A stretch of DNA of 64,000 nucleotides, taken from assembly GCA_005888745.1 (NCBI GenBank), contig VBBS01000027.1, positions 55,045-119,044 on the forward strand. The letters run 5' to 3'. Below the pieces are notes generated by a model that did not search any database, was not told the origin of the DNA, and saw nothing but the letters and a program-made list of their open reading frames with translations. Shown piece by piece: positions 1 to 64,000 of this stretch (positions are counted from its first letter, which is position 1; each line of letters starts with the position of its first letter). Source of the DNA: Candidatus Bathyarchaeota archaeon. Lineage in GTDB: Archaea; Thermoproteota; Bathyarchaeia; 40CM-2-53-6. The position numbers and the translations under genes were made by a program.

Positions 1-147
1 ATCGTCCAAGATAATGCACGGATACGGTATCTCCCTTCTGTGCTTTCAGATCCGTCGAGTTCAACTCGAATCTTGAGCCTGAACCGTTAGGCCTCGTAAA
101 TAGCTAACGGTGGTGCCGTAGTCAAGAAGGGCGCATCTTAATACGCG

Positions 148-453
148 ATGGGCATGTCTAGTTACCTCATGATGGCTGAGAGACAGAAGTACAAAGCAAG
201 GTTCACGAGCAAACTTCCCAACGGAGACTTTCTCGGCCTGACGGTATGGCCGGGAAAGAGCGACCCTAACGCTGAGGTGTTGACCATCCAGATTCGACGT
301 CAAGGAAGTGCCGGCTGGGAAACTGTTCATCGAATAGCAATCTATCGGACCTCCGATGGCAGATACTCTCTCCTGCCGGAGCGGACTCCAGCTTCGCAAC
401 CTGCGAAGGCCGAGCCGGTCGGCGCCGACGAATCGAGCGAGTCGTTCGAATAA
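148..453 (+). CDS. hypothetical small protein
   Basis: 101-aa ORF with ATG start and no recognisable motif. Its 3' end overlaps the probably non-coding 5' extension of the next ORF. Confidence 0.35.
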   Translation: MGMSSYLMMAERQKYKARFTSKLPNGDFLGLTVWPGKSDPNAEVLTIQIRRQGSAGWETVHRIAIYRTSDGRYSLLPERTPASQPAKAEPVGADESSESFE

Positions 454-520
454 AAGGTCCCGAGAACCCTTCAGGGTTATAACGCAGGGTCAGATAACCG
501 TTGGCACGTCGGGAAGCACA

Positions 521-922
521 TTGGCTACAAGCGAGGTTATTCTAGAGGAAACGCCTTACCTCAACCTAACTACTAAGGGTCGACGGACCAGCTTGTCTCG
601 CACCGTCGAACTCTGGTTCGCTTTCGAAGATGGAAAGCTGTACTTCTTAGCTCATGAAAATTCTGATTGGTGGAAAAACGTGAAGAAGACCCCCAGGGTG
701 GAGATTGAAGTTGGGGAGATACTTTTCGAGGGAAGCGGAAGTCTTGCTCAGGAGAAGCTCGACTATGTATTCGACCTCTTTCGACGGAAATATGGTGACG
801 ATCAAGTAAACAGATGGTATGGCGGCCAACGGTCCAACCGTAGAGTTGTCTCAGTGGACCTTGGAAGAGTCCTGGGCAAACGACCATCTGAGAAGATGCG
901 GCCTATTGAACTGGCAGCGTGA
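521..922 (+). CDS. PPOX/DUF385-like split-barrel (F420/FMN-dependent reductase-like) protein
   Basis: The ORF track calls 356..922, but its first ~55 codons are Arg/Ser-rich junk. The conserved part (ELWFAFEDGKLYFLAHENSDWWKNV...) begins near 500. Possible starts are TTG 521 or ACG 506, and there is no internal ATG. Confidence 0.5.
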   Translation: MATSEVILEETPYLNLTTKGRRTSLSRTVELWFAFEDGKLYFLAHENSDWWKNVKKTPRVEIEVGEILFEGSGSLAQEKLDYVFDLFRRKYGDDQVNRWYGGQRSNRRVVSVDLGRVLGKRPSEKMRPIELAA

Positions 923-1001
923 AAATCCTAGAGAACGAAGCCTCAACAGCTGACCCGATAGTCATATAGCAGGTTCACTCTAGAGAGCTGCTGGATTTAC
1001 G

Positions 1002-1265
1002 ATGGCTTACGGTTTAGCCGAAGGTTTCAGAAAGACCGCAATAAGGCTCGGTGGCAAAAAGAAGAACCGCGCGGTTATTGTTGCGACTTTTGGAAACCAT
1101 TTCACCTTGAACGATGCCCTAGAAAAGTTTCGCGCGGAAGGTTTGCGCTTCGAGACGGAGAAGGGCCATATTGTCAAGATTTTCCTGGACAAGAACACAG
1201 AAGAGAGAGCTGAGAAAGTGCGCAAGATCATACGCGAAGGTTTCGGCTACGTAGAACCTCTTTAG
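1002..1265 (+). CDS. hypothetical small basic protein
   Basis: 87-aa ORF with ATG start and balanced composition. No antisense overlap. Confidence 0.45.
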   Translation: MAYGLAEGFRKTAIRLGGKKKNRAVIVATFGNHFTLNDALEKFRAEGLRFETEKGHIVKIFLDKNTEERAEKVRKIIREGFGYVEPL

Positions 1266-1398
1266 CCCACCGCAATCTTCCACATCGTCACATCCATATT
1301 TTTGTTGAAGAAAGGAACCGGCAACAACGTGCTTAGACGTGACCGTCTACAAAACTTCAGCCTGAATATGTCTGGCTTGCCCAAGTTAGGGTTTTATC

Positions 1399-1614
1399 AT
1401 GGCCCGACCAGATGCGTTTCGCACCTCCATGTCTCTTCCCAAGCCCGGTGACAACGTCAAGGTGACATTGATGAGCGGCGAAACAATCGAGGGTATTGTA
1501 GAATGGATCGATGGAGCGGGCGCATGGGTCAAAGGTACCCAGAAGAGCCGATGGGTGCCCCTAGAAGCATTCCAACCGCAAACGCAGCAAGCAGATCCAA
1601 AAGACGATGAGTAA
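1399..1614 (+). CDS. hypothetical small protein
   Basis: 71-aa ORF with ATG start. Confidence 0.4.
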   Translation: MARPDAFRTSMSLPKPGDNVKVTLMSGETIEGIVEWIDGAGAWVKGTQKSRWVPLEAFQPQTQQADPKDDE

Positions 1615-1650
1615 CTAGTCCTGTGAAACTGTGTCCATGTGAGGACGAGG

Positions 1651-2997
1651 CTATTTTACGAAAACGAGCCCTTTCCCGGAGTCTATCTCGAAAGTCTCCG
1701 TGTCAAGCTTTGACGCGGACCCGTTCAGCTTCCGGACCTTCAATTCTCGCCCGTTCGGATCAGAATCGTCCTTGTCCAGATCGATAACGCACGAAGCCGT
1801 ATCCTCCAACCACTTCAACACATCCTTAGGAGCTTTCGAGAGATCCACCGTCAGGACCAGTGTCACACTCGAATCTCGCAGCTTGTCCAGCATCTCGCTC
1901 AATCGCTTGACAAGATCCTTGGGCGCAACCTTCGCAACAACCGGATCGATGGAGTCGAACAGAATCTTGGTCTTCTCGCCGATAAACATGGAACTATTCT
2001 TGACGAGGGCGTCCTGTATCGAATCGAAGTCAAACGCCTTCTCAACATAGTAAGGCTCAAAACTGAACGAGTCGGACTGCGACGAGAACCCGTCCACCAG
2101 TAAGAACCTGTATTGAGACTCGGCCTCCGAAGGATCCGCGCCCATCTTCTTCATCTGCTCCCTGAGCGCCGCCGGCGCCTTATCGTAAGTAACGAACATG
2201 CAAGGGTTTCCATGCTTCAGAAAACTGCTCGCGAGTCCGGAGCACAAAGTCGTTTTCCCAGAGCCTGGACTGCCATTCACAACCACGAGACCGGAAGATT
2301 CGAGGTTTCCTTGGGTAAGCTCGAAGATGTGGTCGAAACTCTGAGAGACCCTTGGAGCGCTGGGACGTTTCTGAGCCTCTTCTCGAGTCGGTTTCTCCGG
2401 CTTGTCGGCAGAGGGTGGGTAGAATTTCGGTTGGACAGTTTCCTTTGTAGGTTGCTCCACAGATTCGGGAGTTTTCATGGAGCGGACTGGAGTCGCTGGC
2501 TGTGGAGGTGCAACACTTGGCTTGTCTGGCTCAGGACCTTTCTTTCCGCCTGGAATGATCGTCATCGGCCTGCTTGTGGGGGTTGCTCTGGGTGGCACCC
2601 ATTCTGGACTGCTCTGCAGCGCGAACCCTCTCGGCTGCTCCCCGCCAAACGAGTTCGCATCGGGTGGCAAATCTTTGAGCAGAGATTGAAGCAGTCTACT
2701 GAGAGAACTATCCTCGTCTGCCTGGGTAGGAGCGGGGGAGCTTCTCGGAGGCTGATAGAAACTGGTGCTCATGGGTTGAGGGCTGGGAGGAGTAGGTGAG
2801 CTTGATGAAATAGGAGGAGCTTGGACCGGAGTCGACGTGACAGGAGGGGTAGGTGCCGACGTTGATACTGATGTGGACGCATCTTCCGTTCCCTGGCCTT
2901 CTTTCTCGTCTTTCTTCTTGCGTCCGAACATGGTGAGTATTCCTATAACAGTGAAAAGGGTCCAGATGGGATCCAGACTTGCAAGTTGGACTAGCAT
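1651..2997 (-). CDS. membrane-anchored KaiC/RecA-superfamily ATPase
   Basis: N-terminal hydrophobic helix (LFTVIGILTMFG), followed by a ~250-aa P/S/T-rich low-complexity linker. The C-terminal domain carries Walker A (VVNGSPGSGKTT) and KaiC/RadA-like architecture. Confidence 0.75.
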   Translation of the reverse strand: MLVQLASLDPIWTLFTVIGILTMFGRKKKDEKEGQGTEDASTSVSTSAPTPPVTSTPVQAPPISSSSPTPPSPQPMSTSFYQPPRSSPAPTQADEDSSLSRLLQSLLKDLPPDANSFGGEQPRGFALQSSPEWVPPRATPTSRPMTIIPGGKKGPEPDKPSVAPPQPATPVRSMKTPESVEQPTKETVQPKFYPPSADKPEKPTREEAQKRPSAPRVSQSFDHIFELTQGNLESSGLVVVNGSPGSGKTTLCSGLASSFLKHGNPCMFVTYDKAPAALREQMKKMGADPSEAESQYRFLLVDGFSSQSDSFSFEPYYVEKAFDFDSIQDALVKNSSMFIGEKTKILFDSIDPVVAKVAPKDLVKRLSEMLDKLRDSSVTLVLTVDLSKAPKDVLKWLEDTASCVIDLDKDDSDPNGRELKVRKLNGSASKLDTETFEIDSGKGLVFVK

Positions 2998-3178
2998 TCG
3001 TTCAACCCATACCTAGTGATCATTCACTCTCATCCAAGGATTCTTGTCTCTCAGGAAGTATCTCGAACAGGAGAACACAGCATGAGTTGTTCTTGGATAG
3101 GAGTGATGTTACCTTAGTGAATGGTCATCGGAAACAGCCTAGATACCACACGCACTCCAATATTATTCATCACTAGAA

Positions 3179-3751
3179 CTATCTCTTTGTCTTCAGAATA
3201 TCCGACTTTGTCAGAATGCCGACAAGGTTCTCACCCTTCGAAACGAGGACGCCGTAGTTGCTCTGCAAAAGTCCTAGAACCAGATCGAGTGGAGTATCGC
3301 TGTTGACCACTGGTAATGGCGAATCCATGATCTCGCGAACCTTGAGGCCCAGGACAGATTCTAAGGACTCACCCCGAGCAGCCCGATCAAGAATCGTTTT
3401 CTCCGAAATGCTTCCGACACATCTTCCGCTTTCGAAAACAGGAAGCTGCGAATAGCCCCTACGTCGCATCAAGTCAACAGCATCCCGTACAAGCTGTGTT
3501 CTGGCCACGGAAACGACGGGACGACTAATGAGCTCATCCACCCGACGCGCGGGGCTCTCGACCCCCGCCCTTTCCAAGGCGCCGAACAGTCTCTGAACGA
3601 TAGAATAAGATGGGTCCACGGAACCGGCTTCTATCTTTGCTATAATCGACTGACTTACTCCAGCGGATACAGCGAGTCTCGACTGTGTTAGTCCCAGCTC
3701 TTTCCTCTTCTTCGGAATCTCCCCCAACGACGGTAGCATGCCCCCGAACAT
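3179..3751 (-). CDS. HTH (XRE-type) plus CBS-pair domain regulator
   Basis: N-terminal ELGLTQSRLAVSAGVSQSIIAKIE helix-turn-helix. The C-terminal region has the typical CBS pair pattern (ISRPVVSV... VGILTKSDIL). Confidence 0.8.
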   Translation of the reverse strand: MFGGMLPSLGEIPKKRKELGLTQSRLAVSAGVSQSIIAKIEAGSVDPSYSIVQRLFGALERAGVESPARRVDELISRPVVSVARTQLVRDAVDLMRRRGYSQLPVFESGRCVGSISEKTILDRAARGESLESVLGLKVREIMDSPLPVVNSDTPLDLVLGLLQSNYGVLVSKGENLVGILTKSDILKTKR

Positions 3752-3857
3752 GTTGGACCGTGCTCTTATTCCTATCGGAATACATTAGGGCTATTCCTAA
3801 CGGAATATGAGTACGATAGAACTTATATAATTAGAATAACGAAACGGCAACGAAAAC

Positions 3858-4841
3858 ATGTCTCCGGAAATCCAGCTTGCGGGAATTCACCCGCGGTCAG
3901 AGAGGCTAATTGAACTCACCCGGTCGTATGAGCGGGCAAAAGCTAGCTGGAGCCAAGTAGAAGTCCAACTTGGGCAGGAGACAAGGGAAGTCATCAAGCT
4001 TCAGGAGAGCCTCGGCTTCAAGCACTTTTCCGACGGTTCCTTAGACTGGCAGGACCAACTTAGACCTGTCACGCGATCTCTGAAAGGAGTGGAGTCTGGA
4101 ACCCGATACTCAAGATGGTTTGACACTAATACATTCTACCAAAAACCCATCATCGTAGGCAAGATTTCCGCCGGCGACATCGACCCCAAGAACTTTCTTC
4201 GAGCCGAACTCTTGACAGAGAAAAGGGGTCGAAAAGTCACTCTCCCCGGACCGTACACATTCTCTCAACTGTCAGAAAACAAGCACTACAAGAATTATGC
4301 TGATTTGCTCTTCGACATTGCAATTGCCGAGCTCGAGATTATTCGGAGGCTCAAGAACGAGGGCGTTACCCTCTTCCAACTATCGGAGCCCTGTTTAGTC
4401 TATCAACCCTACAGGGAGAGCTTCAGGGACCATTCAGAAGTTGAGCAAGCCCTTGGAGCAATCCGTTCCCTAGTAAGAGAGAAGCCAGGAGACTTTCTGG
4501 TCCAGACCTATTTCGGCGACGCTGCCCCCTTACTCCCTGACCTTTTAGATCTGCCGGTCTTCGGTGTTGGAATTGACCTGTTCGAAACTGACGTTTCGTC
4601 GCTCAGCGAACAGGAAAAGACTTCGAAGGCACTCGTGTTGGGAGTTGTCGACTCACGTGAATCCTTCGTTGAAAATCCGAATTGGATCGCTGCCACGGCG
4701 AGGAAATTCTCCGAGAAAGTAGATGCCCGCGACCTGGTTTTTGCTTCCAATTCAGACCTGAAATTTGTGCCTCAAGGGATCGCGAACCAAAAGTTGGAGG
4801 CGCTGTCTAAGGCATCGGAACTGTTCGAGGAGAGCCGATAG
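3858..4841 (+). CDS. cobalamin-independent methionine synthase (MetE)-like protein, N-terminal-domain-like half
   Basis: UROD/MetE-like fold with a degenerate FQLSEPCL (IQIDEP-like) motif. Its stop codon directly abuts the ATG of the catalytic MetE half (TAGATG). Confidence 0.7.
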   Translation: MSPEIQLAGIHPRSERLIELTRSYERAKASWSQVEVQLGQETREVIKLQESLGFKHFSDGSLDWQDQLRPVTRSLKGVESGTRYSRWFDTNTFYQKPIIVGKISAGDIDPKNFLRAELLTEKRGRKVTLPGPYTFSQLSENKHYKNYADLLFDIAIAELEIIRRLKNEGVTLFQLSEPCLVYQPYRESFRDHSEVEQALGAIRSLVREKPGDFLVQTYFGDAAPLLPDLLDLPVFGVGIDLFETDVSSLSEQEKTSKALVLGVVDSRESFVENPNWIAATARKFSEKVDARDLVFASNSDLKFVPQGIANQKLEALSKASELFEESR

Positions 4842-6047
4842 ATGCCGAAGCTCTTCCCCGTTCAAGAGATAGGGAGTCTCGCAAAGCCCAAGTGGAGAAC
4901 GAAGGGGTTGCGACAACAACTCTCTTCGCAGGACCTCTCCGAGGCTGAAGAATGGGCTACGAAGCTGGGAATTCAGGACTTCCATGACCGAGCAAAGAGC
5001 ATTTTCAAGACCGGTGACGACAAGATGCGGGTCAAAGCGATTCTTGAACTCTCCACCTTGTATGGGCTGCGCCTCTTCGAAATCGCGGGTGTAGACAACG
5101 AAGGTGTCGGGGGAGAACAGCAACGAGTCGAAATGTACGAGCACGTAATCAAGGCCGTACAGGGAATGAACCTCCTCGGCCACGTCCACTCCTTTGACAA
5201 CAAGTACTTCAACAAGGGAGTTGCAGAGTCGAAGATCTCTAGAAAACATCCTATCTACGTGCCTGAATTTCTTGATGTCAAGAAATACGCCCACCGGGAC
5301 GTGAAGGTGCCGATTACCGGACCGTACACACTAGTAGACTGGTCCTTTAGCGGGTACTACATCCAGAAGCAACACGCCTCCTCTCCCAAGACACGGAGGA
5401 TCGAGGCAAAGCGCGAATTCCTCCTCGATATCGTAGAGCAAGTCATACGACCCGAGATCCGAGACCTAGTTGATGCGGGAGCCTCTTGGATACAGATAGA
5501 TGAGCCGGCGGTGACTACTCATCCAGAACCTCAGGAAATGGAGCTTTTCGTTGAGGCGTGGAATGAAACGGTCAAAGGGTTCAACTGCAAATTCAGTGAC
5601 CACACGTGCTACCCATCCGAGATAGGATACAAAGTGCTCTCGGAATACGCGCCGAAGCTAGACAAGTGCGACCAGCTCGCGTTGGAGTTCGCCAACCGAG
5701 ACACTTCGCGTCTTGGAGTCGACAAGGACTCGCGGGAAGGCTACGGCGACCTCAAACATTTCGTCGATGCTGGTTTCAGCGGAGAATTCGGGCTCGGTGT
5801 CGCCCACGTACACGATTTCACAGGAAACGTGTCCTCCGGTGCAGGAAAATCCGTGGGACGAGACTTTATCGAGTCTCCGGAGCTAGTGCGGGACCGTCTT
5901 CTGTTCGCTACCAGGATTGTAGGGGATCCGGCGAAAATCTGGGCGAACCCAGACTGTGGACTTCGGACCAGAACTTGGGATGTGGCCTTCGCGAAGCTCG
6001 CAAACGTCACGCATGGAGCCGAACTGGCAAGGGAGACATACCAGTGA
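4842..6047 (+). CDS. metE: cobalamin-independent methionine synthase, catalytic (C-terminal-type) subunit
   Basis: IQIDEPA motif, His/Cys zinc-ligand motifs (SDHTCYPS, NPDCGLRTR). Confidence 0.85.
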   Translation: MPKLFPVQEIGSLAKPKWRTKGLRQQLSSQDLSEAEEWATKLGIQDFHDRAKSIFKTGDDKMRVKAILELSTLYGLRLFEIAGVDNEGVGGEQQRVEMYEHVIKAVQGMNLLGHVHSFDNKYFNKGVAESKISRKHPIYVPEFLDVKKYAHRDVKVPITGPYTLVDWSFSGYYIQKQHASSPKTRRIEAKREFLLDIVEQVIRPEIRDLVDAGASWIQIDEPAVTTHPEPQEMELFVEAWNETVKGFNCKFSDHTCYPSEIGYKVLSEYAPKLDKCDQLALEFANRDTSRLGVDKDSREGYGDLKHFVDAGFSGEFGLGVAHVHDFTGNVSSGAGKSVGRDFIESPELVRDRLLFATRIVGDPAKIWANPDCGLRTRTWDVAFAKLANVTHGAELARETYQ

Positions 6048-6949
6048 GACTAGGTGATCGGGCGAGGCGTCATAACCTCGTTACGGTTGAACTTATTCCG
6101 GACAGAGTGGTTACTAGCGATTTGGCTCTCCTTAGGGGAAGAGTTGACGCTATCACCGTTCCGGCCTTGCGGAATGGCCATAATGACCCAAGTTATCCAA
6201 AGTCTTTCGCGATAACGCCCCAACGCCGAAGTCTTGCTTCCGCATCTATCATCAATAAGGCTGGGATAACCGCTGTTCCCTCGCTAACATGTCGTGATTG
6301 CAGCAGGCTGGACTTGTCAACTGTCTCGAACCAAGTGGAACAAGGGCTTGAGAACGTACTGATAGTCTACGGGGACCCTTATCCAGAGCCTCGTCCCGGG
6401 ACCTATGAGTTCACCAAAACGAACGAGCTAATTCGGGAGGTCTCCTCCCTAAACGACGGAAACGACCCATGCATTGGGGCAGTGACAAACCAACACGCTG
6501 ACAACAGGGAAGGCGAAATCTCCCGAACGATATCACGAGTAGACGCGGGCGCGGACTTTATTGTCACAAACGTCGCCTTCGACTCGGAGAGTGTACTTGA
6601 CCACAGGGATTCCCTACTGGAAGCAGGGTTAGACGTGCCACTCTTCATTCAAGTCTCTATTCCGCTCAACCTAGACAATGTGTTGTTTGTGAGCCAGAAA
6701 TTCGACATACCCGTCCCGGCTCAGGTCAGGAGAAAACTTCTGGAGGATCCGACTGGAGGAAGTCTCGCTGTTGCCGCTGATGCCTACGAGGCCCTACGTG
6801 GAGAAGCGAATGGTATTCACTTCTCATACCTGTTCCGACAACGAAATCCGATTCCCACTTATCGCCATCTGCTGGAGATAATTGGGATAGCAGGCCCGAC
6901 ACTGGCTCCGCTAGCCACGTCTCCTGTGAAAACATATCCCGTTGTCTAG
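6044..6949 (+). CDS. metF: 5,10-methylenetetrahydrofolate reductase
   Basis: MTHFR-like N-terminus (LVTVELIPDRV) begins at GTG 6044, which overlaps the metE stop (GTGA). The longer ORF from 5606 runs out of frame through metE and is rejected. Confidence 0.7.
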   Translation: MRLGDRARRHNLVTVELIPDRVVTSDLALLRGRVDAITVPALRNGHNDPSYPKSFAITPQRRSLASASIINKAGITAVPSLTCRDCSRLDLSTVSNQVEQGLENVLIVYGDPYPEPRPGTYEFTKTNELIREVSSLNDGNDPCIGAVTNQHADNREGEISRTISRVDAGADFIVTNVAFDSESVLDHRDSLLEAGLDVPLFIQVSIPLNLDNVLFVSQKFDIPVPAQVRRKLLEDPTGGSLAVAADAYEALRGEANGIHFSYLFRQRNPIPTYRHLLEIIGIAGPTLAPLATSPVKTYPVV

Positions 6950-6983
6950 AGTTCTTCGAACGATCAGTGCAAGAATCAGAGTG

Positions 6984-7469
6984 TTAACTGTCTTGCTTGG
7001 CTGTCTCGACCGGTAGTGGAGCGTCTTCCCCAAGCTGGAGTACTTTCTTCAGTTCTTTTTTCATGAGTGATGGGTCATGGTTGAGATTGAAGTAGTCTGC
7101 GAACGTTGTAGTCGTCCTTAGCATTCTGGTTCTTCCGATCCTCTCGTCATTAATCAGGTCCATGTCCTTCAGCTGTTTCACATGGCCGTAGGCCAGTTTA
7201 CCGCGAACCCGTACCACGTAGGACTGGGTGACAGGCTGCTTCAGAGCTATGAATGATAACGTCCGAAGGGGTCCTGGTGTTAGAAGCGGTCTGTTCGCCA
7301 GTTTTCGAACGTGCTTAGCGAATTCTGCCTTTAGCTGCATGACAAAGCGTCCGTCGGGAAGTTCCACGACTTGAATCGGACTACTGGCGGTTTTGTAACG
7401 TTCAGAAACCGCCGTTGCGATTCCGCGTATCTTGTCCTCTGATCTAGCGCCTACGACAGACCCGATCAT
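6984..7469 (-). CDS. scpB: segregation and condensation protein B
   Basis: ScpB-like winged-helix sequence. Located downstream of scpA and smc on the same strand. Confidence 0.8.
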   Translation of the reverse strand: MIGSVVGARSEDKIRGIATAVSERYKTASSPIQVVELPDGRFVMQLKAEFAKHVRKLANRPLLTPGPLRTLSFIALKQPVTQSYVVRVRGKLAYGHVKQLKDMDLINDERIGRTRMLRTTTTFADYFNLNHDPSLMKKELKKVLQLGEDAPLPVETAKQDS

Positions 7470-7554
7470 CTTCAGGTCTAGTGGTCTTCCGGATACGTAC
7501 AGTGCAGCCTCGCAGAGCTGCTGCTGTAGGTCAGCAGTTTTCTGCTGAGCTGTG

Positions 7555-8232
7555 TTAGTCGAAACTTGTGTTTCCGTCGTCTCTCAGCTCGATTTCGATA
7601 TCACCGAACTCTAAAGGCTGGGCGAGGCCCACTCTTCCTTCTACTGCCAAGAATAGCAGCATGATGAACATTCTGACCGCTTCGAGAGGGTCTCCCTTTC
7701 CAAGGAGGGTTAGGAAGGACAATTTTGTTCGCGCGGATCCAGCTTTTGCTACTAGTCTCTGGAGAAACGCTTTGATATTCTCTTCAATCTTGACGAGGAA
7801 ATCGTCGACTTGTTCAAACACCTCGGGCGTCCTGAGAACCATCTGTGCGTTTGCCGGGAGCATTCTCTCCGCCGTCAACACCTCCAGTAATCCTTTGATG
7901 ACTTCCTCAACAGATGTGGTTGTCGACTCGTAGCGTAAGGGAAAGGATAGGGGAGGGGGAACGAAGTCTGTCGGCCTCTCGAGGGGGGGCTTCGGCGGTT
8001 CCTCCATCTTGAGGATTAGTTCTGATTTCATGCGCAGAAGGATTGCTGAAGAGAGAAGGGCTGTCCCAGAAACGGAGAAGTCGATGAACCCTCGACCCCT
8101 CATCTCATGAAGAAGCTCCTCCAGTATGTTTGCGAGGTTTACGTCCCACGGTTTGACGCGGTGAAGATGGATGAGGTCGAAGAGAACGGCATATGGTGCC
8201 TTCAGCCAGTACGCCTCTTCGTGAAGCGTCAA
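7555..8232 (-). CDS. scpA: segregation and condensation protein A (kleisin)
   Basis: ScpA-like N-terminus (LIHLHRVKPWDVNLANILEELL). Its start overlaps the smc stop by 4 nt. Confidence 0.8.
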   Translation of the reverse strand: MTLHEEAYWLKAPYAVLFDLIHLHRVKPWDVNLANILEELLHEMRGRGFIDFSVSGTALLSSAILLRMKSELILKMEEPPKPPLERPTDFVPPPLSFPLRYESTTTSVEEVIKGLLEVLTAERMLPANAQMVLRTPEVFEQVDDFLVKIEENIKAFLQRLVAKAGSARTKLSFLTLLGKGDPLEAVRMFIMLLFLAVEGRVGLAQPLEFGDIEIELRDDGNTSFD

Positions 8233-11200
8233 TTGTTCTCCTCCCTCGAGGGCAGGGACACGATCTGACTGCTGCCCTTGTCGATGAAGACTCCGAACAC
8301 CCTCTCCGCCCTCGATATTGTCGTATCCTTGAGCGAGATTACTATGAACTGGGACATGATACTCCTCGTCCGAAGGAGGGTCGCTAGGCGTTTTGCGTTT
8401 AACACATCCAAGTGTGCGTCAATCTCGTCCATTACGTAGAATGGCATGGGATGGATTTGTTGGAGTGCTAGAAGGTAGCAGACCGTTGAGACAGACTTCT
8501 CTCCTCCACTCGCGCTCCCAATCGTAAGCTCTGTTTTTCCGGGGAACTGAAGCAGGACGTCGAGTCCGCCTTCAAACGGGTTTTCAGGATTGTCCAGGAC
8601 CATTCTTCCGTTTCCCTCACCAGTCATCTCGCGAAAAATGCTCTGGAATGTCTCGTTGACCTTGTGGTATGCGCTCATGAACGTGTCAAGCTTCTTCCTC
8701 TCGAGCTCGTTCATGAAGTCGAGGATAGCCAGCTTCTCTCTTTCGAGTTCTCCGATCCTAACTGAGAGATGTTTGTATCCTTCTTTCTGTGATTCGTATT
8801 GTTGGGCAGCGAGCTGGTTGATAGCACCTATCTCGTCCCGTTCCTGTTCGAGGACGCGTTTCATATCTTCAGCCTCCTTGATGAGATCCGGGTGAGTCTC
8901 GAGCGGCGTCTCGAATCCAAGGCCTCTAAGTTGTCCTTTGAAGATTGTTAGTTGAGCGTCGACTTCCCTTAGGCCCGCCTTTAGATCGGTCACGCTTGCA
9001 TTGAGTGGATCCATCATTTGCAGAAGTTTCCGAGTTGCTTTTTCGACTTCCACAAACTGTTCTTCGTACTTCTTCCTCTCATCCCCAACGCTGTCCAAAT
9101 TTCGGACCAGCCGCTGCTTTTCCTCGTTGAACTTTTTCATCTCTTTCTCCAATGTTTCGAGTCGTTCGTGCGCTTCTTTGGCTCGGGCCTCTTCGCGATG
9201 AATCTCAGAGTCAAGCGAGCGCAGTTGTATTCGGATCTGGTCGATTCCCGGCCTCAGGGTCTCGAGAGTAGACTGTTGGGAGGAGAGACGTGTTTCTAGC
9301 TCGAGCTTCTCTCGGAGAATGAGTTGGTTCTCGGTGGTGGCTTGGTCTCGCTCCGTTTCGAGTTGAGAGAGCGCTGACCTTCTGGAATCAATCCTCAGCC
9401 TCGTTCTTTCCTCTTCTATGACCGCGAGCCGCCTCTTCATCTCCGCTTGTTTCTCCGCGGTCTCCTTCAACAAGACTTGTTCTTTCGCCATGGAGTTCTG
9501 GAGGCTGTCAATTCGCCGGGTCGTCTGTTGCAAGAATGTTCTTGTTCTCTCGAAACTCTTCTTGGCAAGTTCTACGTCCCTTGCCAAGGCCTCTCGGGTC
9601 TTGCTCGCGGATACTCGGTCTTCCAACAGCTCGTTTAGCTCAATCTCGATACGGTCAACGTCGGACCGTGAGCGTTGCACAACGGTCTCCAGCGATTTCA
9701 CTGTTTTCTCGAGGCTTTCAAGTGCAGTGGATCGGGGAACTAGGTTTGAGATCTCGAGCGGGGCTCTATAGTAGCCGCTCTCGAGGCCTCCTCCTGGCTC
9801 GTAAAGGTCTCCGCTGGTTACGACGCATCTTTGTCCCTTGGATGCTGTCAGGAACGCTGCTCTTTGCGTCGTGGCGAGTACAGTATCGCCGAAGACGAAT
9901 TTGACAGCGGGGGCAACTGACTTGTCGGACCGTATTACCTTCGAAAGCGGACCAATTATTCCGGAGACGTTGCCAGCGTCGGGCTCCAGATCCGAGAGTT
10001 CAAGATCTTCTATCGGAACGATCTTGACGCGTCCAAGCTTAGTACGTTTCAGGCTTTCGACGCACCGGATTGCTACCTCGAGGTTTTTCACAACTAGGGC
10101 TTTCATCCAGCCGGCGCTGGCTGCCTGTATTGCCTTACGGTATTCTTCGGGAAACTTGACGAGATCTTCTAGACGGCCGTAGACGCCTTTCAGAGCGCCT
10201 TCATCAGCCATCTCTTCGATCTTCTCGATAGCTTTGTCTTCTGCTCCCATGCTGTCCGCTAGGATCATTTGTGTGTTGAATTCCACCACGGTGACTCTTG
10301 CCTTCTTTGCGACGTCGAGGGCTTCGTCGATCTCTTTTCTGCGCTGGTCCTTGAGTTCACTGTATTCTTTTGTTTTCTGCTCGATTGATTCGAGCCGTTT
10401 TTCCTCTTCCTTCTGAAGTTTCTCCATTTCGCGGATTCTATTCTTCAGCTCTTCTGAGAGCTGGGCGAACTCTTTCTGGCGGGCTTCGAGGGTTTGCAGA
10501 TGGCTGGCGGTTAGGTCGAGTTTTGTCGAACTGCCCTTGCTTTGAGCGGTTAGGTTTGAAAGTTCCTTTCCCAGGCCGTCGATCTCGTCCTGGACTTCAC
10601 GCAGTTTCTTGGCGTCGAGGTTGAGAGACGATCGGGTGTCGGTAAGCTTTTGGCCGATTTTTTCGACCTTGAATGTGGAATCCTCTAGCTTGTCCTCTAG
10701 GATTTTCTTGTGTGAATGGAGACTTTTGATCGAGCTGGCAAGTGGTTTGACTGAGGTTTCCATCTCTTCCGCCTGTTTTGTGAAGGCTTCGCGCTGTCTT
10801 GCGCGGGTTGTGACCAGGTTCTTCGTTGTTTCCGCGGCGGATTTTGCTTCGACGATGCCCTTGCTGGCTTCTGCGATAAGTCTTTCGAGATCGAAGAGTT
10901 CTTGGTTTCCCTGGGTGACTATTTTCTCTTCGAAGCTTCGTCGGTCTTGTTCGATCTTTGCTCGCTGTTGAGTTAGGTCTTCTCTTTCGTGTCTCACCTG
11001 AGAGAGCTTGACCTGTTCCTGCTCGAGGGTCTGTGACATTTCCTGATGCCGGTTTTCGAGTGCAAGGATCTGGGCGGAGAGGATGCGCGCTTGCTGGCTG
11101 TTTATCTCGGTCTTGAGAAGATTGAACCTGAGAAGGTCGTTTCTTTCTCGTTCCAGCTGTTCTATTCTCTGTCTCACCTCATCAACTCTCGCAGCGGCGA

Positions 11201-11765
11201 CTTTGAGGTTCAGATCGGCCTCTTGTAATTGCACTCTTGCCTCGGCCTTCTTTGTCTCGAAGGTTCCGATTCCGATTAGGCTTTCAAGAATCCTTCTTCG
11301 TTCTTCTGTACTGATCTCCGCGAGGCGAGTGATGGCGTGTTGTGAAATAAGGTTGAAGCCGGTGACTTGGATGTCGGCTGAGCTCATTATGTCCTGGACT
11401 TGTTTTCTGGAGAGGCGTCGTCCGTTAAGGCGGTAGATTCCTTCTCCGCCTTTCGAGAACTCTCTGGATATAGTTACGAGGTCAGAATCTACGGGCAGCT
11501 TTCGGTCACTGTTGTCGAACTGCACTGCCACGTAAGCGGATCGTGCTCCTTCGCCCTGTGACTTGTGGACTAGGTCGGATAGGCTTCTGCCTCGGAGTTC
11601 TCTGGGGCTTAGCTCACCGAGCGCGAACTTGAGACTGTCCAGGATATTGGACTTGCCCGATCCGTTGGGTCCGGTTATGACTGTGAATCCTGTTCCGAGG
11701 TTGATGGAGACCTTCTTGTTGAAGGTCTTGAATCCTCGGATGTCGATTCTCTTGATGAACACCAA
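8229..11765 (-). CDS. smc: chromosome segregation ATPase SMC
   Basis: 1178 aa. N-terminal Walker A (GPNGSGKSN), long coiled coils, a hinge, and C-terminal signature and Walker B motifs. Confidence 0.95.
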   Translation of the reverse strand: MVFIKRIDIRGFKTFNKKVSINLGTGFTVITGPNGSGKSNILDSLKFALGELSPRELRGRSLSDLVHKSQGEGARSAYVAVQFDNSDRKLPVDSDLVTISREFSKGGEGIYRLNGRRLSRKQVQDIMSSADIQVTGFNLISQHAITRLAEISTEERRRILESLIGIGTFETKKAEARVQLQEADLNLKVAAARVDEVRQRIEQLERERNDLLRFNLLKTEINSQQARILSAQILALENRHQEMSQTLEQEQVKLSQVRHEREDLTQQRAKIEQDRRSFEEKIVTQGNQELFDLERLIAEASKGIVEAKSAAETTKNLVTTRARQREAFTKQAEEMETSVKPLASSIKSLHSHKKILEDKLEDSTFKVEKIGQKLTDTRSSLNLDAKKLREVQDEIDGLGKELSNLTAQSKGSSTKLDLTASHLQTLEARQKEFAQLSEELKNRIREMEKLQKEEEKRLESIEQKTKEYSELKDQRRKEIDEALDVAKKARVTVVEFNTQMILADSMGAEDKAIEKIEEMADEGALKGVYGRLEDLVKFPEEYRKAIQAASAGWMKALVVKNLEVAIRCVESLKRTKLGRVKIVPIEDLELSDLEPDAGNVSGIIGPLSKVIRSDKSVAPAVKFVFGDTVLATTQRAAFLTASKGQRCVVTSGDLYEPGGGLESGYYRAPLEISNLVPRSTALESLEKTVKSLETVVQRSRSDVDRIEIELNELLEDRVSASKTREALARDVELAKKSFERTRTFLQQTTRRIDSLQNSMAKEQVLLKETAEKQAEMKRRLAVIEEERTRLRIDSRRSALSQLETERDQATTENQLILREKLELETRLSSQQSTLETLRPGIDQIRIQLRSLDSEIHREEARAKEAHERLETLEKEMKKFNEEKQRLVRNLDSVGDERKKYEEQFVEVEKATRKLLQMMDPLNASVTDLKAGLREVDAQLTIFKGQLRGLGFETPLETHPDLIKEAEDMKRVLEQERDEIGAINQLAAQQYESQKEGYKHLSVRIGELEREKLAILDFMNELERKKLDTFMSAYHKVNETFQSIFREMTGEGNGRMVLDNPENPFEGGLDVLLQFPGKTELTIGSASGGEKSVSTVCYLLALQQIHPMPFYVMDEIDAHLDVLNAKRLATLLRTRSIMSQFIVISLKDTTISRAERVFGVFIDKGSSQIVSLPSREENN

Positions 11766-11806
11766 GGCTGGGGCCCTGGACTCTCACTCGCAGGTGGGAC
11801 GTGTTC

Positions 11807-12589
11807 TCATCGGCCGTATCTTCTGTAGCGCCTCTGGTAGAGTCTGATGGCCCTTAAGAAATCGATTCTTCGAAACTCGGGCCAATAAACGTCTACGAAG
11901 ACCAGTTCGCTGTATGCGGATTGCCATAGGAGGAAGCCGCTTAGGCGCTCTTCGCCTGACGTCCGTATAACCAGGTCCGGGTTTGGGTTGGGGAGGTGTG
12001 CGGTGTAGAGGTATTTGTGGAATATTCCCTCATCGATGTCTTGGGGTCTCAGGTTTCCTTGGTAGACATCGTCAACGATCTTTTTGGTGGCGTCGACGAT
12101 TTCCGCTCGTCCTGTGTATGCGATTGCGATGTTTAGGAAGTGTCCTGTGTACTCGCTCGTGTCGTCTTCAAGTTTCTTCAGCGCGTCTTGGAGGCTTTCT
12201 GGGAGGAGGTCTGTTCTGCCGAGGGCTTTGACCCTGACCTTTTGTGTGTGGAGACGATTGTCTCTCCCAAGTTTTCGGGCTTCTTCCTCGACGAGTTTGA
12301 GGACGGCGTTTACTTCTTCGGCGGGCCGGTCGAAGTTTTCGGTTGAGAACGTGTAGAGGGTTAGGGTCTTGATTCCGTATTCGAGGCACCAGTCCAGCAC
12401 TTCTTCTCCAACCTTCGCGCCAATAGTGTGTCCGTCGTTGGGCCGGAGAGCTTTTTCCACGGCCCATCTTCTGTTACCGTCTAGTATTATTCCAATATGT
12501 TCAGGTAGCGGTTTTCCCTTGACCTGCTCGGTGAGCCATTTTTCATAGGCGGTGTATACTCCTGCTATTCTGAGTAGGCTGTCTAACAC
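11807..12589 (-). CDS. uppS: undecaprenyl/di-trans,poly-cis-prenyl diphosphate synthase
   Basis: HIGIILDGNRRWA motif of cis-prenyltransferases. Confidence 0.9.
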   Translation of the reverse strand: MLDSLLRIAGVYTAYEKWLTEQVKGKPLPEHIGIILDGNRRWAVEKALRPNDGHTIGAKVGEEVLDWCLEYGIKTLTLYTFSTENFDRPAEEVNAVLKLVEEEARKLGRDNRLHTQKVRVKALGRTDLLPESLQDALKKLEDDTSEYTGHFLNIAIAYTGRAEIVDATKKIVDDVYQGNLRPQDIDEGIFHKYLYTAHLPNPNPDLVIRTSGEERLSGFLLWQSAYSELVFVDVYWPEFRRIDFLRAIRLYQRRYRRYGR

Positions 12590-13389
12590 GTTTGTTCTTT
12601 GACCTCCGGTTTGTTGAGTTGGGCTTGGGCGAGCGCTCTTGCGCAGGAGCAGCCGTCTCTCGTGTCAGGTATCTTGCCTATAGCTTCTATGAGAATCTTG
12701 TTCAGGATCTGGCTGGTCTCTTTTCCCTTCTCTTCCACCTCTCTTGCTGAGAGTGTTCTCTGGAGGCCGGCTGCCATGTTAGAGACGAAGCTGATTGATG
12801 CATAGCATATCTGGAGCTCTCTGGCGAGGAAGGCTTCTGGGGCGCCTGTCATTCCCACGATCGCGCCGCCGAGTGTCTTGAGCATGCGTATCTCCGCTGG
12901 TGTCTCGTATCTTGGGCCTTCGGTGGCGGCCATTACGATGTCGTTTCGAATGGTTTTCTTGCTGTCAGAGCCGGCGCTGGTTATCGCGTTTCTCAGGGTT
13001 GGGCAGTATGGTTCGGATACGTCGACATGTGTGACCGGGGAGTCGTCGTAGAAGGTTCCTTGTCGAGATTTCGTAAAATCGATCAGGTCTGAGGGTACGA
13101 CTATCTCTCCTGGTGTGAGAGTGGTGTCTATTGCACCGACGGCGTTTGTAGCGATTATTCTTTCAACCCCGAGACTTTTGAGTCCCCATATGTTGGCTCG
13201 ATAATTTACCTTGTGGGGTGGAGCGGTGTGTCCTTCGCCGTGTCGTGGTAGATAGACTGCTTCTCGTCCTTTAACTTGTCCGATGGTCAGGGTTGGGGTT
13301 GGACCGTATGGTGTGCCGAGGATCTTTTCTTCGCCTTTGACGAGGGATTTGACTCCTGAGCCACCGATTATTGCGATGGGCGGTTTCAT
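12583..13389 (-). CDS. mtnP: 5'-methylthioadenosine / purine nucleoside phosphorylase
   Basis: MKPPIAIIGGSG N-terminus. PNP/MTAP family fold motifs. Confidence 0.9.
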   Translation of the reverse strand: MKPPIAIIGGSGVKSLVKGEEKILGTPYGPTPTLTIGQVKGREAVYLPRHGEGHTAPPHKVNYRANIWGLKSLGVERIIATNAVGAIDTTLTPGEIVVPSDLIDFTKSRQGTFYDDSPVTHVDVSEPYCPTLRNAITSAGSDSKKTIRNDIVMAATEGPRYETPAEIRMLKTLGGAIVGMTGAPEAFLARELQICYASISFVSNMAAGLQRTLSAREVEEKGKETSQILNKILIEAIGKIPDTRDGCSCARALAQAQLNKPEVKEQTC

Positions 13390-14150
13390 TCCTCTTCCTC
13401 GTAGAGTGCGCTCAGCTCGTGGAGGGAGAGCTTTGCGCCCTGGCTGAGCTTCTTCTTCGCAGCCTCTTTCAAGTTCTGCTTGTGAGTTTCTTCTTTTTGG
13501 CGCTGACTCATTTTCTCAGCTAGATCAATCGATTTTCTGACTACTTGGTATTGCTCGTCTGCGTCCTTGTATTCTCCGCGGAGCTGGTTGAGGGATTTTC
13601 TAACATCTTCCTGTTTTATCTTGAGTGCTTCGAACCGTTCGGATAGTATTACGATCTCCTCGTGATGCTTCTGGCTTTCCTCCGCGAGCTCCTGGACCTT
13701 CGCGTGTAGCTCGTCTGCTTCTTGGTTGGCTTTTGTGACCTCATCTCGTAGTCGGTTGATCTTCTTGGCCGCGTTTACTTGGGTTTCGAGAGCTCGGATC
13801 TTTATCATCAGACGCTTTTCTTCTTCCTTGCCTAGTGGTGCGGTTTGTACTTGCCATTCGAGCTGTTGTAGCTCGTGCTCGGCTGTTACAGACTGGAGGA
13901 GCTTGGGCGCTGTTTTCTGGAGAATCTTCAGTTTTGTGATGTTCTGTTTTGCTTTGTCTCGAAGGTTGTCTCGGGTTTTCTTGAGGGCTCTGACTGTCTC
14001 GTTGAGTTCGTCGCGGGTCTTCCGGCTTGCTTGGAGTTCTGTGCGTGTAGTGTCGAGTTTGCTTCTTACCTCGGATAGTGCTCCTAGGAGTTTGCGTTCG
14101 TCGGTTTTGATCCGCTGCCGCTCGTCGGCGAGCATTTCGAGATTGGTCAT
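13386..14150 (-). CDS. coiled-coil protein
   Basis: 254 aa, heptad-rich with K/E/Q/L throughout. 4-nt start/stop overlap with mtnP. Confidence 0.55.
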   Translation of the reverse strand: MTNLEMLADERQRIKTDERKLLGALSEVRSKLDTTRTELQASRKTRDELNETVRALKKTRDNLRDKAKQNITKLKILQKTAPKLLQSVTAEHELQQLEWQVQTAPLGKEEEKRLMIKIRALETQVNAAKKINRLRDEVTKANQEADELHAKVQELAEESQKHHEEIVILSERFEALKIKQEDVRKSLNQLRGEYKDADEQYQVVRKSIDLAEKMSQRQKEETHKQNLKEAAKKKLSQGAKLSLHELSALYEEEE

Positions 14151-14248
14151 AGCTGGATCCCCGTTTGTAACTGACGGGTCTGATTGTTGGAATATGGGGA
14201 AGCCGCCTTATAGACGTTCAACTCACTCCCTTCCAGAAGGGAGGTCAG

Positions 14249-14938
14249 TTGGGGCTGGAAAGGGTTGGGAGTCGTCTGTCCCTGATCGGGACGGTGCACG
14301 TGGACCCTGCCAGCGCTACGAACGTTCGAGGCACTATTGTAGCGATGAAACCGGAGGTCGTGGCCTTGGAGCTGGATGAGGCCCGGATGATGGCGCTGGA
14401 GAATCCGAAGGCTCAGAGCGGACGCGGAGCTGGAGTGTCATTTCTGACCTTGGCTTTGTTGGAGAGGTTTGCTGGACAGATGACCGGGTCGCCTCCCGGA
14501 ACAGAGATGTTGGAGGCAGCTAGGACGGCGAAGGCTGTCGGGTCCAGAGTGGAATTCATCGATCTGCCTATCACGAGTACGGGCGCCGCGTTGAGGGGGC
14601 TGCCTCGGAAGGAGAAAGCGAAACTGGTGGTTGACGCGCTCGTCAGCCTTGTCGTCTTGCCGTTCAGCAGGATAAACTGGTCGAAGGTGACGGAGGACTT
14701 GGATTCGCAGATCGGGGCTTTCCGGAAAAGATATCCAGTTTTGAGCAAGATATTGATCGATACGCGCGAGGAGCACATGATCAACCGTTTGAAGATGGTG
14801 ATGGACTCGACGACCGGGCAGGTCTTGGCCGTTGTAGGTTTTGGACACCGGGCTTCGCTGGCGCGGGCGTTGGCTGGGTATATGGAAGGACCGGGGTTCA
14901 GTACTAGTATTTCCTGGAACGTGTCGACCGGCAGCTGA
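14249..14938 (+). CDS. TraB/PrgY/GumN family protein
   Basis: LIGTVHV...VALELDE N-terminal motif characteristic of the TraB family. Confidence 0.7.
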   Translation: MGLERVGSRLSLIGTVHVDPASATNVRGTIVAMKPEVVALELDEARMMALENPKAQSGRGAGVSFLTLALLERFAGQMTGSPPGTEMLEAARTAKAVGSRVEFIDLPITSTGAALRGLPRKEKAKLVVDALVSLVVLPFSRINWSKVTEDLDSQIGAFRKRYPVLSKILIDTREEHMINRLKMVMDSTTGQVLAVVGFGHRASLARALAGYMEGPGFSTSISWNVSTGS

Positions 14939-15116
14939 TGGCTGGATTCAGCCATGGAGGAAGGAGGGAGTGGCATGGGTAAGTGAACGTGGGTTCTAAG
15001 CGTTTTCACGAAGAGCGGGGCGCGGGAAAACAGACCACTCCGGGGTCACATAATAGTTAACGGAAAAAATAGTTACAAGAAAAGTTAGGATACTCAGAAC
15101 TCTCGTACCGTGCCCT

Positions 15117-15917
15117 TCACGGATCTTTCTGACGCGAGCGGGCTGACTTCGCGAGTTCGCGTAGGAGGTATGCGATGGCGTTGTCCAGCCTTGCGTGAGA
15201 GTTGGGGTCTACGCTGTAGACATGAAGCTGGATTAGGGTCCGGATTCCACCCTCGCGGCCGCGGGGATGGGACTTGAAGTATAGTCCTGGAAAGGCCTTC
15301 CGCGTGCGGTCTAGGGCCGGCGCGAGTGCTGACTCAATAATTCCAACCAGGCCAATGGACACTTCCTTGGGAGCTTCTGTCTTCGAGGATCTCAGCATCG
15401 GAGTAACGGACCCTTGGAAGATGGCTTTCATCTCTGAGGGAACCCCTGGAAGAGAAACAAGCCTCGTCTTGCCAACTTTGATCGTGACTCCCGGAGCAGT
15501 TCCAACGGGATTGGGAAGAGGCTTAGCGCCCTCAGGCAAGGTGGCCATCTTTCTACGAAATCGGGTTAGACCTGTAGAAGCTTCCAGCATACTGTACCGG
15601 GCCTTGACCATCGCGAAAGCTTCCGAATCCAGCACGAGCCGCTTGTTCAGAGCGAGGGCGACTCCTTTGAGAGTCATGTCATCATGGGTCGGACCAAGAC
15701 CGCCGAGAGTGATCAGAACGTCAGGTCTTCTTCGAAGAGCGCCTCCAACTCCATCCTTTAACGCCGCAAGCGAGTCGCGAAGGACAGTGATCCTCTGAAG
15801 GGTCCAACCGAAACTTGTGAGACGTCTTGCGATCCAGTGAGAATTGGTATCAAGTGTGTGTCCGATCAGTAGTTCATCGCCGACAGAGATTATCTCTGCT
15901 GTCGGAGACTTCCTCAC
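15117..15917 (-). CDS. CinA-like / MoaB-MogA molybdopterin-binding domain protein
   Basis: AEIISVGDELLIGHTLDTNSHWIARRL and LITLGGLGPTHDDMT motifs. Confidence 0.75.
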   Translation of the reverse strand: MRKSPTAEIISVGDELLIGHTLDTNSHWIARRLTSFGWTLQRITVLRDSLAALKDGVGGALRRRPDVLITLGGLGPTHDDMTLKGVALALNKRLVLDSEAFAMVKARYSMLEASTGLTRFRRKMATLPEGAKPLPNPVGTAPGVTIKVGKTRLVSLPGVPSEMKAIFQGSVTPMLRSSKTEAPKEVSIGLVGIIESALAPALDRTRKAFPGLYFKSHPRGREGGIRTLIQLHVYSVDPNSHARLDNAIAYLLRELAKSARSRQKDP

Positions 15918-15943
15918 TCAGCAAGACCCCGAAAAAGCCCTGA

Positions 15944-16570
15944 CTAGTGTCTCTCCAACGAGACGACAGCTGCCAGTGCGCCTGAAAGAGCTCGGTTCGC
16001 GTCTTTCCCAAACCCAATGATCACGAGGTCGTTCTCAGAGGGATGGAAGAGTTCTCGAATCCGAGCATCTTCACGTGGCGACAGTTCGGCAACTTTCTTG
16101 TTATCGGGCGGTATCGAGAGCTTCCCGTTAACGACCGCTATAGTTAGGGTCCCTTCCGCGCCGACCTTGATCGCTTCGTCCCTTTGTAACACCCCTGTGA
16201 TTCCGGGCTTGTACCTCTTGGACAAGTGGACTCCTACCGACACTTTGCCGGGGACCAGTTCCATCTCATCTAGTGTCCTGATCTTGCGCACGGCTATCTG
16301 CTTAAGATACCGTTGCAATGTTTCCCGTCCTTGCCTAGAAAGCTTGGCACCCGTTCCCTCGCCAACTTCAACCAAGCCCTGTTCCGCGAGCCTTTCCAAC
16401 AAGCCCCGGGTAACGCCATCATTGATTTGAAGAGCTTGAGCCAAGGCACGGCGTCCAACCGGGCCCTCAAGGTCAATGAGGACTAGGGCGCTCAGAAGCT
16501 GGACTGGAGTAAGCTGGGGAAGCGGACCCCTGGCTCCGCGACGCCACTTCTCAAGCATTTCCTCAAGCAT
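15944..16570 (-). CDS. winged-helix DNA-binding protein with C-terminal DUF4443-like domain
   Basis: N-terminal wHTH-like segment. The C-terminal part has no catalytic motifs. Confidence 0.5.
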   Translation of the reverse strand: MLEEMLEKWRRGARGPLPQLTPVQLLSALVLIDLEGPVGRRALAQALQINDGVTRGLLERLAEQGLVEVGEGTGAKLSRQGRETLQRYLKQIAVRKIRTLDEMELVPGKVSVGVHLSKRYKPGITGVLQRDEAIKVGAEGTLTIAVVNGKLSIPPDNKKVAELSPREDARIRELFHPSENDLVIIGFGKDANRALSGALAAVVSLERH

Positions 16571-16687
16571 CGAATCCGACAGCCAGTGTGATCATGCCAC
16601 TGGAAAGTTAACTCTTCCCAAGAAACGCGCAATTGCTTAGTCCTGCTTTCACCAGACAGAAATTATAGAGGAAGCTGTGAGGAGTCA

Positions 16688-17194
16688 GTGAGGTACAGAC
16701 TTCGTGAACGAGTTTCTAGTCAGGTCAATTCAGGCATCGGATCGCGGTTGGGTGGAGGCTTTCATCAAGTCCCATTGGGTTCAGAGATTGTTGTCGCAAA
16801 GGGCCGGGTCATTCGTCCCGCGGAACTTGGCGGTTTTGCAGCCTTCAGGGGAAAAGACGCCGTCGGTCTGCTGACTTATCAAATAGAGGGACGTGACTGT
16901 GAGATTGTCACACTCGACAGCATCACTGAACGCGAGGGAATTGGGATGTCGCTTGTTGAAGCTGTCAAGGAAAGAGCGAAGGCGAAGGGTTGTAGGAGAA
17001 TTTGGCTCATAACTACCAACGACAACCTGAACGCTTTAGGATTCTATCAAAAGAGATGTTTCCGTCTGATAGCTCTCTACCCTAATGCTTTGGAAGCTTC
17101 TAGGAAGCTGAAGCCTCAGATCTCCATGAAGGCCGCCAATGGCATTCCGATTAGAGATGAACTTGAACTCGAACTTGAGCTGTCAAGCCGGTAG
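16688..17194 (+). CDS. GNAT family N-acetyltransferase
   Basis: Acetyl-CoA binding-like segment (EGIGMSLVEAVKERAKAKGCRRIWL...NALGFYQKRCF). Confidence 0.7.
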   Translation: MRYRLRERVSSQVNSGIGSRLGGGFHQVPLGSEIVVAKGRVIRPAELGGFAAFRGKDAVGLLTYQIEGRDCEIVTLDSITEREGIGMSLVEAVKERAKAKGCRRIWLITTNDNLNALGFYQKRCFRLIALYPNALEASRKLKPQISMKAANGIPIRDELELELELSSR

Positions 17195-17246
17195 CCACAC
17201 ATTGTAGGAGAACAACGTCAACGAGATTTTGGGAAAACGTAGCTGA

Positions 17247-17459
17247 CTACTTTTTCTTGTCGCTCAGCCACCATTTCAGATAGTCCTTGTGGCGGCGTTT
17301 CTTCTCTTCGTCTGCCGACTCTTCGGTGCGAAGCATCTTTTCTCGTCCTTCTAGAAGGTTTTGCTGGGTGAAGGTTAGGCCGCAGCTCTTACAGGCATAT
17401 TGCTTGATTGCAGGGTCATAACTTAGGTTTCCACCGCACTCCAAGCAATAATTAGGCAA
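17247..17459 (-). CDS. zinc-ribbon protein
   Basis: CLECGG...CKSCG four-Cys ribbon followed by a basic tail. Confidence 0.55.
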   Translation of the reverse strand: MPNYCLECGGNLSYDPAIKQYACKSCGLTFTQQNLLEGREKMLRTEESADEEKKRRHKDYLKWWLSDKKK

Positions 17460-17613
17460 ACTTCTCCTCGAGAAGAAATTTGGCTCGCGAACCAGATAAA
17501 GATTCGGTTACTCAAAAGGGCCAAAGGATGAAAAATTCGGCCGTAGGCGACGAAATTGGGTGTTGGCGGAGAACGGTTAATATGCCGACTCTGTCAGTCG
17601 GAATTCGATTCGA

Positions 17614-18012
17614 TTGCCTCGATATCATGGCAACCAGCACAAGAAGAAACCCACTGGTGGGGTCAAGCGTAACTGGCGGGGAAAACGCGCCTTCGAGGCC
17701 GGCGGAGAACCGGTCGAGACGACCCTTGGCAAGGTTAAGCAGAGAAGAGTTGGAATCCGAGGCGGGGCTACGAAAATAAAACTGGCGTCGGCTGACTGGG
17801 CTGTTGTCACCGACAAGTCGACGGGTAAGTCGTCGAAATCGAAGCTTCTGCGAGTTGTTAAGAATCCGGCGAACGTTGACTATCAGAGGCGGGGAGTAAT
17901 CACGAAGGGTGCGATCGTCGATACGGAACTCGGTCAGGCGCGAGTGACCTCTCGTCCCGGACAAGACGGGGTCATCAACGCAGTCCTCGTATCCCAAGCC
18001 AGCAAGTCCTAA
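17614..18012 (+). CDS. rps8e: 30S ribosomal protein S8e
   Basis: NPANVDYQRRGVITKGAIVDTELGQARVTSRPGQDGVINAVL is diagnostic of S8e. TTG start. Confidence 0.9.
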   Translation: MPRYHGNQHKKKPTGGVKRNWRGKRAFEAGGEPVETTLGKVKQRRVGIRGGATKIKLASADWAVVTDKSTGKSSKSKLLRVVKNPANVDYQRRGVITKGAIVDTELGQARVTSRPGQDGVINAVLVSQASKS

Positions 18013-18032
18013 GATAGAACGGTGAAACCAGG

Positions 18033-18356
18033 GTGAAAAACCCGGGTCACGTCATCATCTGGCCATTCCACATAGACAGTACGAAGACCAGGGGCCAGGG
18101 AAGAAAACTTCCGATAGCGCGAGCGATAAAACAGCCAAACCTCAGAGAAATTGTGCAGGCGGCGACAATCCTAGGTTATGTTCCGGAACCGAAGGAAAAA
18201 TCGGCGATGCCCAGCCTTCACTGGGAGAAGGCAGGAAATGTTACGGTGAAGAAGACGGCTCCCAAGGTTACAATGCTGAAATCGATTGCCGGGGAGATCG
18301 TGAAGATACGGCAAAAAGAGGCCCAGGCTGTCGAGCCGAAGAAAGACCGACGATAG
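18033..18356 (+). CDS. srp19: signal recognition particle 19 kDa protein
   Basis: VIIWPFHIDSTKTRGQGRKLP N-terminal SRP19 signature. GTG start. Confidence 0.85.
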   Translation: MKNPGHVIIWPFHIDSTKTRGQGRKLPIARAIKQPNLREIVQAATILGYVPEPKEKSAMPSLHWEKAGNVTVKKTAPKVTMLKSIAGEIVKIRQKEAQAVEPKKDRR

Positions 18357-18363
18357 ACCCGAC

Positions 18364-19419
18364 CTATCCGTGTTTCTTGTTCGGATACATTATGATCTTT
18401 CCCGAACGTCCAGACTTCATCAATGCAAATGCCTTGGAGAACTCTTCGAGATCGAATCGGTGAGTTATGAGCTTCGACAGGTCGACTTGGCCCGCTTTCA
18501 ATACCTCAGCTGTCTTGTACCATGTTCCGAAGAGCCGACGGCCAAAGACACCTCGAACGTGGGCGTCTTTGAAGACAATCCAGTTGGCTACGTCTAGCTC
18601 GACCTTTTTCGAAGGCAGACCGAAGAGGATGACGGTCCCTCCTGGGCGAAGAGCTTTGAATCCTTCTTCGAAAGAGGGTTGCGCTCCTGACATCTCAAAA
18701 AACACATCAACTCCGCGCCCGTCTGTCAAGCGCATGATCTCCTTCACAGGGTCCTGTTGAGACCCATCGATCAGGACGTCTCCACCCATATCCTTCGCCA
18801 GCTTCAACCGGTAGTCGACAATATCGATGCCGAAAATCTTAGTCGCGCCAAACGACTTGCAGAGCCCGATCAAGCAAGCACCGATTGGACCGCACCCAAA
18901 AACGGCGACACTATTCCCCGAGATCTCTGCAGCGGAGGCTGCATGAACAGCGTTACCCAACGGCTCTTGAGCTGACGCAACCTCTATCGGAATCTTCCGA
19001 TCGTTCAACCATGCATGCTGCTCGTTTAGAACATGATATTCCGCGAAACAACCGTCCGTGTCTACGCCTCTGAGAAGCATTCGCTCGCAGATGTGAGCGT
19101 TACCAGTCCGACACTGGAAGCACTTGCCGCAGAAGATGTGAGTCTCGCCGGAGACAATATCGCCCTCGCGGAGGTCCGAGACCTCCTTGCCAACTTCCAT
19201 GATTTTTCCGGCGAACTCGTGTCCCATGACCATTGGAGGCTTGACTTTGTCTCTGATGGATTCGTGCCAGTCGTAGATGTGCATGTCTGTTCCACAGATC
19301 GAAGTGGCCTCGATCCGGACGAGAATGTCTCGCAGACCGAGTTTGGGTGTCGGCCATGGTTCGAAGACTGCGCCGGGACCCGGCGACGCCTTCACAACAG
19401 CGTGCATCTTTTCTTTCAA
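18364..19419 (-). CDS. tdh: L-threonine 3-dehydrogenase (Zn-dependent MDR)
   Basis: Zinc ADH signature (GHEFAGKIMEVG), GxGxxG (VFGCGPIG). Divergent from kbl. Confidence 0.9.
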   Translation of the reverse strand: MKEKMHAVVKASPGPGAVFEPWPTPKLGLRDILVRIEATSICGTDMHIYDWHESIRDKVKPPMVMGHEFAGKIMEVGKEVSDLREGDIVSGETHIFCGKCFQCRTGNAHICERMLLRGVDTDGCFAEYHVLNEQHAWLNDRKIPIEVASAQEPLGNAVHAASAAEISGNSVAVFGCGPIGACLIGLCKSFGATKIFGIDIVDYRLKLAKDMGGDVLIDGSQQDPVKEIMRLTDGRGVDVFFEMSGAQPSFEEGFKALRPGGTVILFGLPSKKVELDVANWIVFKDAHVRGVFGRRLFGTWYKTAEVLKAGQVDLSKLITHRFDLEEFSKAFALMKSGRSGKIIMYPNKKHG

Positions 19420-19504
19420 CAGATTTCCTCGAAACTGGATGTTAGCCGCACAAAGAGCGCTGTAAAACGTTTTAGATTAGGAACAAATTATCGATCTTGA
19501 GAGT

Positions 19505-20707
19505 ATGAGCCAAGAGTCCGGTTTGCAGAGAGCACCGCTTCTAGATGCATTGAGGGAAGAGCTTAGAGGACTGGATCAGCAGGATTTACTGTGGCGCATC
19601 AAGACCCTTCAAAGTCCATCTGCGCCGCACGCCAAAGTGGATGGCAAGAACGTCATTGTTCTCTGTTCGAACAACTATCTTGGACTGGCAAACCATCCCA
19701 AGCTCAAGAAAGCAGCTATCGCTGCAACTAGAAAGTACGGAGCGGGGAGCGGGTCGGTTCGAGTTATCGCCGGGACTATGGACTTACACGCTAAGCTGGA
19801 AAAGGAACTAGCGGCTTACAGAGGAACCGAGTCCTCGATTACCTTCCAATCTGGTTACGCAACGAATCTTGGGACGATCATGTCCTTGGTCGATGAACGT
19901 GATCTGATCATCAGCGATGAACTGAACCACGGCAGCATTATCGATGGCTGTCGCTTGACGAGAGCGGAGAGACGAGTCTACAAGCACAAAGACATGGGCG
20001 ATCTCGAGAAACAGCTCCAGGGAACAGAACGGTTTCGGAGGATTCTAGTCATAACTGACGGAGTCTTCAGCATGGACGGAGACATAGCACCACTGAAAGA
20101 CATTGTAAAGCTGGCGCAAGAACATAATGCGATGACCTATGTTGATGATGCTCACGGAGACGGTGTTCTCGGTAAGAACGGCCGTGGAATAACGAATCAC
20201 TTCCATCTTGAAGGGAAGGTGGACGTTGACATGGGAACCTTCTCGAAGGCCTTCGGATGCGTCGGAGGATACGTGGTCGGCTCGAAAGACCTCTGCGTAT
20301 ATCTCCAGAACAAGGTCCGAAGCTACCTACTCTCCGGGTCCCATCCACCAGCTGTCGCAGGCGCATGCATTGCAGCGCTTCAGCTCGTCCAGAAACAACC
20401 GTCCTTGGTCAAGAAGCTCTGGGACAACACCCACTACTTCAAGAAAGGCCTGAAAGACATAGGCTTCGATACCGGGAATAGCGAGACCCCTATTACTCCA
20501 GTAATAGTCGGAGAGGCCGGGAAGGCTCGCGAACTAGCAGACAATCTCTTCAAACTAGGAATATTCGTCCTTCCGATCGTCTTTCCGATGGTCGCTCGGG
20601 ACAAAGCTAGGGTCAGGACCATAGTGACAAGTGCTCACACGAGAAAAGATCTCTACACAGCATTGAGAGCCTTTGAGAAGGTTGGCAAACAACTAGCACT
20701 AATCTAA
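19505..20707 (+). CDS. kbl: 2-amino-3-ketobutyrate CoA ligase (glycine C-acetyltransferase)
   Basis: PLP-dependent class II aminotransferase fold with conserved Lys region (TFSKAFG). Confidence 0.9.
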   Translation: MSQESGLQRAPLLDALREELRGLDQQDLLWRIKTLQSPSAPHAKVDGKNVIVLCSNNYLGLANHPKLKKAAIAATRKYGAGSGSVRVIAGTMDLHAKLEKELAAYRGTESSITFQSGYATNLGTIMSLVDERDLIISDELNHGSIIDGCRLTRAERRVYKHKDMGDLEKQLQGTERFRRILVITDGVFSMDGDIAPLKDIVKLAQEHNAMTYVDDAHGDGVLGKNGRGITNHFHLEGKVDVDMGTFSKAFGCVGGYVVGSKDLCVYLQNKVRSYLLSGSHPPAVAGACIAALQLVQKQPSLVKKLWDNTHYFKKGLKDIGFDTGNSETPITPVIVGEAGKARELADNLFKLGIFVLPIVFPMVARDKARVRTIVTSAHTRKDLYTALRAFEKVGKQLALI

Positions 20708-20735
20708 CTACGACAATCCTTGCTCGGGATCAGAG

Positions 20736-21257
20736 TTGGCAACCCAGAAAAAGAAACGAGCGAAGAAGCCCCGAAGGCCGGCGTTCACTGTCCGTAAGGC
20801 CACCTTGAAGGATCTTCCGATCCTGGTTCACCAGCGCAGGGCGATGTGGCGTGATCTCGGGGCGAGAGAACAGAGAGAGTTGGATAGAGCCGACAAGATC
20901 TACGCGCGATGGGCAAGGTCGAGAATGAAGAGTGGGAGTCTGATGGGCTGGGTGGCGGAGAACGGAGGTAAGGTTCTCGGTGGAGGATGCGTGTGGCTGC
21001 AGCCTGTCCAACCGAGGCCAGGATACAATCTCATGATCCAGCCATACTTGCTGTCAATGTACACGGAGCCTCGCTCCAGAGGACTTGGCGTCGCCTCAGG
21101 TATTGTAGAGAAAGCGTTAGAGTGGTGCAGAAAGAACCAGTTTCTCCAGCTTCGCCTGCATGCTAGCGAGATGGGACGCAAGGTCTACCTCAAACACGGG
21201 TTCGAGCGGACATGGGAAATGAGGCGCAGAATCAAGAAGCTCAGAGAAGACAGCTAA
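20736..21257 (+). CDS. GNAT family N-acetyltransferase
   Basis: GNAT motif region (RGLGVASGIVEKALEWCRKNQF...LHASEMGRKVYLKHGF). TTG start with a Lys-rich N-terminal tail. Confidence 0.75.
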   Translation: MATQKKKRAKKPRRPAFTVRKATLKDLPILVHQRRAMWRDLGAREQRELDRADKIYARWARSRMKSGSLMGWVAENGGKVLGGGCVWLQPVQPRPGYNLMIQPYLLSMYTEPRSRGLGVASGIVEKALEWCRKNQFLQLRLHASEMGRKVYLKHGFERTWEMRRRIKKLREDS

Positions 21258-21309
21258 CAGGTCAGCTTAGAAAGAAGCTTAGTTATCCAGATTTACCGCG
21301 ATTCGAATC

Positions 21310-21477
21310 TTGTCACGCCTGGTTCCGAGATGCTCCTGCGGTGGAGAGCTAGTAATCATAGGTGAGAATAGGAGTGCGGAAGGCTGGCGGACAGGCTTCA
21401 AGCTTCAATGCAAGAAATGCAACAAGCGATGGATCTACACTGGCGGAACCTACCACGCGGACCCAACCTCGGGCTGA
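21310..21477 (+). CDS. small zinc-ribbon protein (candidate, non-ATG start)
   Basis: 55-codon frame from TTG: CSCGG...CKKCNKRW (CxC...CxxC). It ends 10 nt before the SIS gene and was not called in the ORF track. Confidence 0.3.
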   Translation: MSRLVPRCSCGGELVIIGENRSAEGWRTGFKLQCKKCNKRWIYTGGTYHADPTSG

Positions 21478-21486
21478 GAACGAAAT

Positions 21487-22425
21487 ATGTCCGTCCTCGC
21501 AATGGCAGAAGAGATCTCGAACCAGACGCAGGACCTTCCAAGGTTCGCTTCTCAACTTCGAAAAAAGCACCTGCCAAAGATCCAACCTTCCAGATTGATC
21601 TTCGCAGGGTCAGGCGATTCATACGCAGCAGCCGTCTTTGCCCAAGAACTCTCCCAGGGAGAGTCTACAGCCTCGGACCCTTACGAGCTGCTGACGAACA
21701 TTAGGCGAATCCGAGGAAAGAATCTCGTAATTATCTCGGTCAGCGGCCGAACGAAAACCAACATCGAGCTAGCCAGAAAGGCAAAAAGAATCTCAACAAA
21801 CACGTTAGCAATCACTGCCAACCTGGAGAGCCCACTAGCTGGAGAATGTGACGAGACCCTTCAACTACAATATCGAACTACCGGAACACCCACCTCTGGG
21901 ACAATCAGTTTTACGACTAGCTTGTTGGCTTGTGCGTTCCTTCTTAGGAATCTGCCAAGGACTGTCCAAGTGAAGACCGCTCCCATCGACACTGCCGGGT
22001 TGGCAACGAAATTGAACCAAGCTGGGAAAGGAGCATTTGTCTTTGCAGGATCGGGAGCAGACTACGCCCTCTCCCTCTACGGCGCAGCAAAAATCAACGA
22101 GGTATTGGGTGCAAAGGCAGAGGTCGTATACCCTGAACAGCTTGGGCACGCGAAACTGTTCACAATAGACAAGAAACGGGACTTTGTTGTGTGCATTTCA
22201 TCAGGACGAGACAAGGCCAGGGAGACGTATCAATTGCTCATCAAGGAAGGCTTCCAGGGCTCAATCATTGCCTTTCCAGATAGTCACGTGGTCAATCGAA
22301 GCTTGAAGATTGCAATCTACCTTCAACGACTCGCACTCTCTCTTGCCCGGATAAGGGGAATCGAAGAGTGCGCGTTCCTCTATGACAAGAGTAGGTTGAG
22401 TCTCAGCAACCGTATGATCTATTGA
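21487..22425 (+). CDS. SIS (sugar isomerase) double-domain protein
   Basis: FAGSGDSYAAA and FVFAGSGADYALSL SIS-domain motifs. Confidence 0.7.
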   Translation: MSVLAMAEEISNQTQDLPRFASQLRKKHLPKIQPSRLIFAGSGDSYAAAVFAQELSQGESTASDPYELLTNIRRIRGKNLVIISVSGRTKTNIELARKAKRISTNTLAITANLESPLAGECDETLQLQYRTTGTPTSGTISFTTSLLACAFLLRNLPRTVQVKTAPIDTAGLATKLNQAGKGAFVFAGSGADYALSLYGAAKINEVLGAKAEVVYPEQLGHAKLFTIDKKRDFVVCISSGRDKARETYQLLIKEGFQGSIIAFPDSHVVNRSLKIAIYLQRLALSLARIRGIEECAFLYDKSRLSLSNRMIY

Positions 22426-22440
22426 ACGACCGGCGACTTC

Positions 22441-23088
22441 CTAGGGAACAGTTTGAAGATACTTGTATACGTCAAGAAGATCATCAGTATCCATGCTGTG
22501 GGACGCAGCGGCTTTCACTTTGGGGACCTTCGCGTTCAAAGCCACAGAATAACGCACAATCCTGAAGACAGGGACATCGTTCACCCAATCTCCCACGTGA
22601 GCACATCTTGATGGGGGTATGCCTGTCCATGCACAATATTTTCGCAAACCAAGTCGCTTGTCCGGCAGAGTTTCTATCTCGTCCGTGACGATTCCATCCT
22701 TGATGCCAACTTTAGATCCAACGTAGCCTTCGAACCCGAACCTTTCAATCAAGTACGCACAGAGAAAATCTGGATTATCAGTCAGGAGAACAACCCGAAT
22801 TCCATGACCTTGCAACTTCTCAACTGTTTCCCGGACATTCCTGATAACCTCGACCTTTGAGACCTCTCGAAGAACGTCTGCCAGCTTCATTCCCTGGAGG
22901 AGCTTGTATTCAGAAGCAAGGCATTCTCTAAGGGTGATTCTCTGATGATGATACCTTTGGTCGAGAGCGTCCCATTTCTCTCCAATTCCTAGAGATCGGG
23001 CCACTTGGGTGAGAGCTGCCTTTCGGAAGATGGTCCCGTCAACATCGAAGGAAACCATCGAGAGGGAAGAGAGCGGCAGGATCTTCAC
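22441..23088 (-). CDS. HAD-superfamily phosphatase (phosphoserine phosphatase-like)
   Basis: FDVDGT motif I. Late HAD motif GDWVNDVP. Confidence 0.75.
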   Translation of the reverse strand: MKILPLSSLSMVSFDVDGTIFRKAALTQVARSLGIGEKWDALDQRYHHQRITLRECLASEYKLLQGMKLADVLREVSKVEVIRNVRETVEKLQGHGIRVVLLTDNPDFLCAYLIERFGFEGYVGSKVGIKDGIVTDEIETLPDKRLGLRKYCAWTGIPPSRCAHVGDWVNDVPVFRIVRYSVALNAKVPKVKAAASHSMDTDDLLDVYKYLQTVP

Positions 23089-23100
23089 TCCTCTTTGAAG

Positions 23101-24288
23101 TCAAGTGTATTCGATTGTCTTGAACTCTTTCCGCAGTCTTGTCGCCGATCTGCGTACGCTGCTCGGTTCTTCGCCCTTGTAGATTCTAATGATCAGTTCT
23201 GCAATTCTCTCCATATCTCTCGCTTTCATTCCGCGTCGAGTAGACTCGTTTGTTCCGAGCCGGATTCCATGATCCACTATCATGTTTGCTTCTTCCAGCT
23301 TCTCGGAAAACCGGTTCACATTCTCTTCGCCGTTGATGTCGAGGAAAACCTGGTGCGACTCAGTAAATCCATAGTCTGGGCATCTGACAGGTAGACCTCC
23401 TTCGTGAAGCGCCTCGGCCAAGGCTTTCGCGTTCGCAATTACTTGAGGCGCATATTTCGTTCCTCTTCTCCGAACCTCGTCCAGCGCCCATGTTAGAGCT
23501 GCGATCCTGTTCCAGTGGGCGTTATCGACTAAGCCTGGGAACTGTTGGTCCTTGACCCGCGTTTTCAGTCGGGCCGTTCCGAGGATTATTCCTCCTTGAG
23601 GCCCGAAGAAGCTCTTGTGAGTAGAGCCTAGCATGAGGTCCGCTCCCTCCTTCAGGGGACGCTGGAACTCGCCGCCTCCGATCAGGCCCAAGACATGGGA
23701 AGCGTCGAAGGCAACTTGAGACTCAGCTGCTCGGCAGGTCTCGGACAATTCCTTGACGGGGTGAGGGAAGAGGAAATAGGACTGGCCAAAGACTACGAGA
23801 GATGGTTTTTCGTCCTCAATTAGCGTCTTGGCCTTTTCTACGTCAATATTCATTCGTTCAGAATCGTATGGGAAAAAGAGATTTTTCACATTGACGAACG
23901 GGGGATAGCCACGGTTCCCAAGTCCATCATACCCACCGTTCGAAGGATTGACGGTGAGGATCGAGCCTCCGGGCTTCGTCAGGGTGGATACCATTATCGT
24001 GTCGGCAATGTGCCCGGAGAGTGGTCGGAGGCTTGCCCAGTCAGATCCGAAGACCTCGCACGCTAGCTTCTCTCCCAGGCTCTCAAGCTCGTCGATGAAA
24101 CGTGTCCCCTTGTAGAACCCATCCCAAGCAGTATAACGATGGCCCATATCGCCAGAGAGAAGTTGGCGAACAGTGTGACTGGTTACGTTCTCAGATGGGA
24201 TGAGGTTGAGGCATTCTTCTGCACGCCAGCGTTGATGCTTGTCAACGATCTTTCTGATCTCGGACGCGTAGGACGTTGTGGTCGACAT
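23101..24288 (-). CDS. glyA: serine hydroxymethyltransferase
   Basis: PLP-Lys region (GSTHKSFFGPQGG). The ORF track extends to 24342, but that would overlap rps11. An internal Met (MSTTTSYASEIRK...) fits SHMT N-termini. Confidence 0.9.
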   Translation of the reverse strand: MSTTTSYASEIRKIVDKHQRWRAEECLNLIPSENVTSHTVRQLLSGDMGHRYTAWDGFYKGTRFIDELESLGEKLACEVFGSDWASLRPLSGHIADTIMVSTLTKPGGSILTVNPSNGGYDGLGNRGYPPFVNVKNLFFPYDSERMNIDVEKAKTLIEDEKPSLVVFGQSYFLFPHPVKELSETCRAAESQVAFDASHVLGLIGGGEFQRPLKEGADLMLGSTHKSFFGPQGGIILGTARLKTRVKDQQFPGLVDNAHWNRIAALTWALDEVRRRGTKYAPQVIANAKALAEALHEGGLPVRCPDYGFTESHQVFLDINGEENVNRFSEKLEEANMIVDHGIRLGTNESTRRGMKARDMERIAELIIRIYKGEEPSSVRRSATRLRKEFKTIEYT

Positions 24289-24298
24289 TAGTTGAGAA

Positions 24299-24706
24299 CT
24301 AGACTCTTCGACCGCGTCGACCGCCGGGTCTTCGGGTCCCATCGTGAGGGACTGGTGTCACGTCTTCTATTCGGCCGATTCTGAAACCGTGACGGGCAAG
24401 CATTCTGATGGCTGCTTGCGCCCCCGGACCAGGAGTCCTGGCACCGTGTCCACCCGGAGCTCGTACTCGAATGTGAAGGGAGGTAATTCCCTTGTCCTTT
24501 GCGGTCTTGGCGGCGGCCGCAGCGGCCTGCATCGCGGCGTATGGTGTCCCCTGGAGTCTGTCGGCTTTGACGTGTTGCCCGCCGGCGCTTCGAGATATTG
24601 TCTCGGCGCCTGTGAGGTCTGTTATGTGGACCATGGTGTTGTTGAAGGATGAGTAGATGTGGGCTATTCCCCATCTGTCCGCCGGTGCTTTCGTCTTCTC
24701 CGCCAT
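24299..24706 (-). CDS. rps11: 30S ribosomal protein S11
   Basis: [18 protein letters not shown]...[13 protein letters not shown] is diagnostic of uS11. Confidence 0.9.
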
Positions 24707-24747
24707 GCAGAATTACCTGATAGATTGCGGCTTGACCCTCACGCGAA

Positions 24748-24753
24748 TTTAAA
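24748..24753 (+). promoter_or_regulatory. TATA-box-like element (TTTAAA) about 30 nt upstream of the polB start
   Basis: AT-rich hexamer in the 73-nt divergent rps11/polB intergenic region. The spacing is consistent with a leaderless archaeal transcript. Confidence 0.3.
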
Positions 24754-24779
24754 CTCTCCTTGGAGGATATCGTCCCAAG

Positions 24780-27119
24780 TTGAAACTAGACTTCTGGCTC
24801 CTAGACCTCAACCACGATGCCCATGAGGGCAAGTCTGCGATCTGGCTGTGGGGAGTCACACGTGACAACAAACGAGTCCTAGTTATCGACGCCAACTTTC
24901 AGACGTCCTTCTATCTCCTGCCTAAGAAAGGGCAGGACATCGACCAATTGAAAGAGAGGATAGAGAGAGAAAAACCACATCCCTCAGTTGAAAGAGCCGA
25001 TATCGAACAGAAGAAACGCCTCGGGGAAGATAGACAAGTTCTCAAGGTGTCTTGCAAAGATCCTGACAATTTGGAGAAGTGTGCGAGAGACTGCGTAAAG
25101 CAGCTCGGTGTGGAGGCGAGCTTTGAGGACAAGCTTCGTTATTCGATAAAATACCAGATCGAGTTCGAGATCAGACCCTGCCAATGGTACAAAGTCGAGG
25201 GAACAGAATCCTCTATTGATCCTCGAAAGTATCATGTTGACAGGGTCTTTGAGACCAGTGGGCATCCAACTTCCATCCCAAGGGAAAATGCTCCCAAACT
25301 TCGACTGCTCTCCTTTTCTATCCTATCTGTCAGTCCCACAGGTTCTCCGAGCCCAATCCGCGACCCCGTATGTCTTGTCGCATGGAAAAAAAAGGATGGC
25401 CAGGCAAATACCATCCAGTCAGAAAAAACCTCTGACAATGAACTAATCGAAGAATTCTCGCAGGCTCACCAGAAATTTGACCCCGATGTTGTCTTCTCGT
25501 TTGGCGGCAACACATTCGACTGGCCCTACCTGATCAAGCGAGCCGATAGGACCAAGGCAAAGCTTTCCGTTGGAAGGGACGATGGTCCAGCCCGCCAGAG
25601 CCTCTATGGCCACTTCTCCCTCACCGGACGAGCAAACGTGGATCTGCAGGACTTCTCAGGAGACCTCTATGATGTAAAGATCAAGACCGTGGAGAATGTC
25701 GCTAGGTTTCTCGGAGTCGAAGCATCTACTCCAACAATCGACGAGACAGAATACTACGATCACTGGATCGGCAAGGATCGCCCGGCATTAGTAGAACAGA
25801 TGAAAGCGCGCGCGATTTCAATATTCAATGTCGGAGACGACGCACTTGATTACACCCTACAACTCTCGAATCTCTCAGCGCTCCCACCCGACCAAGTTCT
25901 TGCAGCTGCGGTCGGGTTCAGGGTCGATAGTTACTTGTTGATGGAGGCGCGCAAGCTCGGCGAGCTGATCCCTGCCAGATCAGAACTGAACATCATCCCC
26001 TACAAGGGTGCAATTGTCCTAGAACCCAGTGTAGGACTTCACGACAATGTTGCAGTGCTCGACTTCTCCGCGATGTATCCTAGTCTCATGGTGAAGTACA
26101 ACATTTCCCCTGACACTCTCGTCGATGAGGGAGGCGATGATGCCCTTGAGGTTCCCGAGGTCGGGCATCATTTCCGGAAGAACCCTCCAGGATTCTACAA
26201 GATCGTTCTAAGTCAGCTCATCGCAAGTCGACAGGCGGCGAAGAAAGAGGCCGCTAAGACACCGCGCGGAACTCCCGAACACAAGATCCTGAAAGCACGT
26301 GAAAAGGCGACCAAGGTCATTACCAATGCCACCTACGGGTATGCGGGTTGGGCCGGGTCCAGATGGTACTCTCGTGAGGTCGCAGAATCAGCCGCCGCAC
26401 TCGGAAGAGACACAATCAACAAATCCATTGATATCGCCAAGAATCTCGGACTCCATGTTCTCTACGGAGACACAGACAGCCTCTTCGTCGAATACGAGGA
26501 AAAACTCGTCAACCAATTCATCAAAGAGATCGACAAGAATCTAGGTCTTGAAATCAACCTGGGACAATTGTACAAGCGAATCCTGTTCACCGAGGCCAAG
26601 AAGAAGTACGCTGGACTACTGGAAGATGGCGAGCTCGATATTGTCGGAATGGAAGCAATCAGAGGAGACTGGTCTAACCTCGCGAGAAGTATCCAGAACG
26701 AAGTTCTCAAACTTGTCCTTCAAGGTGGCAATCCAACTGAAGCAAAGTCATACGTGCAGAGCCTAGTCAAGGACCTGGAATCCTTCAAGGTTCCGAAGTC
26801 TTCGCTGGTGATATGGAAGACCCTTACCAAACGTCCTGATGAGTACGAGGTAAATGCTCCACATGTGGAGGTTGCTCGGAAGATGGCAAAGGAAGGCTGG
26901 CCCGTGACTGTGGGAGACAAGGTTGGTTTCATAGTCACAAAGAAACCCGGCAAGCTCTACCAAAAGGCAGAGCCGCACTTCAAGGTCTCCCTTGGGCAGG
27001 TGGATTACGACTATTATGTTCACAATCAGATTGTCCCGGCTGCGGCTAGAGTTCTAGAGGTCTTTGGGATACATGAGGAAGATCTTCTTGAACCGAGTCG
27101 CGGTCAAGTCAATTTGTAA
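24780..27119 (+). CDS. polB: family B DNA polymerase
   Basis: Motif A DFSAMYPSL, motif B KVITNATYGYAG, motif C YGDTDS. TTG start. Confidence 0.9.
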   Translation: MKLDFWLLDLNHDAHEGKSAIWLWGVTRDNKRVLVIDANFQTSFYLLPKKGQDIDQLKERIEREKPHPSVERADIEQKKRLGEDRQVLKVSCKDPDNLEKCARDCVKQLGVEASFEDKLRYSIKYQIEFEIRPCQWYKVEGTESSIDPRKYHVDRVFETSGHPTSIPRENAPKLRLLSFSILSVSPTGSPSPIRDPVCLVAWKKKDGQANTIQSEKTSDNELIEEFSQAHQKFDPDVVFSFGGNTFDWPYLIKRADRTKAKLSVGRDDGPARQSLYGHFSLTGRANVDLQDFSGDLYDVKIKTVENVARFLGVEASTPTIDETEYYDHWIGKDRPALVEQMKARAISIFNVGDDALDYTLQLSNLSALPPDQVLAAAVGFRVDSYLLMEARKLGELIPARSELNIIPYKGAIVLEPSVGLHDNVAVLDFSAMYPSLMVKYNISPDTLVDEGGDDALEVPEVGHHFRKNPPGFYKIVLSQLIASRQAAKKEAAKTPRGTPEHKILKAREKATKVITNATYGYAGWAGSRWYSREVAESAAALGRDTINKSIDIAKNLGLHVLYGDTDSLFVEYEEKLVNQFIKEIDKNLGLEINLGQLYKRILFTEAKKKYAGLLEDGELDIVGMEAIRGDWSNLARSIQNEVLKLVLQGGNPTEAKSYVQSLVKDLESFKVPKSSLVIWKTLTKRPDEYEVNAPHVEVARKMAKEGWPVTVGDKVGFIVTKKPGKLYQKAEPHFKVSLGQVDYDYYVHNQIVPAAARVLEVFGIHEEDLLEPSRGQVNL

Positions 27120-28386
27120 TCGTAGGGCCCGGACTGAACGAAGAGAGATCGCTCAGAGTCATCACGTTCACGTTGGGTGGCTTCTTGGCGCCGTCGGATA
27201 TCCTGTCGCCAATGACGAATCGGATGTTCTTTCCGGCGGCAATGTCCAACAATCTCTGAGTGACAACTCCATCGAAGAGGATCAAATGCGCGTTCTCTAC
27301 GCTTGGAATCTTCTCCGCAAGCTCGCTGACAGGCATTCGGGATAGCTCCTTTCCTGCTTCGTCGAATATCACTGCCTCCAGAGTTCCGCGCAGGTCTTTT
27401 GCTGCGTCGAACACCGTTGGCGAGAGACTGGGTCTTGGGATGGGCGGTGCTTCTACGCGAGGTTCAGATGGGCCGTATCCTCTTTCGTAGGGTCGCTCGT
27501 ATCGTTCCTGTCTCTCAGGTCTTTCCTGGCGGGCGAACTGAACTCTTTCTGGTCTCTCGATAGGTCGAGCTAGATTGATTGGGACCTTTTCTCTGAGGGC
27601 TTTCATTAGCTCCTTAGGAGTGAGCTCCTCTACCTCTTTGCCGAAGGGTGCACGTGCAACGTAGTCTATGTCTGCGACCTGTTGTAGTTCTTTGAGGATC
27701 AGGTCTCCTGCCCTGTCACCGTCCAGGAAGGCTGTGACTTCCTTGTCCTTGGTGAGTTTGATGATGGTATCAGGTACCTTGGTGCCGTTGAGCGCGATGA
27801 CGTTCTTTATCCCCACCTTCATGAGGAGAATGACGTCGGCTCTGCCTTCAACGACAATTAGTGAGCCGCTCTCGACCTCCGGACCCGCAGGGAGCTTCTC
27901 GGGACCGTACTCGATAAGATCGACACCCCTTAGGGAGGAAGCGACTTCTTTGACGACCTCTTCAGTGCTGGGAGATGATTCGACTACCCATTTGCGGAGA
28001 ATGTCCTTCGCCTTGGTTAGGATGGCGTTTCTTTTTTCTTCGCGGACATCCTCTACCTTCTCCAGTGTAATCTTGGCTTCGCAGGGGCCGATTCTGTCGA
28101 CGCTCTCGATCGCGGCGGCAATAATGGCTGTAGAGACCTTGTCTAGGCTTGAGGGTATTACGATTGATCCTGTTGTCTTGTCGCGTTTGGAGTCGAGGTT
28201 GATCTCGATTCGTCCTATTCTTCCTGATTTTTGTAGTTCTCTAAGGTCTAGATCGGGTCCGAAGAGTCCTTCTGTTTGTCCGAAGACCGCACCCACAACA
28301 TCAGGTTTCTCGACGACGCCTTGAACGTCGAAGTGTGCTTTTACTATGTATTTTGTAGTCGTAGCGTACTGAGACTGTTCAACCAT
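27109..28386 (-). CDS. dnaG: archaeal DnaG primase
   Basis: N-terminal VVGAVFGQTEGLFGPDLDLRELQKSGRIGRI and a Toprim domain. 11-nt convergent overlap with polB. Confidence 0.9.
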   Translation of the reverse strand: MVEQSQYATTTKYIVKAHFDVQGVVEKPDVVGAVFGQTEGLFGPDLDLRELQKSGRIGRIEINLDSKRDKTTGSIVIPSSLDKVSTAIIAAAIESVDRIGPCEAKITLEKVEDVREEKRNAILTKAKDILRKWVVESSPSTEEVVKEVASSLRGVDLIEYGPEKLPAGPEVESGSLIVVEGRADVILLMKVGIKNVIALNGTKVPDTIIKLTKDKEVTAFLDGDRAGDLILKELQQVADIDYVARAPFGKEVEELTPKELMKALREKVPINLARPIERPERVQFARQERPERQERYERPYERGYGPSEPRVEAPPIPRPSLSPTVFDAAKDLRGTLEAVIFDEAGKELSRMPVSELAEKIPSVENAHLILFDGVVTQRLLDIAAGKNIRFVIGDRISDGAKKPPNVNVMTLSDLSSFSPGPTITN

Positions 28387-28553
28387 GAAAGTTTAACCTC
28401 CATAATTCAATACCTTCTTTCTGATACCTTCTCTTTTCGATTTGTAAGCGGTAAAGCTTGAGAGCGTAAAGGGTCCAGCCCTAGTATTAAAGCCCGTCTC
28501 CAATCCTCACGATTATCGGTATTGCTGGCTATTTCGAAAGCAATCATCACAAT

Positions 28554-28931
28554 TTACGCTTTACAATCAGCCTGAGGAACCACGGGAGGGCGTCGATCCA
28601 TCTTACTCGTTTGGGGCGCATGATCCGCAACCGTGTTTGTTTCCATCGCTGGTTCCATGCGTCTGGCAAGGATAATCAATAGGATTCCTAGAACAATGAA
28701 GGTTATGCTCGAGAAGAACGCTGCATTACGGACAACATCGTACCAAAAAAACACTCCTGGAACGCAGCCGGTTGCTGGGCAGGATTCTGGTCCGCCGGTG
28801 AGAAGGCTGATGAAGAACAAGACTAGACCGATCAGTGTAAGGCCGAATCCGAGAGTCTGAATGGCATACTTGTCAAATCGTGGCAAACGAACCCACCCTG
28901 CAAAAGAAACGTAGGCATCTCTAAAAAGCAA
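28554..28931 (-). CDS. hypothetical membrane protein
   Basis: Two predicted TM helices. Confidence 0.45.
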   Translation of the reverse strand: MLFRDAYVSFAGWVRLPRFDKYAIQTLGFGLTLIGLVLFFISLLTGGPESCPATGCVPGVFFWYDVVRNAAFFSSITFIVLGILLIILARRMEPAMETNTVADHAPQTSKMDRRPPVVPQADCKA

Positions 28932-29110
28932 GATGGTCTTTCCGTAAGCACTTCCTAGTCCATGTCATACCTCTTCCTGTTCTTCTTCCGCGGTCGCTCA
29001 CCAGATCAACGCTCGATGCTCAACATGAAAATCTCTAGCCAAAAAAAGACCCTGACAAGGACGGTTATGTCTATTAGAAACCATCAGGCCCATAACCCTG
29101 ATGTGTTTGT

Positions 29111-30148
29111 ATGCCTAAGCCGGCGGCCAAGGTTGGAGTAAACGGTTTTGGAGTCATCGGCAAGCGTGTTGCCGAGGCTGTGTCGAAGCAGAAGGACATG
29201 AAACTCATCGGCGTCTCCGACGTCGTCGCAGATTATCGCGTGAAGATGGGGCAGAAGAAGAATTTCGCGATATACAGTTCCATTCCCGAGAAACTTCCCG
29301 ATATGAAAAAGGCGGGAATAGAGGTGTCAGGGGTTCTAGAGGACCTAATCAAAAAGGTCGACGTCATGATCGACTGCACTCCAGCAGGCCTCGGCGCAAA
29401 GAACAAGGAACAATACGACAAGCTCGGCATCAAATCCGTCTTTCAGGGCGGCGAGAAACACGATCTCACGGGATCGTCATTCGTTGCCCAGTGCAACTAT
29501 GAAGAGAATCTGAACAAGAACGCCACGCGGGTCGTGAGCTGCAACACAACCGGAATCTGCAGAACCATCGGGGCGCTACAGAGCGGGTTAGGAGTGAGAA
29601 AAGCGAGAGTAGTCGTGTTTCGAAGAGGAACAGATCCGTGGGAGAGTCACAAGAATGGGCTCATCAATACTGTGGTCCCGGAAGCGCATATTCCATCTCA
29701 TCAGGGACCCGACGCACAGACCGTCTTGCCCAAGCTAGACATTACAACAATGGCCGCGAAGGGACCTTTCAACATCGGCCACCTCCACTTCGCCATGGTA
29801 CAATTGAAGAACAAACCGGAGAGAAAGGACGTTCTGAAAGTATTGAAGAACGCGCCCAGGCTGGCCCCTGTCAGGACGACTGATGGAGTTGACAGCATGA
29901 ACGCTGTAGCCGAGATGATGCGAGACATGCACAGAGCCAGGGCCGACATGTGGGAGGTCGCGTACTGGGAAGACATACTCAACGTCACTGACGGCGAGGC
30001 GAACCTCGTCTACCAGGTCCATAACGAGAGCGTAGTGGTTCCAGAGAACGTTGACGCCATAAGGGCACTCACGGGCTTGGAAAGTGAAGGACGGAGGTCT
30101 ATTGCGAAGACTGACGAGGCTCTCGGAATCACAAACAAGTTCCTCTAA
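29111..30148 (+). CDS. gap: type II (archaeal) glyceraldehyde-3-phosphate dehydrogenase
   Basis: KVGVNGFGVIGKRV N-terminus. SCNTTG active-site Cys motif. Confidence 0.95.
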   Translation: MPKPAAKVGVNGFGVIGKRVAEAVSKQKDMKLIGVSDVVADYRVKMGQKKNFAIYSSIPEKLPDMKKAGIEVSGVLEDLIKKVDVMIDCTPAGLGAKNKEQYDKLGIKSVFQGGEKHDLTGSSFVAQCNYEENLNKNATRVVSCNTTGICRTIGALQSGLGVRKARVVVFRRGTDPWESHKNGLINTVVPEAHIPSHQGPDAQTVLPKLDITTMAAKGPFNIGHLHFAMVQLKNKPERKDVLKVLKNAPRLAPVRTTDGVDSMNAVAEMMRDMHRARADMWEVAYWEDILNVTDGEANLVYQVHNESVVVPENVDAIRALTGLESEGRRSIAKTDEALGITNKFL

Positions 30149-30181
30149 GATAGACTGCACGAAAAAACTCTAGGTTTTTCT

Positions 30182-31042
30182 TCAGGTGACAACAAGGTCG
30201 ATGTTTGCGCTACTGTCAGGGACGCGCCCCCCGTATCCGTAAACAGAGTATCGGATCGTTGCGGGACTAATACTGGGATCGGTCGCGAAAGTAACCACCG
30301 TGTAATTCGATCCACCGGGCTTCAGAAATACGCTCGCGGGACTAATCGTTACTGTCGGAGTGAGTCCGCAGTGATTGCATGAGCTTTGCCATGTGAAATT
30401 GATCATCCCGCCGAATGTTCCAAGACTAGTGACTGTGATCGTTGAGGTGGCTGATTGCCCCTTGGGAATGGAGAGCTGGGTGGGGGAAGCTGAGAGTTTG
30501 AATGCGGGTGGGGTAGGTCGTGGTGGAGCGTACTGCCCATTTCGCCACGACACAGTGAAACCAATAGGACGGGTCGAAGAGTTGAGGACCGCAATGTAAT
30601 CATAACCCCCCCAGGAACTCAAGTAAACTGTATTTCCACTCTTTAGCGGAATGGTTTGACCAGCCAGACAGTTGACCGGACAGGTGAGCGAGAGAGTTAG
30701 GTACCCACGGGGAAGGGTAAAGATGGGAACGAGGGGGAAGTATTGAGGGTCACGACACATGAAACAAGTTAACGTGTCGAGCGGAAAAATCTTCAGAGCA
30801 TAATTTCCGGAGCAGCTGAACTCGACAGTGTGATTGCCTCCTCCCGTTGCGATTGTCGTCACGCTTAGAGTTGGACACTGGGGTTCCGCGTAACGAATTA
30901 TAGAGACCGCAGGGAAATTCTGGTTCCCTAAATAGGACTCAACCAGGATGATGATCAGCAAGGATGACTCCAGGATTAGAGCCAAGATTAGGAGAGCCAG
31001 GAACCACTTCTTCTGAAGAAGACCCTTGATGCCTGCCCGCAT
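30182..31042 (-). CDS. secreted / membrane-anchored hypothetical protein
   Basis: N-terminal signal/TM segment, then a Thr/Ser-rich extracellular region. No catalytic motifs. Confidence 0.5.
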   Translation of the reverse strand: MRAGIKGLLQKKWFLALLILALILESSLLIIILVESYLGNQNFPAVSIIRYAEPQCPTLSVTTIATGGGNHTVEFSCSGNYALKIFPLDTLTCFMCRDPQYFPLVPIFTLPRGYLTLSLTCPVNCLAGQTIPLKSGNTVYLSSWGGYDYIAVLNSSTRPIGFTVSWRNGQYAPPRPTPPAFKLSASPTQLSIPKGQSATSTITVTSLGTFGGMINFTWQSSCNHCGLTPTVTISPASVFLKPGGSNYTVVTFATDPSISPATIRYSVYGYGGRVPDSSANIDLVVT

Positions 31043-31226
31043 TTAGTACGACAACGACCTGAACCGAGCCAAGTAGAAAGGAATTGTGTCGAGACTATCT
31101 GACCAACTCGACCAACCCCCGCCACCACGAGAGCTGATCGAATATGGCCGAGTGGTTTAGAATCTCCAAACCAAATATAGCGGTTGGAAGGCTGACCTGA
31201 GTTTCTATACTCGGAGAGAATTACAA

Positions 31227-32735
31227 GTGGAGTTGCGTGAGAATGATGTTAAAGTCCTGAGAACTCTCCGGGACGCGGGCGGAATCGCTTCAGCTGAAGA
31301 TATAATCCGGAAAGCCGGCATAGTCGACGCGGCTGTTGCCCGCGCGTCACTCACACTGTCAGAACTAGGCCTAGTCAAGGAACAGACAACAAGGACCACC
31401 GAAATATTTTGTACCGAGGAAGGACATGATTATCTGGCTAATGGACTACCCGAGCGAAGGGTCGCCACGGTAGTTCACGATGCCGGGGGAAAACTCTCGG
31501 TCAGCGAAGCGGTCCAGCAAGCGGGTCTGCCACAAGACTTTGTCTCAATAGTCACAGGCTGGATTGCCCGCAAACGCTGGGGAAAGATCGAGAAAACAAG
31601 TTCAGGCAATATTCTACTGATCTCGAAAAACCCGCCCAAAGACGAAGATGAAGAGGTTCTCGAGAGAATTGGCCATGTCAGCATTCCAATAGAAGAATTG
31701 CCGAGCAACCTGAGACAAGCAGCCGATAGACTCCTCAAGAGAAACATCCTGGCCTCGAAGGAACGAGTACAGCGGAAACTACAGATCACCCCTCAAGGGT
31801 TGGACGCGATTCCGGCCCAAGCATCTGTCGATGAGATTAGCAGTCTAACAAGCGAGATGATTCTCTCTGGAGACTGGAAGAGAGTCCACCTTCGATCGTA
31901 CAATGTTTCTTCACCTGTCCCTTCGCTCAGTCCTGGAAAGTATCATCCTTACTTGCGATTCTTGCGGAGGGTCAAACGGAAGCTTGTTGCGCTCGGGTTC
32001 AGAGAGGCTGTCGGACCCCTGGTCGAAACCGCCTTCATCAACGACGACTGCCTCTACATGCCGCAAGATCATCCAGCGAGAGAAATCCACGATCTCTACT
32101 ACCTGAAACACCCGTCCAAAGCGAGCCTGGAATCATGGAAGGAAATCGTGGAGAAGGTAGCGCAGACCCACGAGAACGGCTGGAAGACAGGGTCCACCGG
32201 ATGGGGCTACAAGTACTCGAGAGAAGAAGCCTCCAAACTAGTCCTTCGGAGCCACGGCACCGCTCTAAGTGTCCGGTCAATGATTTCCAAGGACCTTCAG
32301 ATTCCAGGCAAATACTTTGCTATCGCGAGGTGCTTCCGGCCCGAACTCCTCGACAGAACTCACTTGACAGAATTCAACCAGGCGGAAGGGATCGTTCTCG
32401 ATCCCAGCCTCAACCTACGCAATCTCCTCGGGGTCTTGGAGATGTTCGCTCGCGAGGTCGCGGGGGCCGACAGGGTCCGTTTCAAACCCGACTACTTTCC
32501 ATTTACAGAACCCAGTGTCGAGTTGCAAGCCTACAAGGAAGGATACGGATGGATGGAGTTCGGCGGCAGCGGAATATTTAGACCCGAAGTCACAGAACCC
32601 CTCGGCATCAAAGTACCCGTGATCGCGTGGGGGCTCGGAATAGACAGGCTGTTCATGATGAACCAGCAGATCCAGGATATCAGACAGCTCTTCACAACTG
32701 ACCTCGAATGGATAAGGCAACAGAAGGTCGGCTAG
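31227..32735 (+). CDS. pheS: phenylalanine--tRNA ligase alpha subunit
   Basis: Class II aaRS motifs (FRPELLDRTHLTEFNQAEG, GSGIFRPEV). GTG start. Confidence 0.9.
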   Translation: MELRENDVKVLRTLRDAGGIASAEDIIRKAGIVDAAVARASLTLSELGLVKEQTTRTTEIFCTEEGHDYLANGLPERRVATVVHDAGGKLSVSEAVQQAGLPQDFVSIVTGWIARKRWGKIEKTSSGNILLISKNPPKDEDEEVLERIGHVSIPIEELPSNLRQAADRLLKRNILASKERVQRKLQITPQGLDAIPAQASVDEISSLTSEMILSGDWKRVHLRSYNVSSPVPSLSPGKYHPYLRFLRRVKRKLVALGFREAVGPLVETAFINDDCLYMPQDHPAREIHDLYYLKHPSKASLESWKEIVEKVAQTHENGWKTGSTGWGYKYSREEASKLVLRSHGTALSVRSMISKDLQIPGKYFAIARCFRPELLDRTHLTEFNQAEGIVLDPSLNLRNLLGVLEMFAREVAGADRVRFKPDYFPFTEPSVELQAYKEGYGWMEFGGSGIFRPEVTEPLGIKVPVIAWGLGIDRLFMMNQQIQDIRQLFTTDLEWIRQQKVG

Positions 32736-32736
32736 A

Positions 32737-34422
32737 ACGCCCTCAGTCCAATTCTCTCTGGCGGATCTGGAAGATCTCCTTGGACAGAAGGTTCCCCGAG
32801 ACGAAGACGGGCTCAACCAGCTCCTCGCCTACGTCAAGGGCGACGTGGAATCCCTCGACGAACAGAATGACAGCGTCAGCATCGAGGTCAAAGACAGCAA
32901 CCATCCCGACATCTGGTCGGTAGAGGGAATCGCACGCGCTCTCCGCACTCATCTCGGTCTTACCAAGCCCAAGGCTCCAATCCTTACCGGAAAATCCGGT
33001 CTGAGAGTCACAATAGATCGTAGACTAGGTGCAGTCCGGCCTTTCATCGCAACCTCCATCGTGAGAAACGTCAAGCCAAGCGAGGACGCCCTGAAGAGCT
33101 GGATAAGCCTACAAGAAAAAATGGACCTCACGTACGGTAGAAAGAGAAAACGTGCCTCAATCGGGTTCTACCAAGCCGACCTGATCAAGTCACCTCTTCG
33201 CTACACTGTTGGCAATCCTGAAGACACAGGGTTCGTCCCCCTAGGCTCAACAGAGAAGATGTCTCTCCGAGAGATTGTAGAGAAGCATCCTAAGGGAATT
33301 GAGTATGGAGGAACAATCTCATCTTTCAAAGACTGGCCGCTCCTGGAGAACGGCGACGGCAAGATTCTCTCTCTTCCACCAATCATCAACTCCAACGATC
33401 TGGGCAAGATCGCCTCAGATACGAAGAACATCCTGGTAGAGGTCACAGGGACGAATATCGAAACCGTAGGCAATACGCTGAAGATAGTCGTAGCCGCTCT
33501 CGCCGAAAGAGGAGGCAAGATCTACAGCTGTACTCAAACCTACACGGACAAGTACTCCAAGCCGATAACTACGCCAGACCTGAAATCCAGCATCAAGGAA
33601 TTATCAGTCAACTATGCTAACAGACTTCTTGGATCCACGTTCAAACCAGCAGAGATGATACGATCCTTAGTGAGAGCCGGCCATCCTGCTCGACAGGTGA
33701 GTAAGGACATCTTGCGCGTGGAGAGCCTCTGCTACCGTATCGACATCATGCATCAAGTTGACCTCGTCGAGGATCTCGCGATCGCACTTGACATTAACAG
33801 GCTAGATCCTGAATGGCCGAGAATCTGGACTCTCGGGGGACTAGCGCCTGAAACAGATAGACACGAGACTCTTGCCGAAATCATGATCGGGCTAGGATAC
33901 CAGGAGCTTCTGACCTACAGTCTGACATCCCCTGAAGTCTTCGTTGACAAGATGGGCATAAAACGCGAAAAATACGCGGAGCTGATGAATCCTAAGATGT
34001 CAACCCATACCGCATTGAGAACCTGGCTTCTACCCAGCATTCTCAATTTGCTCAAGGACAATACTCATGTCGATTATCCTCAGAGAGTCTTCGAGATCGG
34101 ACCTTGCGTAGTTGTCAAAGAAAATGGCGAAGGTCAGACGGAAACTCGATACAAGATCGCTGCGGCGACAGTTCACACAGCAGCCGGCTTCACTGAGATT
34201 CGATCTTGCCTCGACACACTCCTCGCAAGCATCGGGGTCAAGTTCGAGGTCGTGCCCACGGTTCAACCGAGCTTTCTCGAGGGACGCACTGGGGAGGTGA
34301 TGTCAGGGCAAGAGCGACTAGGAGTAGTTGGAGAGTTGCACCCGAAGATAATCCGTGCTTGGAGTCTCAGCCTCCCCGTCGCAGCTTTCGAACTAGAGAT
34401 TCCACCAATGGAGGCTGGTTAG
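32737..34422 (+). CDS. pheT: phenylalanine--tRNA ligase beta subunit
   Basis: The PheT-like N-terminus (PSVQFSLADLEDLL...IEVKDSNHPDIW) runs in frame back to ACG 32737, 2 nt after the pheS stop. The ORF track starts at GTG 32845, which removes the conserved N-terminal domain. Confidence 0.85.
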   Translation, partial: TPSVQFSLADLEDLLGQKVPRDEDGLNQLLAYVKGDVESLDEQNDSVSIEVKDSNHPDIWSVEGIARALRTHLGLTKPKAPILTGKSGLRVTIDRRLGAVRPFIATSIVRNVKPSEDALKSWISLQEKMDLTYGRKRKRASIGFYQADLIKSPLRYTVGNPEDTGFVPLGSTEKMSLREIVEKHPKGIEYGGTISSFKDWPLLENGDGKILSLPPIINSNDLGKIASDTKNILVEVTGTNIETVGNTLKIVVAALAERGGKIYSCTQTYTDKYSKPITTPDLKSSIKELSVNYANRLLGSTFKPAEMIRSLVRAGHPARQVSKDILRVESLCYRIDIMHQVDLVEDLAIALDINRLDPEWPRIWTLGGLAPETDRHETLAEIMIGLGYQELLTYSLTSPEVFVDKMGIKREKYAELMNPKMSTHTALRTWLLPSILNLLKDNTHVDYPQRVFEIGPCVVVKENGEGQTETRYKIAAATVHTAAGFTEIRSCLDTLLASIGVKFEVVPTVQPSFLEGRTGEVMSGQERLGVVGELHPKIIRAWSLSLPVAAFELEIPPMEAG

Positions 34423-34423
34423 G

Positions 34424-35578
34424 ATGGTCGAGGAGAAGTTCGTCGTAACCCCTTGGGAGGTCAAGGGGGCGGTCGATTATGACCGACTGATCCGGGACTT
34501 CGGAACCCAACCGATAGCCGGCCTGCTGACCAAGAGGATGGAGGAGATTATGGGTGATGCTGGCTACCTCATCCGCCGGCACATCTTCTTCTCACACCGA
34601 GACCTCAACCTTGTTCTCGACGACTACTCGAAGGGCAAGGGATTATTCCTGTATACTGGTCGTGGACCTAGCGGTCCGATGCACATTGGCCACATACTCA
34701 GCTTCTACTTCACAAAGTGGCTGCAAGACAAATTTCATTCAAACGTCTACATTCAGATAACGGATGACGAAAAATTCCTTGAGGAGAAGCGGAACCTAAC
34801 CTACGAAGATACTCAACGATGGGCTGTAGATAATATTCGTGAAATTGCCGCGGTTGGCTTCGACCCTGATCGGACTTTCATTCTCCAAGACACGGAGTTC
34901 ATCGGACACGCGTATCCTCTAATTCTGAAAATAGCCCGGCGAGTCAATTTCAGCCTCGCCAAGTCAGTTTTCGGGTTTACTGGCGAGACAAACATCGGTT
35001 TCGCTTTCTACCCATCGATCCAGATTCTTCCAACCCTTCTCGAAAAAAGGCGCTGCCTCATCCCGTCGGCCATAGACCAGGACCCATACTGGAGGATACA
35101 ACGCGACATTGCCGAATCCATGGGATACTACAAGGCTGCTGCCGTTCACAGCAAGTTCCTGCCCCCGCTAACAGGGATGAAAGACAAGATGAGCTCATCA
35201 AAACCCGAGACTGCAATCTACCTCAGCGATGATGACAAGACGGTTCGGAACAAGGTATACCGGTACGCTTTTTCTGGTGGACAAGCGACCAAGGAGGAAC
35301 ATCGGAAGAAGGGTGGAGACCCCGATGTTGATGTTCCCTTCCAGTGGCTCTACATGTTCTTTGAGCCCGATGACAAGAGAATAGAGCAGATACGCGTCGA
35401 GTACAAAAGCGGCCGAATGCTTACAGGGGACCTCAAAGACATACTCATTGAAAAGGTGACAACATTTCTCAACCAGCACCGACAACGTAGAGAGAAAGCT
35501 GGCGACCTCATACATTTCTACAAGAAAGACGGGACGCTTGCACAGGAAATGTGGACTCGTGACTTCAGTAAATCGTAG
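34424..35578 (+). CDS. trpS: tryptophan--tRNA ligase
   Basis: Class I motifs (PSGPMHIGH HIGH-like, KMSSS KMSKS-like). Confidence 0.9.
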   Translation: MVEEKFVVTPWEVKGAVDYDRLIRDFGTQPIAGLLTKRMEEIMGDAGYLIRRHIFFSHRDLNLVLDDYSKGKGLFLYTGRGPSGPMHIGHILSFYFTKWLQDKFHSNVYIQITDDEKFLEEKRNLTYEDTQRWAVDNIREIAAVGFDPDRTFILQDTEFIGHAYPLILKIARRVNFSLAKSVFGFTGETNIGFAFYPSIQILPTLLEKRRCLIPSAIDQDPYWRIQRDIAESMGYYKAAAVHSKFLPPLTGMKDKMSSSKPETAIYLSDDDKTVRNKVYRYAFSGGQATKEEHRKKGGDPDVDVPFQWLYMFFEPDDKRIEQIRVEYKSGRMLTGDLKDILIEKVTTFLNQHRQRREKAGDLIHFYKKDGTLAQEMWTRDFSKS

Positions 35579-35583
35579 TTCAT

Positions 35584-36543
35584 ATGTCAGAGGAGTATCC
35601 TTTCAAGCATAGCAAACTTAGGAGTATGGTGGATTCAGTGTACGATTCGGAAGCCCTGAACTCTTTCCGGAAATCAGGCCAGATCATCGCAAAGCTCCGG
35701 AAGGAAATAGCCTCCATCGTCAAGCCGGGAAAACCCGCGCTGAAGATATGCGTGGAAATCGAAAGCCGGATTCGGGAGCTCGGAGGCAAGCCGGCCTTCC
35801 CCGTCAATATCGGGATCAATGAGATTGCCGCACACTACACGTCGCCGCCCGGCGACACTCTAACCATTCCCTCCGGGTCAATGGTGAAAGTTGACTTCGG
35901 GGTCCACGTGAACGGTTACGTGACGGACACGGCTGTGACCGTTTTCTATGATCCGAAATTCGAACCGATGGTGAAGGCTGCTGACGATGCATTGCAGAAC
36001 GCAATCAAAACATTCAGAGGAGGAGTCAAACTATCAGATATCGGACGAGTCATCCAGACAACGATAGGAAAGTATGGGTTCCGACCCATTAGCAATCTCA
36101 CAGGTCACAGCATCGAAAGGTACAGCATTCACGCAGGTAAATCCGTGCCAAACGTTCCAGTGCTTGCCGCAGGGAAGGCAAACGAAGGCGAAGTGTTCGC
36201 CATCGAACCTTTCGTAACCCTGCCCGACGCCGCAGGCTCCGTCACAAACATGCTGCCGGCCCAGATCTACCGCTACATAAAATCCAAAGGCGTTAAAAAC
36301 GACGAGTCCAAGAAAGTCCTCGACGACATATACGCAAGATTCTCAACCCTGCCCTTCGCACCCCGCTGGCTGGAAGACAAGTTCCCTAGAGAGACCGCTA
36401 AGCGCGCGATGCTAGACCTGACACACAACAAGTGTGTAGGCGGATATCCTGTCTTAGTGGAGGAGACTCGGAGACCCGTTGCCCAGTCAGAACATACGGT
36501 TCTGGTCGGACGGGATGACTGTACCGTACTTACAACAGACTGA
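35584..36543 (+). CDS. map: methionine aminopeptidase type 2
   Basis: Pita-bread fold metal ligands (VDFGVHVNGYVTD, FAIEPF, HSIERYSIHAGK). Confidence 0.9.
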   Translation: MSEEYPFKHSKLRSMVDSVYDSEALNSFRKSGQIIAKLRKEIASIVKPGKPALKICVEIESRIRELGGKPAFPVNIGINEIAAHYTSPPGDTLTIPSGSMVKVDFGVHVNGYVTDTAVTVFYDPKFEPMVKAADDALQNAIKTFRGGVKLSDIGRVIQTTIGKYGFRPISNLTGHSIERYSIHAGKSVPNVPVLAAGKANEGEVFAIEPFVTLPDAAGSVTNMLPAQIYRYIKSKGVKNDESKKVLDDIYARFSTLPFAPRWLEDKFPRETAKRAMLDLTHNKCVGGYPVLVEETRRPVAQSEHTVLVGRDDCTVLTTD

Positions 36544-36548
36544 CAGGG

Positions 36549-36935
36549 CTACTTTTTCGGCGACCCTTCGGTGTAGATCCCGTTGATACTGAGGTCTCCA
36601 GTAGTACACTGGGTGCACTTGCCGAGCGTCTTGAAAACAAAATCTCCCAAAGCGAAGTTCTTGATCTGTTTGAAGCTGCACTGGCCGCACTTGACTACGG
36701 AAAGCACTTTTGGCGGTGTGAATGCGCCTATCCGGACTCCTCTCCTCATCCTCGTGAAAGACAGGACAACGAACGTGAAGGCGAGAACCGCGATTGTGAA
36801 ATAGAGAATCTGAATTGTCGGATCCAGATTACCGTTCAGAGCGAGACCGATAGTGTAGAGGCCGACTACCGCCATGACGGCGGCTACTATGGTTATGACT
36901 ATTGATGAGCCGCTACGTGGCTTAGGCTGCGACAC
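36549..36935 (-). CDS. membrane protein with C-terminal zinc ribbon
   Basis: Three TM helices, then CGQC...CTQC. Confidence 0.5.
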   Translation of the reverse strand: MSQPKPRSGSSIVITIVAAVMAVVGLYTIGLALNGNLDPTIQILYFTIAVLAFTFVVLSFTRMRRGVRIGAFTPPKVLSVVKCGQCSFKQIKNFALGDFVFKTLGKCTQCTTGDLSINGIYTEGSPKK

Positions 36936-36948
36936 CCCCGATATCCTT

Positions 36949-38061
36949 CTATTGACCGATACCGATGGTGTTGCCGATACCGGCGACTATTATAGTATCG
37001 CCCGGCTTGCTCCGTTCCAGAATGAGGCTCTTGATCCTCTCGATAACTTTCTCTCCAGCCTCCATTATCTCCTTCTTCATCGGCGTAATCGCTTCCTGAA
37101 TACTCTCCTTTACGATAACAGCGTAGACCGGAATCTTGTGGACTGTTGCTTCCTGTTCGATCTTGAACCGTTCCGTGCCGACGCCGCCGATAGCCGCCCC
37201 AATTCCTTCGCTGATCTCGCCTGAAGTCTCGCCCTCGAACTTCACCGCCGCATCCACCATGACCACCATCGAAACCTTACCAACATTTTCTTCGATGATC
37301 GTCTTGATGGCGTCCCCCGGTTTCCCAACGTTTCCGCCAGGACCCTCCGCCTTCAAAGCGATCACTCTACGGTCCTCCATCATCGTCTCCGCAACAACAA
37401 CGTCCTTCTCGACCTTCCGCTTCTCCTTGTCCTTCATCAGCCTCGAAGCAACAAGTGGTCCGATTCCATCCCCGATAGGCTGGCCCTCAGCGAACGCCTT
37501 CGCGGCGCCCAAGTAGGCCTCAGCCTCTTGGATAATCAGTGGAAGCAACGCTTGAAGCTGGATAATGATGAAGATACTGTTAGTCTTCTTCCCCATCAAG
37601 TAGAAGTGTCGGATAATCCTGTAGATCGTGTTAAGAGCCCAAGAGGCCTCCACCAAGTTCTCCAGGTTCATAACCTGAGAAGAGTCCGCGCCGGGCGCGA
37701 TCCTTCGAACATCCTCCTTGAACTTCGCATCTCGAACATCCAGCAAATGATCGATCTTGCCGACGATTCCAGCTGGGTCCATATCGACCGGCGAGATTAG
37801 GAATTGCTCCATCAACACATTGATTTGTGGACCGGGATCAGTTGAAGGTTTTCCGATTTCCTTGACGGTCTTGAGCGTTAGATCCTTCGCTGAGTTTCGG
37901 AACATGTCCAGTCTCCGCAATCCCTTGTCGATCTCCCAAAGGAACTGGCGCATCTGCAGCTTCTGACCAAACCCGAAGAACAGTGCGATGAAGAGAACAG
38001 TAAAGAGTAATTGACTGATGGTGCCCAGATTTCCCAGGATCGCATCGAAAGGTGTAGCCAA
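36949..38061 (-). CDS. membrane-associated hypothetical protein (DUF1512-like)
   Basis: N-terminal TM helix. Conserved-looking but without a recognisable catalytic motif. Confidence 0.5.
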   Translation of the reverse strand: MATPFDAILGNLGTISQLLFTVLFIALFFGFGQKLQMRQFLWEIDKGLRRLDMFRNSAKDLTLKTVKEIGKPSTDPGPQINVLMEQFLISPVDMDPAGIVGKIDHLLDVRDAKFKEDVRRIAPGADSSQVMNLENLVEASWALNTIYRIIRHFYLMGKKTNSIFIIIQLQALLPLIIQEAEAYLGAAKAFAEGQPIGDGIGPLVASRLMKDKEKRKVEKDVVVAETMMEDRRVIALKAEGPGGNVGKPGDAIKTIIEENVGKVSMVVMVDAAVKFEGETSGEISEGIGAAIGGVGTERFKIEQEATVHKIPVYAVIVKESIQEAITPMKKEIMEAGEKVIERIKSLILERSKPGDTIIVAGIGNTIGIGQ

Positions 38062-38236
38062 TTAGCCAGGGCTCCGAAATCTAACCGATTATTCCCGTCT
38101 GAATGTTATAAACGTTGATCCCTAAGACTAGCCCAAAGTAATCCGAAAGATATCCGACAGGAAAACCGTTACTTCTTGTTGAAACAGAAAATGAGGTTGG
38201 CAGCGGTCTAAGCTTCGCGTGGGCTTTCGCACCACA

Positions 38237-38503
38237 CTACCACATAGATCGCCTGGGAGATTCACTTCCGTGCTTCCGGTACGAGTCAAGCATCGCCCTA
38301 AGTGTTCCTGCCTTGCCAACATCACTGAATCCGATCCTATCACAGAATCGGAGCAAGTTGTCCCTGCCAAGGATGGCTAACTTCCAACTTGTAATCGTGC
38401 TCCTTCGAACGCCAGCCTTGGTGTCCAAGTACAACTTGGAGTCGATGCCCATTTCGGTGAGCATCCCGCCGATGTTTTCTAGGAGCATACTATTTGTGTC
38501 CAT
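38237..38503 (-). pseudogene. LAGLIDADG homing-endonuclease C-terminal remnant
   Basis: SWKLAILGRDNLLRFCDRIGFSDVGKAGTLRAML resembles the region downstream of the second LAGLIDADG motif of DOD endonucleases. No motif of its own. Confidence 0.35.
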
Positions 38504-38539
38504 GATGCTTTTCTCGTTCTTTCGGAATGGGTACGGGTC

Positions 38540-40552
38540 CTAGCTCCCAGCTATGGCCGCCAACCCCGTGAGCAATGCCCCCCGGAGTCGGCTAGATAAG
38601 CCTTGTCCGAAATCAGGCCTAGAAGCATACGCGGGCGGTGCTTCAACCGGATGGTAATATTGCGACGCTGGCTCGCGCCTTCGCCTTGATACTAGAGCTA
38701 TCAGAACTACGAGGAACAAGAGGGCTAACCCCGCAATGAGGTAGATGAAGGGAATCCCCACGACCTTCAGATTAGTCAGGTTTGGAATCCCATTTATCGT
38801 AACGGTCAAAGTGTTTTGCCCTGAGGCGAACCCGGGCTTCGAGGCCTGAACGGTGACAGTTGGGTTCGAGGCCTGGAGAGGCGTAGTGTAGACGGCCGTG
38901 TAGTTACCGTTACCGCCATCAGTTGGGCTTGAGAAGCTTCCACCAGCCGAGGATGAGAGAAAGATCGTGGCCCCTGTTACGGGGCTGGTTCCGTTTGTGA
39001 CTCGAATCATCAGGACAATCTCACCTCCCGGAGTGATCGAAGCAACGCTAGGAACGGCAGCTACGGTCAAAGGCGGAAACGGATTCAGAGTGATCGTCGT
39101 CAGAGCAGATCCACTTATGAAACCATTTTCACTCGCAATTACCTGAATTATCGAGCTGACAAGAGAGTTCACAAGCGGTGCTGTGAAATTGGACGAATAT
39201 ACACCGATGCTGCCCATGATAGGTTGAGTGAACCCGCCGCCAGCCGATGAGCTAAGAGCAAGAGTCACACCGGCCTGAGGAGTCGACCCATTCGTAACCG
39301 TGATGGTCAGAATCGAAACCTGTCCAGGCTTCAAGCTCGTCACGCTTGGAAATATCGTCGCCTGCAACCTAGGTGCGATTACGCCCAACGCGTAGACCTT
39401 CGTATCCCATGACCCGAAGAAGGCCCTAGAATCCGCGATGGCAGGGGACGAAGATATGCCGGCACCAGTCGTGTACTTCCAGAGCAAAGCCCCCCCAGTC
39501 GCGTTCAGCGCGTAAATGCTGTGGTCACTCGAGCCGAACAGTAGAGTATTCGAGCCGAGCGCCAGGGCTGGAGAAGATGAAATTCCCCCGATCGTACCTG
39601 CTTTGGGATACGTCCAGAGCTGGGCACCGGTCGTGGCGTTGAGCGCGTATAGAATGCCTCTGCCTGTTCCAAAATAAACTGCTCCATTGCTGACCGCTGC
39701 AGAAGTAGCGTTGAATGCTCCGATGTTGAACGTCCAGATAATGGCACCAGAAGTCTGGTTCATCGCGAGAAACCTATTGCTGTCAGCTCCAACGTACACC
39801 CTACCGTAAGCAAGAGCTGGAGCCGTGCTTATCGACGCCGCCACTCCAATAGGAACCTTCCATAGCTGAACACCCGTGGTCTCGTTAACCGCAACAACAT
39901 AGCCATTGTTTTGTCCGAAGACAACTCGACCATTATTGACCGAGGGAGATGACTTGATCGTGTCATCTCCAACATACTGCCAGGCGACCGTGTTGTTTGT
40001 ATAGACTGCCAAGAGAACTGAGTTGAACCTGACAAACCAGGTTCCGTAGAAGATCTTCCCACCAGCATAGACTGGCGAGGATGTGATCGGACTGATGTTC
40101 GCCCTCTGCCAGATCACCGATCCTGTCTGCTCATTGAGAGCATAGACCATCGAGTTTCTTGAGGCGAGATAGACTACGCCGTTCGCGACTGCAGGTGTCG
40201 CGTAGATCGGAGCTGAAGTGCTGAAGACCCACCTCTGAGCCCCGTTGTACTCGTCGAGCGCGTAGAGGTTTCCATCCCAAGATGGGATCAAAACCAGCCC
40301 GTCAACAACGACGGGGGAGGGATACACGTAGGATCCAGTTGTGAAAGTCCACATGAGGTTTGGCCCACTGGGCGAGGATGCTGGAGTAGTTCCGGTTCTC
40401 AGAGCGTCGTGATGGAACATCGTCCAGGGATAATCTGTAGGACCCGGAGAAGCGGCGGGAAAATGTTGCGGAGTCGCTGGTGTTTTGCTAGCGGGTATTC
40501 CTATGCTGAGAAGGAAGAGGGAAAGGATCAGAATAACAACTGCCCATCTCAA
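38540..40552 (-). CDS. PQQ-repeat beta-propeller surface protein with C-terminal membrane anchor
   Basis: Signal peptide, multiple PQQ/BamB-like repeats (YALDxxTGxxLW pattern), Thr/Ser-rich Ig-like region, C-terminal TM helix plus basic cytoplasmic tail. Confidence 0.7.
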   Translation of the reverse strand: MRWAVVILILSLFLLSIGIPASKTPATPQHFPAASPGPTDYPWTMFHHDALRTGTTPASSPSGPNLMWTFTTGSYVYPSPVVVDGLVLIPSWDGNLYALDEYNGAQRWVFSTSAPIYATPAVANGVVYLASRNSMVYALNEQTGSVIWQRANISPITSSPVYAGGKIFYGTWFVRFNSVLLAVYTNNTVAWQYVGDDTIKSSPSVNNGRVVFGQNNGYVVAVNETTGVQLWKVPIGVAASISTAPALAYGRVYVGADSNRFLAMNQTSGAIIWTFNIGAFNATSAAVSNGAVYFGTGRGILYALNATTGAQLWTYPKAGTIGGISSSPALALGSNTLLFGSSDHSIYALNATGGALLWKYTTGAGISSSPAIADSRAFFGSWDTKVYALGVIAPRLQATIFPSVTSLKPGQVSILTITVTNGSTPQAGVTLALSSSAGGGFTQPIMGSIGVYSSNFTAPLVNSLVSSIIQVIASENGFISGSALTTITLNPFPPLTVAAVPSVASITPGGEIVLMIRVTNGTSPVTGATIFLSSSAGGSFSSPTDGGNGNYTAVYTTPLQASNPTVTVQASKPGFASGQNTLTVTINGIPNLTNLKVVGIPFIYLIAGLALLFLVVLIALVSRRRREPASQYYHPVEAPPAYASRPDFGQGLSSRLRGALLTGLAAIAGS

Positions 40553-40699
40553 TGGAATCCCCTAGCTGAACCCGAACACCTTGCTCCAAGAGAGATTTGG
40601 AGAATCCACAACTAAAGAGACATGTAACTCACGCTTCCACAATCGCGGATGCGACAATCGGAGCAAAGCCGAAAACTAGATTAATCTAGACACGGCACA

Positions 40700-41002
40700 A
40701 CGCCCGAACAAGGTGCAACCTGTCTGATATTCGCCTTCTTAATCTTCTACCGGGTTAGACCGCTGTCTGAGGCAGATAAGAAGAAAGCCACAGCCGACTG
40801 GGCACGGTTCAAGAAAACACTGTCCAAAGAACTCGCGATAGTAGCGGAGTACGCGCACATCTGGGGAACAACCTACAACGGCATGATCCTCGTCGAGTCA
40901 CGTGACCTCTCCACATTCCACGACTTCTGGCACCGTTTCCGCGAAACTACAAGATGGTACGTGCCAGAGACAAGAACATACATCGCCCAGAAAGAAGAAT
41001 AG
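40700..41002 (+). CDS. small alpha/beta protein (DUF3303-like), candidate ACG start
   Basis: Clean 100-codon frame (..LIFYRVRPLSEADKKKATADWARFKK...FHDFWHRFRETTRWYVPETRTYIAQKEE). It has no in-frame ATG, GTG or TTG before a downstream Met. There is an in-frame ACG at 40700. Confidence 0.35.
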   Translation, partial: TPEQGATCLIFAFLIFYRVRPLSEADKKKATADWARFKKTLSKELAIVAEYAHIWGTTYNGMILVESRDLSTFHDFWHRFRETTRWYVPETRTYIAQKEE

Positions 41003-41263
41003 GCCAGAACTATCCCGAGTATTTCGACTAGGCTCTATACCAAGAATTTCCGACACCCGCATCTCAGTGGGGCACTCAACTCTCCGTCGGATTAGGAGAG
41101 ATTGTGCCACTGTTCCGGAAGGATTCTTAGCTTCGGCACCTTTCTCTCTGTCTTTTGACTGGAAACGCGCTCACTTGCCAGGGGTCTGGCCAGTGAAAAC
41201 GGTCAATAGGAAAATTCGCCCCCTAAGCGACCTTCTAAGCCCGTAGCCCTAGGATGTTACGAA

Positions 41264-41956
41264 TTGCTCACCGAGTCGCAGTCAGAGATGCTTGGGATAC
41301 TGTTCGGAGATGGGTCGATGTCTGAGAATCACAACTCCGTTCAGATCGTCATAACCGGTCACAAATTCGATGACGTAGAGTACCTAATTGGCCGCGTAGG
41401 TCCGATGTTCGCGGAACTCTTTGAAATGCCCCTCAAGGTACATCTAGTGAAAGATGAAAATACGATGATCCTCTACGCTTACTCCAAACGAATTGCCCTG
41501 ACCCTTCACGAATGGGGAATGCCTTTTGGCCGAAAAAAACTGGCCTGGCTCACACCGCACGTCGCATTGGATGAAGTATCTTTCGTCAGAGGCTTATTCG
41601 ACACAGATGGCTGTGTCTATCGCAAGTATGGCCCTTATTTGCAAATCCAGTTTAAGTTCGCTTCCCTTTCGCTCCTTGAGTACGCGAGGGAGTGTCTGGT
41701 AAGACTCGGCCTGAATCCCACATCGATCAGGTGCGACGATACGAAGTTCAGGTTCTATCTCAGCAGACAAGCCGAGGTAGACCATTTCTTTAGGGTCGTA
41801 GAACCCAAGAACCCAAAGCATCTTAATCGTTTCCAAAATGCTTCTCGGAATCGGTCCTACCGCCCATACACACATCGTCCTGAAGCACTCAGAAGAATTG
41901 GAAACCAACCAAGCCTTATAGGACCAATTCTGTGGAAAACACACTCGGTGGGGTAA
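41264..41956 (+). CDS. free-standing double-motif LAGLIDADG homing endonuclease
   Basis: Motif 1 LGILFGDGSM and motif 2 VRGLFDTDGCVY. TTG start. Confidence 0.8.
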   Translation: MLTESQSEMLGILFGDGSMSENHNSVQIVITGHKFDDVEYLIGRVGPMFAELFEMPLKVHLVKDENTMILYAYSKRIALTLHEWGMPFGRKKLAWLTPHVALDEVSFVRGLFDTDGCVYRKYGPYLQIQFKFASLSLLEYARECLVRLGLNPTSIRCDDTKFRFYLSRQAEVDHFFRVVEPKNPKHLNRFQNASRNRSYRPYTHRPEALRRIGNQPSLIGPILWKTHSVG

Positions 41957-41982
41957 CTAAGGAAACCTTTCGACATAGGGCT

Positions 41983-42163
41983 TGGGGCCGTAGTCTAGCC
42001 AGACCCACTCCGGGTCCTAGTAAGGGACGACGACGGGCTCCAGAATCTATGAAACATGCACACCGACCAATATCGAGGGATGAGGAAATTCGGGAGCGCG
42101 TGAAGATACCCGTAGACGAGGGACTCGGCGGATGTCGTGGGTTCAAATCCCACCGGCCCCACC
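41983..42163 (+). tRNA. tRNA-like gene with ~100-nt insertion (putative intron) and genomically encoded CCA
   Basis: 3' end GTGGG-TTCAAAT-CCCAC-CGGCCCC-A-CCA gives a perfect T-arm plus 3' acceptor strand. The only complementary 5' acceptor strand (GGGGCCG) lies at 41983, followed by TA and GTCT-AGCC-AGAC. A 9-bp helix forms between 42009-42017 and 42119-42127. Anticodon not resolved. Confidence 0.45.
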
Positions 42164-42619
42164 AGTGTAGGGCAAATCGTCAGGGACTGGAAAGATCAGG
42201 ATCTCCTCAGCACAGACTTTGGGTCTAACCATGGCTCTTCAATCCGCCTTCGAGTCTGTTGAGGAATGAATCAATGTACTGCCGTGCGATCCCCCAATCA
42301 AAACGGCTGAGAGAGTCCGATCCGGCCCCGTGAGGACGCGTGTCGCATTGTCATCGATTCTAAGCTAGGTTCACGTAGAATGTCTCGGTCCACGTAAGCG
42401 AGTCCATGATGATTTTCAACTCAATACTGCCCGTTGTCTTGTCTGCTTTTGTGGCGTTCCATCTAGCATTCTGAACCACGAGCAGGAGTGCGTCCCAAAC
42501 CTTCTCAAAGGCGTGGGCAAATCTACCTTCTTTTCTAAAGGCAACTTCTCACATTGGGCCTGCAACCTGGCAATAAACTCACACCCCATCGTCTCCTCAA
42601 TGCTCGGGGCAAATTGAAC

Positions 42620-43081
42620 CTACTTCTCTGTTCGATGGAGATGTTTCGCGTCTAACGCCTTGGCGCGCTGTATTAGTTTGGCGTCAATTCCAGTAGTTAC
42701 TGCACTGCTCGAAAACCAGGAGTCGAGTATCTCTTTTGCGATGGCGGTCGAGGTGCTTCTGAGGCTCATAGCCAATACGTTGGCGTCGTCCCACATTCGA
42801 GCACCTTTCGCGGTTTCCGCGTCCCAGCACAAGGCGGCTCGGACCTCTCGGACCTTGTTGGCGGCAATCGTAACCCCGGTTCCAGTCCAACAGAACAGAA
42901 CACCCTGGTCCGCTCTCCCGCTGCTCACGTCTAGTCCTACTTTCTCTCCAACATCAGGCCAGCCCATCGCCTCTCCTTTCAAGGGACCAAAGAGGGTGAC
43001 AGTGTGACCCCTCTTCTTCAACTCCTCGACGACATAGTCTGTCAGAACAGTTTTCTCGTCGCTTCCAACAGCGATCTTCAA
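42620..43081 (-). CDS. rpiB: ribose-5-phosphate isomerase B (RpiB/LacAB family)
   Basis: MKIAVGSD N-terminus and family motifs (GTGVTIAANK). Confidence 0.85.
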   Translation of the reverse strand: MKIAVGSDEKTVLTDYVVEELKKRGHTVTLFGPLKGEAMGWPDVGEKVGLDVSSGRADQGVLFCWTGTGVTIAANKVREVRAALCWDAETAKGARMWDDANVLAMSLRSTSTAIAKEILDSWFSSSAVTTGIDAKLIQRAKALDAKHLHRTEK

Positions 43082-43170
43082 GTCTCGATCGAGAACCCCG
43101 TATACCTCAACATAGGTTTTGTGCCGGGAAAGCTAAAGTCTCTCTAGATCACGCTGTGAACTGACACATC

Positions 43171-43665
43171 TTGAGTAGGCCTTCAAAGCAGGTAAGCACT
43201 TCCAAGACCACTCTCTCCAGTCAGATGATGCCTGTGGACGCCAATCCGATGGGAAACGTGCACGGGGGCACAATTCTCAAACTTGTCGATGTCGCCGCCG
43301 GAGTCACGGCCCTGCGACATGCGAGAACTATTGTGGTCACCGCAAGCATCGACCGTATGGACTTTTACCATCCAGTCTATGTCGGCAACCTTCTCAACTT
43401 CAAGGCCTCAGTCAACTACGCTGGAACAACCTCGATGGAAGTCGGAGTAAGGATAGAAGCTGAGGACCTGAAGACTGGTAGAATAACACACACCGGCTCA
43501 TCCTACCTCACCTATGTTGCTATAGATGAGAACGGACAACCAGTCGAGATTCCCGACGTCATCCCGGAGACACTTGACGAAAAACGACGCTGGAGAGAAG
43601 GAAAAAAGCGAAGGGCCGAACGCCTCAAGATCCTACAAGATCGAAGGAGCAAGGGCAAGGCCTAG
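43171..43665 (+). CDS. acyl-CoA thioesterase (hotdog fold, YciA/PaaI-like)
   Basis: MPVDANPMGNVHGGTILKLVD hotdog signature. TTG start, with an internal ATG at 43225 also possible. Confidence 0.8.
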   Translation: MSRPSKQVSTSKTTLSSQMMPVDANPMGNVHGGTILKLVDVAAGVTALRHARTIVVTASIDRMDFYHPVYVGNLLNFKASVNYAGTTSMEVGVRIEAEDLKTGRITHTGSSYLTYVAIDENGQPVEIPDVIPETLDEKRRWREGKKRRAERLKILQDRRSKGKA

Positions 43666-43677
43666 GGTCGACAAAGA

Positions 43678-44562
43678 ACGAAAGTCGCAATTGTAGGGTT
43701 CGGCATGATGGGCCGGCAGATAGCCCAAGTATTCGCCCAAAATGGCCACGAGGTCGAGGCCACGGATGAGGATCAGCAAGCACTGAAGGCGGGGCTCAAC
43801 GAAATAGCAGACGGGCCCTACGGATTGCACGCGGCTGTTTCAAAAGGAAAACTGGCTGCAGAGCAAGCTCACAGGACTCTAGCAGCCATCAAGACAAGAC
43901 CCGAGCTAGCGGATGTTTGCAAGAACTCGACTCTTGTGATCGAGGCAGCCTTCGAGGAGCTGCAACTCAAACAGAATCTGTTTCACAGAATTGAATCTGC
44001 TGCGCCACCAACTGCGATCATAGCATCAAACACTTCAACCTTGAGCCTGGACAAGATCACCCAAAGAATCTCAAGGAAGGACAGAACGATTGGAATGCAC
44101 TTCTTTAATCCAGCCCAGCTCACAAAACTCGTCGAGATCGTCCGAGGAACGTCGACATCACCTGAAACACTAGAGAAAGCGTCCCAAATCGTCCGGGAGA
44201 TCGGTAAGACCCCTATCCTCGCCCAAGATGAGCCTGGTTTCATCGCCAACCGTCTCGGACTCACCCTCTACATGGAGGCTTCAAGACTGCTAGAGGATCG
44301 TGTCGCAAGTCTCTCTGACATCGACACGTGCATGAGACTCGGATACAACCATCCAATGGGACCCTTCGAACTAGCCGACTTCGTCGGACTTGACACCAGA
44401 CTTCGGAATCTAGAATCACTCTACAAGTCAACGAATGAAAGTAAATGGATACCACCTCAGATTCTAAGAGAGATGGTCCAACAAGGATACCTCGGCGACC
44501 CTGCTAGAAAGAAGACGAGCAAGGGCGGATACTACGAGTATCTCCGGATAAAGCGAGGATAA
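43678..44562 (+). CDS. hbd: 3-hydroxyacyl-CoA dehydrogenase
   Basis: Rossmann motif VAIVGFGMMG plus C-terminal HAD domain. The ORF-track start ATG 43705 cuts through GxGxxG. The frame is open back to the stop at 43663, and the only start-like codon there is ACG 43678. Confidence 0.85.
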   Translation, partial: TKVAIVGFGMMGRQIAQVFAQNGHEVEATDEDQQALKAGLNEIADGPYGLHAAVSKGKLAAEQAHRTLAAIKTRPELADVCKNSTLVIEAAFEELQLKQNLFHRIESAAPPTAIIASNTSTLSLDKITQRISRKDRTIGMHFFNPAQLTKLVEIVRGTSTSPETLEKASQIVREIGKTPILAQDEPGFIANRLGLTLYMEASRLLEDRVASLSDIDTCMRLGYNHPMGPFELADFVGLDTRLRNLESLYKSTNESKWIPPQILREMVQQGYLGDPARKKTSKGGYYEYLRIKRG

Positions 44563-45019
44563 GAAAATCCCAACCCTTTATACAGAACATAAGCCGTGTC
44601 AACTCCACTGGTTGTTATTTGGTGTGTTAACTTCGTTCGTCTCCAGCCGTTACCTTCGAAGTATGACTCTTCACATGTTAGGCGGTCGTCGCATGAACCT
44701 GTCACGTTGGGATGAGGGGGATGACTCCGATCAGGTGACGGGTCAGAAATGGGATAGCCGGTTGGCTGGCCACCGTAAAATCCTTGCTTGGCAATCGGCC
44801 AAGTTACCACGCTATGGGCGTGAGGGGGCGGTTGAGGTTCGACCGTTCCCTGCCAAAAAGAGACTACATGTCTCTGAGGCGCAAGGGCTCGCAGGTGAAG
44901 CAGTGAAGAGGAACCCGCCGACGACGGTAATCCTCCGAGCAGATGAGAGCAAGTCTAGTCCCCCAGCAACGGAAGACTCGACAGAACCCAGAACACAACC
45001 CACAAACCATCGATGATGA

Positions 45020-45793
45020 TTGCTGTACACACACATTCTAGTTGAGACTGAGCCGCCTATCGGAATCATCCGACTGAACCGTCCGAAAGCTCTCAACGCC
45101 CTCAACTTCGAACTTATCCAAGAAACAGTGGAGGCACTCGAAGGCTTCGACAAAGACGACAGGATCAAAGCGACGATCTTGACAGGGGGAGACGACGCCT
45201 TCTCTGCTGGAGCAGACATCAAGGAACTAGCGGAAGCGACTCCTGTCACCTTGATCGAGGAGAACAAGTTCGCCCTCTGGGATCGCTTGAAGAAGATCGC
45301 AAAGCCGATCATAGGAGCGGTCAGCGGCTACATCTACGGAGGAGGATGCGAACTGGCAATGAATTGCGATATCATCATTGCATCCGAGACCGCACGATTC
45401 GCACAGCCTGAAATCAACATCGGAATAATGCCCGGAGCTGGCGGGACACAGCGTCTCACAAGAACCATCGGAAAGTATAGGACAATGGAGATGGTTCTAA
45501 CCGGACAACCCATGACCGCGCGAGAGATGGAGAAACACGGTCTCGTCAACAGAATCGTCCCCGTCGAGGCCTACTTCGATGAGGCACGCAAACTCGCCAT
45601 GCAAATCGCCCAGAAAGCCCCCATAGCCACACGGCTAGCGAAAGAGGCGGTGCTGAAAGCTCTCGACACACCGCTCGAGGAAGGGCTACAATTCGAGAGG
45701 AAGAATTTCTACCTCCTCTTCTCAACAGAGGACATGAAAGAGGGAATGAAAGCCTTCACGGAAAAACGGCCCCCCAGATTCAAAGGACGATAG
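45020..45793 (+). CDS. enoyl-CoA hydratase (crotonase)
   Basis: Crotonase motifs (ITLNRP-like IIRLNRPKALNAL, AVSGYIYGGGCELAMNCD). TTG start. Confidence 0.9.
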   Translation: MLYTHILVETEPPIGIIRLNRPKALNALNFELIQETVEALEGFDKDDRIKATILTGGDDAFSAGADIKELAEATPVTLIEENKFALWDRLKKIAKPIIGAVSGYIYGGGCELAMNCDIIIASETARFAQPEINIGIMPGAGGTQRLTRTIGKYRTMEMVLTGQPMTAREMEKHGLVNRIVPVEAYFDEARKLAMQIAQKAPIATRLAKEAVLKALDTPLEEGLQFERKNFYLLFSTEDMKEGMKAFTEKRPPRFKGR

Positions 45794-45796
45794 TTC

Positions 45797-46591
45797 TTGG
45801 CACCTGAAACACTCATCGTCGAAGAACACGACCACATCACAAAGATCACACTGAACAGGCCGAGCGCCCTAAATGCGATAAACGACAAGATGGGCGAAGA
45901 ACTACTCGCGACTCTCAAAGAGACAGAGAAGAGCGACACTACCAGATGTCTTGTCATAACAGGGGCAGGAAGAGCTTTCTCAGCAGGAGAAGACATATCA
46001 GCTCTGAAAGACCGCTCTGGGACAGGAGACCATCCCTCACTCGGGGATCATCTCCGGAAGAAGTATCATCCAATCATAACCCGGATCCGAAACATCGAGA
46101 AACCAGTAATCGCCCGTCTGAACGGCATAGCAGCCGGAAGCGGGGCAAGCTTGGCCCTCGCCTGCGACATCCGAGTAGCCTCAGAGGAGGCGGGCCTCAA
46201 ACAGGCCTTCATCGGGGTAGGCTTGATACCGGATTCTGGAAGCAGCTACTTCCTAACACGAATGATCGGTCCCGGAAGGGCCCTCGAACTCATCATGACA
46301 GGAAAAACAATACCAGCGAAAGAAGCTGAACAACTTGGCCTCATCAACAAAGTCGTCCCCGCCGCCGAGCTTGACAAGCATACAGACGAGCTTGCCCATC
46401 AGCTCGCAACCGGCCCGACCAAAGCACTAGGACTCTCCAAGCGAATCGTGAACAAAGTCATAAGCCTCGAACTTCCAGAAGCCCTGGAGTATGAAGCCTA
46501 CAACCAGGACATCGCTGGACGAACCAGCGACCATCTAGAAGCCGTCAAAGCCTTTCTAGAAAAACGACAGCCGAAGTTCTTAGGGAAATGA
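45797..46591 (+). CDS. enoyl-CoA hydratase/isomerase family protein
   Basis: Second crotonase (ITLNRPSALNAI, LNGIAAGSGASLALACD). TTG start 3 nt after the preceding stop. Confidence 0.9.
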   Translation: MAPETLIVEEHDHITKITLNRPSALNAINDKMGEELLATLKETEKSDTTRCLVITGAGRAFSAGEDISALKDRSGTGDHPSLGDHLRKKYHPIITRIRNIEKPVIARLNGIAAGSGASLALACDIRVASEEAGLKQAFIGVGLIPDSGSSYFLTRMIGPGRALELIMTGKTIPAKEAEQLGLINKVVPAAELDKHTDELAHQLATGPTKALGLSKRIVNKVISLELPEALEYEAYNQDIAGRTSDHLEAVKAFLEKRQPKFLGK

Positions 46592-46658
46592 GACACGGTG
46601 TGTTTTCCAGGTTTCACGTTTAAGTAACAAGCTCCTCAATCGCGAGAGTTGAATAACC

Positions 46659-47660
46659 GTGCCGGGAAGGAACAAGAAACGGCCGAAATTGGACCTCAAC
46701 ATCTTCCCCGGAAACTGGACTGTCACGAATGACCGGATGTTCAAGGCCTTCGACCTGTCCTTCGCCCAGAACTGGAACCCTGCTACTTTTCCTTGGGATG
46801 AACTTGACCAGAAGAATTTCGACTCGAAGGAGAGAATAGCGCAAGCCTACTGGATGTCCAAACTGGCTCTCTTCGAGAAATCTGGAATTGGAGCCTTCGG
46901 CTTTGGGGCCGTAAGAGCCGCAGAACTGAACATGGAAGACCCCACGAAGAAGATGCTTGCCTCCATCACATACGATGAATGCCGGCATGACGAAGTCTGC
47001 CGAAGAGCCTGCGACAAGCTCTGTCCCAACTGGCCATACGGATACAAGCCACAATCAGATTTCGAATCAAGGGCCCTCCGAAACATCAAGGCACTCTACG
47101 ATGACGGCAGACGCTACTGGGAAGGATTCCTAAAGGCGTGGGAATATTTGCCGCCTGAGATTCTGTTCGCTGGCTTCTTTTTTGCGGAAATAGGCGCAGA
47201 AACGATCTTCAACGCGATGCGCCAGACCAGCAAACTCGGAATCTACCAACAAACCTTCCGAAATATTACACGAGACGAGACTCGCCATCTCGTTGCGACA
47301 ATGGCCCTGCTCCGGGCCATGGCCGAGAAGTTCTCGGAGGAACAGAAGATGACTATTACCCGGCAGATGAAGCAGGGCTTCATCTTTCTCTCACCCCTCC
47401 TCTACCAGCACAAGCCCGAGTTCTGGCATCTCCCCGCAGACTTTGACAAGGTCGACCAGGAGATGGAGGAAGCGGCCAGGGACGCGGGACTGGGAGTGCT
47501 CACCCTTGAAGAGAAGGTGAAGTTCTGGAAGGAAGCGATTGAGAAGAAACGGTCCGAGATAGAAGAGATGGGAATCAAGGTACCCGCCATCCCAGAGCTG
47601 GGAGTTGAGGGCGAAGAGGTTCAGGTTAAGAAGAACGAGACTATAGCCACGAGCTTCTAG
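46659..47660 (+). CDS. ferritin-like diiron-carboxylate oxygenase (PaaA/BoxB/acyl-desaturase-like)
   Basis: Two ExxH motifs (YDECRHDEV, TRDETRHLV) in a helical context. GTG start. Confidence 0.65.
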   Translation: MPGRNKKRPKLDLNIFPGNWTVTNDRMFKAFDLSFAQNWNPATFPWDELDQKNFDSKERIAQAYWMSKLALFEKSGIGAFGFGAVRAAELNMEDPTKKMLASITYDECRHDEVCRRACDKLCPNWPYGYKPQSDFESRALRNIKALYDDGRRYWEGFLKAWEYLPPEILFAGFFFAEIGAETIFNAMRQTSKLGIYQQTFRNITRDETRHLVATMALLRAMAEKFSEEQKMTITRQMKQGFIFLSPLLYQHKPEFWHLPADFDKVDQEMEEAARDAGLGVLTLEEKVKFWKEAIEKKRSEIEEMGIKVPAIPELGVEGEEVQVKKNETIATSF

Positions 47661-47667
47661 GAAGTGG

Positions 47668-47985
47668 TTGAAGATCACGAAGATCATAGTCCTGTTCGGA
47701 CAACCGAAAGACCCCGAACTATTCGATGAGCAATACTGGAAAGACCATGTTCCAATAGCGAAGGCGATGCCAGGTTTGAAGAAATACACAGTTCACAAGA
47801 TCGTTGGGGCACCACGAGGAGAACCGGCATACTACCAGGTTGTCGAACTGGAATTCGAGAATATGGACAGCCTGAAGAAAGCATTGGAAAGCCCGGCCGG
47901 ACGCGAATCAGGCCGGCACGGCGTAAAGATTGCTACTGGTGGCATAACTTTCCTTTACGCGGAATCAAGAGAAGCGATGCCGTAG
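47668..47985 (+). CDS. EthD/Dabb-family small alpha-beta barrel protein
   Basis: KIIVLFGQPKDPELFDEQYWKDHVPIA N-terminal pattern of the EthD family. TTG start. Confidence 0.55.
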   Translation: MKITKIIVLFGQPKDPELFDEQYWKDHVPIAKAMPGLKKYTVHKIVGAPRGEPAYYQVVELEFENMDSLKKALESPAGRESGRHGVKIATGGITFLYAESREAMP

Positions 47986-48077
47986 AACAACAACAGTCTA
48001 GCCCGGTTCCATCTGACATATTCCTCGGAAAACGTTCTTCTAATCAGACCCGTCAGTTCTAGGACAGGAGCGGGGAA

Positions 48078-49235
48078 GTCTTAGGCCGCATCGGAATCGT
48101 TGGAGTTGGACATTCAAAGTTCGGAAAAAGGAGCGACGCCTCCCTCCGAGAGCTAGCATTCGAAGCGTACAGTTCCGCCCTAGATGACGCCGACATCGAC
48201 TCTTCAAAAATAGACGGTTCAATAGTTTGCTCCGCCACTCACTACGACAAGCAACGATCGCCTGCAGGTGTTGTTGCGGAATATCTCGGACTCAATCCCC
48301 AACCAACATTCAACGTTGAGGCAGCCTGCGCCTCCAGCGCTGTTGGCCTTCGGACCGCGTGGGCGCTTGTCTCATCAAAACTTCATGATGTGGTGGCCGT
48401 TGTGGGGGTGCAGAAGATGACCGAACTCTCCTCGGAGGAGATCCAGGAGCTCATGGGCAGAGCAGGGGACGTCATGTGGGAGTCTCCCTTCGGAACAACA
48501 ATGCCCGCATACTACGCCTCCTATGCTAACGCCCACATGGCCAAGTACGGAACTACAGAGGAACAAATGGCGCTCGTGTCGGTGAAGAACCGAAAATACG
48601 GATCCAAGAATCCTAACGCCATGTTTCAAAAACCCATCCAATTGGAAGAGGTCCTAAAATCGCGAATGGTATCTTATCCTCTAAAACTATACGATTGCTG
48701 CGCCAATGCTGACGGGGCGGCATGTCTGCTCATTACTAGTGCCGAAAAAGCAAAGAAAATTTCTGATAGACCCGTATGGATCTCCGGGCTTGGCCTGGCT
48801 TCGAGTCCCATGTCGCTTGCTGGAAGAAAAGGTCCATTGACGAGTTTCGATGCCACAAGAAATGCGGCGAGAACGGCATACGAAATGGCCAATATCAAAC
48901 CACACGACGTACATGTGGCGGAGGTTCATGACTCTTTCTCGGTAACAGAAATCATCAATTATGAAGACCTCGGATTCGCACGACCTGGAAGGGGTGCTAA
49001 GCTTCTGGAAAACCAAGGCACGGAGCTCGGCGGGAGAATCCCCGTCAACATCGACGGAGGCTTGATTTCCAAAGGCCATCCAGTCGGAGCCACAGGCGCG
49101 TCCCAGATCTTCGCATTGGTCAAACAACTACGGGGGGAAGCGGGTAGCGTTCAGGTCGACGGCGCTAAGATTGGTCTCGCACAGAACATAGGGGGAATAG
49201 GAATGTACTGCTCCGTTACGATCTTGCGCTCATGA
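48078..49235 (+). CDS. thiolase (SCP-x-type acetyl-CoA C-acyltransferase)
   Basis: Thiolase N-terminal domain (GRIGIVGVGHSKFG...AACASSAVGL active Cys) is in frame with the called ORF 48390..49235. The frame opens at 48063, and there is no ATG, GTG or TTG before 48390. Start position uncertain. Confidence 0.75.
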   Translation, partial: VLGRIGIVGVGHSKFGKRSDASLRELAFEAYSSALDDADIDSSKIDGSIVCSATHYDKQRSPAGVVAEYLGLNPQPTFNVEAACASSAVGLRTAWALVSSKLHDVVAVVGVQKMTELSSEEIQELMGRAGDVMWESPFGTTMPAYYASYANAHMAKYGTTEEQMALVSVKNRKYGSKNPNAMFQKPIQLEEVLKSRMVSYPLKLYDCCANADGAACLLITSAEKAKKISDRPVWISGLGLASSPMSLAGRKGPLTSFDATRNAARTAYEMANIKPHDVHVAEVHDSFSVTEIINYEDLGFARPGRGAKLLENQGTELGGRIPVNIDGGLISKGHPVGATGASQIFALVKQLRGEAGSVQVDGAKIGLAQNIGGIGMYCSVTILRS

Positions 49236-49281
49236 GTACATTCTCCAAGCTCTATGACGAAAAGCGAGGGCGAATCTAGGA

Positions 49282-50208
49282 TTGCAGGTGGACATTCAAG
49301 AGTTGACCCCCATTCAAAGCTTCGGCAGAAGAATTCGAGCCTATGATAAAGCCACACGCCTCGCAAAGGAAGGTCGCCCTGTCACTGAAATCTCGAAAGA
49401 GACGGGAACGCCTGACGCTACCATCAGGGGATGGCTCGTAAACGGTCGAAAACCTTGGACCCGCTGCGAACTCTTCAAACCAACGTACTCTGATCAATTA
49501 ACATATGTTATCGGTGTTTACATGGGAGACGGCTCGATTTCCCGATGGAGAAATCGTTTTTTACTGCGATTAGATGTCAAAGACAAAGAATTCGCCGATA
49601 AGTTTTCTTCAACATGCGCACATGTTCTGGGTAGGAAACCATATTCTGTGAGGCATGTCAGGGATAGGGACACATACGAGACTATCATTTCAAACGCGTC
49701 TTTCTGCAAGTTCCTCAACCGAGGCCTCACCCACCTGGATCGGTATGTACGGGAGCATCCCTCTGGCTTTGTTAGAGGTTTAGCTGATAGCGATGAGTGC
49801 CCCACTGTGACAACAACAAAAAAGCGGGGCAAACCCTGGTTCTTCGTCCAAGTTGTAGTAGCAACATCCAAGAGCATACGCTTACTGAGCTATACTCGGA
49901 CGATCCTGAGGGAATGCCTCGGACTCAAAGCGACGCTAGTGTACAAAGGCAAGCCAAGACCCAGTGTGTTCAAGAACAAGTTGCTCCGTTCAAGAAAGAG
50001 GGTCTTTGACCTTAGGATATCGCGCTTTGGTGACGTGAAACGATTCTCCCGGGTTGTTGGTTTCGAATTGGCTCGGAAACAAGAGAAGCTTGCCGCTGCT
50101 ATCTTCGTCCGTGAAGGATTTGGTTCTGGTCAGGATGCGGTGAAAGAGTGGACCCGTCGCTGGGAGCATGGCACCACTGAGTGGATTCTCAAGAAAGGAG
50201 TGGACTAG
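49282..50208 (+). CDS. free-standing LAGLIDADG homing endonuclease with N-terminal HTH
   Basis: Motif 1 YVIGVYMGDGSI and motif 2 FVRGLADSDECP. TTG start. Lies between the thiolase and DUF35 genes. Confidence 0.8.
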   Translation: MQVDIQELTPIQSFGRRIRAYDKATRLAKEGRPVTEISKETGTPDATIRGWLVNGRKPWTRCELFKPTYSDQLTYVIGVYMGDGSISRWRNRFLLRLDVKDKEFADKFSSTCAHVLGRKPYSVRHVRDRDTYETIISNASFCKFLNRGLTHLDRYVREHPSGFVRGLADSDECPTVTTTKKRGKPWFFVQVVVATSKSIRLLSYTRTILRECLGLKATLVYKGKPRPSVFKNKLLRSRKRVFDLRISRFGDVKRFSRVVGFELARKQEKLAAAIFVREGFGSGQDAVKEWTRRWEHGTTEWILKKGVD

Positions 50209-50211
50209 GCA

Positions 50212-50620
50212 ATTGGGTTTTGAAAAGTTCGGGAGATTTGGTTATGTCTCCCAGACCAAGATCAACCCCTTGTTATCCTATCTGGAAAAGGGGCAGATTG
50301 CCGCGACCAAGTGCAAGAAGTGCGGGAGAACGTACTTTCCACCAAGAGCCGAGTGCCTGGACTGCCGCCACAGTACGATAGAATGGGTTGTAGTGGACGG
50401 GAGGAGCAAACTGATCACATTCACCCAGGTTTTCTTCGCACCACCCGCCTTTCAGCACGAAACCCCGTACATGCTAGGACTTGCGGAACTCACGAATGGG
50501 CTTCGCGTATTCGCGCCTGTCAGTCCTGCAGTGGAAAAGGAGCAACTCAAACCGGGCGTCGAGCTGACCTTGAAGGTTGCAAAAGGCTCACGTGACAACT
50601 TGTACTACTGGCTCGAATGA
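50212..50620 (+). CDS. DUF35 OB-fold/zinc-ribbon protein (thiolase partner)
   Basis: CKKCGRTYFPPRAECLDC ribbon plus OB-fold. The ORF track starts at ATG 50168 inside the endonuclease gene. TTG 50212 with an upstream AAAGGAG gives the typical ~135-aa DUF35 length. Confidence 0.7.
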
Positions 50621-50645
50621 AGAACATGTGAATCGTCTTTCGGAG

Positions 50646-51509
50646 CTATTCGAGCCGCGGTAATCGGAGATCATCGCCCGCTGTTCGATAGCCGAGCTTG
50701 AGGGCCAATGGTGGGCGTCTCTTGTGCTCTGACTTCAACCAGCGTTCTCGAACTCTCCTGACTAGTGCCAGCTTCAAGCTCGTTTCATCCACTATCTCTT
50801 CTGGTGTCATCCATCTTTCAAGGCCCCAAAGAATCCTGTCCAGCTTCTCATAGCTGAGGCCTAATTCTTTCTCCGCTGTCTGACCTGGCCATAGCTCAGG
50901 GCTAGAAGCTTTCACGCGAATCCTCTCCGGTATGTTCAAGTGTCTGGCCAGGTTCCGGACTGATGTCTTGTAGAGATCTGCGAGGGGGAGTATGTCGCAG
51001 GCTCCATCGCCAAACTTTGTGAAGTAGCCTAGCATAATCTCACTCTTATCGCCAGTTCCCACGACGAGACCGTGCTCCGTGTTAGCATAATAGTAGAGGA
51101 CTATTGCGCGAAGCCGCGCCTTGACGTTTCCCCAAGGAATTCCCTTCGCGCTCTTTGCGTCTAGAGCGTTTCGAGAGGTTTTGACAATGGGCGTAATGTC
51201 AATTAGCTTGAAGCCTATTCTATGCTTCAACGCCACAAGTCTCGCATCTTCCACGGCCTGATCATTCCTCGTCTCATTCTCCGGCAGAGTTATCCCAAGA
51301 ACCCGCCTGCCCCCGACCGCGCGGGCGCATAGCGCCGCGGCAACACTAGAATCTAGACCACCAGACATGCCAAGGACGAGGCAGCGTGCACCGGCTTCTT
51401 CCAGGTGAGTCGTAAGAAATCGTTCAAGCCGACTTACTGTTTCCTCTGGGTCCCGAATGGCGAAAGGATCCTCGCCGTATCTAGAGGACATGGTGTCCTC
51501 GACTTTCAA
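50646..51509 (-). CDS. nadE: NH3-dependent NAD+ synthetase
   Basis: PP-loop SGGLDSS motif. Confidence 0.9.
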   Translation of the reverse strand: MKVEDTMSSRYGEDPFAIRDPEETVSRLERFLTTHLEEAGARCLVLGMSGGLDSSVAAALCARAVGGRRVLGITLPENETRNDQAVEDARLVALKHRIGFKLIDITPIVKTSRNALDAKSAKGIPWGNVKARLRAIVLYYYANTEHGLVVGTGDKSEIMLGYFTKFGDGACDILPLADLYKTSVRNLARHLNIPERIRVKASSPELWPGQTAEKELGLSYEKLDRILWGLERWMTPEEIVDETSLKLALVRRVRERWLKSEHKRRPPLALKLGYRTAGDDLRLPRLE

Positions 51510-51537
51510 GCCAGTGTAATAAGCCGAGAGTCCTTGT

Positions 51538-52797
51538 CTAGCTGATGATGCGTGAGCCGCGATCTTCTGAGGCGAGGTTCTTGAACAATGGCAGCATCCT
51601 GTCCATCGTCACCCAGCGCTCACTCGCGAACGAAGCCTCGCTCGCCGCTTCCTGAACAATATTCTTCAAGTCCCGAGGCGTCACAACGTACTGCTCGCGA
51701 ACTGTAACCCCTCGTTCAGGGATCGATGCTTCGTACAATTGTTTCCTAGACCTAATCGTCCTCCAGATATCCGCGAAGGCCTCGTCAGTCAATCCTCCAC
51801 GATAGTTCGAGACTGACGGATCCAGCTCTACCTTGGAGCAGTAAAAGTCCAATAATCTCTTGACTTCATCCATCGACCTTGGAGGCGGAACATAGATGAT
51901 CCGCTTGATCCGATCCAGAAGCGCTTGATCTATGACACTGGGATAGTTGGTGGCGAATATCACGGACACGTTTCTGTTAACGTGGAAGCCTTCTCCGAGC
52001 TCTGTAAGAATCTGGTTAAGCATTCCCTGAACATCCCTTCCCGCGTCAGTCGTCGCTTCCATCCTCGCGCGTCCAATAGCATCAGCCTCATCTATGAAGA
52101 GAACTGTAGGAGCAGATTCTCGCGCGAGCTTGAAGACCTCCTTGACGTTCTTCGCAGACTCGCCCAGCCATTTTGACACTATCTCGTAGCTCTCTATTTT
52201 GAGGAAGCTTGTCTCCTGACCCCTCTGCCCGATCGTCCCCGCAACAGCCTTCGCCATGTACGTCTTCCCAGTCCCGGGTGGACCGAAGAGAAGTATCGAC
52301 CCGGCTTCTTCAAGCATCCGTGGGTCTCGGATGATCTGCTCGCGTCGAGCTCGGACCTGAGGATCAAGTATCCACTCGACCGCCTGCCGCAGGCTGTGCA
52401 GCTCTTTTTCGAGGCCAACGACGTCTTCATAGAAGACCTTGGGCGACTTTTCCACCTGATATTCTAAGAGTGAACGCTCGCGTAAACGGTCAATCACGTC
52501 GACAATGACTCCCTTCGTCGGAGAGAGAACCGCGTCCACGTCGGTGGACACTTTTTCCCTTATCTCGGGAGGGATGCTAACCTGAAACGCTTGGCCGCCT
52601 GATAGCCGAACCAGCGCCATATCCCCCTTGACATCTTCTATGGTCCCGATGGGACGCATACCTTGCTTGAGCTCTTCCATCAGGTTGTGGTATCTGCGGA
52701 GCTCGGTCTGGAGATACTCTATCTGTCTCTCCTTTCTTGTCAGTTCTCTTTCGAGGTCAAGTGCAGGAGGATATTCTGGCGAGTTCTGCTCGGCCAT
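51538..52797 (-). CDS. pan: PAN-like AAA+ ATPase (proteasome-activating nucleotidase family)
   Basis: N-terminal coiled coil, OB segment (IGTIEDVKGDMALVRLSGGQAFQV), Walker A GPPGTGKT, Walker B LFIDEAD. The C-terminus ends ...RIIS, with no HbYX. Confidence 0.8.
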   Translation of the reverse strand: MAEQNSPEYPPALDLERELTRKERQIEYLQTELRRYHNLMEELKQGMRPIGTIEDVKGDMALVRLSGGQAFQVSIPPEIREKVSTDVDAVLSPTKGVIVDVIDRLRERSLLEYQVEKSPKVFYEDVVGLEKELHSLRQAVEWILDPQVRARREQIIRDPRMLEEAGSILLFGPPGTGKTYMAKAVAGTIGQRGQETSFLKIESYEIVSKWLGESAKNVKEVFKLARESAPTVLFIDEADAIGRARMEATTDAGRDVQGMLNQILTELGEGFHVNRNVSVIFATNYPSVIDQALLDRIKRIIYVPPPRSMDEVKRLLDFYCSKVELDPSVSNYRGGLTDEAFADIWRTIRSRKQLYEASIPERGVTVREQYVVTPRDLKNIVQEAASEASFASERWVTMDRMLPLFKNLASEDRGSRIIS

Positions 52798-52990
52798 GCA
52801 GCTTCTGAACTATGATACCCGTTCGGGGAATAAATAGATATGGGCTTGCCCGAGCTGCCAACTTTGTGGTCTTTCACGTAGAGACCGAGTTCGAGACTCA
52901 ACAAAGTCCCGTTTTCAAGAACTCGAGAATGGCGAACAGTTCGAGAAAAAAGTGATTGATCTATTGCAATGAATCGAGAACGCGGTCCGG

Positions 52991-53758
52991 CTAGGTGCCA
53001 ACCATCGTGCCCATGCTCGGTCTCTTTCGCAAGAACCCGAACCGCGGAAGCTGAAGCTGAATCCCTATCCCGTTTATGATATCGAACCGTACGAGCCGCG
53101 GTATAATCTGGCGACGATCCATTTTCCTGACGAGCAAGTATCGACGTAGCACCTGGTGCTCTTCTACCATTCGCAGTTCTACCACGCCGTCCACGAGACT
53201 CTCGACCTTGTGAAACAGTTCCGGCTGGACACTGCCCGTTGAGAGGGTGGCTATCATTTTTCCTCCCACCTTCTTGACTTTCGCGGCAATACTCTGGATG
53301 AAACTGACGGCATGTTTCGGCTCAGCTTCGCTAAAGATCGGCATCAACGAGTCAAGTATGATGGTCACCTGGTGATTGCCCATCTTTTCCATTACGGAGG
53401 TCAAATGAATGCTGACATTGGTCAGGTCGAATGGTTGAGGAACCACTCCCTCGGTAACTCCAGCGGTTGCAGAGTAACAATCAATGATGCCAAGTTTGTT
53501 GAGCAACTGGTACTTCCTCGGGTCCCAGCCAAACTGGCTCATTCTCTCGAGAATGTTCGAAGGAAACGTGTCGTATGTGACTATGATACAGGGTCTCGAT
53601 CTCTGAAGCTCCTCGTAGAGGATCTGTTGTGCAAGAGTCGTCTTTCCACTACCTGGGTCGCCTGTGATCAGCACAGACGAGGAATCGGGCAGACTGCCCC
53701 CTATGAGCGCGTAAAATCCCTTGAAGGGCGCGGACCTAGTCTCCAGTTGTGAGTTCAC
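52991..53758 (-). CDS. KaiC-like / RecA-superfamily ATPase (single domain)
   Basis: Walker A ITGDPGSGKTT and KaiC-like layout. Confidence 0.8.
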   Translation of the reverse strand: MNSQLETRSAPFKGFYALIGGSLPDSSSVLITGDPGSGKTTLAQQILYEELQRSRPCIIVTYDTFPSNILERMSQFGWDPRKYQLLNKLGIIDCYSATAGVTEGVVPQPFDLTNVSIHLTSVMEKMGNHQVTIILDSLMPIFSEAEPKHAVSFIQSIAAKVKKVGGKMIATLSTGSVQPELFHKVESLVDGVVELRMVEEHQVLRRYLLVRKMDRRQIIPRLVRFDIINGIGIQLQLPRFGFLRKRPSMGTMVGT

Positions 53759-54336
53759 CTAAGGCAAGCTAAACGTCGAAAGCTACTATTTTCCAACAGG
53801 ACCGTTCAGGCGTATGAATGGGAATTGTAACCTATCCATCCATCAAGGAGTGACCGAGCTCGTGAGGCAGCGAGAAAGCGCCCCCGCAGAACGTCGAATA
53901 AGTCAATAATGCTGAAGTGTGTCGCAAGAGGGCACTGCGAAAGGCTCGGACTGGGAACTTCGACTAGTCTAGCTGGCCTTCAAAATGGCTCGTTTCGACC
54001 CTTAGACGGAAATGAAGCTCCAGCAGATTCATCAACGTCGCAATCTCGTCGAGGTCTTCGGCATTGTCCATCCGCCTGAGGGGTTTCCCCTTTCAAGCCA
54101 CCGACGCATACGATTTCCAATCAGCTGCCGCTAGCACAGGGATTATGGTTCTGCTTAGTTTTGGTTGGATAGTTGTTGTTGGCTTGTTGACTTAGCTTGC
54201 CTCCATCGTCATCAGGGAGAGTGACCTAACCCCTCTCAATCCGACGAAGAGTTAACAGTGCCTCATTTTCTCATGCATTGTTCTCTACCAACACGAAATT
54301 ACGTGAACGGAAGACAGAAAAAAGGAGATGATCGAA

Positions 54337-55353
54337 CTAAATCTTTGGAGGCGGTAGCGGCCTTCGCACCTTGATCGCCAAAAGAATTAGGAAAAGCGCC
54401 ACACCGAAGATCGTCAATAATACGATTGCTGAGACGACAGGAGCAGAAGAAGTACCACCCGCATTCAGTGTTACGGTGCTGACCGGAGCGACTGAAGCAT
54501 CTTCCGACCATGTTCCCTGGTCTTGACCCTGGTAGAGAACGTGCGCTGAATAGGGTCCGATTGGAATATCGCCGAGTTGAACTGTTCCCTGACTGTCGGT
54601 CGTGAAAGTTCTGCTTGTTGCGTTGGCGAAGGTGATTGTTACCGATGCGCCCTGAATCGGACTGTTCAGCTTGTCGACAACTTTGACGGACGCCGGGTAC
54701 GCGCTCACCCCGACAATGGCAGAGGCTGAACCCAAGGCGAGGTCAAGGGGTACTGGGGCAGGCAGAGCTCCTTGGTAGCCTTCCCAGGTCGCCGAAGTAA
54801 CCGTCCAAGAAGTCGCGGCCAGCCACTGGCCAGAATAGGACGAGGTTGTAACACTCGAACCTGCACTCGACAATACGACAGACGTTGGACTCGGAACGAG
54901 TGATTGCCCTGCAGCATCTTTGAAGGTCAACGTATACTGGAACTGCTTATCGAACTTGGCGGTGAAGGGTCCTCCATCCAATGATCCTGTGTAATTGTAG
55001 AGCATGATCGGAGTCTGCATCATCAGAGTGGGGGTCCACTGCAAACTGGAACGGACCCATTCGTTCCATACATAACGTGCTCCTGAGGACGCTGACAAGG
55101 TTGTGTTCAGAACGGTAAGAGTATGTCGACTATTGTTTGCGAATGAGAACGTGTGTGGTAGAGGATAAACTAAGCCAGTATTGTTGTCGAGCTCAACGTA
55201 CACTGTTCCATCCGCACCAGGCACGGTTGTGTCTGCTTTGAGAAGACAGCTTGTGATGCACCCGCTGGTCGCATGAACATCTGCCAGGAAGAGCGGGACA
55301 ACCATGATTGAAAGTGCCAGAATCAGCAATGAGGCACGAGCCGTCTTCCTCAA
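54337..55353 (-). CDS. cell-surface protein with signal peptide and C-terminal TM anchor
   Basis: N-terminal hydrophobic signal segment, Thr/Ser-rich beta-rich body, C-terminal TM followed by a basic tail. Confidence 0.55.
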   Translation of the reverse strand: MRKTARASLLILALSIMVVPLFLADVHATSGCITSCLLKADTTVPGADGTVYVELDNNTGLVYPLPHTFSFANNSRHTLTVLNTTLSASSGARYVWNEWVRSSLQWTPTLMMQTPIMLYNYTGSLDGGPFTAKFDKQFQYTLTFKDAAGQSLVPSPTSVVLSSAGSSVTTSSYSGQWLAATSWTVTSATWEGYQGALPAPVPLDLALGSASAIVGVSAYPASVKVVDKLNSPIQGASVTITFANATSRTFTTDSQGTVQLGDIPIGPYSAHVLYQGQDQGTWSEDASVAPVSTVTLNAGGTSSAPVVSAIVLLTIFGVALFLILLAIKVRRPLPPPKI

Positions 55354-55643
55354 CAGAGATGCTCACTAACGGTTGAGGAAATTGGAACTCTATGCCTTAG
55401 GACATCTTTAACCACAGTCAATCGGTGTAGGGAACAACCAGGCTTTTGAATTGAACTCATTGGGAAGCCGGTCTAAACGGTGCTCGCACGAGAAATGCAT
55501 AGTGCAATCCACATAGTGGAGCCGTTCTTGAGCCTCAACTCTTACATTGAGCATCCTTCTCCCGGATTCCCGGTCCTACGGATAGTGATGTTTCTCCGGA
55601 CATTCGAAGACTTCTAGCTCCGACCGGAATAGAAAGTTACATA

Positions 55644-56051
55644 TTGTGGCAGGCGTATGACAAGTCAGCTTTGGAACTTGGAGATCTCGAGGCAGCTGTC
55701 CTCGGGACAGTTGTTCGGCTTGGCAACGCTTCTGCCCGCCAAGTCGCTCAGGACCTGCATGCTACCCGTGGACTCGCATACACTACAATCAGTACAACGC
55801 TGGATCGTCTTTACAGGAAGGGGATCTTGGCCCGTGATGAGGCTGTTGGCAGAGGAGGGTCCAGATACGTGTATCGCCTTCACTCCGAGGACAAGGTCAA
55901 GGGTCGAGTCGTGAAAGGATTCGTTGACAGGTTGCTCACAGCCTTTGGACCCAGCATTATCTCGACGTTGCATGACTACATGGATGAGATTCCAAAGGAG
56001 GACCTGAAGAAGCTGGAAGAAAGAGTTCGTAGGGAGTCCGGGCAACGATAA
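55644..56051 (+). CDS. BlaI/MecI/CopY-family winged-helix repressor
   Basis: ARQVAQDL...LAYTTISTTLDRLYRKGILAR matches the penicillinase-repressor family pattern. TTG start. Confidence 0.7.
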   Translation: MWQAYDKSALELGDLEAAVLGTVVRLGNASARQVAQDLHATRGLAYTTISTTLDRLYRKGILARDEAVGRGGSRYVYRLHSEDKVKGRVVKGFVDRLLTAFGPSIISTLHDYMDEIPKEDLKKLEERVRRESGQR

Positions 56052-56956
56052 GCCTGGAACTGTACTCGCTCTACTTCCTTTCGACAGCTACCCTGGGAAT
56101 TGTAGCAACAGTTCTGATAGTCCAAATTGCTTCCTATATCGCCTACCGATCAAGTGTGGGAAATCCCTCTCGCAGATCCAGCCTCCTATATCCGATACTA
56201 TCCTCTTCTGTTTTCTTCTGGTCGTTTCTTGGAACTAGCCTTGTAGTGTGCACGCTCTTCCTCAATATGTACGAGTGGCAATCACAACGAGTGATAAGAC
56301 TCGTGTTTGGAAGTTCGCTGGTAGCATCTATCGGAATCTCCTCTCTCATGTCCCTTATTGCTCGAAGATACGCGTTCCCTAGAATGCTTGGGGGAATGAT
56401 CGCAGGAACATTCTCGAGCTCTAGACTGAGCGAAACATGTGCGGAGCTATGCAACAAGATGGGTATCAAAGGAGTCGACCTTAGAGAAGCTAGGGTGGGA
56501 AACGCGTTTTCTTTGGACAATGGGAGTTGGAAGGTCGTTGCCGTATCTCCCGAGCTGGTGAGTTCCATGTCACCGGCGGAAGTCGAGGCGGTCATTGCTC
56601 ACGAGATCTCTCACTTGAAGAACAAGGATTCTCGAGAGAAGGGACTTGCAAGGCTGGCTAAACTGGCCTTCGTTTTTGACCCCGTGCTGCATCTTGTTGA
56701 GGCTGCGGTCCACAGAGAACGTGAACTCCTCGCCGACCAGTTGTCAGTGGAATACACTCAGAAGCCGTTGGCACTCGCATCAGCTTTGCTGAAGGTTCAT
56801 TCAGCCTTCCACGCCCCATTGCCTGGGCCTGGAGCCGGATTGTTTGTAGGTCGAAAGACAAGAGGTCTCTTGAGCAGGTATCCCGACCTTGATCGAAGAG
56901 TCCAGCTGCTAATTGACATGGACCGAGAGATGAAGACTCAGACGATCCCCGCCTGA
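56045..56956 (+). CDS. M48/M56-family zinc metallopeptidase (HtpX/BlaR1-like), membrane
   Basis: HEISH (HExxH) and downstream ELLAD (ExxAD) zinc-ligand motifs. The N-terminal TM helix (ISLELYSLYFLSTATLGIVATVLIVQIASYIAY) lies upstream of the called GTG 56156, in frame back to ACG 56045, which overlaps the blaI-like stop (ACGATAA). Confidence 0.7.
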   Translation, partial: TISLELYSLYFLSTATLGIVATVLIVQIASYIAYRSSVGNPSRRSSLLYPILSSSVFFWSFLGTSLVVCTLFLNMYEWQSQRVIRLVFGSSLVASIGISSLMSLIARRYAFPRMLGGMIAGTFSSSRLSETCAELCNKMGIKGVDLREARVGNAFSLDNGSWKVVAVSPELVSSMSPAEVEAVIAHEISHLKNKDSREKGLARLAKLAFVFDPVLHLVEAAVHRERELLADQLSVEYTQKPLALASALLKVHSAFHAPLPGPGAGLFVGRKTRGLLSRYPDLDRRVQLLIDMDREMKTQTIPA

Positions 56957-57025
56957 AGGAACGCTCTTTTATAGCCTCACCAGGTTTGGATTGCGGACTT
57001 GACAGTTCAAATTCAGAAATACAAA

Positions 57026-58431
57026 ATGCTGATCGGGGGAGAGTGGAAGGACAGCGCAAATGGCGCTGTTTCATCAGTTCTTGATCCTTCAAACAACGTA
57101 CAAGACAGGACGCGAAAGCTGCAGTCGTGAGTGCGAAGATCGCGCTGGAGTCGGCCGGCTGGGTCGACATTGATCCCAGCAAGAGAGGGCGTCTCCTAAC
57201 TAAGCTCACAACTCTGGTCAGGGAGAATTCAGAGCAGCTGGCAAAGCTTGAAACCATGAGTGAGGGGAAGACTCTCCGAGAGTCTAAGGGTGATGTTGCC
57301 TGGGCGGCCAGGGCGTTCGAGTACTGGGCAGGACTGGCGGACAAGGTTGAAGGAGAAACCATACCTGTTCCGCCGAGACGTCTGAACTACACTCTTCGTG
57401 AGCCGCTAGGCGTAACGGTCCATATTGTTCCTTGGAATTATCCGATCGCGCTTGCTGCTAGAAGTTTGGCACCGGCAATTGCAGCAGGGAATACTGTTGT
57501 CGTGAAACCGTCTGAGATTACTCCTCTTACAGCGATTATGCTGGGAGATCTAGCGCTTAAGGCCGGCATCCCCAAAGGTGTTATCAACGTTGTAACTGGA
57601 TCAGGTGCTGAAGTAGGCGAAGCACTTGTGTCGGACCCGCGAGTGGACGGGATAGTTTTCACAGGGTCCGCTGAGACAGGAACGCAGGTGATGGAGTCAG
57701 CCGCGAAAAATGTTACAAGGGTACTTCTGGAGTTAGGCGGTAAGAACCCGCATATTGTCTTCCCTGACGCCGACTTGGCGAAGGCCGCTAAGAGCGTGAA
57801 GGAAGGCATTTTCACCAATGCTGGACAAATGTGCTGGGCCGGATCTAGGGCATTCATTCACGAGAGCATATACGATGATTTCGTAAAGGACCTCGTCGCC
57901 AAGACCCGAGCGATAAAGGTCGGGCCTGGAAGAGATGATACCAGCGAGATGGGACCCTTAGCCTCAAAGGCTCGGCAAGACGTGGTTCTCGGGTTTGTCA
58001 AGGACGGCCTCGAAGAAGGGGCAAGTCTTCTCTGCGGGGGGAAGAAACCATCTGACCCAGGACTGCAGAAGGGAAATTTCGTCGAGCCCACCATTTTCGA
58101 GAACGTCAACGGGAAGATGAAAATCGGGTGCGACGAGATTTTCGGACCTGTTCTGGGCCTTACCCAGTTCAAGACTCTCGACGAGGTTGTTGCTATGGCC
58201 AATGAGACAGATTATGGACTATACGGGGGAGTCTGGACGAGCAATTTGAAAGTCGCTCATGAACTCGCTGTTCGTCTCCAGGTCGGTGGACTAGCCGTGA
58301 ACGAGTATTTGGTGACCTTTCCGCAGACCCCGTTCGGCGGCTACAAGGACAGCGGAATAGGACATGAAAACGGCATACGCTCGTTAGAATTCTACACACG
58401 AACCAAGAATGTCTCGATAAACCTTTCCTAG
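57026..58431 (+). CDS. aldehyde dehydrogenase, interrupted by a -1 frame change near 57085-57127
   Basis: Main body 57127..58431 (catalytic Cys region AGQMCWAGSR, ELGGKNP). The conserved N-terminus MLIGGEWKDSANGAVSSVLDPSNN is encoded from ATG 57026 in the frame offset by +1 and stops at 57130. The body frame opens at 57085. Confidence 0.75.
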
Positions 58432-58767
58432 ACACTATCGCCAGCTCCCTACAATTATCCTCTGAAGAGGCATGCGGAGAGCATTGCCACGAAAAATAGC
58501 CCATTTTCAGACCCCTGATATCGAGTCTGGGGCCCTTCTCTACACTGACTAGGAAAATCGTTCTTGACACCGCATTTAGAACCGCAGGAACCATCATGTC
58601 GTTTAGGCCAAATGCCAAGCTCTGAATCGCGAGACTCGCCCGGAATCAGTGCCAGACACGGAGCGACCTCTCAGGAGCGTGTCTTACACAGAGCATCTCG
58701 TGACGCCAGAGTGTTTGAGAGCGCGAAATCCACTGCCGAGCTTGGGAACAGTGGAGGTTCTTTCGAA

Positions 58768-59694
58768 CTAGGTAAGCTCGTCCAGCAACGGCGTAATATC
58801 ACGGTTGTAAATATCCTGCTCGACAAAGGGCTTTTCTTTCAGGGCGGGCATTCGAAGAGCCAGCTGGTCCTCGAAGGTAGGAACCTCCATCTTGAAGAAA
58901 ACCCCGATCGGTATCTTGTCGCCCCACTCGAAAGACTTCACCAGGGCATTTCCCTTCTTTGTGTTAACCTCGTCCGTCGTGGGATCGGCAACCGTACCAT
59001 TGTACCCTGAATCCTCCAGCTTGTAGAGCCTCGGTGCCTTGACCGGAAGATCTTCGCCACCATACCATTCTTTCGTGTTGATGTCGTTATAGGTCGGGCA
59101 TGTTTGCAGAACATCTACGAACGCGCTTCCCCGATGTTCTATTGCCGCTCGAAGGGTTTGCTTCAAGTGGCGAACGTCAAGAGCATAACTCCGCGCAACG
59201 AACGTATAGCCCGAAGCGACTGCCATAGCGATCGGATTCACACGCTCAATGATCGCGGGGGCAGGCATCGATTTCGTTTTCACACCCTTCGGCAGGGTCG
59301 GAGATGCCTGACCTTTTGTCAAGCCGTAGACTCCATTATCGTAGAGCACGTATGTGAAATCCAGGTTCCTTCGACCAGTATTGACGAAGTGGCCTGCTCC
59401 TATTCCCAGTCCGTCTCCGTCGCCACCAACAGCGACAACGGTCAGTCCTGGGTTAGAAAGACGGGCACCAGTAGCGATTGGAAGGACACGGCCATGGAGA
59501 GTATGGAACCCGTACGCGTTAACAAAATGAGGTGTCTTGCCTGAGCATCCGATTCCCGAGAAGATCGCGACCCTGTGGGGTTCAAGCTGCATTTCTAGAA
59601 GGGTCATCTGAATCGCGTTGACGATTCCGAAGTCTCCGCAACCAGGGCACCAGTCGTTGTGAACCTGTGTCCGGTAGGTCTTTAGCTCAAGCAT
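58768..59694 (-). CDS. korB: 2-oxoacid:ferredoxin oxidoreductase beta subunit (TPP-binding)
   Basis: CPGCGDFGI motif and TPP-binding GDG region. Confidence 0.9.
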   Translation of the reverse strand: MLELKTYRTQVHNDWCPGCGDFGIVNAIQMTLLEMQLEPHRVAIFSGIGCSGKTPHFVNAYGFHTLHGRVLPIATGARLSNPGLTVVAVGGDGDGLGIGAGHFVNTGRRNLDFTYVLYDNGVYGLTKGQASPTLPKGVKTKSMPAPAIIERVNPIAMAVASGYTFVARSYALDVRHLKQTLRAAIEHRGSAFVDVLQTCPTYNDINTKEWYGGEDLPVKAPRLYKLEDSGYNGTVADPTTDEVNTKKGNALVKSFEWGDKIPIGVFFKMEVPTFEDQLALRMPALKEKPFVEQDIYNRDITPLLDELT

Positions 59695-61536
59695 GAGATA
59701 CGGTTACCTCTTTGATTCCGTTCTTTATTATGTCTTTGACACCCTCGTAGATTTCGTTCTGGGAAAACGGTCTTCCGTCGAACTTTACAATAGTATTGTC
59801 CATTGCAATACCGGTTTTCTCACGGATCAACCCTGCCATCTGTGCGGAGTAATTGTTTTCGATCGCGATCTTCCGCCGGGCCGAACCAAGTGCCTGCTGA
59901 ACGAAGCTTGTTGGGAACGGGCTAACGTATCGCACCTGTAGAAAGTTTGTTTCTATCCCGTCGCTCTTGAGGTCTTCCATGCCGTCGAGTATCGCTCCCT
60001 TCGATGACCCCCAGCCAACGAGTGTAATCAGAGCCGATGTTGGTCCGTGCAAGGTTGCCTTCTTTGAGTCCGGTATTACTTGTCCAGCAAGCTCGATCTT
60101 TCTCATTCTCTTCCTCATCATCTTGATCCGGATATCCGGCGCCTCCGTGATATGACCATACTCGTCATGCTCATCTCCAGTTGTCCAGAAGATCCCCCCT
60201 TTCTGACCAGGAATTGCTCGGGGGGAAATTCCCAGTTCTGTCCAACGGTAGCGTCGATGCTTATGGCGAGATCTGATTCTCGAACCAAGTCTCCCCGATC
60301 GACCTTCAGGTTGTCGCCGTTGAAAGGAGGAATATCTTGGTAGGTGCTCGCCAGGAACTTGTCGGTCAGAAGTATGACGGGCACTTGGTAGCGTTCCGCG
60401 TAGTTGAACGCGTCGAACGTGTCGTAGTAAGTTTCGACCACATCTCCGGGTGCAATAATTATCCGAGGAAATTCTCCATGGGCAGCGTGAAGAGCAAATC
60501 TTAGGTCTGCTTGCTCCGTCCGAGTCGGCAGCCCAGTTGCAGGACCTGCCCGCTGATATAGCACGACAACTGGTCCAGGGGCTTCAGTTATCCCGGCCCA
60601 CCCCAAGCCTTCGGCCATAAGAGAAAAGCCCGGTCCAGATGTAGAGGTAGAAGATCTGAGACCAGCGTGAGCCGCACCGGTGGCCATGTTGATCGCGGAA
60701 ATCTCGTCCTCTGCTTGTACGACTATCATATTGTAGTCCTTCTGGTGGGACTCCAAGTACTCGCTCTCGTCCGTTGCTGGTGTAATGGGATAGTAGGTTT
60801 GGAATCCACATCCGGCCTTGAGTTTCGCGATAGCCACGGCTTGTACACCTCTGATCATCATTCGCTTTCCAGACAGCGGTTGCTTTCGCAGCTTTATCGG
60901 AAACGCATCTTCGCCGAAACCCGCCTTTGCATAATCGTATCCGCGTTTCGCGGCGCTGACGTTTAGGTCGCCGAGAGCTGCCTTGCGTCCGGTGAACCCT
61001 TCTCTAATGGCCTCGGTTGCGAGGTCAAAGTCGTAATCGGCGAGGCCAAGGGAAGCCCCTAGAGCAATCGTGTTGACCATAACCTGGTACTTGCTCAGTT
61101 CCTTGTCCTTTCCAAACTCCTTCAGCGCCTCGACAAGGAGATCCATGTAGGGGATCGGAAAGAGTTTGATATCATCACGCCCGAAAGAGTCAGGTGACAG
61201 GTTCAAGCTGCGATCGTAGATTATTCCACCTCCAGGGCTGACCTCGTGTCTATGCCCTCGATGGGTAGGACGAAGCTTGTTCATGTCGCCGAAGATTGTT
61301 TCCCGGTCGAGGGCTACGAGTAAGTCTACCCAGTCCACGTGGGATCTGGGCGCCTTTGACTCTACTCTGAGCCTGTAGTAGCTATGTTCGCCCTTGATGT
61401 TGGAGTGATACTCGATGTTGGCAAATATGTGAAGTCCTCCACGAATGCATGCTTTTGCAAAGTTCTCTGCAACCGAGTTGATCCCGCTGCCTTGAGGACC
61501 GCCTATCATCCAGGTGAAACTGTTGGTTACTGTCAA
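59687..61536 (-). CDS. korA: 2-oxoacid:ferredoxin oxidoreductase fused gamma-alpha subunit, split by a -1 frame change near 60250-60280
   Basis: Called as 60118..61536 (472 aa) plus 59687..60121 (144 aa). The downstream frame, extended upstream, reads RYRWTELGISPRAIPGQKGGIFWTTGDEHDEYGHITEAPDIRIKMMRKRMRKIE, the conserved alpha-subunit segment. The upstream ORF's last ~45 aa are out-of-frame junk. Confidence 0.8.
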
Positions 61537-61630
61537 ATTCCCGCACCATTAGGGGATCTGCTAGCATAGAAAATTCTTTGCCCCGTCGAGGTCTTGGGTC
61601 CTAAGGCGGGGAACTTGCCTTGGTCTGAAG

Positions 61631-62407
61631 TTGGGTGTCAAGCAGGGCGCCTCAAAACAAGCGCTATATACGTATAGTCCAGCGAGAATTCGTTTCGCCA
61701 TGAATCAGATGGGACGAGTGGCACTGGCTGAGGCTTATGGGACCTTTCTTCTCACTATGATCGGCCCGGGGACAATCATGGCGGTCACGTTGCTCGATTT
61801 CGGGGGTACGGGTGCCGGACTCGGCTTTATCGGTCTCGCCCATGGGGTAGCCCTCCTGTTGGCGGTGTACACCATAGGCCGCGTGACGGGCGCCCACATC
61901 AATCCCGCGGTCACAATTGCTCATTGGGCTACGCGGAGGGTAGAGACAAAAAAAGTAGCACCGTACATTCTTGGACAGCTTGCAGGCGCATCCGTCGCGG
62001 GCTTCATCCAGCTCGCATTGTGGACGTCAAGCAACAGCCCAATACTTGTGCAGGCCGCTCGCTCGACCTTCTTTGGAGATACCATTCCAAACCTTGAATT
62101 CGGCATCGGTGCCGTACTTCTAGCTGAGGTGACTGGTACTGCCATCCTCGTCTTCACCGTGTTCGGGGCTACGGACAAGGCTGCTGACCCAAGCCGGGCA
62201 GGAGTCACGATAGGATTCGCTCTGGCAGCCATGGTCTGGATGTTCGGCCCGATTTCTGGGGCATCTCTTAACCCAGCTAGAACATGGGGGCCGACACTGG
62301 CTTCATCAATTTTCAGCCTGACCCCTCTGGGAAACTTATGGATCTATGTCGTTGGACCGGTCTTAGGAGGTTTGCTTGGAGCTTTCCTGTACGACGCGTT
62401 TAGGTAG
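61631..62407 (+). CDS. aqpM: aquaporin / MIP-family channel
   Basis: Two NPA boxes (HINPAVT, SLNPART). Six TM segments. Confidence 0.9.
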   Translation: MGVKQGASKQALYTYSPARIRFAMNQMGRVALAEAYGTFLLTMIGPGTIMAVTLLDFGGTGAGLGFIGLAHGVALLLAVYTIGRVTGAHINPAVTIAHWATRRVETKKVAPYILGQLAGASVAGFIQLALWTSSNSPILVQAARSTFFGDTIPNLEFGIGAVLLAEVTGTAILVFTVFGATDKAADPSRAGVTIGFALAAMVWMFGPISGASLNPARTWGPTLASSIFSLTPLGNLWIYVVGPVLGGLLGAFLYDAFR

Positions 62408-62488
62408 GGCCTAGACGAGGAAATGAGTCAAAGATTCTTCAGGAATATTTCTGATTGAACACAGTCTGATGTTGAGGCGGTGGGTGGC

Positions 62489-62827
62489 TCAAGCCTTCGT
62501 CTGAGCTGGCGTCGCCGGCTGGACCGCCGGAGGAGTGTAGCCGGGGTTGACTCTCTGGTTGATCTCGTTGGCGAGAGCATGTCCGTGGAGAATAACCGTG
62601 ACCTTCTTTACACCTTCGAGCTTGGACGTAAGTGTCTTTATGCTCATTCCAATGTCTTCCGCGAAGATCGGGGGACAGAACGGTGCAGTAAGATGATATT
62701 TGATGAAAATCTCTCCATTCTCTTGGATGTTTATCTCGTCAACTAGGTGCATCTCTGTGATCGGAAGTCCGATCTCAGGATCCACAACCTTCTCAAGCTC
62801 CTTTTCGACTAGGTCTACGGTGATCAT
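62489..62827 (-). CDS. DUF59 (MIP18/SufT/PaaD-like) Fe-S assembly family protein
   Basis: VVDPEIGLPITEMHLV and cysteine-containing APFCPP motif. Confidence 0.7.
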   Translation of the reverse strand: MITVDLVEKELEKVVDPEIGLPITEMHLVDEINIQENGEIFIKYHLTAPFCPPIFAEDIGMSIKTLTSKLEGVKKVTVILHGHALANEINQRVNPGYTPPAVQPATPAQTKA

Positions 62828-63006
62828 GCTCTTCGAGTAGATGAGTGTGACCGTTTTGATTTATAGGTTCCTTGGAGGTGTAAAAACGGATGTTCGTGTG
62901 GGGTAAGCTGATAATGGGCGACTTCGCATCGAAGCGAAGACTCTTCGGATTATGACATAAGTTATGTTTAAATAGATTTTGCGAACTATTAGTCAACGTC
63001 GTCTTA

Positions 63007-63456
63007 TTGATCATTCCTTGTGAAGTTGCAGCGAAATCCGTCATCCCCGCACTACGGGCAATGATAGCTCGAGAGCTGATAGAAGACTATGGAATGAAAC
63101 AGGAGCTCGTCGCAGAACGACTGGGAATTACACAAGCAGCAGTGAGCAAATACAGACACCAGGTTCGCGGAGAAGCAATAGATTTGGGAGCATCATCAGA
63201 GGTCCGTCAGATGAGTAGAGATATAGCCTCCACTCTTGCAAGCAACCCGAGCCCGCTGGAAGTGTCAAGAAAGCTGTGTCAAGCCTGCACAGATATCCGG
63301 GCTTTAGGCCTCATGTGCGAGACCTGCAGGAAGGTCGACCCTGGGTGGGATGTCGAGCATTGCACGATTTGCTTTGGACATCACAGCTGCGCAGAGATTG
63401 TGAGTATCGAAACCAGCAGCATTGCAAAGTACAGAAAGATACCGATTCGACAATAA
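63007..63456 (+). CDS. HTH transcriptional regulator with C-terminal Cys-rich metal-binding domain
   Basis: HTH (ELVAERLGITQAAVSKYR), then CQAC...CETC...CTIC...C. Confidence 0.55.
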   Translation: MIIPCEVAAKSVIPALRAMIARELIEDYGMKQELVAERLGITQAAVSKYRHQVRGEAIDLGASSEVRQMSRDIASTLASNPSPLEVSRKLCQACTDIRALGLMCETCRKVDPGWDVEHCTICFGHHSCAEIVSIETSSIAKYRKIPIRQ

Positions 63457-63799
63457 CTCAGTTCCTACAAGTTTGACCCTAAGTCGCGGCCTAGTAATTC
63501 TCCTGGTTTTTCCAACCGAGTCGACGCATTACCGACCTGAGTTATGACTAGAGCTCTTGAATTCTCAACGATCGGTTCCAAGTTCTAGTACTTGATGATT
63601 CTTCCACTGGAGGACTTCCGATAAGGACCTCTCTTTCGACGCCGAGCCTTATCCTTGGACTCTCTTCTTCGAATTATCTTGTCTTCAACATTCAGAGACG
63701 TTTCCCTCCTACAGTCCTATCCTCGCAGGCTGCGCAAGTCAATTCTTAAATGCCTAATAAGAAAAGCTTACGTGCATCCCAGGGGACACGCGCAACACT

Positions 63800-64000
63800 T
63801 TGAGACTAGGCGTGGGCAAGTCAAAGCAAAAGGATCCGCCTCCGGGAGCAAACGTTCAGCCTTCAGCAACCAGCCGGCTGAGAGAGCTGTGCGGTGGGGA
63901 CGAGGAACTCTACATCGCCATGTCGCACCTGATGTTCCTGGATCCGAAGAAAATCACAATGCCTTTCGAAGGGGTGCTTAAAGAGGCTCAAGACTACGAG
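63800..64000 (+). CDS. partial CDS running off the window end (hypothetical)
   Basis: Open frame from 63761 to the window edge (..RLRELCGGDEELYIAMSHLMFLDPKKITMPFEGVLKEAQDYE). The start is uncertain: candidates are TTG 63800, GTG 63812, ACG 63770 and ACG 63788. Confidence 0.25.
   Translation, partial: MRLGVGKSKQKDPPPGANVQPSATSRLRELCGGDEELYIAMSHLMFLDPKKITMPFEGVLKEAQDYE

Follow-up and report, generated by a model that had tools for sequence, protein, structure and literature searches.

A frameshifted 2-oxoacid:ferredoxin oxidoreductase alpha-subunit gene in a soil Bathyarchaeota contig, very probably an artefact of assembly

The stretch of DNA analysed here (the window, 64,000 nucleotides of a contig from a Candidatus Bathyarchaeota archaeon) carries on its minus strand the genes for the alpha and beta subunits of a 2-oxoacid:ferredoxin oxidoreductase (OFOR), and on its plus strand a gene for an aldehyde dehydrogenase (ALDH). 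Both the alpha gene and the ALDH gene are interrupted by a change of reading frame, and the two sites lie 3.2 kb apart (Table 1). The beta gene is intact and its start overlaps the end of the alpha gene by 8 nt. Its product contains PF02775 and PF12367, scores 389.5 bits against TIGR02177 (cut-off 261.9), and shows four cysteines and the GDGD TPP-binding motif in its sequence.

Table 1. Features of the OFOR locus and of the neighbouring ALDH gene, in positions of the window
Feature	Position	Strand	Evidence or remark
Aldehyde dehydrogenase gene, with the same kind of lesion	57026..58431	plus	tblastn, DNA alignment
OFOR beta subunit, TPP_enzyme_C and PFO_beta_C, 308 aa, intact	58768..59694	minus	profiles
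Whole OFOR alpha-subunit gene, POR - POR_N - PFOR_II	59687..61536	minus	translation, PDB alignment, homologs, profiles
Upstream alpha ORF, 472 aa	61536..60118	minus	ORF list
Downstream alpha ORF, 144 aa	60121..59687	minus	overlaps the 472-aa ORF by 4 nt
Truly coding part of the 472-aa frame, ending ..VDRGDLVRESDLAIS	60259..61536	minus	PDB alignment, homologs
Junction, 7 nt missing (CCGACTA, equivalently ACCGACT)	60257..60259	minus	alignment, comparison of 6 assemblies, repair test
Out-of-frame read-through, last 47 codons of the 472-aa ORF	60258..60118	minus	
-1-frame continuation of alpha, from RRYRWTELGISPRAIPGQKGGIFWTTGDEHDEYGH.. to the stop	59687..60256	minus	translation, PDB alignment, PFOR_II

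Translation of the alpha gene in three frames (minus strand, 61536..59687) shows the relation between its two ORFs. Frame 0, which is that of the 472-aa ORF, has the C-terminal end ..QNWEFPPEQFLVRKGGSSGQLEMSMTSMVISRRRRISGSR, with ..VDRGDLVRESDLAISIDATVGQNWEFPP...ISGSR as its last part. Over the same DNA the -1 frame (frame 2) is open, reads ..RRYRWTELGISPRAIPGQKGGIFWTTGDEHDEYGHITEAPDIRIKMMRKRMRKIE.. and then runs into the 144-aa ORF. It is this frame that encodes the conserved RYRWTELGISPR...TTGDEHDEYGH segment, as the first-pass annotation, made from the letters alone, had remarked. The 144-aa ORF lies within this -1-frame continuation, and its start is an internal Met-Met (MMRKRMRK).

Each frame was aligned with the alpha subunit of the OFOR from Sulfurisphaera (Sulfolobus) tokodaii (PDB 5b48/5b46). 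Frame 0 is matched up to ..RGDLVRESDLA, at chain residue 441 (E value of 2.5e-83), and the -1 frame is matched from ..RRYRWTELGISPR, at chain residues 441 to 443, to the C terminus (E value of 3e-44). These alignments indicate, far beyond chance, that the two frames are consecutive parts of one protein; a comparison with a Sulfolobus-type alpha subunit had been proposed in the first-pass annotation. The locus thus holds one alpha gene with a net -1 split, and the switch, which had been placed near 60250 to 60280, is located at 60257 to 60259 by the DNA alignment with a related strain (L001) and by the repair of the gene described below. The upstream frame had been considered good through ..DRGDLVRES; it is credible there, but it extends for five residues more, through ..ESDLAIS.

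The DNA of this 97.9%-identical strain, which encodes the best protein match (homolog P0001), aligns with the window over 3087 nt at 97.9% identity with a single gap of 7 nt, and P0001 reads ..DLAISTDYRRYRWTELG.. across the site. The homologs from the same strain and from the 97.9%-identical strain read DLAISTDYRRYRW at the junction. Intact copies of the gene present an imperfect 6-nt direct repeat with a 7-nt period (AAGC-ACCGAC-T-ATCGAC-GC), of which the window has the second copy only, so that AAGC ACCGACT ATCGACGC in the intact gene corresponds to AAGC ATCGACGC in the window, where positions 60250-60265 read AAGCATCGACGC. A one-base slip or homopolymer error was also considered, and is ruled out by the 7-nt gap in non-repetitive sequence in the alignment to L001. 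The description of the lesion as a -1 change is therefore right for the net frame but not for the event itself, which is a 7-nt deficit and no single-base change. When CCGACTA is put back, the alpha gene is identical in 1830 of 1830 nt to the intact 609-aa gene of the same-strain contig L024, with no difference in these 1830 nt apart from the gap.

The repaired alpha subunit of 618 aa contains PF01558 (residues 16-201), PF01855 (residues 237-477) and PF17147 (residues 506-590), and carries the YPITP motif (YYPITPATDE) as well as the TGDEHxExGH motif. Its domain architecture, together with that of the beta subunit, is the same as in S. tokodaii StOFOR1/2 (PDB 5B46, 5B47, 5B48), to which it aligns end to end when both frames of the window are used. 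Unlike StOFOR, the alpha gene of the window is interrupted by the 7-nt deficit, and the repaired protein passes the cut-off of TIGR03710 (618.5 bits against 482.75) but not that of NF041170, the archaeal OFOR alpha equivalog (680.4 bits against 800). On sequence it belongs unambiguously to the family, without certification as an equivalog of the Sulfolobus-type enzyme. In the unrepaired sequence the POR_N match breaks off at position 196 of the 231 in the profile, where there is no domain border, while PFOR_II is still matched by Pfam in the 144-aa piece alone. The start codon used in relatives corresponds either to the ATG at 61509, which gives 609 aa, or to the TTG at 61536, which gives 618 aa. 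From its sequence, the real gene is predicted to encode an undamaged and ordinary alpha subunit (609-618 aa) of a two-subunit (alpha-beta) OFOR.

The ALDH gene is shifted in the same direction, in agreement with the first-pass annotation. In a tblastn comparison with the intact 476-aa ALDH of the syntenic locus L004, frame +2 covers residues 1-24 (57026-57097) and frame +1 covers residues 34-476 (57100-58428). DNA alignment reveals a deficit of 25 nt, AGGTTGTCGCCGAGGTCCCACGAGC, between 57098 and 57099, which is a net change of -1, and the window reads AACAACGTACAAG at 57090-57105. L024 and L036 carry the gene undamaged, with 485 aa in L024. The sequence flanking the 25-nt deficit shows no clean overlap by which a mis-join could be explained mechanically. 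A T at 57128, which gives Val where L025 and L036 have Glu, was considered as a contig-end error and dropped, because the same-strain contig L024 has the T too.

Among the approximately 20 genes of the window that are syntenic with L004 (48.2-63.5 kb), only OFOR alpha and ALDH are frameshifted. Overlapping same-strand ORF pairs spot-checked with Pfam across the window yielded no further split genes. The pairs 4842/5606, 13726/14249, 21408/21487, 23101/24288, 49282/50168 and 41264/41932 and a cluster at 17.2-18.4 kb were all found to be separate genes, and the families present in the checked pairs are Meth_synt_2/MTHFR, TraB, SIS, SHMT/ribosomal protein S11, LAGLIDADG/ChsH2 and ribosomal protein S8e/SRP19.

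In a scan of GTDB with one genome per species, in which the loci come mostly from soil MAGs of the Angelo Coast Range Reserve (BA_x) and from "Crenarchaeota 13_1_40CM", all 17 of the 17 Bathyarchaeia loci gave one undivided tblastn match over residues 1-609, save for contig-end truncations. This bears out the expectation that related genomes would present a single ORF of about 610 aa. The top protein matches belong to Bathyarchaeia, at 92-99% identity. Those of full length have 609-660 aa, and two are shorter, with 552 and 567 aa. The deletion junction, searched as a 21-mer, had no match in JGI metagenome contigs, and neither did a pattern accepting either allele. Exact-product look-ups retrieved the 463-aa truncated alpha product from no public gene catalogue, and likewise gave no record for the 779-aa PolB and the 413-aa SHMT of the window.

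Several independent assemblies of the same strain were recovered by exact-product look-ups. A MEGAHIT contig of 32.9 kb (L024/L028, ENA ERZ27285877) differs from window positions 54334-64000 by 4 SNPs and two gaps only, of 7 and 25 nt, and both its alpha gene (609 aa) and its ALDH gene are undamaged. Both sites are also intact in a metaSPAdes scaffold from a sister sample (L036, SAMN08902861), and the OFOR site is intact in L001. In contrast, the metaSPAdes scaffold_1424 (L022/L025, SAMN08902853), with an identity of 99.97% to the window, has a scaffold gap of 49 Ns at the OFOR site (..AAGCACCGAC[N49]TCGACGCTACC..). The left flank of this gap has the intact-type ACCGAC that is missing in the window, and the first base of its right flank is the base where the window resumes. 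A MEGAHIT contig from a further assembly (L026, ERZ27315208) stops at the last base of that left flank, with ..AAGCACCGAC. Scaffold_1424 is the only other contig that gives the 144-aa product, the called products being 481 aa and 144 aa. The first-pass annotation had held that the same two-ORF split in orthologues, with a functional start for the C-terminal piece, would speak against a broken gene, and this apparent case comes from the 49-N gap and not from a real two-gene layout.

In the ALDH gene, the first base of scaffold_1424 lies 13 nt ahead of the deletion, and the 25 nt are present in this scaffold. Another scaffold of the same assembly, scaffold_26 (87 kb), aligns collinearly with the window in the two stretches compared (1-14841 and 41538-57098), and past 57098 it continues with the 5' end of another strain's ALDH and then with a GC-rich bacterial greB-like chimera. 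The window is therefore equivalent to a scaffold_26-like part followed by a scaffold_1424-like part, in which the two weak points were closed with no Ns and some bases were dropped. Strain heterogeneity is present in these soils, with identities of 97.9-99.97%.

The beta subunit of the window and an aquaporin correspond to the NCBI proteins TMI09194.1 and TMI09195.1, respectively, both of which belong to a contig of 133,960 bp recorded under "MAG: Candidatus Bathyarchaeota archaeon". The two accessions follow one another directly, yet the alpha gene is situated between the two genes, which suggests that alpha has no NCBI protein record, being treated as a pseudogene or left unannotated. The window comes from a soil MAG in NCBI for which assembly by IDBA-UD, followed by an automated step of scaffold correction, is probable; this pipeline is known to produce local errors. 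The link is made through the TMI protein accessions and the sister MAGs of the study in question. In that study 60 samples were individually assembled with IDBA-UD 1.1.1, followed by automated correction of scaffolding errors (Diamond et al. 2019, PMC6784897).

The 7-nt and 25-nt deficits are located exactly at assembly break points and are absent from all other same-strain assemblies that read through, which argues for an artefact and against biology. The frameshift in OFOR alpha is accordingly regarded, with a probability of about 0.88, as a scaffold-join or local assembly artefact of the deposited MAG and no property of the organism.

The local sequence suggests why assemblies end here. The block TGGACAGAACTGGGAATTTCCCC.. 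just downstream of the OFOR junction is nearly invariant DNA across co-occurring Bathyarchaeia, and the linker upstream of it (..DLAISTDY..) is variable. Inside this block the chimeric contig L037 passes from one species to another. Upstream of the block, at a distance of 29 nt, lies the start of contig L021, which belongs to a different species (BA_25), and at 21 nt lies the end of L026; the N-gap of L025 falls in the same stretch of about 30 nt. This arrangement, at which short-read assembly graphs tangle and break, accounts for breaks that are determined by the sequence and occur in several samples and with several assemblers. An intact/deletion bubble in the graph was also considered as the cause of the breaks, and was rejected because the unitig ends that it predicts (..AAGCA and ATCGACGC..) differ from those observed (..ACCGAC and TCGACGC..).

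Scaffolders for short reads join two ends when these overlap briefly and imperfectly or when the gap is estimated to be negative, and a join of this kind between the observed ends would give exactly AAGCA + TCGACGC. In the assembly of the window, two contig ends were probably joined without a gap, with the imperfect repeat ACCGAC / ATCGAC either taken as an overlap or trimmed. This join would lose 7 nt and place the remainder of alpha in the -1 frame, and 25 nt of ALDH would likewise be lost where two scaffolds meet. The step at fault would be the IDBA-UD scaffolder or the automated error-correction script, and reads that support either deletion junction are presumably absent.

Alternatively, the deletions could be real and recent: a sub-population would have lost 7 bp of alpha, by slippage at ACCGAC/ATCGAC, and 25 bp of ALDH, leaving fresh pseudogenes whose allele was followed by the assembler. 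The 6-nt imperfect direct repeat with its 7-nt period lies exactly at the site and is the context expected for replication slippage, the strain heterogeneity of these soils provides a background for such an allele, and the apparent lack of an NCBI accession for alpha indicates that the lesion is in the deposited sequence. Nonetheless, this explanation is unlikely. At least four same-species assemblies span the sites, and neither deletion is found in any other assembly. The boundaries of the OFOR deletion coincide to the base with the N-gap and the contig end of other assemblies, and the second deletion, in ALDH, falls on a scaffold boundary as well. Moreover, two frameshifting indels against 4 SNPs in 9.7 kb are implausible under neutral divergence. 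In the metaSPAdes assembly the flanking sequence has the same backbone as the window but the intact allele, with no path through the deletion allele, and such a path, if present, would have been read through by metaSPAdes. Neither of the two signs expected of a pseudogene was seen: the 1830 nt of alpha show no additional changes that would indicate further degeneration, and the allele was not recovered from independent samples in the gene catalogues or the JGI contigs.

A minority deletion allele may exist alongside the intact one. If the split were real, it would represent a strain-level pseudogene of modest interest. It is improbable that OFOR alpha and its neighbour ALDH were knocked out together, and very recently, in a single sub-population of a soil Bathyarchaeon, with the intact allele co-existing; were it true, the window would offer a snapshot of the strain-level loss of a 2-oxoacid/aldehyde oxidation module.

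It is highly improbable that the two ORFs represent a functional split, in which a 472-aa product (domains III and I) and a 144-aa product (domain II) are made separately and assemble with the beta subunit. OFOR-family enzymes do occur with their domains distributed over two to four separate subunits, and the 144-aa ORF has an ATG that overlaps the upstream stop (ATGA, 60118-60121) and matches PFOR_II. However, the break falls inside POR_N and not between domains, and about 45 conserved residues, including RYRWTELGISPR..TTGDEHDEYGH, are exchanged for 47 out-of-frame residues, both of which make a functional two-polypeptide enzyme unlikely. Furthermore, the arrangement is present in no orthologue, its sole apparent example being the N-gap artefact of scaffold_1424, and the gene is intact in the same strain.

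Programmed -1 frameshifting is known in Archaea, for example in fucA1 (alpha-fucosidase) of Saccharolobus solfataricus, and the alpha gene resembles this case in having two overlapping ORFs that are -1 related and jointly encode one protein. The -1 frame is, moreover, free of stops in the roughly 300 nt that precede the junction, and two adjacent genes need the same -1 correction. The RNA downstream of the shift site has a minimum free energy of -37.2 kcal/mol (z = -1.74), with 11 of 200 shuffled sequences folding as well. Restoration of a full-length alpha by programmed ribosomal frameshifting or transcriptional slippage is nevertheless hardly credible, because GCCATAAGCATCGACGCTACC, the only stretch where a shift spares the conserved residues, has no run of three identical bases, which makes an X XXY YYZ slippery heptamer impossible, because a shift there would still leave the protein without residues present in homologs, and because, unlike in fucA1, the two-frame layout is conserved in no relative and the same strain has the unsplit gene.

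The artefact reading also has precedent, as local assembly errors have been described in short-read MAGs assembled with IDBA-UD (Chen et al. 2020, Genome Res, PMC7111523). The lesions of the window resemble those errors in being small, in lacking support elsewhere, in lying at assembly ends or Ns, and in giving a wrong protein-coding gene. As an artefact, the frameshift serves as a quality flag, in that two or more small deletions without support are present at scaffold joins of the deposited MAG contig. Each of them makes an intact gene look like a pseudogene, so that metabolic reconstructions and pseudogene counts would wrongly score both OFOR alpha and ALDH as lost. The comparison also provides a cheap diagnostic: a frameshift should be put down to an assembly error when it coincides precisely with a point at which other assemblies of that population stop or have Ns inserted. 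Elsewhere in the window, between 14.8 and 41.5 kb, a net length difference of 8 nt was observed with respect to scaffold_26.

The aldehyde dehydrogenase (ALDH) gene of the window lacks 25 nt (AGGTTGTCGCCGAGGTCCCACGAGC) at its internal junction, and these nucleotides are present in the same-strain contigs L024 (MEGAHIT, ERZ27285877) and L036 (metaSPAdes, sister sample SAMN08902861), as well as in scaffold_1424 (metaSPAdes, SAMN08902853). In the window, residues 1 to 24 of the gene are read in frame +2 and the remainder in frame +1. The junction coincides with the border of two metaSPAdes scaffolds, and the deficit is therefore of the same artefact class as the lesion in the gene for the alpha subunit of 2-oxoacid:ferredoxin oxidoreductase (OFOR).

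Coordinates of the features discussed (window positions unless a contig is named)
Feature	Position	Strand	Detail
KaiC-like ATPase ORF	1651-2997	-	GGC deficit at 2417
Free-standing LAGLIDADG_3 ORF	41264-41956	+	
Free-standing LAGLIDADG_3 ORF	49282-50208	+	
Aldehyde dehydrogenase gene	57026-58431	+	junction 57098/57099
Intein-containing Mrp/ParA-type ATPase	L024 12132-14453		773 aa; Intein_splicing

Chimeric or broken sequences also occur in other assemblies. Scaffold_26 (L029, ERZ28573795), from the same assembly as scaffold_1424, is chimeric at its record end (positions 1 to 560), where positions 438 to 560 are an ALDH 5' end from another strain (89 to 91% identical) and positions 1 to 437 consist of bacterial DNA that is rich in GC and codes for a GreB-like protein. 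The MEGAHIT contig L037 (ERZ27315208 k141_469121) is chimeric in region 1 to 170: its initial ∼170 nt match a species like BA_23, a co-occurring member of the Bathyarchaeia, and the remainder matches the strain of the window, with the switch of species lying within the conserved OFOR block TGGACAGAACTGGG... In the MAG BA_25, another species assembled with IDBA-UD, the alpha gene is divided between two contigs (L019 and L021; VBBT01000120.1 and VBBT01000084.1), with residues 1 to 383 at the end of one and 417 to 609 at the start of another, and this break adjoins the same conserved block.

Several further length differences separate the window from other contigs. The window, L029, and L030 share an intergenic stretch of ∼104 nt (54230 to 54336) that is missing in the same-strain L024/L028. 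The difference is either a genuine indel polymorphism or the result of L024 having collapsed at this place, and the stretch also holds a cluster of several SNPs between the window and L030. The KaiC-like ATPase has an in-frame deficit of 3 nt (GGGT[GGC]GGGT) relative to contigs L042, L045, and L046, giving a product of 448 versus 449 amino acids. Scaffold_26 at record positions 44653 to 71358 is longer by a net 8 nt than window 14841 to 41538, a difference behind which there may be additional minor errors of joining or genuine indels.

Three independent contigs, L028 (ERZ27285877), L030 (ERZ27315208), and L031 (JGI 3300006794), end exactly at window position 42009, which suggests the boundary of a repeat or of a strain-variable element. 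This position lies directly beyond the first of the two free-standing LAGLIDADG_3 ORFs in the window. Shortly past the window end, same-strain contigs carry a Mrp/ParA-type ATPase with an intein.
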